Below are positions 1 to 64,000 of a DNA stretch of 64,000 bases, piece after piece. The notes beneath the pieces are model-generated. The model did not search any database. It was given only the letters and a program-made list of their open reading frames with translations, and was not told where the DNA came from. The position numbers were made by a program, and so were the translations under genes. Positions within the stretch are counted from its first letter, which is position 1, and each line of letters starts with the position of its first letter. This DNA comes from Nemertoderma westbladi (lineage: Eukaryota; Animalia; Xenacoelomorpha): assembly GCA_032718475.1 (NCBI GenBank), contig JAUCBJ010006943.1, positions 58,502 through 122,501 on the forward strand. The letters run 5' to 3'.

Positions 1-466
1 TTGTATAGGCCTACCTAACAATTAGGCTTAAACATACAGTTGGCTTATAATTAAGTCATACTTATAATACATTGTTACTTTCTGACTTTACCTGTTTACT
101 AACGTAACATCGGCATAGCATAGACCTAATAACAATACAACAATAGAGTACTGTAGTTAAAATAAATAGACAAATTCAGCTCCGGTTGCCGGTATTACAG
201 TATTATGGTGAAGTGATTGTGACTGTTTGAAGAATTGGTAATGAGAAACTAATGCGAGCGCAGCGAGCGAAATTTTTTTGTGTATTTTCGTGATTTCAAT
301 TAATTTGTGGTGCGCATCAGAGGCAGAGCTGCGCGCTGAGGCGCATTAGCGCACCTGTCTCACACCCGAACGCGCACCTGTCTCACCCAAACGCGCAACG
401 CGCATCTGGTTTGCGGTCATTCGCGCAGGTACGCGTCCGAGTTTTGCAGCATGAATTCCAACCTGG
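1..466. mobile_element. Right part of a hAT-like MITE, truncated by the window edge; same family as 3953-4774
   Basis: Ends in GCAGCATGAATTCCAACCTGG, the same terminal repeat as the complete copy; internal blocks (GTATTATGGTGAA, GGTGCGCATCAGA) are shared. Confidence 0.7.
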
Positions 467-600
467 ATTCTTGCTACAAATTAAAAACGGTAGGCCTATG
501 CGTTGGCGTTAGGCCTATAGCAGTTAGGCCTATAGTGTACTAGTCAGGTAGTCAGATAGTCTGCCAGTAGTCTGGTATTTGTTTGTTGCAATATTTCATT

Positions 601-2759
601 GGGTATAACTTTTCGCCGTATCCGTATGCATATTATTATTATTATTATTATTAACACCTCATACTGTCATATATTATAAAATTATTAACAGAGGGAGAAA
701 ATCACCAAGGTTAAAAATTAACACTAACAGACTAATAGGTGAAAGACAACCAGACAACACTAAATATCTACAACTTAATATTAATCCATGTCAGCATGTA
801 CAATACCGACAACTAACAATATTGCATGAATAGTCCAGTCTAAAAATATACAGTAGGCCTAAAACATTAGTGTGACATAAAAACATACATTAAGAAATGA
901 ATTTGACATAGGCCTAATATGTAATAAAATTAGCCTACAGCAAGAAAATTTGACTTCCAACGTCTATGCAGTCCAGTAAAATATATCTAGTAAGACAACA
1001 TACATTAAAATCGACTTGGCCGTCCAGTAAAACTTGTCCAGTCTAAAAAATAAAATACATACAGTATAAAAATACAGGGTAATTCAATAGCATTGTCTAA
1101 AAATATTGAAATAAAAATTATAACAATCGATTAAATTTACAATAGGTTAGTAGATTTGCCTCCTTCAATCTAGAAGTAAAAATATCTTTGTTGGATGAGT
1201 TCACTATGTCATCCGATAAATTATTCCAAATTGAAACAACTCGGTTACTAAAACGAAATTTACTAATTTGGAGTCTAGTGCGATATTGAAACAGTTTAAA
1301 ATTATGACCTCTTGTCACAATTTTCACTGGTGTACTCGCACCAGTGAAAAGGGAATCAAAATCCAAATCAACACAATTGTGAATAATGGAGTATGTCATT
1401 TTTAAATCGAAAATTAACCTACGGACTTCTAGAGGTTGTAAGTCCAAAAACTGCAAATGCTCCATGTAGGTTATATTACCTAGTCGGCATCGAGCAAATA
1501 ACCTACGCGTGAAATAACGCTGGACTCTTTCGTTCAGATCAATGGAGCCCAGTTGGAAAGGGGACCATATGGGAGTACAATATTCTACCAGCGGCCGAAC
1601 GTACGCTTTATATGCCATTAATAAAGCTTTTACATTACTGGTATGGAAGCACCTAAAAATTAAATTTGCGATCTTAAAACCTTTAGCAGCTTGAACTTTA
1701 CAATGTCGATCGAATCCTAAATCTCTATATGCCAATACATATATATATACATATGTACATATATATACATATATGTATATATATACTATTGTTCACAATA
1801 CAAAAACGTTTGAACACAAAAAGTATGTATATATATATACATATATATACATATGCCAATGCCAGTATGCATTTGCCGTATCCGTCCGTCCGTATGTCAG
1901 TATGTACGTACATTTCTTATAGGAAGGGATCTATGGGTCTTGCCAACACATTGTTAGTATGTACATATGCGTATGTAGGTAATGGATTCCTATGGAGAAT
2001 ATTCCGTATGTGATTTTAGAGATTAGGCATTGCGGACCAGTAAGAAATGCACAGCACACATGCAGACTGAAGACAGGTAGGCCTACTTAAAGCTAAGTGA
2101 TTTAAAGAGTGTGGCTGCCGCTACCTTATGTCAAATAAACAATGCAGGACAGGTCCAGCATGAGTGACAGCCAGTGTCCGCCAGCCCCGGGATGCGCCAG
2201 CAGTGCAGTAGCAGTACCTATTAACCAGTTAACTCTTCTTGACGCCGCTTGGAAAACTAACCACCCCGTGATTTATTTTTGAACTGTTTTTCACCAACCT
2301 GGCTATAGAATATTGTTGGTTGCTACAGTATATGGCACTAACATAACAGCGTAGTATAGACTGATAGAAGCAGCAATGAGAATGCTAAGGGAATCAACAT
2401 TCGCACAGATATTGAAAACCGTCGTGCCAGTCTGTCCTTCTTTGTTAATTTATTAACATATAATATCCTAATAACCTAAAATAATAATAATAACCTACCT
2501 TTACTTACGCTGTTTCGGGGCCAGTATTTAGTCGCCATTTATTTGCCATTAGGTAGCGGCAGCCGCACTCTTTAAATCATATCGCTTTTAAGTAGGCCTA
2601 CCTGTCTTCAGTCTGCATGTGTGTTGTGCACTTCTTACTGGTCCGCAATGCCTAATCTTTAAAATCACATACGGATTATTCTCCATAGGAATCCATTACA
2701 TACGCGTATGTGCACAGGGATACATCAAATGCATACGGATACGGCGAAAAGTTATACCC
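601..2759. mobile_element. Non-autonomous DNA transposon with long inverted repeats (possibly PIF/Harbinger-like); left arm split by a LINE insertion
   Basis: GGGTATAACTTTTCGCCGTATCCGTATGCA at 601-630 is the reverse complement of 2730-2759; a further ~160-nt arm at ~1965-2127 is inverted at ~2550-2710. Confidence 0.7.
631..1735 (-). mobile_element. 5'-truncated CR1/L2-type LINE: ORF2 C-terminus (1118-1735), 3' UTR and (TAA)n tail
   Basis: Motifs RPLVEYCTPIWSP, ERVQRYFTR, TRGHNFKL and FSNRVVSIWNNL are typical of the CR1/L2 ORF2 end; (TTA)n at 631-653 is the minus-strand tail. Confidence 0.8.
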
Positions 2760-3952
2760 TATTTCGTTTCTCACAAGTCCAGTAGGCCAGGCTTATTCCT
2801 TTAAAGTTGGTCTATACTGCTATATAGTGGTCATGTCTCATGTCATAGCCAGTCATCCACAGCTACATTATCCTTGTGTTGGTTGCTCAAAAAGAAGATA
2901 TGGTTTGACCTCATGTTTACTTCTTAACTTCTCCAGCAGTGCCCAGTGAATGCAGGAGTGCAGGTGCAGGTAACAGAGAGTGCAGGAGTGGTTGAAGATC
3001 CTAGTTGTATTCTGCCATAACGATCTGCTTTTCTTATGTCTGTTACCAGCTGGTTTCCTTAGCCCTTATCCATTAGTAATCTTGCTGTCTTGTTTACCAA
3101 GTCATTATTCAAGTTATTTTGTCAGTGTCTACTAGGTCCAGGTCTCTTGCCTGTCTAAACGTACATGTTCCAATGGGGATTAAAAGAACTTCGTCTTCAG
3201 GTGACGGTAGAAGTCTGATGTCCAGATGGTATCAATTTTTTGATAGAGCTACCAATGCCTTTGCTTTCCTAACTTCTGTATTTTTTATGCTACTCTCTAT
3301 CCACGACCTGATGATCCAAGGGACTGGAAGTCTGCTTACATTTGTGGATTATTATCAATTGTGGTCAAGATTCCATAAATATTAAAAATCATGTATTGTA
3401 TACGTATGGATAGCACTTATATGCGCTGCAACATCCTTAGCATCCATCTCTACTTTATTCAGTAGAAGTTGTGCAGTGCATAATGCTTGTAGGTTAGTTA
3501 GCATATCACAAAGCATGGCAATGTCTTCCATAAAGTCTGTGATGCTGAGACTTTAGTTGCTGGGTGTTTGCTTCTTCTACGTTCTTGTAGTGTGAATCCA
3601 AGTTCTTTATCCTTTGTGGCTGTATCTTAATCCTTTGTGGCTGAATATCACCTCCTTGTGTCACCTTGCAGTATGCCAAAATAACTCAGTTTCACCATCT
3701 GGTAAGAGCTGAAGAGTACCGGTACCTGAGCTTCTGTGACACACTCACAATATATCAATCAAATGCCAGCGTCACATCAAATACTTCTGGTATTCCATAA
3801 ATTTTAGTATTCCCAACGCCAACATTTTACCTCTGTGGATGGATACGAATGCTTTCTTAAAGTCTAGGCCTATTGTTCGTTCGTGTATTTATATGTGTTC
3901 ATAAATCCATTTAGGTTCTTATGCAGCAGTTTCTCTATATGAGGTCTAATTC

Positions 3953-4774
3953 CCAGGTTGGAATTCATGCATGAGTGCGCAGGTATGCTTTGGTGTTTCG
4001 AGGTCACCACACACCTGAAATTGGCTCATCATGCTCTTTATCATAATTTATACAAAATCACACAGCTCATGTCATGCATATGGCATATCAAAAATCGCGC
4101 ACCTCAGAAGAACAATTTTTCATTCCCTTTTTACACGTATGACTGAGCATTTCAAAGCTAATCTTAGTATATATATTTAATCTACAGAATAAATGTAAAT
4201 GCAACATCAAAATTATTAATATTAAAAAAATATATTAATCCACTATATTTACGTAGGCATACCAGTACATATATTTGAAAAAATATTATTCTACTGTATA
4301 AAATTTGGATAAAAATGCAATACTTCATTAGGTACCAGTAATACTATTGTGTTGTACAGTAGGGCCTTATAATTAACTCATAGGCCTACTTAATACATAG
4401 GCCCTTAGCCCTAGATACTTTACTAGCATAGCATAATAACAATAATAGTAAAAGTAAATTGCCCAATTGCATTGCAATTGGATGCAATATTGCATCAATT
4501 TTCAGGACTGGTATTATGGTGAAATATTAAAGGAAATTTGAACAATTCAAAATGAAAAAGAAACGCGAGAGAAATGAGCAATTTTGTTGTGTATTTTAGT
4601 GATTTTACTTAATTTGGGGTGCGCATCAGAACTGCATGCTGGTTCCCAGCCCATCAGAGCTGGGCGCTGACGCTGGTGTGCAATGCACCACTCTCACCAG
4701 GGTGTACCTTACACCTGATGCACGGTCATTCCACAGGTATGCGTCAGAATTTTGCAGCATGAATTCCAACCTGG
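3953..4774. mobile_element. hAT-like MITE with 8-bp target-site duplication
   Basis: TIRs CCAGGTTGGAATTCATGC / GCATGAATTCCAACCTGG; TCTAATTC duplicated at 3945-3952 and 4775-4782; the LINE sequence is continuous across the insertion. Confidence 0.85.
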
Positions 4775-5079
4775 TCTAATTCTATATAGAACCGTTTTGT
4801 TATATATTTTGGTGGCTACCACAAGGAGACTGATCCCATGATTTTTTTGTTGGTATACCGAATTCTCCTTTCTTGGGGGAGGCAGATTCACTTTTACTCC
4901 AAATTGGTAGTGGCTTTTCTCCTTTCAGCATTAGGTTGCAAATATCCAAAAATAGTCTGTTCAGCACTCTGTTTTCCATACTACAATCAGGATTTCATCA
5001 TACCCATTCGCTTTATGATTGGACATGGACATGCTTTAAATGCTTCTCTGGAATTTATAGCTATCATTGGCACAGCTTT

Positions 5080-5190
5080 GCAAAGTCGGCAATGAAGTCC
5101 AGGTGGGATCAAACTGGTGACCTCCAAGTTGGAAGACAGACGCTCTAACCATTACACTAGTGGCTCAGGTAAAAGGTAGACCTGGAAATC
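5080..5190 (-). mobile_element. tRNA-derived SINE head
   Basis: The minus strand has A-box-like TAGTGTAATGGTTAGAGC and B-box-like GTTTGATCCC; a homologous copy lies at ~20090-20197. Confidence 0.6.
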
Positions 5191-7039
5191 GCACCTGCTC
5201 TAATTTATGTCCTCATGGCCTCACATCTGCCAATACCATCATCTGCTGCCATCTTCTCTCTTCTTCTTTGGAGTTTGGCAAGTGTGGCCATTTTTCTATG
5301 AGTAGTGTCTCATATATTTTCCTTGGAGGGCTGATGTCAATGTTTGGTGGCTGACCAATAAATTTGCTCTTTTGTGATCTTTCCATTTCTTATCATGTTA
5401 TTCAGGACTACCTGTATCTGCTCTGATCTTTCTCTTATAAGTAACATCAGAGTCTTGTCATAGGGCGTACTATTTTTGTTTGGGTTTCTGGGGAATATGC
5501 CTCTTGGCTGATTCCTTTTGGGCTTTTCTTGTATTCTGGCATATAGAATCAGCTGACTGGTCTTTGTCCATTGACTGGAGTATCACAAAGTGGTTTTGAA
5601 CTTCTACTGTATAAGCAACCTTTACCACTTTGTCAGTTCGAAGTTTCTCCAAGTCATGGTTGATTCACTTGCTTGTCCTGGGAATGTTTGCTCTCAAACT
5701 GAATCTAACCTCTACAGTCATGATTCTGTGGTCTGAACCAATTAGGTTGATTGAACTGTATGTCTCGCAATTATTCATTCTGTCCCCCCACTTTCTGCGC
5801 TTTGGTTCTGTTAGGGTATTGTTGCATCTTTTTATATACATTAAGATTAACAGCATTTTATTTATGATTCATAAAGCAGAAATAATTTTGCATGAAATCA
5901 TTTAATCTTTTCACAAAGGCTTAGCCTCAGAGACATTTAGATCGATTTATATGATTCTGTCAAGATATATTCATTATATTTTAGACTGATTTGATTCTTT
6001 ACTGAGAAAGCTGTCAACTTTGCATATATTTTCAGGTGTATCATTTGTAGCAGAAAATAAGGATACCAGTACAATCATTGTGCATCAATATAGAACTATA
6101 TCTCAAAGGGGCATGTATTGTCCAGTCTCCAGTCCATGCAGATATGATTACTCCAGACCATATATATATCTATGAGGATGCTGATTAATATTCTAATCAA
6201 TATTCAATACCCAGTGTGATTTGTGAGATTGACAATATTCATTATTTGTGATTCATATGAGACGACAATTGATACTTGGCTCGTTTGTACTTAATTGTAT
6301 ATTTCTAGGTTACACCTATGAGAGGTGTTTGATCAGTTAGTGGGATGCAGTTATCCCAAGTCTGAGACTGGACGCTGAAATATCTTCTTGCTTATAATTC
6401 ATTAGAGCAAATAGTTGACAAAGATCTGCTACTCATCTATCCTATTATACCCAGAGGACCAATTAATATTAACTACAATTGTTAATGATATCACTCACCT
6501 GAGCCTCTGACTTGTCTGAGGTGAGAACTAGCCATCAGGAAGCAGCAATATATATTTTTTCAATAAGAGAAGAGATCAGCCAGTAAGGGATTCTTTTTGA
6601 CAAGAATACAGGGTTGTCTGACTGAAAAGTGCTATATATTTGCATTTTGTCACCCTGCTTAGGAAGAGAACCCTTTTTTAAAAACTAAAAATTAGTTGAT
6701 GTTGCATAAGAACTAAAGTATATACCAGTATGCAAATGCCTTAGTAGTATTCGGTATGTAACTACTCTGCTATAAATGAGCAATACCAGTTATCATCTTA
6801 TGCTGCACTATTATATGCATTCTATTATATGTTTAATTGCTTAACATATATCAGCCCCCAACAAAGATCTAAATATATACCCCCATTTACCAATTACTTA
6901 CTGATATATAGTTCTATATTATGCTAAACACAGTTATTACAGTGAATTATGTTTTTTGAGTTTACAATATTTATAATATTGAATTCACTTTATAGATATA
7001 GCAATTTCCTTCTAAGATATATTATTACATAGCCAAAAA

Positions 7040-10000
7040 ATGTATGGACAAGAAAAATTTCGTTATTGCGATTTATGTCATTTTAATGTCCCAAACACTG
7101 ATGTATATTGGAGTGGTCATCTTCAATCTATGTTTCATAATGAAAGACTTCGTGCATCTCAGATGCATAATACTGGGCAGGTTTTCCCCATGACACCCAG
7201 TCAATCCCAAACAGTAAACCCCGGGTGGTCAGGTCATATGATGAGACATCCACCTCCTCCATTGCCTTCATCATTATTGTCTGTTGGCCCTCAGGTTTCT
7301 ATCAAGAATATTTACTCAATGCAGGATACAAATACATCTTGGAACAGGGATAAGGGTGGTTTTGAACCAATGACATCAAATTTTACTAATCCTGGTGGTT
7401 CTTCTAATCCAAGTCGAGACATACAACAAACAAAATGTGAAGTATGTAATATATTTGTTGAAACTAAGTTATGGAGTTCACATAAATCAACTAATGAACA
7501 TATATACAATAGTTGGAAATCATTAGACAATTTATATGCAGAAGCTAAGATTGAAAGTGCTAAGAAGTTTGATCTTAATACTAAACAAGGAGGTAAGTTT
7601 TTTTCTGAAGATCGTAATGATTGTTCTGAGCCTATGGTTGCTTGTGATAATAGAATATCACAGTTGCAACCGGCTTCTCATAAATTACAGCCTAAGAATG
7701 TTCAATGGGAATGGAATTCAAAGGCAATGGAATTTATACCTCAACAAGATAATATTACAAAAAAATTACCAATTGGTGGATTTAATCCTAGGGACACTCA
7801 GATATCAGCATCTAAACAAAGTCAAAAGGGTGATGATTCTGGGACTCGATTGCAGTCGCATACTCGTGAAGAGAAGAAAACTAATAATGCTGGACATAAG
7901 ACTAAGAAAAAGTCAAGATCCCGCTCATACTCATATGGTGATAGGCAGAGGCACCGCCATTCATCTTCCTCATCACGACACAGACACCATACGCCGACTA
8001 AATCACACCATAGAGGAGAATCACGACAAGACTACAAACCTAAAAAGTCTAGTCGACATGAGAGGGAGGAAAAACCTGGAAAGAATAAGTCCATTGCAAA
8101 AGAAGATAAGAATAAGAAATCTATACTTCCTCATTGCAAAGTGACATCAACAAATGAAGATGAGCATGTAAAGAATCCATCTCTAGAGAGTGCTGTATTA
8201 CCAGAAACTACTGTAACAAACAAGGGTCAAGCCAGTAAAGCATCATATAAGGTGTTATTTTGTATTTACTGTAGTGATAGTATTTTAAATATTGGTGATA
8301 GTGAAGACCCATGGAAAACACATGTTCAGTCAGAGAAACATACTGAGTCAATTGAATCACTTGGGATAATTCCAGAGAAAGCCCAGCCAGCTCTTGTTAC
8401 TGCTGAAAATTCATCAGTTGATAGCGTATATTGTGAAAGTTGCGATGAAGTATTGCATTATATTGATATAATACCATGGCAGAAGCATATTAATGGCGCT
8501 GCACATAAACAGAAAGCAATTGTATTCAAAAATACAGATAGTCCCCATCATTGTGATTTTTGTGCTGTCAAGGTCAAGAAATCACTTCCCCAATCATGGA
8601 AACATCATTTACAATCAGCTTTACATAATTCTAAAACATTAATGGCCTTTCAGTCAGGTAGAATACCCCAATGTAAGGTGTACCAGCAATATGATAATTG
8701 GTATGATATAGATAGAGAATGCCTCATTCTGGATGAGGGAAAATCGAAAGATCAAGTCATTGGAAAAGAAGAACAAGAAAATGCTAGTCAAACTGAACAA
8801 GTGGATTTTAAATATGAGGATAAAAATAACAAAATTGACAATACTGTTGCTGAAGGAATATTTAGGAAGAAACCATCAATATATATGAACTTCCAAGAAA
8901 AGAAGGTTTCAAAACCAAATCCAAAAAGTGAATTTACAATTGAAAGCTCTATGAGTGTAAACAAACCCCTGAAATCTTTAAATGATGGTCTTAAACCTGA
9001 TCAAAATATAAACATAACAGAAGGTAAACCTACTGAGAAAAAAAATACCAATCCTAAAGTCAGTATACCACCACTGGTAGATTATGTGTCCAATAAAGAT
9101 GTTAGGGCTGGAAAGAGCTTCCCAAACCCGAGGGGTCAAATAGAACCAAATGTAAAAGGTCCTGATTTTGCACATCAAAAATCTACAAATGGTGATGCTA
9201 TAGTCCCTTCAACTTCAACTCTATGGCCAACAGATTTGCAAACAGGACGGTACATCCTCCACAAAGTAACAGGATGTGTTATTTGTGACAAACTCTTTGA
9301 AGCCACTCATAATTGGTTAAAGCATCAGAAGACACCGCAACACAAATCAAGGGTATTGTCATTGGGTAGAACAGCATATGGTAGAAAGGTAAATGAAAGA
9401 GCCTCAGTTCAAAGTCAATTAATTGTGGAAAAGTTAGGTATTGATGTTTCCACAACCTCTATTGCTGAGATAAAGAAGCATGCTTCCACTAGTGGAATCC
9501 ATCCTGTATTTGACCCCCGTTCTCAGAACATTATAATACATAAAATAAATGGTTGTCGTATCTGTACCTGTACCTTTTATAGACAAACAAATTGGAGCAT
9601 GCATAAGATACGTTTTTTGCATCTACAAGTTATGGATACCATTATAGATAAAGTTAATGCTGAAGAAATTTTATCTCAATTAGATACAGAGTATGAATCT
9701 TATTGTGAAACTCTTGATATTCCCATTACAGAAGATAAAGACTACAGTTTGTGGATGGAGAAGAAACTTGCAAAGGATAAAAGTAATGCTGATAAAGGTG
9801 AGAAGGTAATTAGAAATGCACATGGGATTCCTGCTGTAAAGTCAGGCCAAGTAAAGGGTTTAGATTTTACTACCGCAAGTAAACGTCAGTCTGCTATAGT
9901 CAGTGAAACCACTAGAGGTGTTGGAGCTGGTGGAATCCATGATAGAAATATTTGCAGTGACTTTGTATTTCCATTTGGATTAGTTTGGAAATTGAATTGG

Positions 10001-10525
10001 TGTGGTATATGTGATATTACATTTGATAATCCTCATTCATTTGTAACAGAAGCTTGGTTCAGCCATTCAAGTATACCAGCTCATATAGATCGGCTGACAA
10101 GGGCCTTTCAAACAAATGGGAGACGGTATGTTGAGGCATTGCAATGCCAACTTATCAAACACTATGAATCTAAGCTTAGTCAAATACATCAGCAATGGGA
10201 TAATTTGACTTTTCCTGGAGGAATTAAGAAATCCATTAATAGTCCTGAGTTTGAAATGGCTAGGGATAAAACACATGCTATTAATTGGTGTGGAATATGT
10301 GATATAAACATGTATAATGTATCTGGCTATTTTATTTCACACTCTTGGATGCAACACACCCGTGAAGAAAACCATATCTCAAACTTGAGAGTTATTGAAT
10401 CAGAACATGGAATTAGAGGGCAGGCGTTTCTTTTAAAGTTGGAGGAGCAAATCACTGTTCACTTTATTGGCATTGAAACTAAGGCATTAAATGAATTAGC
10501 ACAGCTGAACATCTCTATAAGGTAG
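7040..10525 (+). CDS. 1161-aa protein with about nine dispersed U1/matrin(JAZ)-type C2H2 zinc fingers and an Arg/Ser/His-rich low-complexity segment; putative RNA-binding protein
   Basis: Uninterrupted 3.5-kb ORF in AT-rich DNA with repeated CxxC..WxxHxxxxxH motifs (e.g. CDLC..WSGHLQSMFH, CDFC..WKHHLQSALH, CVIC..WLKHQKTPQH, CGIC..WMQHTREENH) and an SRSRSYS/HRHH tract. Confidence 0.85.
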   Translation: MYGQEKFRYCDLCHFNVPNTDVYWSGHLQSMFHNERLRASQMHNTGQVFPMTPSQSQTVNPGWSGHMMRHPPPPLPSSLLSVGPQVSIKNIYSMQDTNTSWNRDKGGFEPMTSNFTNPGGSSNPSRDIQQTKCEVCNIFVETKLWSSHKSTNEHIYNSWKSLDNLYAEAKIESAKKFDLNTKQGGKFFSEDRNDCSEPMVACDNRISQLQPASHKLQPKNVQWEWNSKAMEFIPQQDNITKKLPIGGFNPRDTQISASKQSQKGDDSGTRLQSHTREEKKTNNAGHKTKKKSRSRSYSYGDRQRHRHSSSSSRHRHHTPTKSHHRGESRQDYKPKKSSRHEREEKPGKNKSIAKEDKNKKSILPHCKVTSTNEDEHVKNPSLESAVLPETTVTNKGQASKASYKVLFCIYCSDSILNIGDSEDPWKTHVQSEKHTESIESLGIIPEKAQPALVTAENSSVDSVYCESCDEVLHYIDIIPWQKHINGAAHKQKAIVFKNTDSPHHCDFCAVKVKKSLPQSWKHHLQSALHNSKTLMAFQSGRIPQCKVYQQYDNWYDIDRECLILDEGKSKDQVIGKEEQENASQTEQVDFKYEDKNNKIDNTVAEGIFRKKPSIYMNFQEKKVSKPNPKSEFTIESSMSVNKPLKSLNDGLKPDQNINITEGKPTEKKNTNPKVSIPPLVDYVSNKDVRAGKSFPNPRGQIEPNVKGPDFAHQKSTNGDAIVPSTSTLWPTDLQTGRYILHKVTGCVICDKLFEATHNWLKHQKTPQHKSRVLSLGRTAYGRKVNERASVQSQLIVEKLGIDVSTTSIAEIKKHASTSGIHPVFDPRSQNIIIHKINGCRICTCTFYRQTNWSMHKIRFLHLQVMDTIIDKVNAEEILSQLDTEYESYCETLDIPITEDKDYSLWMEKKLAKDKSNADKGEKVIRNAHGIPAVKSGQVKGLDFTTASKRQSAIVSETTRGVGAGGIHDRNICSDFVFPFGLVWKLNWCGICDITFDNPHSFVTEAWFSHSSIPAHIDRLTRAFQTNGRRYVEALQCQLIKHYESKLSQIHQQWDNLTFPGGIKKSINSPEFEMARDKTHAINWCGICDINMYNVSGYFISHSWMQHTREENHISNLRVIESEHGIRGQAFLLKLEEQITVHFIGIETKALNELAQLNISIR

Positions 10526-13500
10526 TTATTATTATTTTCATTGGGTGATGCGTAAACGCCCATCATTTACCTATACATTGCATATTTTAAGTCAAACTTA
10601 TTTTGGGACGATTATATACTATACCAAAGATATTATTTATGTTAATCAACTACGTTATGGAACTTAAATGATGAAACTACTCCTTAATGAAATGATGCTA
10701 ATGAATTGAAATATCTAACCTTATACAGATAATTTTCTTTATTGTATTGTTTATTTCTACTGAAATATCATATTTAATCTTCAAATTCTGTTTTCTTTCA
10801 AGTTTCTTCTTCAGTTTTTGATGTCCAGTCTGTCCTGTCAGTAAAGGCCATAAACAGAGAAATAATCTACATTAATTCAAACATGTAAAGACAAGTCCGA
10901 CCACTGGACAATCAAATGTTGTCCCAGATAGATACTCTCGATTTTTTGTAATAATTTTGGTGGAATCTTCAACATGTATCGTATAAATAAGAATTCTAAA
11001 TCCTAACTAAATCCTATTACATCATTCATTAATTTTGTGGTTGTCAATCTGGGTTGTGTTATGGGAATGTCCGAGGTCTTCAATCCTTGTCAATTAGGAT
11101 GGCCTACTTAACAGTCAATGATGCAATTTCATTAGGTTCGATTTTGCATTTGTACCACACAAATTTGATTACATATTGATTTGTTCAATGGGTTTTCTTA
11201 TGGTCCCAGACAGACCTTCCCTTCTTGTGCTGATGCTGATATCTAAGATCATTGTAATAAGAATTATTGCTGGTTTGTCATGGCAGCTGGTGATCCTAGT
11301 CACACTTATATTGAATTTGTAGACAGAATCGGATAGGATTGCAACAAGGGATCACTTCTGAGAGCCTCCCACAAGAGGCTCTTATAATGCTTAGATTGTA
11401 CATTGTCATATTTTCTTGGGGTTGGTCTCACCCCCTCACCTGTTTTTGAAATGGATGTTGTCTTTGTCAGTGGGATGAGTTTCTACCATTTCTAAATCTC
11501 TGGCAGACCTGATACAGAAGAAATCCCTCAGAAGAGAGTTCTCTTGTTGAATGGTTATGGGATAGGTCAGGATACAATTTGTACCTCTGTCTGGTGTAGG
11601 TTGTTCTGTTTTATTGGCATTAGTCGCATCTGTTATTGAAACAAACTATGCTTTTGTCAAATGGCGATATGACTGGTTACAATTTTTACCATACTGAATC
11701 TGATGGCCATTCAACAGACATGTCTGTTCTAGGTAGTCATTTTTGGTTGGGGCTGGTTGTACCGGTTGTTAAATGAATGGATGACCTTGTTGAATGGCAA
11801 TTGGACGGGATATTTCTATCTTTACCGAATCTCTGAATGCCATCTAGGCTATAACATGCAAGTCTGTCGCAGTCGCAGGTTGTCCTATTCTATGTGAGGT
11901 GGATCTGGTTACATCTGTTGTTAAAACTGATGATGATCTATCGATGGGAATGGTGAGGGATGACTTCAACTATTGCATTTCGATCTGTATGGATTGATGA
12001 ATATTTTTTGTCAGTGCTCCCTTTCATGTTTATAGATTATACCTGAACTTTTAGATACATTTATCTGTATTGAGTGTGTCAATGTATTTGTACAATTGTG
12101 CAGAATGTAATGTTGTACGATCCTTACTTACATACAGTGTTGGTAAGTTACATTAGTTTCATGTATGTGTGTGTATCTACATGACACCTATCATATTAAT
12201 AAGTTTTCTTATTTTTATTTGCTTATATATTCTTAATGTTTGTAAGTCTAAGAAGATCTATGATCGTAGTTTATATGTTCCATTCATAATACATAAGGCA
12301 TATCCATATGTATAGATATATTATTCTATAGAGATACTGTCTGCCATAATGTATAAGCCATAATGCCATAATTGTAGAAGGTGCACTGGATATTGATAAT
12401 ATCAGATCTGTATAGTTTAATATTTATAGTACTGGTTATATGGTTACACGGAAAAGTGTTGCTCTGGTGCAACATATTTACCGGTTTGGCTGACTCATAC
12501 GACCATATTTTTCGAAATAAAATAGAATAATTGTTTTACATTAAATTTATTAATTGTAGATGGAATAATAAAACCAAAAAGCTACATTTTTAACTATACT
12601 GTTGTTTCGTAGCTTTAGTTTTATTATATTGGAATAATATGAGTACATGATGCACTGTATGTCAATGCGAAATAATAAATTGTAGTGGTGGTCGGTGGAT
12701 ATATGCTAAATACTTTTATAATTTTTTTCTGCTTCTGGTAGGTATACTTCAAGTAATTTTATTGTTCGTTTGTTGTTGTTTTATTTATATACAAGTTTGT
12801 TGTTTTGTTTACTTATACCAATCATCTCGTTGAAGCGGATTATTTTGTGATCTGGTACTGCCATCCAACATTAGTGAATCGCTAATATTTGGTATTGTGA
12901 CTAGTGTTTTTGAGAATATGGATCAACTATCCGATTATTTAACCTAAAAGTATTAAAAAATTAAAAAAATGTATCAAAAAGAACATATAAACAGTACTTT
13001 AAAAATGGTACTTTAAACAGTACTTAAATTTCTATTCAAATATTCAAATTTTCTTTATTTAATAGTATATTCAAGCACATTGAATTAGCCTGCTGACACG
13101 GCATTAAATTACAATTAATTTTTCAGCCTTATAAAATTTTAATTACAATAATATCATATTAATATGATTATTACTAATATTCGAATATATAATTGGGAGT
13201 ATTCTCTGAAACACTAAATTCTCAAGAGAATGTTTATCAAAGTACTGTTTGTTCAATATATAATTGAAGCTTAATTATTAATTGTTGAATATTATCTCAT
13301 TGAGCATTTAGTTAACTGATAGAAAATCTTCATTTATTCTAAACATATATAACGAATCAATCTGTAGTATTTCTCCATATATTTAACCTTAGTTGTGTTT
13401 GGTGTTATATTTGTTTTTGTGGTGGATGATATATTAATTAGTTAGTTATTATTACTTATTTATTTTCTGTTTAATCTCCAACTCCAAGTAATATTATTAC

Positions 13501-14697
13501 CGGTATTATAATTGCATATTATGGCTATGATGCCTGTAGAATGCGTAGATTCCTGTTATTTGTTCCTGTTAACGTGGCTAATTATATATTGTTATTGGTT
13601 TGAAAGTTTGATTATTATAATGTATGTATCGTTAATGTATATTATATTACCTTGTTTTATCACTTCTATATAGTATACTGCCACTTCCCTCTCACCATAG
13701 TATTGCGGTCGATCGTAATTTTTCGGGGAACTGAAGAATGTCGGTGAGTAACTACTACTAGTGCTGCATTCGTCTCTTTTGATGACAGCACAACTAATCC
13801 TGGACTTGACACCTAAATTAATACACCCCACCCCCGCCTTCCCTACTGTTAAGGTAATTTCCATTGACCAGGAGGTCTAGTAACAATTATCAATTGCCTA
13901 AGCTCTGGCTCTTTCTCCAACCAAAGCTCATATTGAAACCTTGAAAACCCTCCGACATATATAATTAATTATATTACTATTTAGTAATAGTCTAATCTCC
14001 TTACTAATAATATTACGGTTATTGTTTTGTTATTCGTAATATTTTGATTATGTTCTGCAATTAATATTATTTAAACATATTTTTGTTAATTTAATTAATA
14101 CCGAAAACTTGCGTTATTGTATAATTTACTCATTTAATTACTATGTACTGGTATATTTTGTAAGATAAAGTTATATTAAAATTTCTGGGCTCCGTTGTAA
14201 ACCGTTAAAAAGTGTAAAAAAAAAAATTAATACTGTAAAGCTTTTTACGACTTTTACTTCATCGGGCAGAGAATTACAGTAGTAGAGGCGCCTTATAACA
14301 ACTGGTTGACTTGACTGACTTTGTAAATCTTTTGTATATTTTTGCGTTTGTAAATCGAGAGCGTTCTGTACAGAGCGGAGATTTTATGAGAATATGAAGT
14401 TCATAAGGCAGCCATATCAAATCCATTTTCTATTTAATTGTAAATCCAGGCCTAATAGGCATACACTTAAATTTATATTTCATTTTACAGTAGAACAACC
14501 AAACCAGTTGTTTGAGATATTTTTGATCTACCAAAATTACAGTATATTGTGTAAGGCCTACAACATACAATTCTTTCTATTTTGTTCTGTAATTTCACTA
14601 AAACTTTTAATGTTTCATCGGATATATTGTAGAGTCACAGTCACCCCGAGAACTATCAGCATTTAATTTAATTCCAAGAAACTTTACAGCTGCTGTA

Positions 14698-15044
14698 GGT
14701 AGCTGCTGCTGCTACTGCCCTCTACAACAAAGGAGATTTTATCCGACATTTCTGGGTCTCCAGTCAACAACGGATTATGAATATTCGGACCCAGTTGGTA
14801 TAAAAAGTAAATTAAATATTATTTAATAATAAATACAATTCTGTTATATATTATATTATATACTGTATTAGGGTAGCTGCTGCTGCTACTGCCCTTTACA
14901 ACAAAGGAGATATTATCCGACATTTCTGGGTCTCCAGTCAACAACGGATTATGAATATTCGGACCCAGTTGGTATAAAAAGTAAATTAAATATTATTTAA
15001 TAATAAATACAATTCTGTTATATATTATATTATATACTGTATTA
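14698..15044. repeat. Near-perfect direct tandem duplication, period 174 nt
   Basis: GGTAGCTGCTGCTGCTACTGCCC...TATACTGTATTA occurs twice head-to-tail, directly abutting the element starting at 15047. Confidence 0.9.
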
Positions 15045-15046
15045 TA

Positions 15047-17122
15047 CAGTCGGGGTCTCAAAGTGCATCTGTTCTTTGAGATTTTCTCAAAGTTTTTCTA
15101 AAAGTGTCTAAAAGTCATTACATTACTCCCAACGGCCGCTTTGAATTCTTGTAGACACTTTTAGTTGGGAATCTCAAAGTGATTTCCTGCTTTTAGGCAC
15201 TTTGAATTCTTTGAGAAATGTCACTTTGAGGTAGTTTGCGGCACTTTTAATTCTTTGAGAAAATAAACTCCGAGGTATTCCTGATTGACAGCTCGTGGTA
15301 AGTTAACTGAGAGGCAGAGGCATTCTCGGGGAACAATATTATGCGGGCAACAAAGTGATACTTGTGTGTTGGCCAGTTGTTGCATAGAAGCTATATTCCC
15401 ATTAATTTATCAAATTGAGGTTCCTGAGGTCATTACAGGATGGGTTTTCGGTTGCAAGTACAAATTGAATTTACTGCACCCTAAAGTCTTTCTAAAAAAC
15501 ATTCATTCAAATAATACATGAAACATAATTTGTGAAACAAGATTAATGCTTGACAAGATTGATTATTTTAATAACATAATACAATATCAGATTAACAATT
15601 AATATAAGAGAAACTTCTCTGTAGTTTCTCTGTGTATACGCAGTTTCATTATAATGACCTAAAGAAGCCCTGTTGGGAGAAAGCTTGTAATAACATTTGT
15701 TATTCATTTCATTAGTCACCTCAGGTCAAACCGTACTACCTTAGCTGTTTAATTAATATGATAACTATGTTGACGAGAGCGCGAGAATTCCTTCTTAAAA
15801 ACTAAGAAAGGCTTTCGACTTTCAAGTAAGATAGAACGGCTACAATCTTGTGTTGTTTTAGCTTAATAGAGATATTAAAATATCCCCTGCCGCTGGCGTT
15901 TATATTTGAGCATATTTTAAATGTTTGCCTCATATTCAATTGATGTGTACCGCCTTCTGGCAAAGCGGCACCCAGTTTAAACTATCAATCACAGCTAGTG
16001 AGTAGCGACCCACGGTCGGCGACCTTCAAACAAACAGGTGCAGAGTCGGAAAGAACTGTCACATGCTTTGCTTGGCTTGTGGTACCATTTGATTACATAA
16101 TAGATTTTGGCAGACTGGGCGGTCGCTCTGACCATATGCATTGCGCACCAACAATGCCTAAAACATCTATGGGAACAGCCAATTAGTGCGCTTGAATCAT
16201 TTATCTTTATTCCTGCCTCTATCGTTATTCTTTATTTTGTATAACACAATTTACAGTGCGGCAAAGTATGGCTGGTTGACCATTGAAATGCATTGGTAAA
16301 GGTATTCGGCGTTCACGTGGGCTAAACAAAATTTTAACAGTACAGTTTTAGCACTATACATTAATATAGATAGGGCAACAGACAAACTGTCTATGAAACA
16401 AATACCAACACATTCCGATAGCCCGCAATTACGGCGTCTCTAAAGAGCCCAAATATAAATTAATAAAATCCTCTATGAAACAATAAAAATTCCTACAAAA
16501 AATACTGCTGTATTAAATATTAGTTACTGCAGTAACATATAACAATTACTGCAGTAACAAATATTTATTACTGTAGTAATAAATATTTATTACTGCAGTA
16601 ACAAATATTTATTACTGCAGTAACAAATATTTATTACTGCAGTAACAAATATTTATTACTGCAGTAACAAATATTTATTACTGCAATAATCAATATTAAT
16701 AAATTAATAAATAATTGAATAAAAATTAATACTGCAGTAATCAATATTAATAAATAATTGAATAAAAATTTCTATTGCAGTAACAAATTATTTGTTACTG
16801 CAGAAAAAGACTATTTTTTATTACTGCAGTAAGTTTAATTCTTATTTTCAGTAACAAATATTTATTACTGCAGTATTTTTTGGAGGCATCTTTATTGTTT
16901 CATAGAGGTTTTTATTACTTATATTTTACCCTTTAGTAGTCAAAGTCAATATACCCCATGCCATAGCCAGCTTCAGGCAGGACTGTATGAAATGACTGAC
17001 AGTACTACTTTGAAATCTTTGAGGACACTTTGTCATTTTCTTGGACCACTTTTAGAAATTTGAGACACTTTTAGTTCTTTGAGAAAATCTCAAAGAACAG
17101 ATGCACTTTGAGACCCCGACTG
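15047..17122. mobile_element. Non-autonomous Tc1/mariner(pogo)-like DNA transposon
   Basis: About 46-nt TIR CAGTCGGGGTCTCAAAGTGCATCTGTTCTTTGAGATTTTCTCAAAG at both ends, flanked by TA on each side; no transposase ORF. Confidence 0.85.
16440..16936. mobile_element. Nested foldback/MITE with an internal ~21-nt minisatellite (TACTGCAGTAACAAATATTTAT)
   Basis: Imperfect terminal inverted arms (CCTCTATGAAACAATAAA / TTTATTGTTTCATAGAGG) enclose the tandem array at ~16525-16690. Confidence 0.7.
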
Positions 17123-17267
17123 TATACTAACAACCCGTCACTAACCACAACAAACGTACTGTATAGTACAGTAGCCTGTCGTATTCGCCCAAATACGGCA
17201 GTTTAACTCTGGGTTCACGTGTACATATTGACAGGCGGCAATCCTCTGATACAGTACCGGTATACAG

Positions 17268-17320
17268 ACGTTTCGGCCCGGACATTTCGGCCCGGACGAT
17301 TCGGCCCGGACGTTTCGGCC
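17268..17320. repeat. Short GC-rich tandem repeat of about 15 nt (TTCGGCCCGGAC...), about 4 copies
   Basis: Directly visible; resembles subterminal repeats of DNA transposons. Confidence 0.7.
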
Positions 17321-18307
17321 CATGACTGTAACTGAATGAAAAGGCTAACTTGTTTTATATGATAATTATTTTTGGTTGAGTGCTTGCATACCAGACAGGC
17401 AATCTTCGTGTTTATAATTGTGAATTGATTCATTTAATCAATGTTCATCATCATGAATTTGATTAATTGTGGTGTCAAAAGACGCGCATCAATATATATA
17501 TTGATATAAGCCACATATGAATTGATTTATATTTTAATGTGTATTTGAATGGATCTAAAATCATCCTCCATAGAAAACAATATCAGCACTTCGTAGTGAT
17601 GTCAAATCTGTAGCAGCCATCACAGCCGATTTTCAAAATTGGCTCCCCTTCCCGCTCTTACTTAACCGCCATTTCGACCGTTTTATCCTGTTTTACCTCT
17701 TATACAGGTACTGCTTTTCAACCGTTGTCAGTCGCCCGGTCTGCCTGTTTGTTGCTTATGCCTTAATGTGTGATGGCTAATAACTCAATCAATCTTTGAT
17801 AAGTAAAAGTAAGTAAACCAAACTTTATGATGAGGATTTAATTAATCCAACGGATAAGTTAGAATTAACTTAAAATTATTATAAATCAATAACAAAATAT
17901 ATAAATTATAATTAACTACAGTAAAAAATTTTAATTTAAAAGGTTGTTACATTTGAGAAATCGATCGTTTGCTCGATAGAGGGATTGCGAGGCTAATAGC
18001 AGAGTATTAACCTGGGGTGCAAATCACATGTGCAGCGGATTGTGCATTGTCCCCACAGAGACGGCACAAACAGGATTCAGACGTCTGCCAGCAGTTTGCC
18101 GAACAAACCTTGTGGCGGGAGCCGTTTGATAGCTGGCCTACCATTCTACGTGGTTTTCCCCTCGAGGTACCTTAAGTCTAACTGGGAGCGAGCGGGAATG
18201 GGATCAAGTATGTTGGTTATGGATGCATATTTTGCAACTCAAAACCTACTACAAGGATCGGCATGCTGCATTGCAGCTGCATTATATATATATATATTAC
18301 ATATATA

Positions 18308-19700
18308 TTAAGAATACTGTGCCGGATTGTCGACAAAATTGCGCCACCACAACTCCCTATCACCCATGACATTTGCTAGATCATCCGCATCTTCAAGGCC
18401 AGTGTCCTTTAAGATGCGTCTCAAGAAAGTCATGGGCTGTCCACCATGCTTATTCACTCCATGAGGCCGCCAAAGCACAAGATTATGCACTGGCTGGTCC
18501 TGAAATCAATGTCCTGCAAAGCGGAGGCAGCTTTGTTCTAGTGTCAAGCTTGGGGAACGAATGAGACACCTCCAATGTTATATAATGTCTGGTTGTAGAT
18601 TTGTGCATTGTACTTGACACAGTGAACACGGCGTAGTAGGGCCTATTCTTGTGAATGTGCCACCCAGAGATTTTGAGTCCTCAGCAGAGGAGTACTGGAA
18701 CTACTGCTGCTCTAAATAATCGGACCTTAAGTTTCTGATGAATTCTATCTGACTTCCAAATCCTGTAAAGCCATTCAAGGCTGCTCATGCCCATGCCTTT
18801 CTCTTATGTATTTTAAGGTCCTCATCTGACTTCGGATCCATGATCCCAGGTAACAGAAGTCGTCCACATGCTCAAGCAAACCATCCTTTGAGCCTATGCT
18901 CATCCGATCAGAGACTTGCTGAGGACTTTCAAAGTTAACTTTGTTCTTTTTGCAGTTAATAAAAAGACCAACACTAGAAGCAGCCTGTTCTAATGAGCTG
19001 AGGAGCCGTTGGTCTCCCTCTAGTGATTCTGAGAATACTTCTACGTTATCGGCAAAGCATCGATCAGTTAGGTACTTGGCAGGATTTCCTCGACTTCTGG
19101 AGCCAGTAGGTGGAGTTACCATCACTATCATGATCTAAGGACATGCATAGCCAACCACAATTATGAACAAGAATGGCCCAAGTGTGTCTCCCTGGAGGAC
19201 TCCCCATAACACTTCGAATGGTTCTGTGTCACCGTCAACAGTAGACTCAAATGTTGTCGAACCATCGTATACTGATCTGATAGCTGCAATAATTTCATCA
19301 GGAATCCCATATAATGAAAGTATGCTGAACATACGTGAGCGAGAGACTGAATCAAAGGCCTTGAAGAAGTCAACAAAGATAACAGCCAGATGCTTCTGCT
19401 AACAGCCTGATCTTTCTTTTTTGATAACTCTTCAATTTTCCATCTAAGTGCCAAAATGGGCTCCATGGTTCCACGACTTTTACGGAACCTATTCTGATTT
19501 CCATGGAGCAGTCTCTCAATGGGATCCCTGATGCGATTTAATATAATTATATTGTATAGCTTTGCAGCAATCGAGATCAATGTGATTCCCCGAAAAGAAC
19601 CATAGTGTTAGGTTGCCCTTCATGGGAACTGTCACCAACTTATTTGATTTTATTTCTTGTGGGACTCTTGTCGTTCTGTACATGTCTACTAAGATGATGT
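18308..19700 (-). mobile_element. Decayed RTE-like LINE (RT domain to 3' end), second subfamily
   Basis: ORF fragments AAKLYNIIILNRI, YGIPDEII, GVLQGDTLGPFLF, FADN, VDDFCYLGSWI and LVLWRPHG; multiple frameshifts. Confidence 0.8.
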
Positions 19701-19837
19701 TTCCCCCAAAGGCATTAGTGGTAAAAAGTAAAAAAAAGAGTAAATTTTCTTCGACCATTAGGCCAGGGATTGCGCACAAAGTCTGACGACTTATTTCCAG
19801 TGCGGTCCTCCCAGGGGAAACTCCAGTACTCATTTAG

Positions 19838-20197
19838 GTGCTATTTAAGGATGCAAGGCAGAGATGCGCCCTGGCTAGACCCTTCCAGCATTAGTGCCGA
19901 AACGAAGACTGCCCTGGCCCACATGCGGTGGTTGAATCCACGACCTCCAGAGATGTGAATTCAATGCAACCACTACTACACAAAGGTGGGCCTGGTATTC
20001 ATTTTCCTACATACTATTTAAGGATACAAGGCAGAGATTCGCCCTGGCTATGTCTAGTCCATTTAATTATAACTTTTTGTTGTTTGTTGCAATGCAATGC
20101 GATGATGTCCAGGTGGGATCGAACGGTGACCTCCTGGCTAGAAGTCCGACGCTCTAACCATTCAGCTAGCGGCTCAGGTAAAAGATAGATCTGGAAA
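19838..20197 (-). mobile_element. Two adjacent tRNA-derived SINE-like copies sharing a 3' body
   Basis: TATTTAAGGAT(G/A)CAAGGCAGAGAT(G/T)CGCCCTGGCTA occurs at ~19842 and ~20015; tRNA-like heads with A/B boxes on the minus strand (TAGCTGAATGGTTAGAGC..GTTCGATCCC at ~20112-20170). Confidence 0.6.
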
Positions 20198-20461
20198 TAC
20201 TATCTGATACATTGTATGTCAGCCCCCTTGCGGGCCTGAACCAGCAAACCAACGACCCAAAGAAAAATTCAGCACTTAATAAAGTTAATATTACTGTTAA
20301 AACGCCAATTGTTTAACAAAATCTAAAAAATTCTAAATGCAGGTGGAGGTGGTAAAGTGATGATGAGTGGTGATGGGAGCACAAATATATTGTAGGATCC
20401 ACCCATCAATACATTAGGAGACACACCGTTACTGCAGTCCCACAAATTACTCAAAATGACA

Positions 20462-20741
20462 CAATTTAGCCCTACTAACCAAAAATACAAAAAAAAACAC
20501 ATAACATGGAGGGGATTCTGAAAGTCACCACTGGTCAGTGTCGACAGTCAACAATTTAGCCCCCTATAAAAAAAAAACACGTTACGTGGAGCGTGGAGGG
20601 GATTCCGAAAGTCACCACTGATGGTTAGTGTCGACTGTTGACAGTCAACAATTTAGCCCTACTAACCAAAAATACAAAAAAAACACATTTACGTGGAGGT
20701 GATTCCGAAAGTCACCACTACTGGTCAGTGTCGACAGTCAC
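20462..20741. repeat. Three tandem ~90-100-nt units
   Basis: CAATTTAGCCC...GATTCCGAAAGTCACCACT...GTGTCGACAGTCA is repeated three times. Confidence 0.85.
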
Positions 20742-20952
20742 AATGAAGTTGTTCGACCTGGTTTCTCTAATCCATGGATGCGGATGACAGGCGCCTACAT
20801 TCTACAACATGGCTATGTTCTGATTTTTCCCTATCCTGCTATTCAGCACTACCGGTAAATGGACCACTGAGCTGCTGTACAGTACAGCAGTTTAGTACTG
20901 CAGCAATGTGGGAAGATCATCTTATCGCAACTCGCCACCCTTCCTTCTGTCG

Positions 20953-21288
20953 TCATCCTTTATCGTTCGTCGGTGTGTTCGTTTGGTCATTTGGCAGTCT
21001 GAGCCCAACTGTGGCTGCTGCCTTCTCCAAAGTGTATGACGTCCCGGAGAGTCGGTTGGTCGTTTGAATATCCTGTAATCGCTTGCTGTTGTCAAGGTAA
21101 CACAGATAGGTATCGGCGCGATATCTCATCTCCTTGTGCGCTCGACAGAGTTGGTCCTCCACAACTGCGTAGCGACGGAATTCCTTCCTCAGAAAAGCGA
21201 ACTGTTTAGTATCGCGATAAGAATGTTTCTCTTCAGCGGAAAGTTTTAAATGGTTTATCAGTTTTCGGTACACCGATCTAGCACCCAT
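20953..21288 (-). CDS. FMC1: FMC1 homolog (C7orf55-like; LYR-family mitochondrial ATP synthase assembly factor), 111 aa
   Basis: Motifs YRDT, LCRAHKEM, TYLCYL and AATVGLRLP and the length correspond to animal FMC1 (YRDT..LCRAQHE..TYLCLL..VGLKLP, from memory). Confidence 0.88.
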   Translation of the reverse strand: MGARSVYRKLINHLKLSAEEKHSYRDTKQFAFLRKEFRRYAVVEDQLCRAHKEMRYRADTYLCYLDNSKRLQDIQTTNRLSGTSYTLEKAAATVGLRLPNDQTNTPTNDKG

Positions 21289-23229
21289 AGCTGCAAAGTC
21301 AGATACGGTAGTTCAGTGACGAGATGATATACAGATATATGCTAGGTAGGTGGTCGTGGTAGGGTACATATCTTTACGTTGCCGTTACTGGTTACGTTAT
21401 TATATTAGTCCTTGAGTTTAGCAGTTACTGGCAGTACCGCCTACCAGCACCGGTACCTTATCAAAGGGGTTAGCTTATTCAATATTAACTTTTTATTACA
21501 TTGAACTAAGAAATAAGCCACTCTGGCAATAGAAAATACCTCGCAGTATTATTTTAGCCAATAGGCAGATAGACATTCATTGCAGTCTTCCTTCATATCG
21601 TAGATTCCCAGATAGGATGGTCCTGCGACTCCCGGGGTTGGACCTTCGACGCATTCAAATCCCCCGTCTATTCTAACGAGATACCGGCACCGCTTCACCC
21701 TCACAATTCCAAAGGTTTAGGTAGTATACTGTAGTCCTATGTTGTCGAGAACTGCTTCCAGTGGAATAGACTTGGAATTTAATTTCGCGAATATTTAAAT
21801 TCATTAATCACCTTTCAAGGTAATGTACTTTATTAAGGGAAAGGACTAGGTTACAGAGGCGGGATTTCCTACCCAAAACCTGTGATTAATTATATAAATA
21901 TGATGCTGATAATGTTGATAAATTGGGAAGCAACAGTATGTTGCTGAGGCGAACTTTGAGGAGATGTAGCCTTTGGTGTGGTGTTGTGTTGGTGAGGCCG
22001 ATGTGTTATGTGAATCGACAATTGCTTTGATAAAAACTTCAGTCCGTAGTAAACTACTCCGTAAATAAACCCAAGCGCACCAACTATACAAACAGTAAAT
22101 CATTATCATATCGTTGCCAACCTTTTGAATTCGCACTGCAATATAAAGACATCACGTACTGTAAAACTTAGGAAGTGGATTATTCGTAGGGAATATCAAG
22201 TTGGCACAGCACACTATCGATATATCATAATTATCTTCATTAATTTATTATAACGTAGGAAAAAATCTACTTTTATAATATTAATATTATTAATATCATT
22301 ATAAGATCAAAATATTATTTTGATAATTACAGTAATTATATATTTATTTATTTAGGTGTTACAATAAGATATCAGACAATAATTATCTTATATAAAACTC
22401 CCATGCAGTTAAAAAATGTTTACCGGTAAATGTAAAATTTAGAATAACACATACAGTAGAGTTCAAATGAATGGGTGCAATGTGCTGTATATTTTGTATG
22501 TGAGTGTGTTTTATGATATTGCGGGAAGATAGTAAGCCTACAAATTGCACCTGCTATTTGAAAAGTTATCATTCCAATCCATATTTTGAATTTCCATCGC
22601 AAAGTGCTGGGTAACAGAGATTGGTTAATAAATGACCAATTGGGAACGTCATGAAAATATGCAATAAAACATTAAAACAAGGAGATAATATTATAGCAAG
22701 GCTAATTAACATCTGACGTCTAAATACTTTACCAATAGTTATAAGGGGTACTGTAAGTATCACATATTACTTATGAACATAACTAAGGGGTTGATGCCTG
22801 GTTTGTACTGATGTTGCTTCTTATGCGCGCTTTAACGAATACTGTACAGTCAAACTGTCATCAACAAGATAATAATATGATATAAAACATGATGTAGCAT
22901 AGGCCTACAGTAAATTAGAATTAGCTTTTAAAAAAATTATCTTTTCTCGCTGCAGAAATCTGTCATCAACTTCAATTAATTAATTAATTCAGATAATTAA
23001 CATATTAATACCAGCAAGTTACTACAGCAATTACCATAGCAAATTAATATTATTACCCTGGCTACTGGAGGAATAGTATTTAAATAAAGTGTGAGCTCAA
23101 CCAACCTTCACTCTGCTACTGTATATATTTTAGGTAAAGTTCTTAAGGTTCAAATAGTTTATAATAGTTATAAATTATAAATAAAGGGTTTAAAAGCTTA
23201 TCTGAATATAAAACAAAGGCCACATTGCA

Positions 23230-24681
23230 ATGAATTTCTTGAAAAGTCTAGCAAAAGCTGTAGGTGATGATCGAGATTCGTTTAAAGGAGCGCCTAGAGG
23301 TGTGCAAGACGATGACGATGACGCCTTTGAGGAAAAGGCGAAGAATACCGTAGCAGCGGATGTACGTATGTTCAGTGGCTGCATGGACACTCAAACTAGC
23401 GCGGATGTTGGCGATGTGGCGTCGTTTGGTTTACCACCCGATGCTGGTCCAGGTGGCGCCGGTGGCGCTTGTACCAACGCGATGGTTCTTAATTTGTACG
23501 AAAATGACGGCAACTGCACTTGGCTCGAACTTCTCAGCTCCATGCAAGTCACCCTCAAAGAAAAGGGATTTACTCAAGTACCTCAAATATCTGCAAGTAG
23601 AAAAATATCTTTGGATGGAGAGTTTAACCTGGTCCATCCCGAAAGCAGTGGTCGCATGAGAGGTCTTTTAGTAGGTATTAATTATGTTGGGCAACAGGGT
23701 GAGCTACGCGGTTGTCACAACGACGTGGAACAGATGGCTGGTTTTATTGGTAATTATGGGTTTGATGACACCCAAATTCTCGTGGATGATGGCGAACATG
23801 ACGAACCAACTTACAGTAACATCATGGACGGGTTCAGGTGGTTGGTCTCCGATGCTGAACCAGGCGACTCGCTCTTCTTCCACTACAGTGGTCACGGGGG
23901 ATCAATGCCTGACGATTCCCAAGGTAAAAACTAACGTTCATTATAAATGTTTCATCTTATTTTATTTCAATGAATAGCCTACTGTAGTATCACCCTTTTC
24001 AGTCCTTAATAATTATACTTCAACAAATCTTAAATTTGTATAATTAATTTGTTATGGCAGCATAACCAATCAGCCTGATAGGCTTGTCAGTAATGTCAAC
24101 TCGTATTTCAAGTTGTAACAACACAAAAAAGTACAGTATACATTCAAAACCACCAGTTTCAATCCCCCAACTTGTAGGCCTACTGTAGGCTACTAATGAA
24201 GACTTATTAATACTGTATAATTTACAGTATTATCGCAATTATTAGTCATCCTCCATCGATAATTTTATTAATTTATGTAAATTTTTTATGTTTGTTTGTA
24301 GATGAGTCAGACGGCAAAGATGAAACGATGATACCGTTGGATTACATGTCATCGGGACAAATTCGGGACGACGAGATCTTCCGAGAGTTAGTGGCCCCGT
24401 TACCGGAAGGGGTTCAGTTGACCTGCGTCATGGATTGCTGCCATAGCGGCACTATTCTCGATCTCCCGTACAGCTTCGTCGCATCCGACGAGCGAATGGA
24501 GGCGGTGGCCGGTGGAGATGTCCCTCAGATGGCGCCCAACCCTGGATTTAGTTTCGCTAAAGTCCTCAAGGTCGGGATGCAGATGTTCAAGATGTACAAG
24601 GAAGGTTCGTCCACTGCGGATTTGGGAGCCGTTGCAGCTAAAGCATTCGGGTCAGATGCTTTATCTGCCTTTGGGTTTTGA
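23230..24681 (+). CDS. Type III (p10-p20 permuted) metacaspase, copy 1; exons 23230-23923 and 24302-24681, 357 aa
   Basis: N-terminal p10 motifs SGCMDTQTSAD, GGACT and FTQVPQIS precede p20 motifs GINY, LRGCHND, HYSGHG (catalytic His) and DCCHSG (catalytic Cys). A phase-1 GT-AG intron (23924-24301) restores DDSQ-D-ESDGKDET. Confidence 0.93.
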
Positions 24682-24916
24682 AGGAATGGATATAATCTAA
24701 TTGACTATATTATTATTGTACTGTATATAGGTAGAACAGAATATTTTATTTTTATTTTCTCTAAGCCAGTCGGTCTATTGGAGAGCTTGGGCTTCCAATC
24801 ACGAAGCCCTGGTTCGATTTACGAAACAGAGTGGAAGGTTTTACTTTTGAAAATGACCCAGGGTGATGAACTTAATATATTCCTTCTCTTAAAAGAGAGC
24901 CAAAAAGATTCTTTAC

Positions 24917-25360
24917 GGTGGTGATTTCTGGCCATTTTCTACTTTTTGAGTATTTTATTAGTAGTCTATTTTATTTTTTATTACATTATTATTATTTATT
25001 ATTACAATTTATTTTTTTTTTGTATTTTTTTTTCATTTTTTGAATAATGTTTCTTAAGATGTTTTCCTTGCAAAGTATCCTAATTTCGTCATTCGAATAG
25101 CCGTGATCAAAATAATCATGAAAAGCCTCTTCCATTGCAAAAATAGTAATCAGCAATTTAACACTGGTACAGTTCAATACACTTATTATAATAATAACAA
25201 CAAGTGAACAGTTAAGAAACTTTATGCAAAAATGAAAAAATACTCCCGAAAAAAAAGGAATAAAAATAAAATAATTTCGAAACAAATGAAAAAATACTTT
25301 CGAAAAAAGTAAAAAAAATACTCAAAAAGTAATAGGCCTAAATGTCCGGAAATCACCACC
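24917..25360. mobile_element. MITE (possibly Kolobok-like)
   Basis: TIRs GGTGGTGATTTC(T/C)GG plus an inverted ACTTTTTGAGTATTTT block; flanked by TTAC on the left and TTAA on the right. Confidence 0.6.
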
Positions 25361-26609
25361 TTAATTCTACCATTAATTTTCTTTATATTTTCTTTGTATT
25401 TGCTTTATTTGTGGTGGATTTCATTTTAGTTTCATTTGTATATATTTGAAAGTGTAAAATATTGTAAACTTAAAATATTAAAAGTATGGTTATTGTAATG
25501 GGTAATTATTATACTATACTCAATAATTACAGTACTGAATAATGAAATTAAATAATAATTAAATATAGGACACAGACTGTTTAAAATGGAATATCAACTA
25601 CAGTACGATTTTATGATACGCATATTACAAATGAACCATTCCTTGACACGCTCAAGTTTAGCGGAGCAACACCCTGCAGAATTTACTGTAAATTATTATT
25701 GTAAAAATTTATAGTACAGTAAGTTACGTTGGGGTGGCCTCAACAATTGAATAGCGATCCATATCCGTAGCAAGGAGAAATAGAGACATACTGTATTGTA
25801 GGCCTATTGTAGCGATTTTTTTCCTTATGTAAACAAGTGGACAATCCTGTTTGGTTAGAGTTGTTGGTGTTTAGAGCTGGAGATTCATCTGCTTTGTTGA
25901 CAGTGACATCATGGTTTGGGGGAAGTTCAACCCCAGTCTACAGTACAAACAATATAATAAAATTTGTGCTGCAATGGGTACAGAACTACTGTCTGTCACG
26001 ACACCTTTTGAATCTGGTGAGTGTTGCTAACCCAACTTTACGCGAGTAGGCCTACGACTTCCTGTATGGCATTTTGTCGAATGTAGAAATACACGCTCTC
26101 AATTTGTGGGTGTTAATTTAATTGGGGTGTAATTTGTTGTAAACGCTGCGACGACAACTGACAGAAGACAACCGATAACTACATCCGACTAACTGTTACT
26201 ACAGTACGAACAATAATTAAATCGTAACATGCGCCCTTGGCGTTTATTGTTTGTGATAGAAGAACGCGCCACTGTACACCTAACATGCTCCTTTCCCCTA
26301 ACCGTAAGAGTACTAACCTCAAGAGTAACCCTAAGAGTTGACAGTTGTCGGATGTCGGGTGTCACTGTCGGACATTCGACTCAGAGTTTACACACGATTC
26401 CGTGATATCATCACCAATAAATAAGAACCCGTATAAGAAGCAATACTAACTATCGGCTTACAATACAGTATAAATCAATCAACATCGAGTCGCCTGGACG
26501 CGGTTCCGTGTTCAGACATGGGTCTACCAGGTTGGAATGAAGGTTTGATGTTGGAGGGAAAAGCCGCCTGTGGAGCGATTCAAACAAACGCGATCCGCAA
26601 CTTTACTTT

Positions 26610-29600
26610 ACGAAGCACTTCAGTCAATGAATGAAGACCAATCCACCAATTCAATATACCAGAATATAATAACAGCCCACAAGGAATCAGCTAAGAGGCA
26701 TATCCCCCAGAAACCCAAACGAAAACAGTATGTGCCATTGCAAAACTCTGAGGTTTCTTGTAAGAGAGAAGATCTTAAGGTAGCCTACAAAGTTAAAACC
26801 GAACACCCAACAACGAACAACTAACAACCGAAAACATTAACAAGGTTGAGAAAGCTAAGGACGATCATAAATTGGCCTACAACATCAGCCAGGAAAAGTA
26901 CATACATGATAAAACTGAAACAATTACAACTGCTCACATACAGCAACAATCAAGACTTAACTGGCAAACTGTAAATGTACCTCATTTACAGTTTGCCAGT
27001 TAAGTCTTGATTGTTGATTCGGAAAAGTTGTGCAAATAAGGGGCGCCTCAAAGCCGATAGTCCTGAAGAACGTGTTGGGAAGTGGAAAAATCACTTCAGC
27101 AACTTGCTTGGGCAGCCACCAAACATCGAGGTCAGCCCTACAAGGAAAATATATGACAAGACACTACCTATAGAAACAGGGGACTTCACACCTGCCGAAC
27201 TCCAAAGAAGCATTAAAAGCATGTTCAATAATAAAGCGAGTGAATTAGATGGAATCCCAGCGGAGGTATGGAACACCGGAGTGCTAAACAGACCATTATT
27301 GAATGTTTGCAACCGGATGTTAAAAGGGGAAAAGCCACCACCAATTTGGACTAAAGGTCAACTAAAAGCCTCTCCCCAAGAAAGGAGACCTCGGCATACC
27401 AACAAACTATCGTGGGATCTGTCTGCTTGTGGTAGCTGCCAAAATATACAATAAAATGATTCTATATAGGATTAGGCCTCACATAGAGAAACTACTGCGT
27501 AAGAGCCTAAACGGATTTCGACCAAGTACTGTAGATCAACAATAGCTCAGATACTTGCACTACGGAGACTGATTGAAGGAATTAAGTCAAAGAATCTCCC
27601 CGCAGTCAAGACTTTTGTGGACTTCAAGAAGGCATTCGACTCCATCCATAGAGGTAAAATGCTTGAAATCCTAAGAGCTTATGGAATACCAGAAGTAATT
27701 GTTGCTGGCATTGGATTGTTATATTGTGACACAGAAGCGCAGGTACTCTCACCAGATGGTGAAACTGAGTTTTTCTCAATCCTGGCTGGGGTACTGCAAG
27801 GTGACACATTAGCACCATTACTATTTGTAATGGTGCTGGATTACGCAATGAGGACGGCCACAAAGGGTGAAGTTCTGGGATTCACACTTCAAGAACGCAG
27901 AAGTAGTAGATATCCGGCAACTACAGTCACAGACACAGACTTTGCGGATGACATCGCCCTGCTCTCTAATACGCTAGCAGATGCACAGCTTCTACTAAAT
28001 AAAGTTGAGAGGGCTGCTAAGGAGGTTGGATTGCATATAAATGCTACAAAGACAGAATTCATGACCTTTAATGTTGATGGAAACTCGACAACCATTGATA
28101 ATAATCATGTAAAAGCTTTTGCGGACATAACTAGTCATTTTTACGCAATGCGCAGAATACTCTAAAATAGCCCTAAAATTGTTCAACTACTGTATGCGTC
28201 GGAAGGAAATTAGAACCAAGATGACGAAATCTGTCAGCTGATTCTTTGTGTACGTGGAACTCTTTGTCCTAGCTTGTTCGGCCACTCAGAGCAATCTTCT
28301 CTGTTATACCAACGGAGACCCACCTGAGAACTAGCGCAATGCATTATGGTTATTATTTTTCTGAGAATTAGACGACTCTCAGAATTCTGTGCTTCTGTAC
28401 GGAAGTTTCAGACTTTAGCCCACGGAACATCTGATGGCTTTAGTTATAAGAACGTAAATCTATTAACAACCCACACCCAATTCTACTCAATATGACGCAT
28501 TGCACCAAACTGAACTTCATGAACACATACTGACTGTTCACCGCACTGTTTTACTGCTGTTTTATATTGTATTAATTGTTGTTTATATTAATGGATGTTA
28601 TATTTGGAGAATACCGATAAATAATCATAAACCCCTCAATCTTATTGATTACTGAGGTAAGCGGAGAAAGAGTCTACCGGTAGCAACTGCGACTTAAATT
28701 ATAGTGGTTTTGTGTGAATTAAATGCTATTTCATAATCCCTACGTGTGTCAGTTGCAATCCTCCTTATATATGATCAAATTCAGTGACGGTCGGCAAATT
28801 AGTGTGAAATAGTGTAAAGTAGTGTGAAGTCGTGTGAAGTCGTGTGAAGGTTAATAAAGCATCTCCTAAAGAATGCGCTATTTACGAAACTCTGTGGCCA
28901 TCTAGTTGTGATTAGTATAAGTCATAACTCTGTTTTAGTACTTAAAGCGCCACGTCCTAAAGGAACTGTTAATATTTCCCCGAAAGTAAATATAGTTGTC
29001 AGAGATTATATAGTAGCGATCAATCGAATAATACAAAGTAGCTTACACCGCAATACTTCCTAAGGAACCTGAATCCAGTCTCCCACACCGTGGGTCATAC
29101 GCCGCGCACGGACTGGCTTCGGCAGATGTAACTTCAGTACACCAGGTAATTGGTAAGGGCTAAAGTCGATTCATAAACAAAAGGACAATTAAAATTGGCA
29201 GGTTAAACTGCTAAAGGTCTAAAAGCGCGAACAAATCAACTAAGGAAGGTCGATGACTTCCAGTACCTTGGATCATGGATAGAGAGTAGCAAAAAGGACA
29301 TAGAAGTTAGGAAAGCAAAGGCTTAGGTTGCTCTAGCAAAAATGGATACCATCAGGAAATCAGATCTCTCCAGGCACCTGAAGACTAAGTTCTTTCGAGC
29401 CACAGTGGAAAGTGTGTTTTTACACGGGGGTGAGACCTGGATACTGACTAAATCACTTGAACAACGAATTGATGGTTGCTGCACAAGACTACTAAGGGCA
29501 GCCCTAAACATCAGCTGGCGACAACACATGACAAACGCCGAGCTTTATGGTACAATACCACCTGTATCAACCACCCTCCGTGAACGCAGATTAAGATTCA

Positions 29601-29760
29601 GTGGGCACTGCTGGCGAAGTAAAGACGAGGTCATACCAGATCTACTTCTCTGGCAACCAACTCATGGAAAGCGTAGGCCCTAGTCGTGGACAACCGGCCA
29701 TAACATATATATAGATAAACTTGAAAGGGATACTGAACTTGGGAGAAATAAAATTGGGAC
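26610..29760 (+). mobile_element. Decayed RTE-like LINE (RT region to C-terminus) split by a solo LTR
   Basis: ORF fragments DGIPAEVW, DFKKAFDSIHR, GVLQGDTLAPLLF, DFADD and RLRFSGHCWRS; the frame resumes after the insertion (IDNN-QLRKVDDFQYLGSWI). Confidence 0.88.
28108..29233. mobile_element. Solo LTR (1126 bp) with 5-bp TSD
   Basis: Starts TGT and ends ACA; AATCA is duplicated at 28103-28107 and 29234-29238; removing it restores the LINE reading frame. Confidence 0.85.
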
Positions 29761-31148
29761 AACTATACGGTTGTAAATACTAAAATACTGAATTATTATA
29801 TGTAATATGTACATTATTATCTTTCTGAGTTTGTTATCCATCCATATGGTATTCTACTGTATTTGCCCGTTTTGGTGCGGGTATGGGCATGGGGGCTGCT
29901 GGGGCTGAAATAAATCGTTGCCCCCGGGCTCAAATAACCTCTTGGCTATTTTATACTGTAGTAGGCCTACACTTTGCTCCACCCTTGTTTCCAACGGGCA
30001 ATACTGTATAAACTGTAGAGTGGTGCCAATGAGTTCCAGATGGATTGTCTAAAAAAGTAGGATAATTATTGATATACCGTACCGTCTGTCTGTCCCAACT
30101 ATCCGTGGACTCTGACGTGTTGTCTCAAGAATCAGCACGGTCGTTGTGTTTAAGTGTTTAGGCGGAGACAGAATTGTTATTACAGTTCGCTATCCGGATT
30201 AAAACAATTTGTTCGATTGCCAACAAACTAATGGTATCCCGTATTTAGTGGATATTATTTATATTGTACTTACAGTATATACCAGTGTTATTGGTAGGCC
30301 TATTTCGGTATTTTATTCAAATTGAAATTTAACAGTTCCTTCTATTTTCTATTATTGCTGATACATAAATGTATAGGTATTATTGTGGCGGACTATTTTA
30401 GCTTTCTGTACTTCTTGTGGCGGCCTCGTATATGTTTGCAAATTTTCAGCTCAGGAGGATAAATATCAAATATAAAAGGGGGAGGGGGGCATATTATACA
30501 GTCCGACACAAATAATAACCATATAAATAAATAAATAAGGCTTCGGTTTAGCCCTCCACTTCTTCTCCTCCCAACACCCCCCCCCCCCCCCCCCCCCCCT
30601 CACCCACCTCACAAAACGAATTATCCTTCTCACCACATGGTGTCGCACAACATTAAAGTGGCAAAGAATAACATGTGGATTTTATACTGCTTCCTGCTGT
30701 GTAAGAGCTGTATTCCTGATCCTGAGTTAATGCCAAGATTAAACACCAGTTTAATACATTGGTATTCTCCTTCATGACTGCCTTCTTATATTACCTAATT
30801 CACCGTTTAGGCCTGCTGGACAATATAGCAATAGTTATTGCCAAAATTCCGATATTAAAGTTTTAGGAATTGTCACAGAATTCTAGTTAACGGAATCTTC
30901 TACAGGAATATTTTAGTTGGCGTTAATCAATATCAGTACCGCACTGTATATTACATACACCCTACTGCTCTATCCTGTATAACTATGTTCATATTTTAAT
31001 TAAATATAATTGCAATATTAATTAATACGTTCTGATACTTTATTGATAAGTTTGCTGATCGTGATATTGTCAAACCTCACAACTACTACTTATTTTTATA
31101 CGTCACAGAAGTTCCCCATAGTGAATCGATATTCTCCGAGAATCCATC

Positions 31149-32735
31149 ATGGATTTTTTAAACAGTCTGGCGGAGCTGATTGGGGACGACCCTAACTCGT
31201 ATAGAGGAGCCCCGAGAGGCCAACGGGATCCCGATAACGCATCCTACGAAGAGAAAGTAAAGAAATCAGTGAGGGCGGATGTACGTATGTTCAGTGGCTG
31301 CATGGACACTCAAACTAGCGCGGATGTTGGAAACGTGGCGACGTTTGGTTTGCCACCCGATGCTGGGCCTGGTGGCGCCGGTGGCGCTTGTACCAACGCA
31401 ATGATTCTTTCTCTGTATCAAAATGGTGGAAACTGCACGTGGCTCGAACTACTTAGAGCTATGCAAATTACTCTTAAACAAAAAGGATTTAGTCAAGTTC
31501 CACAAATTTCAGCGAGTAGAAAGATATCTTTGAATGGGCAATTTAACCTCGTTCACCCCAGAACCAATGGGCGTACGAAGGCGCTATTAATTGGTATTAA
31601 TTACGTCGGCCAACAAGGTCAGCTTCGTGGTTGTCATAATGACGTAAAACAGATGTGTGGGTTTATAGGGAATTACGGGTTTGGAGATATGAAAATCCTA
31701 ATGGATGACGGGGGTCACGAGCAACCCACTTACCGAAGTATAATCAACGGGTTTAGATGGCTGGTGTCTGGGGCTGCTCCCGGGGATTCCCTATTCTTCC
31801 ATTACAGTGGACATGGCGGGTCGGTTCCAGATGATGATGGAGGTAGGCCTATTACTAATTATTTATTTATGTTATTTTTCTTTATTTTATACAGTAGTAG
31901 TTTAATTAGTTTCTACTTATCGCGTGTAATCTTTGCAGACGTAAATAAACAAAACAGCATGCGGAAAATAGGAATGTAGAAAGTGTCAATTTATTGATAT
32001 CTAAGAAGTCCATCGATATAAAAGCAGTCCATAAGATTGATACTGTATTATTGGCAAATGATACTTGATTATTGATAATTGACTATTTTCGCAAGCGAGT
32101 GGGTATGCATTGTATTGCACAAAGTGCGATACGTCCATTAGTTTCTTGTTAATATCATTTTTTTCTATTTTATAGACGAAGCGGACGGCATGGATGAGAC
32201 GATGATACCGTTGGATTACATGTCATCGGGACAAATTCGGGACGACGAGATCTTCCGAGAGTTAGTGGCCCCGTTACCGGAAGGGGTTCAGTTGACCTGC
32301 GTCATGGATTGCTGCCATAGCGGCACTATTCTCGATCTCCCGTACAGCTTCGTCGCGTCCGAGTCCGAAATGCACGCGGTGGCAGGTGGCGCCACGCCGC
32401 AGATGACCCCCAATCCGGGGTTTAGTTTCGCCAAGGTTCTCAAGGTCGGCATGCAGATGTTCCAGATGTACCAAGGTGGGGCGTCGACCGCGAGCATTGG
32501 CATGGCGGCGGCGCAGGCATTCGGACCCGACGCCCTCGCCGCCTTCACCGGTGGTGGGAGTGGAGGTCACGGAGCCTACGGAGGTGACCATGGTGGTGGA
32601 TCCCATGGTGGTGGATCCCATGGTGGTGGATCGCATGGTGGTGGATCCCATGGAAGCAGTTCACATGGGGGAGGAGGCCATGGTGGGCTGGCACATGGTT
32701 TGTTAAAGTTGGGAAAAAAACTTGCAAAATTTTGA
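31149..32735 (+). CDS. Type III metacaspase, copy 2, with a Gly/His-rich tail; exons 31149-31842 and 32176-32735, 417 aa
   Basis: Same motif order and intact His/Cys dyad. Exon 1 is 694 nt as in copy 1; a phase-1 GT-AG intron (31843-32175) gives DDDG-D-EADGMDET. Confidence 0.93.
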
Positions 32736-35646
32736 AATAGTAGGCCTACAGAGAGTATAGTACAGTACTTGGACATCAAACTGAATTTGTTAAAAAAACA
32801 TTTTGGATAACATTTTGTATTTCTGTTTCATAATCGTCGTGTTAAATAATACATATTACATTGTTATATGCTACTGTATAAAGTTTTTATATGGCTTCAT
32901 ATAGGCTCGGTTGCGTGATACAGTACAGTACAGTACTGTAAACTGTTTAATGTGGACTAACTTAAGCAGGATCTCTGGCTATCCAATATACCCTTGAGAA
33001 TGAGATGGGTGGGCCTGAGACACAACCCACAACAGATTTCTGTTATTCACGTTTAAAACTCATCTTGGTGTGAATGCGTCTAGAATATGTGGGTCTACAG
33101 TGCTATGCTTGAGGCAGCTAATCTACAGTAATAATTGGTAAAACGTGAAACCTAGTTTATTTTTGAACAAAATTAAAAAGTTCGTACGATAAATGTCTTT
33201 ATCACATGTTCTCACTTATTTTTAGCGGTTGATATATTGTATATCACACCGTGTGAAATACAGTTAGCTACAGTATATTCAAAAATTATTTGAAACTTGT
33301 ATTACTAATTAATTGAGTTTTTTTAATTACAAAAAATGATATACTAGCTAGATTTTGCTATTTTTAATATTTTGTGTAGGCCCTACACAATGTTCGATAT
33401 TAAAAAAACATTTACATCTACATTTTTTTTTTTTTGACTTTTACTCTATTAGTCTGAACGCGGCCTTAGGTGGTGTATAATAATTAATCGTTCCCCTGTG
33501 TTTAAAATATAATCAAGATATTTTTCCAAAATATGTTCTGGAATAAAAAATATTTGTAACTGAGGGTTAATTTTTTCAAAAATAAATAGCTAGCATATTC
33601 TAGAACGATTTCTACACAAAAAGCAACAAGTACTAGCTATAATAAAAAAAATTGGAGAGGAAAATACTAAATTGTGGAGCGGGTTGGCTGTACCTTATTA
33701 TGCAGGATGGCCCTCTTCGTGTTCAATAAGTTCAAACACATGTGATAAACAGAATATCACCTGTTCTAGGAGTGATATACGATATATCAACCTGAAGCAA
33801 ATAAACTTGTATATATAACTCACCGAGGCCGAAGGCCGAGGTTGTTATACAAAGTTTATTTGCTGAAGGTGAAAGATTATTTATATTTTATAAAGATTAT
33901 TTGCTGAAGGAAGGTATTTACTCTCTGTATATACAGTATCTGTTGTTTGTATCAATCATTATTTATCAAAATTCATCCCTCTCTTGAGGAAAATCAAAGC
34001 AATTAACCAGCTATGATTACTCCCACAAATTAAACTGTAACCTACACCATAACCCTTAATACAACAACCGTTTTTGGCGGGTCGGAGCGCCCCCCCCCCC
34101 CCCCCACCCCCCCCCCCCCCTAATTTTTTTTCAAATTTCAATAATATGCTACGAAATTCGGTATGATGATAAATCGACACCTTTTCTTATTGGTGGCCTG
34201 GCGGGATTTTTCAATTTCTCAGTTATTTTCATACAACAAGTCCATAAAAAATGTCTATTTAGCAATGTTTAACCACCTTCGTAGACTTTATTTTACGTCT
34301 TTGGAATGTAATCGGGATACCATTAGAACCGCCTTCGTCTGTAGAATCCGAATATAAAAACCGTTTTAAATTTAACCAAAAATTGGTAAAGATATTATCA
34401 AAATACTAATGTGTAAATTTAGAGACGTAAATCGCTATAATTCTGATTTTTTTGTTGTCTTTATTTTAGAATATTTGTGACGGGATCAGGGGATCCCGAC
34501 CGGTGAATTAAGTTACGCGTCACCGCGTTGTTGGAAAGAAGATAGTTTGTTGTTGTTATTGTCTTGATATTGTTATAGATTAACGGTAATGAGATGATAG
34601 CACGGTAATATAGATAATGCAGTTGCAGTACAGCAGTAATGAGATAATCTGACAGTAACGGTGACGGTACAAAATGTCACTGGTCCCCACTGTGTGACTG
34701 AGATGACTGAAAGGGGCACAAGCACTAACCGGTAATATATATTGATACCTACTTTACTTGTGGCCTTATTTACTTAGCGGATGCATTTCCTGGCTCTGAT
34801 TGGCCAATAACCTCATTCTCGGCTCTCACCTCTGTGGGAGTGTCTTCCCCCCTCGCTGCTGTCACTTTCCTCTCCCGGAGGTTTAACCTCTGACCTCCCT
34901 TTGTGTGGCCCTTCGGGGTTTGTTGTCCCCGTTTATTGGGTGTGTGATACGAGGTTAATTGGGTAGATTAACCTCGTATCCCCAATATTGCTTAAAGGCG
35001 CCACTTCCCAACTTTATGGGGGTTGGTGAGGCGGAATTGAATCCGCTCACACTCCCCCCCATGCTATCTTCCCGGTGAGAAGATAGCATCAACCTCTCAG
35101 TGCGCTTCAATTCCGCTGGAAACCCGATCTACTATCGGGTGTGGGGTGGAGTTCTCTTACCTTGGAGTCGGCTTCCCAGGCCGCTCCCTCTGGGTATGAT
35201 GTTGCTACCCTCTCTTGGTGCAACCGCAACCTATGTTGCACCAAGACATCTGGCGTCTCGGTTTCGAGACAATTGTGGATTCTCACACAATTTTAAAAGC
35301 TCTCTCTCTCAACTCTGACTTCTCACTCTAACTCTCACTCTAACTCCACTCTAACTCCGCTCTGTTCTCTCCCCACACCTGAATCGCACTCGTCCGCACT
35401 CTCTCTCGCCAGCAGCTCCTCTCCATACTCCTCTCATACTGCCCTCAAAGGCGCTAAGTTCTTATGCTACCCCTGTGCTATCATTCTATCTACCTACTAC
35501 TTACTTACTAACTACTTACTATCTAACTCTAATTCTACTAACTCTCTACACTCTACTAACTCTACTAACTCCTCTAAGTCTACTTAACTCTCTTAAGTCT
35601 ACTAACTCTCTAGAACTCTCTGACTCTACCCACTCTTCTAACTATC

Positions 35647-35890
35647 TGTGGCGCTTTCGGTGCCCACAACCACTCGTTACTACCTCCATCTACGTGGCGC
35701 TTTCGGTGCCCACAACCACTCTACTACTACTTTCTACGTGGCGCTTACGGTGCCCACAACCCCTCTGCTACTCGTGGCATGTCAATATACCACACCCCCT
35801 TACCCGCCGACTTCTAACTCTCCCGGTACTACGTACCCTCCTACTCCCGTGGTATGTCTATATACCACACTCCCTATACCCGCCGACTTC
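35647..35890. repeat. Internal tandem repeats of the LTR element
   Basis: GTGGCGCTT(T/A)CGGTGCCCACAACC occurs three times and TATACCACAC..TACCCGCCGACTTCTAACT twice. Confidence 0.8.
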
Positions 35891-36435
35891 TAACTGAACT
35901 AACTTCTACCTTACTTACTATCTTCTACTACTACTTACTATCTTCTACTACTTTCTGACTTTCTATTTCTATTACTATCTTCTAACTTCCAACTTTCTTA
36001 CTATCTTTTCTACTTATTTGATTATTTAATTATTTTTATTATTTTTAATTATTTATGTGTGGGAAGGGCGTCTCGCCCTCATTCCCACCCCCCTCAGTCC
36101 AAAATATTGGACGACTAAACTCTAAGGTGCCCCTTCTTCCAGTAGGCACTCTCCCACTGCCCCCCTATACGTCCTCTTATTCTTCGCCACCCTCTCTTCG
36201 CCAATTCCAATCCTCTAGGAATTGCTTCTCCCTCTTCTGCCACCCTAAAGTCGGGTCTCTCCGCCGCCTTCTTAACTTCCTCATCTCCTGGCAGCAAAAT
36301 GCCACCTTCATCTGTTGTCTCCCAGCGGCAGAATGAAAGAAACGTGAAAGAACAGACAAAACAGAACGAACAATAGTAATCCTATCCCTTTCCATCCTGT
36401 CTTCTTACTCGACCTCCCCCTTGTCGGTATGCCTC

Positions 36436-37323
36436 TCAACCGGACCGGCGTCTCTTCCGGACACTCCTCTGGACACTCCTCCGGACACTCCTCCGACACT
36501 CCTCCGGACACTCCTCCGGACACTCCTCCGGGTTGTCCTCCGGACATCTCGCCGTCCGCTCCTCTCCATCCCCATACCGATACTTGCTGGGACCCTTGTT
36601 CCATCCCATTGCCTCTAAGTCTTCCGCGTCAAATCCATTCTCCTCCGCCCACTCTCCTACTGTTACTTCCCCGTCTGGCTCATCTACCATCTCCGGTTTC
36701 TTCTCTTCGTCCTCTGCGTCTACGGTGCCTGGTAACATGCACCCTGATGTCTCCGTCACCCTGGATGGAATCTTGGTTTTAACTGGGCCGCTAAGCGTCC
36801 ATCCGAACGGCGTGAGGATCGCCGTCGGATCCCGCTGTCTGTCTTCGCCGAAGACCGTCTGCATTCTCTCGTGGGCCGTCGGGCAGTCCATTCCTACTAT
36901 AATGGATACCTTCCTAACGTCCACCTCTGGTATTGAGAAATCGATACTGTCCAGGAATCTATATTGTTCGACCTCAATGTTGGTTGGTCGCCTGGCGTTG
37001 ATATTTATCGATTCTATCACCTGGATGGGGTCGATGGTCGCCCCATAATCGCATCCCGGTGCTATCGCTGCTATCTTGCACCGCCCCGTCCTCATCTCCA
37101 GGACCTCATCCTTACTTGAGACGGTAGTTACCGCCATCCTATTCGGCCTCGTCTTTAGCCCTATCTCTTCGGCCACCCAATTCTCCACCAGCGTGAAGGC
37201 TGCTCCGCTGTCGACCAGCATTAGTGTTGTGACTGATCGGCCGCCTCGTCCTGTTATCTTCACTGGTACTACCCCGAGTAGTACTTTCCTCTTTCTTCTT
37301 ACTCCTGTCGTGCTTGTAGCCAT
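36436..37323 (-). CDS. BEL/Pao aspartic protease region (truncated pol)
   Basis: VVPVKI..LVDSGAAFTLV catalytic motif, IIVGMD and TPFGWTLSGP. Confidence 0.8.
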   Translation of the reverse strand: MATSTTGVRRKRKVLLGVVPVKITGRGGRSVTTLMLVDSGAAFTLVENWVAEEIGLKTRPNRMAVTTVSSKDEVLEMRTGRCKIAAIAPGCDYGATIDPIQVIESININARRPTNIEVEQYRFLDSIDFSIPEVDVRKVSIIVGMDCPTAHERMQTVFGEDRQRDPTAILTPFGWTLSGPVKTKIPSRVTETSGCMLPGTVDAEDEEKKPEMVDEPDGEVTVGEWAEENGFDAEDLEAMGWNKGPSKYRYGDGEERTARCPEDNPEECPEECPEECRRSVRRSVQRSVRKRRRSG

Positions 37324-37329
37324 TGTTTG

Positions 37330-38646
37330 GCCTCCAGTCTCATCGTCTCTATTGCTGTTTCTCTACACTCTCCGGATCTGTGTCCTTCTACCACACATCG
37401 ATGACATAGTCCGTTTGCGTCTGTGTAGGCTATACGATCTTGTTTGGGCAACGCTTGCCAGTGCTTACAACTCATGGTCTTATGGGTTCCGTCCCGATGT
37501 AATTGACATTCGAATCCTGGATTATAGCGTTCCCTGTATAGTCCTTCACGTATCGCGCGTAGGTTTATATCTACCTGATTTAGTGTTTTGGTTATCTAGA
37601 CTCGGCCTACTGGGTATGTTGGGATTATGTTTATTTGTGGTGTTATTTTCTTTCTGTCCCTGCCACGGTGTGGCCCTACTCCCAGCTAACTGTGGGCTTG
37701 TAGCCCCCTGTGTGGCCGCGTGTGGTAGCGACTGTCTTACTCTCGGGAATGGATCTGCAGGATTGTGTTCGGGTTTAGGCCTGTTGTATTCGGTCTTTGG
37801 CGCCTTCCCCAAACTATCCTCACTATAGACTGGGTCTGTAATCAACTCTGCTTCGTAGTTGAGGAAGTTTGACATTTCCTCTAGCCCTGGCTCCGCACCT
37901 TTCTTCTCCCGAGTGGAGAAGGCGATCTTCCTCCACTTGCTCCGCAGCCAGATCGGCAGTGCCTGCGCTATCGTGGTGATGTTATTAGATGCGTTGAGTT
38001 CGTATGGCGCGTCTAGCGTCTTCAGCACGATTAACGCCTTCTCGACTTTGTTCGCAAACGTCTTTATGCTAACGGGGTTATCCTGTAGGCCACCCGATGT
38101 TATACCCCTCAGGGTTTGCCGGATGATCTTGGCTGGGTGTCCGTATTCCCTGTCTAGGGCCCGCCATGCAGTCGTGAAGCCGCCCTCGATGCCCTGATAC
38201 TGCCTCACGATGTCGTACGCTGGGCCTCCTGTATATACCTGTAGATATTTTAGGCACTCCGCCTGCGTCAAGTTCTTACTTAATATCTCGTTGCTGTACA
38301 TGCGCCGAAATTGCAGGTATTCTTCCGGCCTACTTCCGTCGAATTTAAATGGCTCGACTGGTGGTAACTCGATCCTGGTCTTTAGTGCATCGATTAGTGT
38401 CGCCATTCCCATTGCCTGTGCTTCCAATGGGTTCGAAGGATGCTGTACAGATTCTCCTGTTGGGTGCGGTCCGCCCGTCGGGCCTGTTGACTCTCTCTGT
38501 CTCGGATATATCATTGGGGGTAACGGCCCCCTCCATATTTCCGTGTCGCACAACCTGTTCTCGTCCAGGGGGTTCGATGTTCTTATTCCTGTTTGAGTGT
38601 ATTGTTGATATTGTAATGGGAGAATGTCACCCTGCTGTGACCCCAC
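37330..38646 (-). pseudogene. BEL/Pao gag: ORF 37546-38646 plus frameshifted zinc knuckles
   Basis: FKFDGS..YLQF..LKYL..GPAYDIV..AWRALDREYG is Pao gag-like; another frame at ~37360-37510 reads CQLHRDGTHKTMSC and LCHRCVVEGHRSGEC. Confidence 0.8.
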
Positions 38647-39680
38647 TGACTCCCTAACTCCATCTGTACTATCGACAGCTCGCTATCTGTCCTCGCTCTC
38701 CGGTTACTCCTAGAAACGATTCTTCTATTATTCTCTTCACTTCTTCTCTCTTCGACCTCTCGGTTAAACTCTACTAATCTTCTTCTCTCTTCTGACTGGG
38801 CTCGACGTCTCGTCGCTCACCCACTCTCGGCGTTAACATCTGACTCTACTCTGTCCGGCTGGACCCTCCTGGGGACACTCACCATCCCCCTACTATTCTC
38901 CGTCGTCGGGTGCTGCGGTTCACCTAACTTGCCCCGCGCATTATCCGCCGACGCCTGTGGGACATTCTCTGCCCCCCCCCCCTTCTCGCTACTAATCTCT
39001 CGTGGTGGGGCGCCCGTAGCCCCCCCCCCCCCCCCCCACCCGTCACTTCTTACTTCACTATCTCTCACTTCACTTCTATGTCCCCCTTGTGGGACATTCT
39101 CTGCCCCCCTTCTCTCGCCACTAATCTTCCGTGGTGGGGTGCCCGTAGCCCCCCCCCCCCCCCCCACTCGCCACTTCTTACTTCACTACCTCTTACTTCG
39201 CTTCTACACCCCTCTCTAGTCGGCCGGACTACCTGTGTCTACATTAGTATTAATAGCGCCGTTGTCAATATTATTATTTAAATTATTTAAATTAGAATTA
39301 TTATTATTTTCTAAATTTAAATTATTGTTGAATTATTTCCTATATTTGAATTTAAATTATTCGGATTATTTTGAATATTTGAATTAGAATTATTATTTGA
39401 ATTATTTATATTTAAATTTACATTAGACTACCAGGATAAAGGGTTATTTTCTGCAATAAAAGTTTGATTAGGGTTGTCTACTACGGTACTATTAATATTA
39501 ACGTTTTCTACTGTATTGTTATTACCCCCCCCCCCCCCCCGCCTGTACGGTTACACCAGTTCTGGTTCTGTCGCCTGGTGCCTATAAGTGGGGTATTAAC
39601 AAACGTTTCCACTACTTCTGGCTCCTCGTAAATACTACCCGAGCCAGCCTCACTCTCTGATAGTCCCAACTGCGCCAGTT

Positions 39681-40937
39681 CTAGTCGGCGCCTCTGCTGG
39701 CCTGATACTGCATAAGCCCCCTTAGCCGGGCATGCATATCATCCCGCATATGCTTTCCCTCTCTCTCTCTTTCTCTATCCTCTCGTAAACTTTGCTCCGC
39801 TATCTCTGCCTCTCTCGCAACCCTCTCAAGCCTCCTCGCCTCACGCTCCTTGCGTTCGCTCATCTCTCTACGTTCGCTCTCTACTCTCGTCTCTCGCTCT
39901 TTACGCTCGTTCTCTACCCTCGTCTCCCACTCTTTACGCTCATTCTCTACTCTCGTCTCCCTCTCTTTACGCTCGTTCTCTATTTTTGCCTCCCGTTCCT
40001 CGCATTCCTCTGCCTCTCTCACCACTCTCTCGGCCCTCTCTCTACATTCCCTGGCTAACTCTCTCTCTCTCTCTAATAATGCAGTCCCCTCATTCAACTG
40101 TCTCTCTAACTCTTTCTGGTCTAGCGCCGCAATGCCCAATTGACACGCCAGATCTATTTCTAACACCCTTCTTCCTTTTGCGGAGGATGTAGCGGACTTG
40201 TCGGTCCCGACGGAATCCAGTCCCCTCTGTCCTACTAACTTTCCCCCGCTTTCCGGGGTTCTCGCTAACCGACGAGACCGAATCCTCGGAGTTAATCTCG
40301 GATTCGCCCTCGTGCGGGTCTGCCCAACCCACTAACTTAATACCTCTAGCATCCACTAAATACGGCCCTATGTACACAACCTGGGGCTCCATAATCCCGG
40401 ATCGCCACAGTTCAAATAGTTTGGTGGCGACCCCCCTCGCTCTCTCACTGGCTAGTTCTCCCTGCCCGAAGCGAACTAGGGACCTAAAATGTTTGTTCGA
40501 CTCACCTAGTCGCCGCTCTAGTTTTACCTGGTCCACCTTCGCTCCTTCCCTGGCCTCCTTCAACTGTTTCTTCATGGCGTTGTAAGCCCGTCGGAGCCAA
40601 TCGCTGACTCCGACGTCCTCGTCGCCGACCTCTCATTCTCCCCTCCTGGTTCGGCGTCGTACCGGCGGCCCCACCGTCGCCGTTCTGGTGGTCCATCCGT
40701 CGCCCTCAGCCTGTGGCTGGCCGCGACATCGGTACGTCGATCGCCGTTGTGCGTCGACTCTTTGCCTCGTACTGGTAGACGGCCGCCCTCCGCTTGGGTT
40801 GTTGCCGGATCGTCTCTTTCCGGCGTTGCGGGTCGATACCGTCTCGTCGCGGCCTCGCGGATCGTTAGGTTATTGTTGTCCGGGGTCCACGGCGGTGTCC
40901 TCTCTCCCTCTATGTCTCGGAGCTCTCGGCTGCTCAT
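39681..40937 (-). CDS. Extra ORF cluster upstream of gag (40572-40937, 40090-40575, 39681-40166), ending in a Glu/Arg coiled coil; function unknown
   Basis: Three overlapping same-strand ORFs start about 55 nt after the 5' LTR; 11-aa repeats ERKERETRVEN. Confidence 0.45.
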
Positions 40938-41204
40938 CTTTAACTTCCTCTCGGTGGCTGGCAGTCACAGTCGTGGTCCTTAGATTTTGTACTGTGACGG
41001 GATCAGGGGATCCCGTCCGGTGAATTAAGTTACCGCGTTGTTGGAAAGAAGATAGTTTGTTGTTGTTATTGTCTTGATATTGTTATAGATTAACGGTAAT
41101 GAGATATATGATAGCACGGTAATATAGATAATGCAGTAATGAGATAATCTGACAGTAACGGTGACGGTACAAAATGTCACTAGTCCCCACTGTGTGACTG
41201 AGAT

Positions 41205-41242
41205 GACTGAAAGGGGCACAAGCACTAACCGGTAATATATAT
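41205..41242 (-). promoter_or_regulatory. Putative LTR core promoter (TATA-like element plus initiator)
   Basis: Minus-strand TATATA at ~41235-41242 lies about 30 nt before TCAGTC (41205-41210); both are present in the other LTR. Confidence 0.45.
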
Positions 41243-43559
41243 TGGTTACCTACTGTACTTGTGGCCTTATTTACTTAGCGGATGTATTTCCTGGCTCTGA
41301 TTGGCCAATCACCTAATTCTCGGCTCTCACCTCTGTGGGAGTGTTTCCCCCTTCGCTGCTGTCACTTTCCTCTCCCGGAGGTTTAACCTCTGACCTCCCT
41401 TTGTGTGGCCCTTCGGGGTTTGTTGTCCCCGTTTATTGGGTGTGTGATACGAGGTTAATTGGGGATTAACCTCGTATCCCCAATATTGCTTAAAGGCGCC
41501 ACTTCCCACTTTATGGGGTGGTGGGCGGAATTGAATCCGCTCACAATATTAATTATTATTTAGCTTAGCGTTTAAAACTCTCCATCTTGTTTTTTCATTA
41601 CCCATAATTAATATTCTAGAATTGATTAAAAAAACATTAGAATTATAGCGATTTACGTCACAAAATTTACACCCTAGTATTTTGATAATATCTCCGGAAG
41701 TTCTTGGTGAAATTTACAACGGGTTTCAGATTCCGGATCTGCAGTTGAAGGCGGATCTAATGATATCTAGATTTCATTCCATAGACGAAAAATAAAGTCT
41801 ACGGAGGTGGTTAACCATGCTAAATAGACGATTTTTAATGGCTTGTTGTATCGAAATAGCTCATAAATTAAAAAATCCGGCCAGGCCACCAGTAAGAAAA
41901 GGTGTCGATCTATCATCATACCAAATTTCGTAGCATTTTATTGAAATTTGAAAAAAATTAGGGGGGGGGGGGCTCCGACCCTCTATAAATGGTTGTTGTA
42001 TTAAGGGTTATGGTGTATATACATTCGTTTATTGTTTAGGTTAGAATAACGTGCCAATGTTATAATATGTAGGAATATAGAAAATCAAAAAAAAAATCGA
42101 AAATAAAGAAAATCGAATTACAAAGTGAGACAAATTTCAAGAGCAAGAAACCAAAATGAACAACTTAAGACTGCTTAAATAGGAAAATATTTATAAGCGA
42201 AAATAACTAGCCAAGCAAGTGAAAATGAGCTATGCTGGAACCAGCGGGTGGTAGAGATAGCGCACAGCGTGTCCACTTTATCTTGAACTGAACCAATCAT
42301 ATTAAGCACAACGGAATGACTCACTTTTCTTCTTCTTGTTTAGATAGAGGCGTAACAAACAGGAGGGTCATTCTCAACAAAAGTGGCCAAAACCGACTTA
42401 GAAATTGTCCGGAACGTAATTTCTGTTTAGATTGATGAATTTTTAAATGGTAAAATGTTTTATAGATGAAACTAGGCCTGAAAGTTCTGCTCATCATGTT
42501 TTCGGGGTTGAAAAATCCCTGCATATTACCATATTTCTCTGTCAAACGCTAAAAAATAGCATTTTTAACACTTTGTTAAAGAATTTTCATAACATTTAGA
42601 GAACAGTAGAATGACCCCATTATGGTCCTTGGTGTACAAACTATATATCATTCGGAAGCTTGAAAAATTTCCTACATTCTCAGATCAGTTTTTGGACGAT
42701 ACAAATACTTCCGTTCCAGTAACAGCATAAAATATTATTAAATTTCAATATGACCCCTGTAATGTCCCAAATGTTCAATAGAGGTTCGAAAGAAGCTATA
42801 AGAAGTTATCAGTCGGTATGATGATGGGCAAATCCAGCCTCAATTATTACACAACACAATAAAAAAACCTTATTGAAAATGATCCAGTAGTTACCGAATT
42901 GTGAATGATCGCCTTCACCTTTGCTAAAAACCAGCACTTGTCTTTCCTTATTACATATTTTATTGCGGCCTCAAACTATGTTTCTGCTGTAGAGCACAAT
43001 CACTATACCATACCTGTACGTTTCGATCCCTTTCCCTCTAGCGGAATAATCGGATCGAAACGTAAAGGTTCTCAAACGCTTCCCTTGGCATGCTGCCCAA
43101 TAGCTGCTCGATTCACCTAAGGTGGATCGAAACGTTACACCAATCAGGAAGCGGTATGCAGGGGTATTTAAAGCCCCTGCATGCGTCATTTCTTCACTTC
43201 TTAGTCAAAATTCTAGCTTCTTGTGCAAACCCCTGCTACTAAATTTAGGAAAAGTTTCGGTATATATTTTGTGATTTTTGTTATAATCTTTTCTTTGCTT
43301 ATTGGTTAATAAGAAGTCAATTTAAATTTCTCCCGTATTTCTCTTAACGTTTTATATCTACTTCCATTCAACTTCCTGGGTGCTGTCACTGTGTTGCGAC
43401 ACAATACGGCGACGGGCTCCTATTCAACTTTCATTCAGTCATTTCAAAGGCCTAGGCCTACTTAAACTCAGATATCGCAAGGCCATACTTCCCTTCCTAG
43501 CCCAAGTCTGCCACACATCGAACCAGATTCCCTTTACCAATTGAGAACTTCGCTGAGTC

Positions 43560-46500
43560 TACTCTGAGGGGTCGGATACTCTTGAGACATCCACTAAGGG
43601 CGTGATTACGGCACAGATTCGGGAGATCTGTGCTCTCAACCCAACTACGGACGAACTGAAGGCGCATGTCACCCTCAACTCTACTCGCTTGCAGTAACGG
43701 CGGAAAGCAACCCTCCTCGAGATCTTCGAGCTGCTACTTCTGAAGACTATTGACGAAGAGGCTGCCGAACTTCTTTCCGATGAGATGGAGTCGGAACGGG
43801 ACCACATCCTCGAGGCTGAACTCCACCTCGATCAGCTTCGAGGGCTGCTCTCCGTCGACGACCCGCCTTCTCCCGCCGACTGCGACTCAGTTGCGCCCTG
43901 TACTTCTGGTGTTGAGGCCCTTCTGTCAGCTTCGACTCTCCCGAAACTGTCTCTCCCCATTCTCTGGCGATCCCCTGGATTGGAGACAGTTCCACGACCT
44001 AGTTCATCACGCTTGTCGACTTCGATAAGTCTACTGTTTCACCTGCTGCCAAGTTCGTTCATCTGAAGAACTGCCTCTGTGGTCCCGCTCTTGCCGCCGT
44101 GCAGGGCATCAAGTGTGGTGGCGGAGCCTATGCCACTACCACTCAGGAACTGATTTCGCGGTTCGGGCAACCGAACGTTCTGATCGCACTCCACAGCCAG
44201 CGGATTGTGAATGCCCCAGCGGTCGCGACCGACAAACAGGACCAGTTACAAACTTTAGTGGACACCTTCTCTTCCTCTATTCGGGAGTTAGAGTCTCTCT
44301 TCGAAGAAGCAGAGAAAACCGGACTCAACGGGGACCGAGCCCCGTGCGCCTTCTCTACGAAGCTAGCTGGGCTCCTCCTGGCCACGCAGCTGCTCTCAAA
44401 ACTGCCCAAGTCGATCGTCCTGGAGTGGATCCGTAGGAACACCGAGCCTACAGGATGTCACAACCTGGAAGCACTACTAGATTTCCTAAAAACCGAACTG
44501 GAGGGCCTGGAATCGTATCGACGCTTGGGTGAGCTGCCCAGACGCGTTGACAACCCGTCTACGAACCCCAAACCAGCTGCACGCAAACCTTCGGTTACCT
44601 TCTCTTCCAAAACGCTGCGCGCCCCTGCGGCCATTCGCTCACAGAATCTCTGCACTAACTGCCTGGCGTCGGGCCACTACGTTTCTGACTGCCCCCAACC
44701 GCCCAACTGCAGGACTTGCTCTCAGAAGCACCATGGACTTACTTACGAGCTTACTTCCCCTCCTGGGGGATTCTCTAGAGTCGGCTCGTTTGCCCCGTCG
44801 GGTGGATGCTGAACAGCCCACTCTGCATTGTCACATCCTCCCATGGATCCCTCGGTGCCCGAATTCCAACCGCCCTGGTAAAGACTACCGTGGCTTGCCG
44901 ATGAACGGATACCGCCCACCTGCAGACTGCTGTGGTGACTGCGAGCGACCCCTGCCGAACTACTACTAGGAGGATCAGACTCCTCCTCGACACCGGCTCG
45001 GAGGAGTCTTATATAACTTCCGAGCTCGCTTCCTTTCTCGGGCTGAGGGTCCGGGATACGGCTTCCTTTGCCTCCGAGGCGTTCGGTGGCATTGTCTCAC
45101 CCACCCTGGATCACTGCCAGGTGGACCTTCTGCTCAGCAAGGGCAACTCTTCCCTCGGCATGACAGCCTGGGTAGTTGACACCCAGCGAGTAACTATAGT
45201 CGAGTCCCCCCGCGCCGACTCACTCCCAACCATCTCGAAGGACTCAAGCAGCTTGAGTCCCTGGGGTACACCGAGAGACTAGCGTCTCCACCCCCCACTG
45301 CTTACTTCTTGCTGCACCATGCCGTGGTGCAGCATGGAAAGAGACGAATTGTCTTCGACGGTGCCTGGAAGTCGCCCAAAGGCCTCTCCATCAACAACTG
45401 TCTGAAGACAGGTCCGAACCTCCTCCCGCTACTCTTCAATGTCACCCTGCGATTCCACGTCTACCCCTGTGTGGCCTTATGGGACATCGTCAAAGCGTTC
45501 CACCAGATCTCTATCGCCAACCGTGTGTACCTCTGCATACGGTGGCGTGATGAGGAGGGGGAGGTTGTGAGCTACTTCGTTCGCCTTCCGTTTGGACTCA
45601 ACTGCTCCCCGAGTGCCCTCCAGTCCACCCTGTGAGTCCTGTTCGGCCTGCCTGCGGACGCTGCTTCGGCCCCAGCATTGCCGAGCTCGTCTGCTGATGA
45701 GACCCCGGTCAGTGACCCCTCGGTCATTGACCCCTTGGTCGCCTACTGAGCCGAACTGAGTGGAGGTCAACGAACCCCATCTGCAAAGGGGAGTACTGGG
45801 AATTCCATGGGACCCTGTTGCCGACAAAATCTCAGTCAACCTTGACAATGTCGCCCTGTCTAAGGTGTTCACTAAGAGGTCCTTACTGGCCTGCACCACC
45901 TCCATCTTTGACCCCCTGGGTCTCCTCTCCCCTTGGACGCTTTCTCTGCGCTTGCAACTGCAGGCAGCCTGGCACACTGGCTCTGGGTGGGACCATCCAC
46001 TAGACCCTTCTGCCATGAGCATCTGTGTGAATTTCCTCTCCCGCATACCTACGAACCCACCTGCCGTACCCCGGAACTGCTCGTACCCAGACCGTATCGA
46101 GGTCTACGTCGATGCTTTGCCCAAAGCCTACGCGGCTTGTCTCTACACACTGCAGGATGGTGTGTGGACTCTGCTTTGCACCAAAGCACGCACTGCGCCA
46201 CGGCGGCCTGACTTTCGATACCTTGTCTGGAGCTGATGGCGGCTCTGCTGGGAACACGTCTGTATGTATCCGTCCTCAAGGCACACGAAGACCTCCCTGG
46301 GGTCAACGCCCACTTCTATTCGGACTCTACGATAACCCTCGCCTGGCTGAGTAAGCCTTCTGTAACCTGGAAAACCTTTGTGCGCAACCAGGTGGGCGAG
46401 ATCCAGCTCCACGTACCCTCCTATCTTTGGTCCCACATACCAGGGAGTCTGAACCCAGCGGACTTCGCTACCCACGGGTTCGACCTCGTCGATCTTAGCG

Positions 46501-47142
46501 CTTCTAGTTGGTGGTCCGGCCCCGACCACGTACCAGTCGTTGACCCACCCGGTCATTGACCCGCGACACGTGACTCTGGAGATCCGCTGTCTGTTGTCTC
46601 GTCCTGCCATGGGGAGCGAGACTGTCGTAGACCTCTTACATTTCTCAACACTCACCCGCTCTGTTCGGGTTATGGCATGGGTGTCTCGCTTCATCCACAA
46701 CTGCCAAGCCCTTATCTCACTCTTCTATTTGGAACAGCGCTCGCTGATGAGTGCCGACATAGAGCTGATCCTGGATGGAGACGTTCGCGAATCAGCCCTG
46801 TGGCCCTTACGCCCCTTTATCGATCCGAGGAACAACATCTTCTATGGTTGCCCTCGAACCCAGGAACAATCGCTCCCGCTTCTGCCCAAGAAGTCCCCCC
46901 TCATGCGCCTGATTGCCTGGGACGTTCACATCAACTATAAATATGAGGGAGTCTCCATGATGATGTCTGAGCTGGGCCGAACCGCCTGGATTGCTGGCCT
47001 TTGCTTAATCTGCAAGAAGGTTACCAACGACTGCACTCGATGCCGCCGCTATCACTCCAGCCACTTCGGCACGCCTGAGGGGGGGGGGGGGGCTGCCCAA
47101 ATTCCGCGTCCTGCCCAGTGTGATCCCATTACAGTCCACCAG
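43560..47142 (+). mobile_element. Decayed BEL/Pao retrotransposon (gag-PR-RT-RNase H-start of integrase), different family; a 5' LTR may lie at ~42988-43403
   Basis: LPKLSLP, LCTNCLASGHYVSDC, LLDTGSEESYI, RIVFDG..NNCLKTGPNLL..DIVKAFHQI..RLPFGLNCSP, IFDPLGLLSP, SDSTITLAW, NPADFAT and CTRCRR; many frameshifts and stops. Confidence 0.9.
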
Positions 47143-48150
47143 TGTGACGGGATCTGTAAGATCCCGACCGGGTTAGATTTGTACGCATCACCGTTCTGCT
47201 GGCAGTTATGCTAAGTTGCTTTGGCCGGAGGCCGTTGGGGAAAACAATAGAGTTTTGCTTCTCAATATTGATAGTCCAAACGATAATAGCACAATCGGTA
47301 AATCGGTAAATCAGTAACGACACAGATATAATAGCAGAAAATACACAGATTAATTGCTGATGTTAGTGGCGGTGATGGTCATAAACTATGACCGGTCTGC
47401 AACTGAGTAACTAATGAACTGACTGGTAAATCAGTAATGCAGAATAATATATTATTAACACACATGGATATTGATTTCACATCTTACTGTACTTAGCCCT
47501 CTCTACCCAATGGATGCTTTCCTATCTCTAATCACGTGCTTCCCTCCCCGCTATTGGCTAATATACTAATTGTCACTTTGGCACTCCCTGTGAGTGTTTC
47601 CCCCCGCTGCTAGCCTCTACTAGCTGTATTCCTTCCGAGGTGGTTTGACCTCTCACCTCTCTCAGTGGCTTTAGCGCTTGTGTCCCCCCCCCCCCCCCCC
47701 AATATTGGTTATGAGACGAGATTAATATTGGTAATCTATCCACTAACTTATTCCCAACTTATTGGTGAAATGCCACTGGTCCCATTTTCTGGTGGGTAAT
47801 GAAGTGGAATTGAATCCGCTTACACTCCCCCCCCCCCCATGCTATCTTCCCGGTGAGAAGATAGCATCAACCTTAAGTGCGCTTCAATTCCGCTGGAACC
47901 CAATCTAATATCGGGCGTGGGGTGGAGTTCTTTTCTCGGGGTCGACTTTCCAGACCGCCCCCCCTGGGTATGTTATTACTACCCCTCCTTGGTACAATCG
48001 CGAGTTATGTTGCACCAAGGTATCTGGTGTCTCTGTTTGAGACAATTGTGCTCTCTCTTCACACAATTTTTCGCAACCTCTCTCTGATCTCACTCTCGGA
48101 CCCCTCTGTCCCTTACTCTCTCTCTCACGGACCTCAAATTACCCAACTCT
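47143..48150 (-). mobile_element. 3' LTR (47143-47824), PPT and 3' internal fragment of a relative of the 34476-41545 element
   Basis: Starts TGTGACGGGATC and ends GAATTGAATCCGCTTACA, followed by CTCCCC and sequence homologous to 35061-35290. Confidence 0.82.
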
Positions 48151-48282
48151 AAGGTTATCATTGAGAATCCGTTTATTATTCTCCTGTAAATAAACGAAGA
48201 AGCGTTTCATCAGTTAATCCCTGAAAACAAACGCAATAATTTTTATTGTCCGTTTAAATCCTTTTTTTGTCATTTTTTTTAA

Positions 48283-48470
48283 TTTTTATGTCCTCCAGAA
48301 ATTTACCGTTAGGTTCCATGCTACCGGTTTCTCTACTGCTGTTCTCTTATGCTATCAGTACCGATATTAGTTTTTTTTTACTTTTTATGTCCTCCAGAAA
48401 TTTACCGTTAGGTTCCATGCTACCGGTTTATCTACTGCTGTTCTCTCAGGCTATCAGTACCGGTATTAGT
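48283..48470. repeat. Tandem duplication, period 99 nt
   Basis: TTTTATGTCCTCCAGAAATTTACCGTTAGG...GCTATCAGTACCG occurs twice. Confidence 0.85.
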
Positions 48471-48627
48471 ATATAGAGCATTATTTTGCAGTATTGCATG
48501 TACAGATGTAGGTATAAAGGTATTTTAGGTATTTTAGTACCGGTACCGGCACCGGTACTGCGGCGCTGTAGGCCTACTGTGTAGCCAACCATTTAAATAC
48601 GGTACTGGTAGGCCTACCGGCTGACCG

Positions 48628-49443
48628 GTTGTTTTGGTTAGAAAATCAAGCCTCTGTAACCTGCTCCTTTCCCTGATTTGGTAAAGTGACCGTGTATTGT
48701 TTTGGTTAGAAAGGCCCGCCTCTGTAACCTGCTCCTTATTTCCTTCATTTTGTAAAGTGACTGTTTATTGTTTTGTTTAGAAAATCCCGCCTCTGTAACC
48801 TGCCCCTTTTCCCTCAATTAGTTAAAGTGATCGTTTATTGTTTTGGTTAGTAAATCCCGCCTCTGTAATCTGCTCCTTTCTCTCAATTGGTAATGTTATC
48901 GTTTATTGTTTTGGTTAGAAAATCCCGTCTCTGTAACCTGCTTCTTTCCCTGATTTGGTAAAGTGACTGTTTGTTCGTTTTGGTTAGAAAATCCCGCCTC
49001 TGTAACCTGCTCCTTTCTCTCAATTGGTAATGTTATTGTTTATTGTTTTGGTTAGAAAATCCCGTCTCTGTAACCTGCTTCTTTCCCTGATTTGGTAAAG
49101 TGACTGTTTATTGTTTTGGTTAGAAAATCCCGCCTCTGTAACCTGCTCCTTTCTCTCATGGTAATGTTATCGTTTATTGTTTTGGTTAGAAAATCCCGTC
49201 TCTGTAACCTGCTCCTTTCCCTGATTTGTTAAAGTGACTGTTTATTGTTTTGGTTAGAAAATCCCGCCTCTGTAACCCGCTCCTTTCCCTCAATTAGTTA
49301 AATAATCGTTTATTGTTTTGGTTAGAAAGGCCCGCCTCTGTAACCTGCTCCTTTCCTTCATTTGGTAAAGTGACTGTTTATTGTTTGGGTTAGAAAATCC
49401 GGCCTTAACCTGCTCCTTTCCATCAATTGGTAATTGTTTTTGG
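48628..49443. repeat. Minisatellite of about 12 copies of a ~68-nt unit
   Basis: TTGTTTTGGTTAGAAAATCCCGCCTCTGTAACCTGCTCCTTT recurs every ~68 nt. Confidence 0.92.
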
Positions 49444-49998
49444 CTATAAAATGAGTGTTTTGCTACGTCATGTGGTAATCGATTATCGACAACAACCACA
49501 AACTATTAAATTTAGAGTCTTTTACCACAGGCGCATATGGAAATCTATCTCATCGTCTGTAAATCATGGAATCATGGAATGTTTTGGCACAGGCATAGTG
49601 CAGTAGTGAAATCAACGATCTGACAGTCCAGAAATCACCAGTCTGACAGTTTGAAGAAATACATACATAAAAAGTCATTAAAATGACAATAAAAGTCATT
49701 AAATGGACAACAAAAGTCATTATGCATAATTCGTAAAAAAAAATGACAAAAAAAGTCAAATAAAATGACATAAAAAATCACTGCCAATAACTATGTTACA
49801 TTCGATCCTGATTAAGTTCAGTCTGACACCCATAACAATAGTATACTGGCAGACTGGTATACTGTATAGGACTGTAGGACAGTAGGATGGCAGGATGGAG
49901 GCCCCCAAACAGGAATGAGCTCCTTAATACAGTATGCAGTAATAATCAACAAATCTTATCTCAGTATGGTTATCCTGCTATCCGCATCACCCAACTGC

Positions 49999-51072
49999 CC
50001 AAGGCGTTCTTTACTAAAGGCCATGCAACCGTGCAGGACTGGGGGCTGACTGGAGGCTGATAATTCTGATTCTGTTAATTTAAGTGTCTTTCAGAAGTTC
50101 TGTAAGCACTGGTCGGCATACTGCTGTACTGCAGTACTGGCATATCTCAGTATCTAATGTAGCAATGCAGGTAATTAACACTGTTTGGTGCCGCGTGCCG
50201 GTACTAATAGGCCTACATTAGCTGATTGGGCACATTGACAAACTAGGGTACCGGTATGTGCTGATGTGGGTGTGTGTGGCAAAGCTGCAAAGGCCAATAA
50301 CAATTAGTGGATTGCAGTACAGTAGGCCTACCTATTTTTGAAAATTGTGGATTCGGCTCAATATTTCAACTTTTGCCGGATGCCAGCGCAAAATGTTGTG
50401 TGTTTGGCAGTTTGGCTGTCGATCAAACTACGATGCAGCGATGACAATGGTGAACCAGTTCGAGTTTCAGTTTATCGATTACCGCCTGGAATTGAAGAAC
50501 ATCGCCGATGGGTACAAGCTATACATTCACTTAAACATTCACGGACTGCTGTTATAAATATGCAAAGTCTAGAAACACTGGGCAGCTGGGTGTCAGGTGG
50601 TTAAGGATTAGTAAACTTATTACTCGTTTCCCATTGTAAGCCTCGTTGTGCTTGGCCCGGTTTTGTCTGAAAATTGTTTTCCTCAACGTTTATTGAATGC
50701 CTTTAATAATTATGCAAAGTCTGAAAACCGATTGAGTAACTGCTGATTAATAGCAGATGGATACATACTCACACTTATATATATATGTATAGGGCCTATA
50801 GGTAGATATATAGGACCTACCCAAACTATTAACAAAACCTGTCTATTCTATCTATTCACCCAGTCTATTCTAGGATGGTTCGTTATTAAGGCATTACAAT
50901 TTTTATAAAATTTATAATGGTTGATTTTGTTAAAAATTTGGTTGTTTTAGATAGTATGTAGTATGAACAGGCGTTCCAAAACATATAATGCAAGTATTAT
51001 AGTCAGCCTCCAGTCAGCCTCCAGTCCTGCACGGTTGCATGGCCTTTCTGCCTTTAGTAAAGAACGCCTTGG
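49999..51072. mobile_element. Inverted-repeat-bounded element carrying a THAP remnant
   Basis: CCAAGGCGTTCTTTACTAAAGG..CATGCAACCGTGCAGGACTGG..GCTGACTGGAGGCTGA (49999-50060) is inverted at 51003-51072. Confidence 0.65.
50380..50585 (+). pseudogene. Frameshifted THAP-domain fragment
   Basis: Joining frames gives MP..KCCVFG..CRSNYD..VSVYRLP..RRWVQAI..IC..KHW, the THAP C2CH signature. Confidence 0.6.
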
Positions 51073-51644
51073 CATCACCGGATCCTTGTATCCAAAGTTT
51101 TACACCCAGTCTGTAGTCCAGCAGTCAGCCAGTACAGCAGTAACGGTACGGCAGTACACAAGCAGACAAGTACTACTGAAGTAGAGCAGTAGGTACTGTA
51201 ATTTAACTGGTCCGCATTTGATTTTTATCGACCCCAGCGGCCCAGCCCAGCTACCCCTGCCATGCGGCCATTGCAGCATTGGATGATGAAAGGGTGAGTG
51301 TGGAGGGGGCCCTGGCTTGGCCCCTGGCGGCAGCCGGCAGGGCCACCTTGTCAGCGAAAAAATTTGACAAATAGATCAGTAGATTACAGGCCCGACGCCG
51401 ACACTCAACAAACTCAAAACTGCAGAGCTGAGCACAGGAGCACCCCCCCCCCCCCCCCCCCCGTGTTAGGGCTGTAGGGTCGTGTAGCTTTAGCCATTCA
51501 AAAAGTCGCTGGATCAGCAATAGGCTAGGGGCTGAGGGGTATGTGCTACAATGCTATATAATAATAATAGGCCTATAACTGCAGAACTGTATACAGCTGT
51601 ACAGTATACTACTAGTATCAGCATGCTGCATTGCAGCTGCATTT

Positions 51645-51860
51645 TTAAGAATGCTGTGCCGGCCACAACTCCCTATCACCCATGACATTTGATAGATCAT
51701 CCTCATCTTCAAGGCCAGTGTCCTTTAAGATGCGTCTCAAGAAAGTCATGGGCTGTCCACCATGCTTATTCACTCCATGAGGCTGCCAGCCAAAGTACAA
51801 GATTATGCACTGGCTGGTCCTCACGGCGAAAGCAATGTCCTGCAAAGCGGAGCTGTATAA
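51645..51860 (-). mobile_element. 3'-end fragment of the same RTE-like subfamily as 18308-19700
   Basis: Near-identical to 18308-18530; LRFAGHCFRREDQPVHNLVLW. Confidence 0.8.
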
Positions 51861-52612
51861 TACAATATTTAGGTATGGTACGGTACCGGTACCTACTACA
51901 GTTAGGAACACTGGTCACTTTCTGGCTGAAGCTCAGCCAAAAATTATCCACATATTTACAGCCGAAGTCTGAAAGTGTCCGTGCAGCCACTATTTGTCCT
52001 TCACACGCTGTGATTACTGGATTATATTTTCGGACATATTTTGGCTGTAACTTCACTAGTCCTCAAAACAGAAGCTGGGCTGCTGGGCACATGAGGTGAC
52101 AATTTTTACTTTTAATAATATTAATGATAGTTATCCCTGTATCCCAACGATGAGATTCAGAGATTCTAATTCTCAAATTAATTTATACAGAATTTTATGG
52201 CGGTCTCTAATGTGTTTCTAAAGGTGTTTCTAATGCATCTAATGGCATAATTTTTAGAATGCCAATGTTAAAATTTCACTGCCGGTTTTCAAATGAAATT
52301 TAGCATTGTTTTCTGTGGAGTAAATTTCACTCTGAGAGCATTTTCCGCGGACACATTCTGGCTGTAAATTGGACAATTTGTGACCAGTGTTCCTGACTGT
52401 ACTATTGCTACTGCAGTACTGTACTATGTTTGTCCGCGTAGGCCCGACTGGCGTAGCGTTAAGACCTGCCTACTTCTGTACTCATATTACTTCACTAGGC
52501 CTATCCGATATAACCGCAGAACCGGACATGTACAGATGTATATACCGGTAGCCTACCGGTATATTATTTATTTTCTATATTTCGGTATATACTTTCTTAG
52601 GTCTATACCTGT

Positions 52613-53920
52613 ATGCTTCTTAAAGTCCTTGACCAAAAGGAATTTTTCAAGAAAAGAGTGAGTCATCGATTGAATATGAATCCAGCTTGTGAAGACATCA
52701 AAGTAACATTTAATATGATAAATCAAGATAACAGTTCTTATGATGAGGTCCAAACCAGTGTTGAAGAGGAATCTGTCTTAAGGCCCATAGTTACTTTAGT
52801 AAAGCAGGAAATCTCTCACGATGACCCCCACCCCCCGACTACTTCTGATAACATTGATAACTCATGTATCGCTATTAATCAAGACAACATCGGCGGACAA
52901 CTGCCTATTAGTTACATGAGCGAGAGCGATACCTTCAACAGTTCCAGTTGGGATATTCCAAACAATAATGATTCTATTGAAGCTGATCCTCGCCCTGGAA
53001 GAGATAATGAAAATCAAGGATACGAATTAATCCTTCCTGATATTAATTCCGAACAATATAATCTCTTTGGGAAAAGTGAGATATCGAATAATATTGGTAA
53101 ATTGCTCTTTATGGAAGGAAAATATAATATATATACAAACTACAAAATGTGTAAACTGAAAAAGCATAAATGTTCTTATTGTGGAAAGTCAATGGATAAA
53201 GCCCGTCTTCAGCTTCATATAGATACAATTCATAAAGGAATAAAATATAAATGTCCGAGTTGTGATAAATTATATTGTACGAAGAGAAATCTGCAGAGTC
53301 ATATTAACTCATTGCATAAAGGAATCAAATTCAACTGTATTCATTGTGATAAATCGTATGATACGAATAGTCATCTTAAGATTCACATCGATTCAGTCCA
53401 CAAAGGGATCAAGTATGATTGCTATATTTGTGGTAATGTATATTCGACACAGAGCTACCTCAAGATTCACATCGATTCAGTCCATAATGGTGTCAAATAT
53501 GATTGTTCAATTTGTGGCAATCAATTCCCAAAGAGAACAATTCTTAATAACCACATAGATGCAGTCCATAAAGGCATCAAACACAATTGCTCTATTTGTG
53601 ATAAATCATATTCAGCAAAGGACGATCTAAAAGTTCATATAGACTCAATTCATAAAGGGATAAAGCATAAATGTACTATTTGTCTTAAGTCATATGGTAC
53701 AAAGACAAATCTAAACAAACATATAAACTCAATTCATAAAGGCAACAAGTACAATTGTACTATTTGCGATAAAATACTCACTTCTAAACAATATCTCGAG
53801 ACGCACATTGACTCAACTCATAGGGGGATAAAATATAACTGTCTTCTTTGCGATAAATCATGTTCTACGAAGGGCAATCTAAACAAACATACAGTTTCAG
53901 CCCATAAAGGAATCAAATAA
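52613..53920 (+). CDS. C2H2 zinc-finger protein with nine tandem fingers; start may be 52676 or in an upstream exon
   Basis: Nine CxxC..HxxxxH units joined by KGIKY-type linkers after an acidic/Asn-rich N-terminus; the ORF is intact. Confidence 0.88.
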   Translation: MLLKVLDQKEFFKKRVSHRLNMNPACEDIKVTFNMINQDNSSYDEVQTSVEEESVLRPIVTLVKQEISHDDPHPPTTSDNIDNSCIAINQDNIGGQLPISYMSESDTFNSSSWDIPNNNDSIEADPRPGRDNENQGYELILPDINSEQYNLFGKSEISNNIGKLLFMEGKYNIYTNYKMCKLKKHKCSYCGKSMDKARLQLHIDTIHKGIKYKCPSCDKLYCTKRNLQSHINSLHKGIKFNCIHCDKSYDTNSHLKIHIDSVHKGIKYDCYICGNVYSTQSYLKIHIDSVHNGVKYDCSICGNQFPKRTILNNHIDAVHKGIKHNCSICDKSYSAKDDLKVHIDSIHKGIKHKCTICLKSYGTKTNLNKHINSIHKGNKYNCTICDKILTSKQYLETHIDSTHRGIKYNCLLCDKSCSTKGNLNKHTVSAHKGIK

Positions 53921-56236
53921 TTAAGTATACACTAACCACCCCCCCCCCCCCCCCCCCCCCCACCACCCAGTCCCAATTTTCTACAAATCTGCTTTCTATT
54001 TGAGATTAAATTTGAGATGAAGATAATTTTTCCATCCGATTTCTTAGTCTGAAGTTTACATATTTTTTTGATCAACTTATTTTAGAAAAATTCAAATAGT
54101 TTCAACTAGGCCCTATCTCCTTGATTGTTATATTCGTTCTCAATCTTTAGTTATAATCGTTTTAAAATCGAACTATATTACAATACGGCTATATTTAACT
54201 TTCACTTGTTACACCTCGGTTATTATTCAACCTTAGACTAGACAAAAATCGATTTGTTTAAACGTTTTATTTGTTTTGTTTTATGTTTTTTATTGTTTAG
54301 AATGTTTTTTTAGTTACATAGTTATAACATGTTAACACATTCAAACATGTACAGCTGCAAAGTTAAGATGTTACAAATAAGATAAGATAATACATTTATT
54401 TCCATTGTAAACATATGCAATAATTGTTTAATTTAAAGGACTGGGGTTCCTTGGTTTGAAATTAATACTACCAGGCAGTATTAATTTAATATAAATTTTC
54501 TGATTTTCAGTATTTCATTCCAAATTTCATTTGAAATGTTAGGTATTTCTTAGTAAATACAATTGATTCAATGCGCTGGCTTCCCTATATAGCTGATATT
54601 ACCTTCTTAAAATTAAAAAGAAACATAACAAACAGTGACGAAACATGTGTTTAAAACAATACCAATGTTTTTAAATTTTGTTCAGCTTTTTCAACCTTAT
54701 AATGTTTGTTGATACTGATGGAAAGCTAGCCAGTGAACATGCAAGGTTTCCAAATGTGTAACACAATCTGAATTTGCATGGATTTTCGTCTGCGCAAGGC
54801 AATTTTGCTTAATTGACTATTTTTACTATGTTGAGTTGATCACACCATATTCTAGAACATTTTGTTTATGTATGAATAGCTACTTAAGGGATTCCATTGT
54901 TGACCAGCTACTTTTATGAAATACACAAAATTTTTCCCAAATATGGTTCATTTATTAAATAGATAATTATATAATAATGTAAAACCATGCAACTGTCGAT
55001 CGCTCTTCTTATACTTATCTCAGCTATTTTTCAACGAAATTTAGATTGTTACATCACATCTTTGAAATCCTTGCATAGCCAACTTTCTATCAGTCCAGTA
55101 GCAACAAATAACTATAATAAGGTTGAAGAATAACTGCGGTGTTAATGGTGAAATATCGACGGAGACACATTTTTTAAACGCTTAAGAAACTGAAAATGAT
55201 GAACAAAATTGCAAAAGAATGTAAGCTAAAATAACAATTCTGTGGAAGAGGGTGAAAGTATCACGGTTTTAAATTTCTTGTAATCTCATTAACATTTTTT
55301 ATATTCCATTTCATAAGTATAAAACATGTTCTAGAACATATTTTATATATCATATGATATTACGTTTAAATTCACATAAACAAAGAAACAATTTTTTTAA
55401 GGGGGAGGTACTACAGTAGTCTCTGAATTTCTGTAAGACCAGAGGTAGGTAACTATTAATGTTTAATATATTACGCTGATTAGTGTTAATTACAATAAAA
55501 AATAATTGTGTAAATTAATAATGTAGAATTGTATTTTATTCTGAAATTGTTTTTTTCTCTCGAATACTGTATACGTCAACATCGGGAGAAAATGGTGTAC
55601 TTTTTTATCTAGGGGAAAATTGCAAAATATGATTGTATTGGTTTTACGTTTTGAAAGAACATCGAAGTAGAAAAGGTTTTCAATACAAGTAAGAGCAAAA
55701 TCCACAAACTTCTAAAGTTATGGCAAATTTAATGTCTTACGGCTTTCTAGTTACTGGATAAATATTCGAGAACACTATATTTAACATTGAGTAAGGCGGC
55801 ATCAGGAGTTGAGGATACTGGTAAAATACTGGTATATTTTGGTAAAATACTGAAGTTCAATTTATCTTGTTCAACACTATTTCGTTCTATCTTTTATTAA
55901 AGAATTGAGCAACAGAAAACTACCAATTTAAGATAATTATAATTATATTTTCCTTTAGATGTTAAATTCAAATGTGCGGCAATACTTGATGTAAATATTC
56001 TTTATTTATTTTATGTCCTAGTGTATTTTATTGTATTACATGCTTTTTTCTGGTGTTCATTATGATCATCTGTTGTGTAAGCCAAAGCTACCCTATTCTT
56101 GGTTGTTTTCACTAACGCCATATTTAATGAGTAACTCTAATATAAATGAATTACACGCATTGTTCAAAATCAAGTTCGATAAATATTTATTTAGAATAGA
56201 CTTGATATCCATAGTCAGAACTGCTATTGCTTCTTA

Positions 56237-56389
56237 AGGCCATGATACACCACAGGAGCGGCGAGCGGCAGCGGCAAGCGGCCGCGGCGAGCGGCCACTT
56301 TTTAAAAATAGAACACATTATTTTCTATGGGTGATGATACACCACAAATGGCTGCTGCCGCTCGCTGCTCCTGTGGTGTATCATGGCCT
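56237..56389. mobile_element. PIF/Harbinger-like MITE
   Basis: TIR AGGCCATGATACACCACAGGAGC; TTA is duplicated on both flanks. Confidence 0.85.
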
Positions 56390-57181
56390 TTAGACTCCTT
56401 CCCATGGAACTTTGTCGTGAGACAAAGTTAACTACCAGAACTATCCCAGGACTCCCACCCCTGCAATCCCATTCTCGTTTGTTTTACAGGCTTATGCTTT
56501 GTGGTTCACATTAGTTGTATGTCTACGACATTAGGGATCTCATAAGTTGTTATCAGTGAGTGCATTCATTTTAGATTGATCATTATTCCCTTATTGTGGG
56601 TTGCGCAACACTTGAATTCCAAAATATCCCCATGGTGAAGTTTCCCAGAATGATTGAATGGTAGAAAATACGAAAATTGCGCAAAGGTCGTTAATGGATC
56701 CTAATTCCTTTCCGACGTGTATGCCTACTTTTCTCGGTTTGGAAAAGGATTCTTGGGGAAAACTTCACATAAATACATCAAGTTTGCAGCTGATGTAAAA
56801 TCTGCTGCAAAATTAGGCTAACTATCCCCCCTTAAGCCCCGTGTGAAGTATGCCAGACTTTCTGCTGTTATATTTAACTTTGCAGTTTACCCCCACTTGA
56901 AGAGTTCCAGGTTTTCACTAAAAACCCAGGCTACAGAAGAGCTGAATCTAACCGAAACAATCAATTAATTATAATATGTTGAGATTATAAGAATATCACC
57001 AAAAACAATGCTTCAAATTACTTTTAATAATTTGAACAGGCTCATTCGACCTCAAATTACTGTTATCTAATAAGGTTGTATAAAGTGAAAACACCCTTTA
57101 AGAGACCTAGGAACAGTATACTGTAGTTATAATGTTGGCGAGTTAGTGCAAAAAAGGGTAGGCCGATTCAGCCTCCCATAA

Positions 57182-57661
57182 GGCCCCCCTCACACGGAGC
57201 AACTTGTTGCTGCCCCCCCCCCCCCCCCCTGACACACAGAAACTTGTTGCTCAAGAAAATAACAATTATTTCAAAACAAATAGCTAACATGTCAAGTCAT
57301 TTATATATAATATCAAGTCATTCAAAATTATCGAATATTAGCTCTAATATACAAATTGGATGTAAAAAAGGTTTTTAAAAACGTTGCTGGGGATATAACT
57401 TTCAGCAACTTGTTGCTGGAACCCCTCACACACAGAAATAAGTTTCGGAAACAAGTTGCAGCAACTTGTTGCTGGACTACTCACACACATAAATACTGTA
57501 AGTTTTGGAAACAAGTTGCAGCAACTTGTTGCTGCATTCCTCACACATAGAAACAAGTTTCGGAAACAAGTTGCAGCAACAAGTTTCTGTGTGTGAGGGG
57601 GTCCAGCAACAAGTTTCATAAACAAGTTGCAGAAACAAGTTGCTCCGTGTGAGGGGGGGCC
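57182..57661. mobile_element. PIF/Harbinger-like MITE with internal palindromic repeats
   Basis: TIR GGCCCCCC(C)TCACACGGAGCAACTTGTT with TAA/TTA flanks; repeated AACAAGTTGCAGCAACTTGTT. Confidence 0.8.
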
Positions 57662-58117
57662 TTAGTTGACTTGGCATTATCCTTTTGTGAAACATCCCGA
57701 TCATATTATAACTACTACTTTGAAAGTAGGTCTATTTATGCTTCACGCATAATAAATTGACTATTTCTGGTCGAATGGGTATCTTTTTAATTCTGTAAGG
57801 TAATGTAACTGCATCACCCCAAAATATTCCAGAACATTAATAAAATAATCAAACCATAAGTAAGTTAAACTATAGCTACAGTCGCAAAATATATTTTGTA
57901 TGGGATTTTTGTCATCTACTGTATATACCTACAGTTTTTTACTGTAACACAGATACTCACAAACAACAATGGTGCAACTTTCACTTTTTTATGTTTAACA
58001 TAATATGAAAAGGTGAAAATTGTTACAAAAGTAACAAACCTCGTCATTGCCATTAATGGCAAATAATTTACTTTTCTTTACATGAATGACAATGCCTGAA
58101 ATATCGCAAATACTAAC

Positions 58118-60256
58118 TGTTACGGTATATGGCGCTGTACACATTATTAGCCATTATACAGTTATAATATTTTAGATAAGACATAATAGCGAGGTGATGT
58201 TTAGATAAGGAAACTGATACGCCCATATATTTTGAACTCATCCATTTTGTATAGTATGTAGCCCTACCTACGTAATTTTGTATTAAGATATAAGTAGATA
58301 GTTCCAGGGTAGCAAGTTCAGTTGGACCCTGGATATGTGCTTGCTGTTATTAGCTTCGATAGGGCCAGCATCTAGGGACGCAATCCTAACCATTCCGCAG
58401 CCAGGGACATGATCCATTACCATATATGGTAATAATTCGCGGTTTGGAAGCCCTGAGGTTCACAATCCGGCTTTCTAATTGGACTAACTGTTTCCAGGTT
58501 GGTCTAATGCTAGTGCGGACTGGAGAGCCAATAGGAGAGCGATTGCATCACCCTTATTGCATCACCCTTCTCGGATCACCTATAAATTGGCGGTTTGCCG
58601 GTAGAGCTGTACCAATCCTACTCCTCTACAACACCAACCCCATATCATTATTCTGTGTTAAGTTTAGGAGTACAATTTGTGCGTATTTTCTGCATTTCTA
58701 CCCTTTGATTAATTTTCTTGGAATGATTCGTTAGTGTTATTATTCTTAACTGTGTTTCTCAATCAATCCTATTGATTACTGCTAATTACAACCGGAACTA
58801 TGATTTCTACCTCTTTCGTTAATGGTTCTATGTAATTCATTTCGACGCAATAATCCTACGGGATTTCTGAGACTGTCAGACTTGTGATTTGCATGCGCCG
58901 CTACGGTAGCTATTCAATAAATGGAGGGCTAAGGTGCCAGTAGGCGGTGGGCTCATCGGGGGGTTAGCGACGAAGGGAGTGCGGAGGATTCAAAGGCGGG
59001 CAACGCTGGCGGGGGGTCAACGTTGTGGTCGGGCAATTTGGACTGTAGGTTGGAGACCGCTCGCTGGTACGGTAATTAGGGGGCTGATGATCCAGGTTTT
59101 GTCTCTATTTAGTATTAGGGGGCAGGAATTGGGTTAGTTAGGAAGCCTAGATGTACCCGGGAGGGGCCTGCATACCTTACAGTAGATTGCGTATTAGTCA
59201 ATTGCGAATTATTATGTTGCGAATTATATAATTGCAGAAATTGCAAGTCGTGCTATTGTGATCTGTGATTGCTGACGCTGATTGGTGTGTTACTGAAGTG
59301 TGCCTATGATTACGAATGCTTAGGTAGGCGCCCCTTTCTCTTTGATTGATTTCTATTTCTTAGTTACAACAAATAATTACTGATTAGGTCAAAGTAATAC
59401 GGCATTTTAGGCTATTACTAGCGAAACCTGTTGTGTAATAAATTAGAATTACGCATTCTGGAACTCTTAGTAATTAGTGCGCTGTTACATATTTGTGACT
59501 GTAATTGATTAGTAAAATTAAGAATTAGTACGCAGCATGGCGGAGAGTAGCTAAGGTAATAATTTAGAGTACCGTAAACTATTCACGCTGAGCGGTTATT
59601 TGCATTAGCGGGCAATAAGCTAGATCGCAGTAGTCAGTACGCAAGACACTAGTAGATTGCTGACCTAAAGCCAGCTGCAGGCAAGTTTAGACCCAGAGCG
59701 GTATCACCCACGAAAGACATTGTACCGTACCATTATTTGATTATTTTAAATATTCTCGCATTCACACATTCCGTTAGGGAACCCCCAGTATTCGCGATTA
59801 GAAAAGACGTAGGCAATAGCGTGCTTTAATAGTGGTAAAATTAGGCGTAAGAATACTCTGAGTGCAAAGCCTCTCGCACTCGTCTTAAGTAAGCTTAGGG
59901 AGCCGACTCAGGTTTATTGTTTTGGTTATTCCCGCGTTGCTCATAGATTCGAACAGTTAGCTCTCTATCGAGCGATCGGTAGAGAAAGGAACAAGCGATT
60001 TTGCAGGAGCTGTGTAAATTTAGTAAAATATATTAGCGGACGGCAGATTAGCGCCATCCAACGGTAAGTAGCGGTTTTGTATTTAGCAGCCTTTACAATT
60101 TAGTAATAGCACGCTCCTGATCCCCTTTACTTAACAGTAGAGCAGTCTTTGTGTCTTATTGGTTAGGCGAGAACTCATTAGGTTGGCAGAGAAGTATACG
60201 GGTATTTGTCTGTTCAACAGTTCTGCTGTTAGTATAGGGGTCGCGCCAGTTTAACA
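58118..60256. mobile_element. Probable long solo LTR (2139 bp)
   Basis: TGTTA...TAACA termini; CTAAC is duplicated at 58113-58117 and 60257-60261; raised GC and CpG content with no coding signal. Confidence 0.7.
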
Positions 60257-62128
60257 CTAACTAATGCTTGAAGCTTACTATACAATTATTTCTCGATGTC
60301 GAAAAGATAACTGTATCATCCATAAAGAGCAATAGTGCAATCGCACCCAAAAACCCATCAATTAAAACTGATTTAGTTATCATTAACACCATCTTGTTCA
60401 GGTAGATACAAAATAAGATTCCGCTAGAGGGCGCGCCCTGGCGAACTCCTATAAAGGTTAGGACAATTGTTGTTTTCAGTAAACTTTTTGTATCACTATA
60501 TACTGTAGTGCTTTAATAATGAGTAGCATTCTATGACCGCATCCTAAGGCTTTCAGTTCATTAATTAATTTATTTCGGGGTACACGGTCATAGGCCTTAC
60601 TAAAGTCTATGAAAACTATAAACAATTTGACTTCTTAAATTTGGCATAATCGATTAAGAGTCGGAGGCTAAGTATGTGCTCTAAGCATCCACGCCCCTTT
60701 TGGGAGCCTGCTTTTGACATTTATTTAGATTAATCCAGTGTTTTAAGCGGTTATATACAGTATCAGGATATCAAAGAGTTTTGCTAAGGTAGACACTATA
60801 CTTAAACCACGATAATTGCCACAGTCTAACTTGTTACCCGAATTAAAACAGACAACCAACTTGCTGATTAACTAACTAAGTGTTAAATATACTGTACAGT
60901 ATATAGAAAAAGCAATACCCATGAACCGGGGAGTTTCAAAAATAGACCAGGGCTTGAGCCAGTGTACATGTACAGTATCCTTTGTTCGGTTTTAGATCAG
61001 CCATTGCTTCGTCTAATTCTTATTGAGAGAAAGGATCGTCTAAAATTGGGATGTAAGGTGCATCACAGAGGTCAACATTGCTGTTATCATAAATAATCAA
61101 AATGTTCTAGAACATTGTGTATTTATTAAATAGAACAAAATACATGGCCTGCAGCGCAAGTAAATACATCCAAACTTTCGAATGCCCATATCTGAGCTAT
61201 TTCCCAACCAAATTCAAATATTTTTACATAATTTGGAATCCTTGCATGTCCAACTTTCCACTAGTACCAACAAATCACTAAATGTTTGAAGAATAACTGC
61301 GGTGTAACTGGTGCAATATCGACGTAGACACTTTTCATTAAACACTTGTACAGTAGCTAAAGAATGAACATAAAAATAAAAACTCTGGCTCACCCCCCTA
61401 TAAGCATTTGACGTCTAATTTTACACCTTAACAGGTATGTGGACGTCATTTTACGTCAATTATGTTTGTTGCAAGAACTCATCGTTTTGATGGTTGACGT
61501 AATTACGTAAAATTACGTCTTGACCACGTCTTGTTGACACGTTCCTGTATGAGACTTATACATGGTGGATATAATTACCTAAAATGACGTGTTGAACACG
61601 TCTTAATGGCACGTATCTGTGTGATACTTTTCATGGTGGAAATAATTACCTAAAATTACGTCTTGAACACGTGTCTTAATGACACATCTACTTACCACTT
61701 ACAGACTTACCTACTGACTGACTACAGTACGAGTACAGTATATTTATATTAGTAGTACCGGCAGACTGGCAGACCGGTGCGGTACTACAGTACTACATAC
61801 TAGACTCAGGCTACTGCTGGAGCTGGAGTACAGCTGTACAGGCTGACAGGTGACAGGATTGTCATTTCACGTTTGAACCACCTGGCTGCTGACCTGCCTG
61901 GCCTAACATATCCTGCAGTCCTGTTTGGTGGCCTCCTGGCTGGCTGCCTGGCCTCCAACCCGCAACCTCTGGTCTCTTAAATTTCTTCTTACCAGTAACC
62001 TTATGTAGTACAGTTGTGTACAGTACAGGCGAGGATATCATAAATTGGCCTACCATAAATAATATGCAAACAATCTAGGCCTATCTATCTAGGCACATGA
62101 TTTATTGTGTGGTCAATTATTATATAAA

Positions 62129-62787
62129 ATGGACAATAACCTTAAACGTTATGTTGTTATTGAATTTAATTTGGGAAAGCGTGTTGAAGTTGAATGGGCT
62201 TTAAGTTCATGGATCATTTCGTACGATAAAAGAAGTCAATCAGTCTTAACATATTGGCCCCGGAATGTTGAATCAATGCGAAAAGAATTTGGTAATGTAG
62301 AGATGTCAAGTTGGGCGAAACACCGAGGAACTGTTTTGGCTTTTACAAGTTAGTTAGTTCAATTTTGAAATATTTCCTTTATTGTTATCTGATCCGTAGG
62401 CCTATATCATATATCTCCTTATGTAGGTCTTTTTCTTTGTTCTCTCAGCTTCGTTGATTTTTCAGAGAATTGATCACAAAAAAAGGGTATTATTTAATTT
62501 ATTAATTTGTGGTTTCATTTAAAGGCATCTTGATAGATTTATCTAGTTATTATATATTTATTATATTGTTTTCCCTGACAGAGAATGTTGAGAAGGCTGA
62601 AAGACTTGCTGGTGAAGCAGTAACGAGAAACGAAATATACTGCTCCGAAAGTGGTAGTGGTAGAGCACCACCAACAGACGATGAGCTGGGCGATAGACAC
62701 AGGGGGTTGAGAAGAAAAAAGGTTATTGATTACAGGCAACTCGATACTGGTAATGCTAGTGATGGAGACGATTTGGAAAGTGATAAT
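62129..62787 (+). pseudogene. First two exons (62129-62348, 62582-62787) of a transposon-associated gene (CACTA/DUF4806-BEN-type N-terminus); continuation not found
   Basis: YVVIEF..VE..SSW..YWP..W..VL pattern, an in-frame phase-1 GT-AG intron, RGLRRKK, and a GTAAGT donor at 62788; a MITE-like end (GGGGTCAGCCATAAATGACGTC) follows at ~62842. Confidence 0.5.
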
Positions 62788-63391
62788 GTAAGTAAAATGA
62801 GTGAGTAACGTTGATGCTAATTAATACATGTTTATATTTTAGGGGTCAGCCATAAATGACGTCCGAGGTCAGAGGGGGGCGAGGGGGTCTTCGAAATCCG
62901 GACATCTTCGGACAGGAGTTGGATGGGGTTGGCTAAATTAGGATGTCCGATTTTCACTTTTCTTTATTTAGATTAATATAAATTTATCACTACTGTAATA
63001 AACGGGTTACCTAATTGGTTGAGGGCAGACCTTCTTCATTATTTTTAAATATTTTGAGTTTATAGGTAGAATACAGTCCATATGTCTAACACAATTGTTC
63101 TTTACGTTCATCTAATAATGTACCGTCATCATAATGTTCCCACTTCCCACACTATACTGTAGTATTCACACATTTTTCGTTCGTATATTTGCTATTTAGG
63201 ACATCTTAGTGTCGGGCATCAAGCCTTCTTCAAAATTCCATTCGATACAGCGGCCACATCCTACCCCATCACCGCTCGACGTTGGTTATTTTAGAGATTG
63301 CGACAATATTTCTGTAAGTCATTATTTTCAAAATGTCACCGAGACTGTCTGATGTGTGTGTCTGTATATACAATAATATTTACTTAATAAA

Positions 63392-63829
63392 ATGACTTTT
63401 CTTAAAATGACTCATGCAATATCAGGTCTCCGTCAAATAAGGGGACAACTGACAAAGCAGTGCAAATTATATTTATACAAAACACTAGTATTACCACACC
63501 TCAGTAACTATTGCTGCGAAATTTTAATATCACTCCATAATATTCATGGTTTCAAAGAACAACTATATTCTCTAGAAAAAATACAAAATTATGGTCTGCG
63601 GGTAGTATTTTTAAATAGACAGAACTCACCAGTCATAAATTCAAGAACGCACAAAATTAAAACACCGCTATCGAAAAATAACAAAGGATATAATAGCATA
63701 ATTTTAAGCATGATAAGACTATGGAACTCCCTAGATGATAATTTTCGTAGTATCACAAAATATAGCACATTTGAAAATACAATCAAAAAACACTATTACT
63801 CCCTATATGAACGAGAAGCAATTATTTAG
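63392..63829 (+). mobile_element. Internally deleted 3' fragment of a CR1/L2-type LINE
   Basis: LYKTLVLPHL..YC, LEKIQNYGLR and IRLWNSL motifs. Confidence 0.65.
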
Positions 63830-64000
63830 ATAAAAATAGATTAATGTAAAATACATCAGTTAAAAGTCAGTTATACAATTATAAAATTTATTTATTTATT
63901 AAATTATCTTTAGGGGCGTAGTAACTGGGTAATGTAGGGTCTGGTGTGGTCTATTTTGTCCAATGCTGCATGTGCAGTTGGATTCATCAATAGACCAATT

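Follow-up and report, generated by a model that had tools for sequence, protein, structure and literature searches.

A spliced tandem pair of type III metacaspase genes in a probable animal chromosome, likely derived from a marine protist

Results

Structure and splicing of the gene pair

Two intact tandem genes encoding type III metacaspases, with products of 357 and 417 amino acids, were confirmed in the window (the whole stretch of 64,000 nucleotides analysed here). The first-pass annotation of this DNA had reported two intact genes sharing one GT-AG intron at the same codon and phase, and this holds in full: the intron is in phase 1 and interrupts the codon of Asp232 in both. The parts of the pair are:

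23230..23923, + strand: metacaspase gene 1, exon 1 (N-terminal segment, p10 and first half of p20, including catalytic His222)
23924..24301, + strand: gene 1 intron (378 bp, GT..AG, phase 1, within the Asp232 codon)
24302..24681, + strand: metacaspase gene 1, exon 2, completing the 357-aa product (encodes the acidic loop, catalytic Cys278 and the helices of the C terminus)
31149..31842, + strand: metacaspase gene 2, exon 1
31843..32175, + strand: gene 2 intron (333 bp, GT..AG, phase 1, same codon, Asp232, as in gene 1)
32176..32735, + strand: metacaspase gene 2, exon 2 (product 417 aa, with a Gly/His-rich tail at the end)

Similarity between the two introns is limited to short local matches, of which the best (29 nucleotides at 79%) lies near their 5′/3′ ends, in keeping with the earlier description of the introns as non-alignable. 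Both contain the palindrome TAGGCCTA, observed 28 times in the window against 0.7 expected, and the motif TACTGTA, observed 90 times against 16.8 expected. The comparison of intron position that had been suggested showed that the site of the pair is absent from 12 readable protist loci.

Contigs of X4, an independent run whose study was not flagged as a possible source of the window DNA, join exactly across both introns, skipping 378 and 333 bases with GT..AG ends. The same intron-skipping joints had a depth of 0 in runs X1-X3. X4 is labelled 'DNA?' by guess, and we infer that it was made from RNA; on that reading, the joints agree with the splicing that had been proposed for both junctions. 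X4 gave no cover over the unique intergenic bins 25510-26577 and 29782-30849, which is compatible with an RNA library and is not counted as evidence. Two other organisms in the same study had a word share of 0.00, a value that says nothing on the presence of the genes there.

Assignment to type III

The Pfam family Peptidase_C14 (PF00656) matched the first exons of genes 1 and 2 with 81 and 85 bits (cut-off 21.4 bits). Residues 38-136 correspond to the C-terminal p10 of Trypanosoma MCA2 (4afp, chain 265-358) and residues 137-225 to its p20 (chain 87-181), and this swapped alignment bears out the earlier assignment to type III, with p10 ahead of p20. Every motif listed by the first-pass annotation was recovered, at identical residue numbers in both proteins. 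The signature SGCxDxQTSADV, which is the p10 consensus of type III metacaspases (PMC3734836), lies at residues 49-60 of both. The catalytic dyad is intact, with His222 within HYSGHG and Cys278 within DxCH, a motif of the metacaspase type (PMC5756287), and in the active-site mutants 4afr and 4f6p the Cys-to-Ala exchange falls at the position aligned with Cys278. The pair has the acidic motifs GCxND, DExDGxDE, DD and DxCHS, which 143-193 of 195 relatives also carry. We take their residues to be the S1 pocket and Ca2+ sites, following the literature on TbMCA2.

The pair groups with type III as opposed to type I enzymes with split supports of 100/97 in one tree and 96 in another; in a third tree, one long viral type I row falls on the type III side. 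By sequence and by the fold of a model covering exon 1 only (pLDDT 78), the best PDB matches were Trypanosoma MCA2 (4afp/4afr) and yeast Yca1 (4f6o). Their catalytic Cys aligns with that of the pair, whereas their domains follow the type I order, p20 then p10. The nearest folds of the model were metacaspases, and true caspases matched weakly.

A caspase or paracaspase identity was considered and rejected. Animal caspases and paracaspases (MALT1) share the caspase-haemoglobinase fold and the His/Cys dyad with metacaspases. Unlike them, the pair displays DxCH, shows neither the p20-p10 order nor a DxCR/QACR-type motif, and carries no death, CARD or Ig domain detectable by Pfam search. The QACRG-type motif, which we take to mark caspases, is absent from the pair. 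A signal peptide or membrane helix was ruled out on hydropathy alone (maximum 19-residue mean of about 1.1).

Guillardia theta GtMC2 and Phaeodactylum PtMCA-IIIc/PtMC5 (PMC3734836, PMC5756287, PMC8455989) share with the pair the p10-before-p20 order, SGCxDxQTSADV, the HYSGHG/DxCHS dyad and the acidic loop. In contrast to these enzymes, the pair lies in a probable animal genome, has an intron site absent from the 12 readable protist loci and displays a His-Gly tail in gene 2. Cys273 lies five residues ahead of Cys278, a spacing that matches the description of C259 in PtMCA-IIIc. No Cys occurs between residues 162 and 273 of gene 1, and the C202-type partner of the regulatory pair (C202/C259) that marks the redox-regulated 2-Cys subtype of diatoms seems to be absent.

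Evolution of the paralogs

Both genes are under strong purifying selection (dN 0.135, dS 1.24, ratio 0.11 between paralogs over 355 codons). Outside converted tracts pS reaches 0.79, meaning that synonymous sites are saturated. Two tracts are identical between the genes, presumably through gene conversion:

24325..24482 (= 32199-32356), + strand: 158-bp tract covering the catalytic Cys motif
23356..23411 (= 31275-31330), + strand: 56-bp tract covering the p10 signature

The product of gene 2 ends with a Gly/His-rich repeat tail (about 32574-32708) followed by a cationic amphipathic end. By HGG count, none of 195 type III relatives displayed this His-Gly repeat tail, which presumably resembles antimicrobial peptides. 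Both the tracts and the tail had been overlooked in the first-pass annotation.

Genomic neighbourhood and host identity

The surroundings of the pair include one gene used as a host marker and several mobile elements:

20953..21288, − strand: FMC1 (C7orf55) homolog and host marker, an intronless gene for 111 aa that faces gene 1 head to head
~24913..25364, no strand assigned: MITE-like element with terminal inverted repeats
26617..29683, + strand: reverse transcriptase-bearing degenerate LINE, to which a copy at ~2.9-5.6 kb is related
28108..29233, no strand assigned: solo-LTR-like insert inside the LINE (1126 bp, TG..CA, 5-bp target duplication)
36436..38682, − strand: BEL/Pao gag (DUF1759) and aspartyl protease remnants, domains at 37.5-38.7 kb; host marker
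44003..46236, + strand: second BEL/Pao remnants (DUF1759, zinc knuckle, Peptidase_A17); host marker

The FMC1 homolog was named through a HMMER library search and name look-up; it gave no Pfam match, no word-index match and no meaningful PDB match. Six of its ten best clusters were named, and all six are animal. Its identity to animal relatives is about 35% (at most 34% in the tree alignment). In a tree using 58 of 68 matches it formed a long branch (0.81) with no supported placement, so the phylum is not fixed by the tree. The phylogeny proposed earlier as a means to settle host taxonomy hence yields animal names among the best clusters and no supported position. The report of a metazoan-type FMC1 2 kb away stands as regards distance (its start codon is 1942 bp upstream of gene 1) and named best matches. 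It does not stand in the sense of an animal-only gene: FMC1-like plant clusters score equally by features in the Atlas, and only the best sequence matches are animal.

The LINE, LTR and MITE insertions described between the genes were all seen, as the reverse transcriptase-bearing LINE, the solo-LTR-like insert and the inverted-repeat element. Other copies of the LINE skip the 28108-29233 insert. Summed contig depths over the LINE were very large and do not represent a copy number. The BEL/Pao elements were likewise recovered, with DUF1759 and Peptidase_A17 domains at 37.5-38.7 kb and 44-46.2 kb; the portion of PMC3118150 available calls this group metazoan and does not state that it is exclusive to metazoans. 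At 52.7-53.9 kb the window carries an AT-rich C2H2 zinc-finger array gene. Besides FMC1, no further phylogenetically informative host gene was found within the window.

One short-read X1 contig spans 20654-23385 without differences, linking FMC1 to the start of gene 1. Depths of X1 contigs are alike along FMC1, gene 1 and the 3′ flank of gene 1 (25, 23.2, 22.9, 24.8). X1 and X2 are possibly sources of the window DNA and X3 is the X2 sample, so this bridging contig cannot count as independent of the organism that was assembled. Contig depths over gene 2 are below those over gene 1 in X1 (14.6 and 9.4 for gene 2) and in X3. No short-read contig spans the LINE between genes 1 and 2, and the link between the two genes is that of the window assembly. 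The 20.8-24.8 kb stretch occurs in three studies, all under one species label. Contamination is unlikely and the host is very probably an animal, because the contig joining FMC1 to gene 1, the BEL/Pao elements and the host-signature motifs in both introns agree; the basis for an animal host is one short, divergent gene and transposons.

Relatives and distribution of type III metacaspases

The closest relatives of the pair are protist type III enzymes, with identities of up to 62% (61-62% to a protein of the cryptophyte Hemiselmis), and no donor closer than about 62% occurred among the matches listed. Named matches, 34 of the 120 listed in one search and 11 of the 120 listed in another, were all protists or algae. 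Animal, fungal or other amorphean names were absent from these 45 named matches of 240 listed, while the 195 without an organism name could hide such animal or other amorphean sequences. Type III matches included heterotrophic euglenids, diplonemids, a bodonid, labyrinthulids, dinoflagellates and a prasinophyte. The distribution of type III is far wider than published: according to reviews, type III is known from secondary-plastid algae and metacaspases are absent from animals (PMC5756287).

The first-pass annotation had likewise described animals as generally considered to lack metacaspases, and bdelloid rotifers form a published exception. As far as the accessible text of PMC11258130 goes, these animals encode a metacaspase that apparently originated in fungi and is up-regulated against a fungal pathogen. 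Like the window pair, it is a metacaspase of non-animal origin inside an animal; unlike the pair, it is apparently fungal, so presumably type I, and bdelloids are known for massive gene uptake. Among the matches listed in a literature search on type III metacaspases, none dealt with an animal by title and start of abstract, and the supplements of PMC13342648, a compendium of horizontal gene transfer in metazoans, may list such genes. A search pairing metacaspase with acoel gave nothing, a bivalve caspase paper held metazoan-type sequences only, and in PMC10959488 metacaspases appear only in a reference.

In all three rooted best trees the pair was nested among ochrophyte/cryptophyte rows with moderate support (94; 86/84; 86), and in two of them euglenids were the first branch. 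AU tests, performed on 44 of 84 rows after removal of long branches and near-redundant rows, gave p 0.172 and 0.329 for a placement of the pair outside the whole set of 35 protist type III rows, and so did not reject it. The nesting within algal type III that had been named as support is found in the best trees and is not enforced by these tests. A 116-row tree, from which six fragments of the 122 rows had been dropped, gave no resolved sister of the pair.

Discussion

We propose that this spliced tandem pair of type III metacaspases, set in a chromosome that is most likely animal, probably derives from one old transfer from a marine protist and encodes predicted cytosolic, Ca2+-activated Arg/Lys proteases. 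Horizontal acquisition, as put forward in the first-pass annotation, is likely and remains the best reading. It is not proven, and it rests on distribution rather than on the tree, because the AU tests leave a position outside the protists unrejected. The genes had been described as algal-type and the donor as an alga or protist, taken from the diet or a symbiont. The best trees lean towards ochrophytes and cryptophytes; 'algal' is too narrow, and nothing in the analysis points to a symbiont. An algal-symbiont donor is not established, because type III enzymes also occur in heterotrophic euglenozoans and labyrinthulids.

Under this scenario, a gene would have entered the germ line from a marine protist once, long ago, and would then have gained one intron at a site unseen in the sampled protist genes. 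A tandem duplication, old enough for synonymous sites to be saturated now, would have followed, and then transposon insertions between the two copies. Recurrent gene conversion would hold the active-site exon segment identical as the termini diverge.

Ancient vertical retention, with an early origin of type III, loss in nearly all amorphean lineages and persistence in this animal line, would fit the widespread occurrence of type III from euglenids to a prasinophyte, the early branching of euglenids and the outcome of the AU tests. We consider it unlikely: it requires many independent losses, no amorphean type III appeared among the 45 named matches (240 listed), and in each of the three rooted best trees the pair sits well inside the ochrophyte or cryptophyte rows. 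In addition, the pair is about 60% identical to protist enzymes, against about 35% between FMC1 and its animal relatives, although the two families differ in evolutionary rate. The host could also be a protist or alga, rich in repeats, to which type III metacaspases are native, given that FMC1 is highly divergent and unplaced, that plant clusters score equally by features and that the window holds no other informative host gene. The six animal names out of six among the ten best FMC1 clusters, the C2H2 zinc-finger array gene and the two BEL/Pao elements, a group called metazoan in the abstract of PMC3118150, make such a host improbable.

Still less credible is a chimeric assembly in which protist DNA from food or a symbiont was fused to animal sequence. 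The link across the LINE does come from the window assembly, with no short-read contig over the whole stretch. Against this explanation stand the single contig of similar depth from FMC1 to gene 1, the three studies under one species label, the window's signature motifs in both introns and the conversion tracts that tie gene 2 to gene 1. A route through a giant virus (endogenous viral element) instead of direct protist transfer is suggested by an Atlas metacaspase cluster of 745 members, 95% of them viral, and by 270 viral stretches. It appears just as implausible: of the best 80 viral loci, 72 have the type I order, four are undetermined and four are apparently permuted; best-segment identities are 32-49%, and viral neighbours were not seen in the window.

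As for the function of the pair, the analogy with GtMC2 and PtMCA-IIIc suggests a monomeric zymogen that would bind Ca2+ both within p10 and in the acidic loop of p20. It would cut away the N-terminal stretch at basic residues (Lys/Arg at 36-46) before acting on cytosolic substrates. Enzymes of this kind require high Ca2+, so the likeliest role would be in reacting to damaged membranes, wounds or infection, alongside the Asp-specific caspases of the host. A housekeeping role with the same origin, either aggregate clearance or the processing of specific substrates, is a tentative alternative. The introduction of PMC3734836 describes roles other than cell death for the metacaspases of yeast and trypanosomes, and an apparently unchallenged run contains sequence from both genes, whereas a hint of defence comes from the cationic Gly/His tail of gene 2. 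More speculatively, and with low confidence, the pair may be a protist enzyme domesticated as a second, caspase-independent, Ca2+-triggered damage/defence protease. Gene conversion would then hold the catalytic cores of the two copies identical, and copy 2 would have acquired, after the duplication, a cationic Gly/His-rich module at its C terminus. The enzyme would free this module, perhaps by a cut after Lys318 or Lys321, to serve as a peptide that kills microbes or binds metal.

If correct, our reading implies that a protease of a cell-death family passed from a protist to an animal and was kept, duplicated and spliced, contrary to what reviews state on animals. It would also offer a natural test of metacaspase action beside true caspases, which bears on the dispute over death versus housekeeping functions. 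Meanwhile, the occurrence of type III in plastid-lacking euglenozoans and labyrinthulids questions the published tie of this type to secondary endosymbiosis. A minor observation concerns the four apparently permuted viral loci: a second permutation in giant viruses was considered and rejected, as the two loci that were read consist of tandem type I genes and the other two show the same coordinate pattern.

Two tandem type III metacaspase genes

Two metacaspase genes, referred to as gene 1 and gene 2, were found where the first-pass annotation had located them, next to an FMC1 (C7orf55) homolog that served as a host marker.

Features of the metacaspase locus
21288-20953, minus strand: FMC1 homolog, 111-aa ORF, head to head with gene 1
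23230-24681: metacaspase gene 1; intron of 378 bp (GT..AG, phase 1); product of 357 aa
31149-32735: metacaspase gene 2; intron of 333 bp (GT..AG, phase 1); product of 417 aa

Exon 1 of both genes matched the Pfam family Peptidase_C14 with a score far over the cut-off. Residues 38-136 aligned to the C-terminal p10 part of Trypanosoma MCA2 and residues 137-225 to its p20 part, so the domain order is permuted, which is described as the defining trait of type III metacaspases (PMC3734836). Cys278 aligned to the position mutated to alanine in structures 4afr (MCA2) and 4f6p (yeast Yca1), and all family motifs are intact in the pair, the same motifs being present in 143-193 of 195 type III relatives. 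As had been proposed, both genes carry one GT-AG intron at an identical codon and phase, namely the codon of Asp232, residue 1 of the DExDGxDE loop. In contigs of run X4, precisely the 378-bp and 333-bp introns are missing, both bounded by GT..AG, and these exon-exon joints were not found in the X1-X3 contigs. We infer that X4 is an RNA run (its label, "DNA?", is a guess), and on this reading the joints are splice junctions; intronless DNA copies could account for the same joints but are a less likely source than RNA. Gene 1 and gene 2 are a genuine type III metacaspase pair, integrated in the host and under selection.

Integration in the host chromosome

Part or all of the 20.8-24.8 kb region occurred in five of the eight listed runs (three studies, single species label), two of these five being possible sources of the assembly itself. 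A single X1 contig (20654-23385, zero differences) links FMC1 to gene 1; in X2 the same interval is covered by two contigs separated by a 43-bp gap. Two motifs enriched over the whole window under a second-order Markov model, the palindrome TAGGCCTA (28 observed vs 0.7 expected, ~40-fold) and TACTGTA (90 vs 16.8, ~5-fold), are both present in each metacaspase intron and its flanks. Moreover, the stretch between the genes contains a MITE-like element and a LINE, as well as a solo-LTR-like insert with a target duplication of 5 bp. The FMC1-gene 1 contig, the shared motifs, and the transposons make it unlikely that the genes are contamination. None of the short-read contigs crossed the LINE that separates gene 1 from gene 2. 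The contig depth of the gene 2 region (30613-33227) was about half that of gene 1 in X1 and X3, not in X2, which heterozygosity or presence/absence variation may explain.

The FMC1 protein had 68 relatives in the HMMER library (31-39% identity for the top ones). Six of the ten clusters looked up were named, and all six were animal FMC1/C7orf55 (mosquito, clam, Trichinella, crayfish, caecilian, lamprey). Two BEL/Pao elements in the window were confirmed by Pfam; the abstract of PMC3118150 presents these elements as a metazoan group, with exclusivity to animals not stated there. It had been claimed that FMC1 and BEL/Pao together make the host an animal. We consider an animal host very probable, one from a lineage that evolves fast or has been poorly sampled. 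FMC1 does not tie the host to a phylum: an Atlas search with it also returned plant clusters of equal score, and the window protein sits on a long, unplaced branch of the FMC1 tree.

Relatives and origin of the pair

The first homologue search yielded 768 matches, and among the best 120 of these the highest identity was 61%, with 109 full and eight partial type III proteins. For a search of longer proteins, the best 120 of 253 matches were used. In the respective sets, 34 and 11 matches could be given an organism name; these were cryptophytes, brown algae and other ochrophytes, diatoms, haptophytes, labyrinthulids, dinoflagellates, a prasinophyte, euglenids, diplonemids, and kinetoplastids. 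No animal or fungal type III enzyme was among the 34 and 11 named of the matches listed. Published accounts place type III in secondary-plastid algae (PMC5756287; PMC8455989). Judged from the named euglenozoan, labyrinthulid, dinoflagellate, and prasinophyte sequences, its distribution is broader. Outside the published range, type III proteins were seen in euglenids that are heterotrophic, in diplonemids, a bodonid, and labyrinthulids, and in the prasinophyte Cymbomonas (rows P0018, P0025, P0096, P0087, P0110, P0112, P0114, P0067, P0026, P0027, and P0053 of our homologue collection); transcriptome contamination may account for some or all of these. Euglenids were the first type III branch in rooted trees, which casts doubt on an origin of type III by secondary endosymbiosis. 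Some protist proteins carry multiple metacaspase domains per chain (P0211-P0214, P0227, P0242, P0253, P0257, P0259).

The two proteins formed one clade in every tree. The pair lacked a resolved sister in the 116-row tree, and trees rooted with type I outgroups placed it among ochrophytes and cryptophytes (support 94, 86/84, and 86). The predicted nesting within algal type III thus appears in the best trees, but holding all 35 protist type III rows together with the pair outside was not rejected (AU p 0.172 under LG+G4 and 0.329 under a mixture model; 44/84 rows used). Hence, horizontal transfer is argued from the patchy distribution and is not proven by the tree. We regard an old horizontal transfer as the probable origin.

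A giant virus is an unlikely carrier: the 80 viral loci kept comprised 72 type I, four of undetermined order, and four tandem type I genes. Giant-virus contigs with tandem type I genes include L001 (2335-4380) and L058 (2512-4088). The suggested comparison of intron position gave no match: among 17 metagenome type III loci inspected (12 readable, five unresolved), none of the 12 readable ones had an intron at the pair's site, and eight had introns elsewhere. This would fit an intron gained in the host prior to duplication, with the true donor unsampled.

A metacaspase in an animal has precedent in bdelloid rotifers, whose horizontally acquired, pathogen-induced enzyme is reported to be of apparent fungal origin (PMC11258130). 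The statement that animals generally lack metacaspases therefore needs this exception; for type III, no report from an animal was found in mostly non-subscription literature. The pair belongs to a known enzyme family, but its host, probably an animal, is an unexpected one.

Duplication and probable gene conversion

The two proteins match at 276 of 357 aligned positions (dN 0.135, dS 1.24; 355 codons). Apart from the stretches of full identity, synonymous change has reached saturation (pS 0.79) whereas dN is 0.18, which indicates that the duplication is old and that the pair is under purifying selection. Two tracts, 158 bp over the catalytic Cys and 56 bp over the p10 signature, are 100% identical; given the background, zero synonymous differences in the former has a probability of ~5e-19. 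This identity is present in the reads themselves, since unitigs of several runs end within the tracts, and suggests gene conversion between the paralogs.

Potential function

Neither protein displayed a signal-peptide-like hydrophobic stretch. The characterised type III enzymes GtMC2 (Guillardia theta) and PtMCA-IIIc (Phaeodactylum) require Ca2+, process themselves near the N-terminus, and cleave after basic residues (PMC5756287, PMC8455989, preprint). By analogy, the pair quite likely has similar biochemistry, and candidate N-terminal processing sites would be among Lys/Arg 36-46. Because high Ca2+ is needed, we tentatively favor a response to damage, wounds, or infection as the role, ahead of housekeeping proteolysis.

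Gene 2 has a C-terminal tail of 61 residues (29 Gly, 9 His) ending in an amphipathic segment of net charge +4. At least two HGG repeats in the tail were found in none of 195 type III relatives. The tail may resemble Gly/His-rich antimicrobial peptides.

Other features of the window

7040-10525 (+): ORF of ~1160 aa in a single exon, with multiple CxxC...H...H zinc-finger-like motifs
26944-27016: 34-bp perfect inverted repeat (spacer 5 bp), within the LINE
48620-49450: tandem array, unit ~65-70 bp
52676-53920 (+): intronless C2H2 zinc-finger array gene, eight zf-C2H2 stretches, low GC3 (0.32)

The ORF at 7040-10525 had no Pfam family over the cut-off and possibly encodes a lineage-specific nucleic-acid-binding protein. 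A 48-bp piece of the tandem array also occurs, reversed, at 21832-21879 between FMC1 and gene 1.
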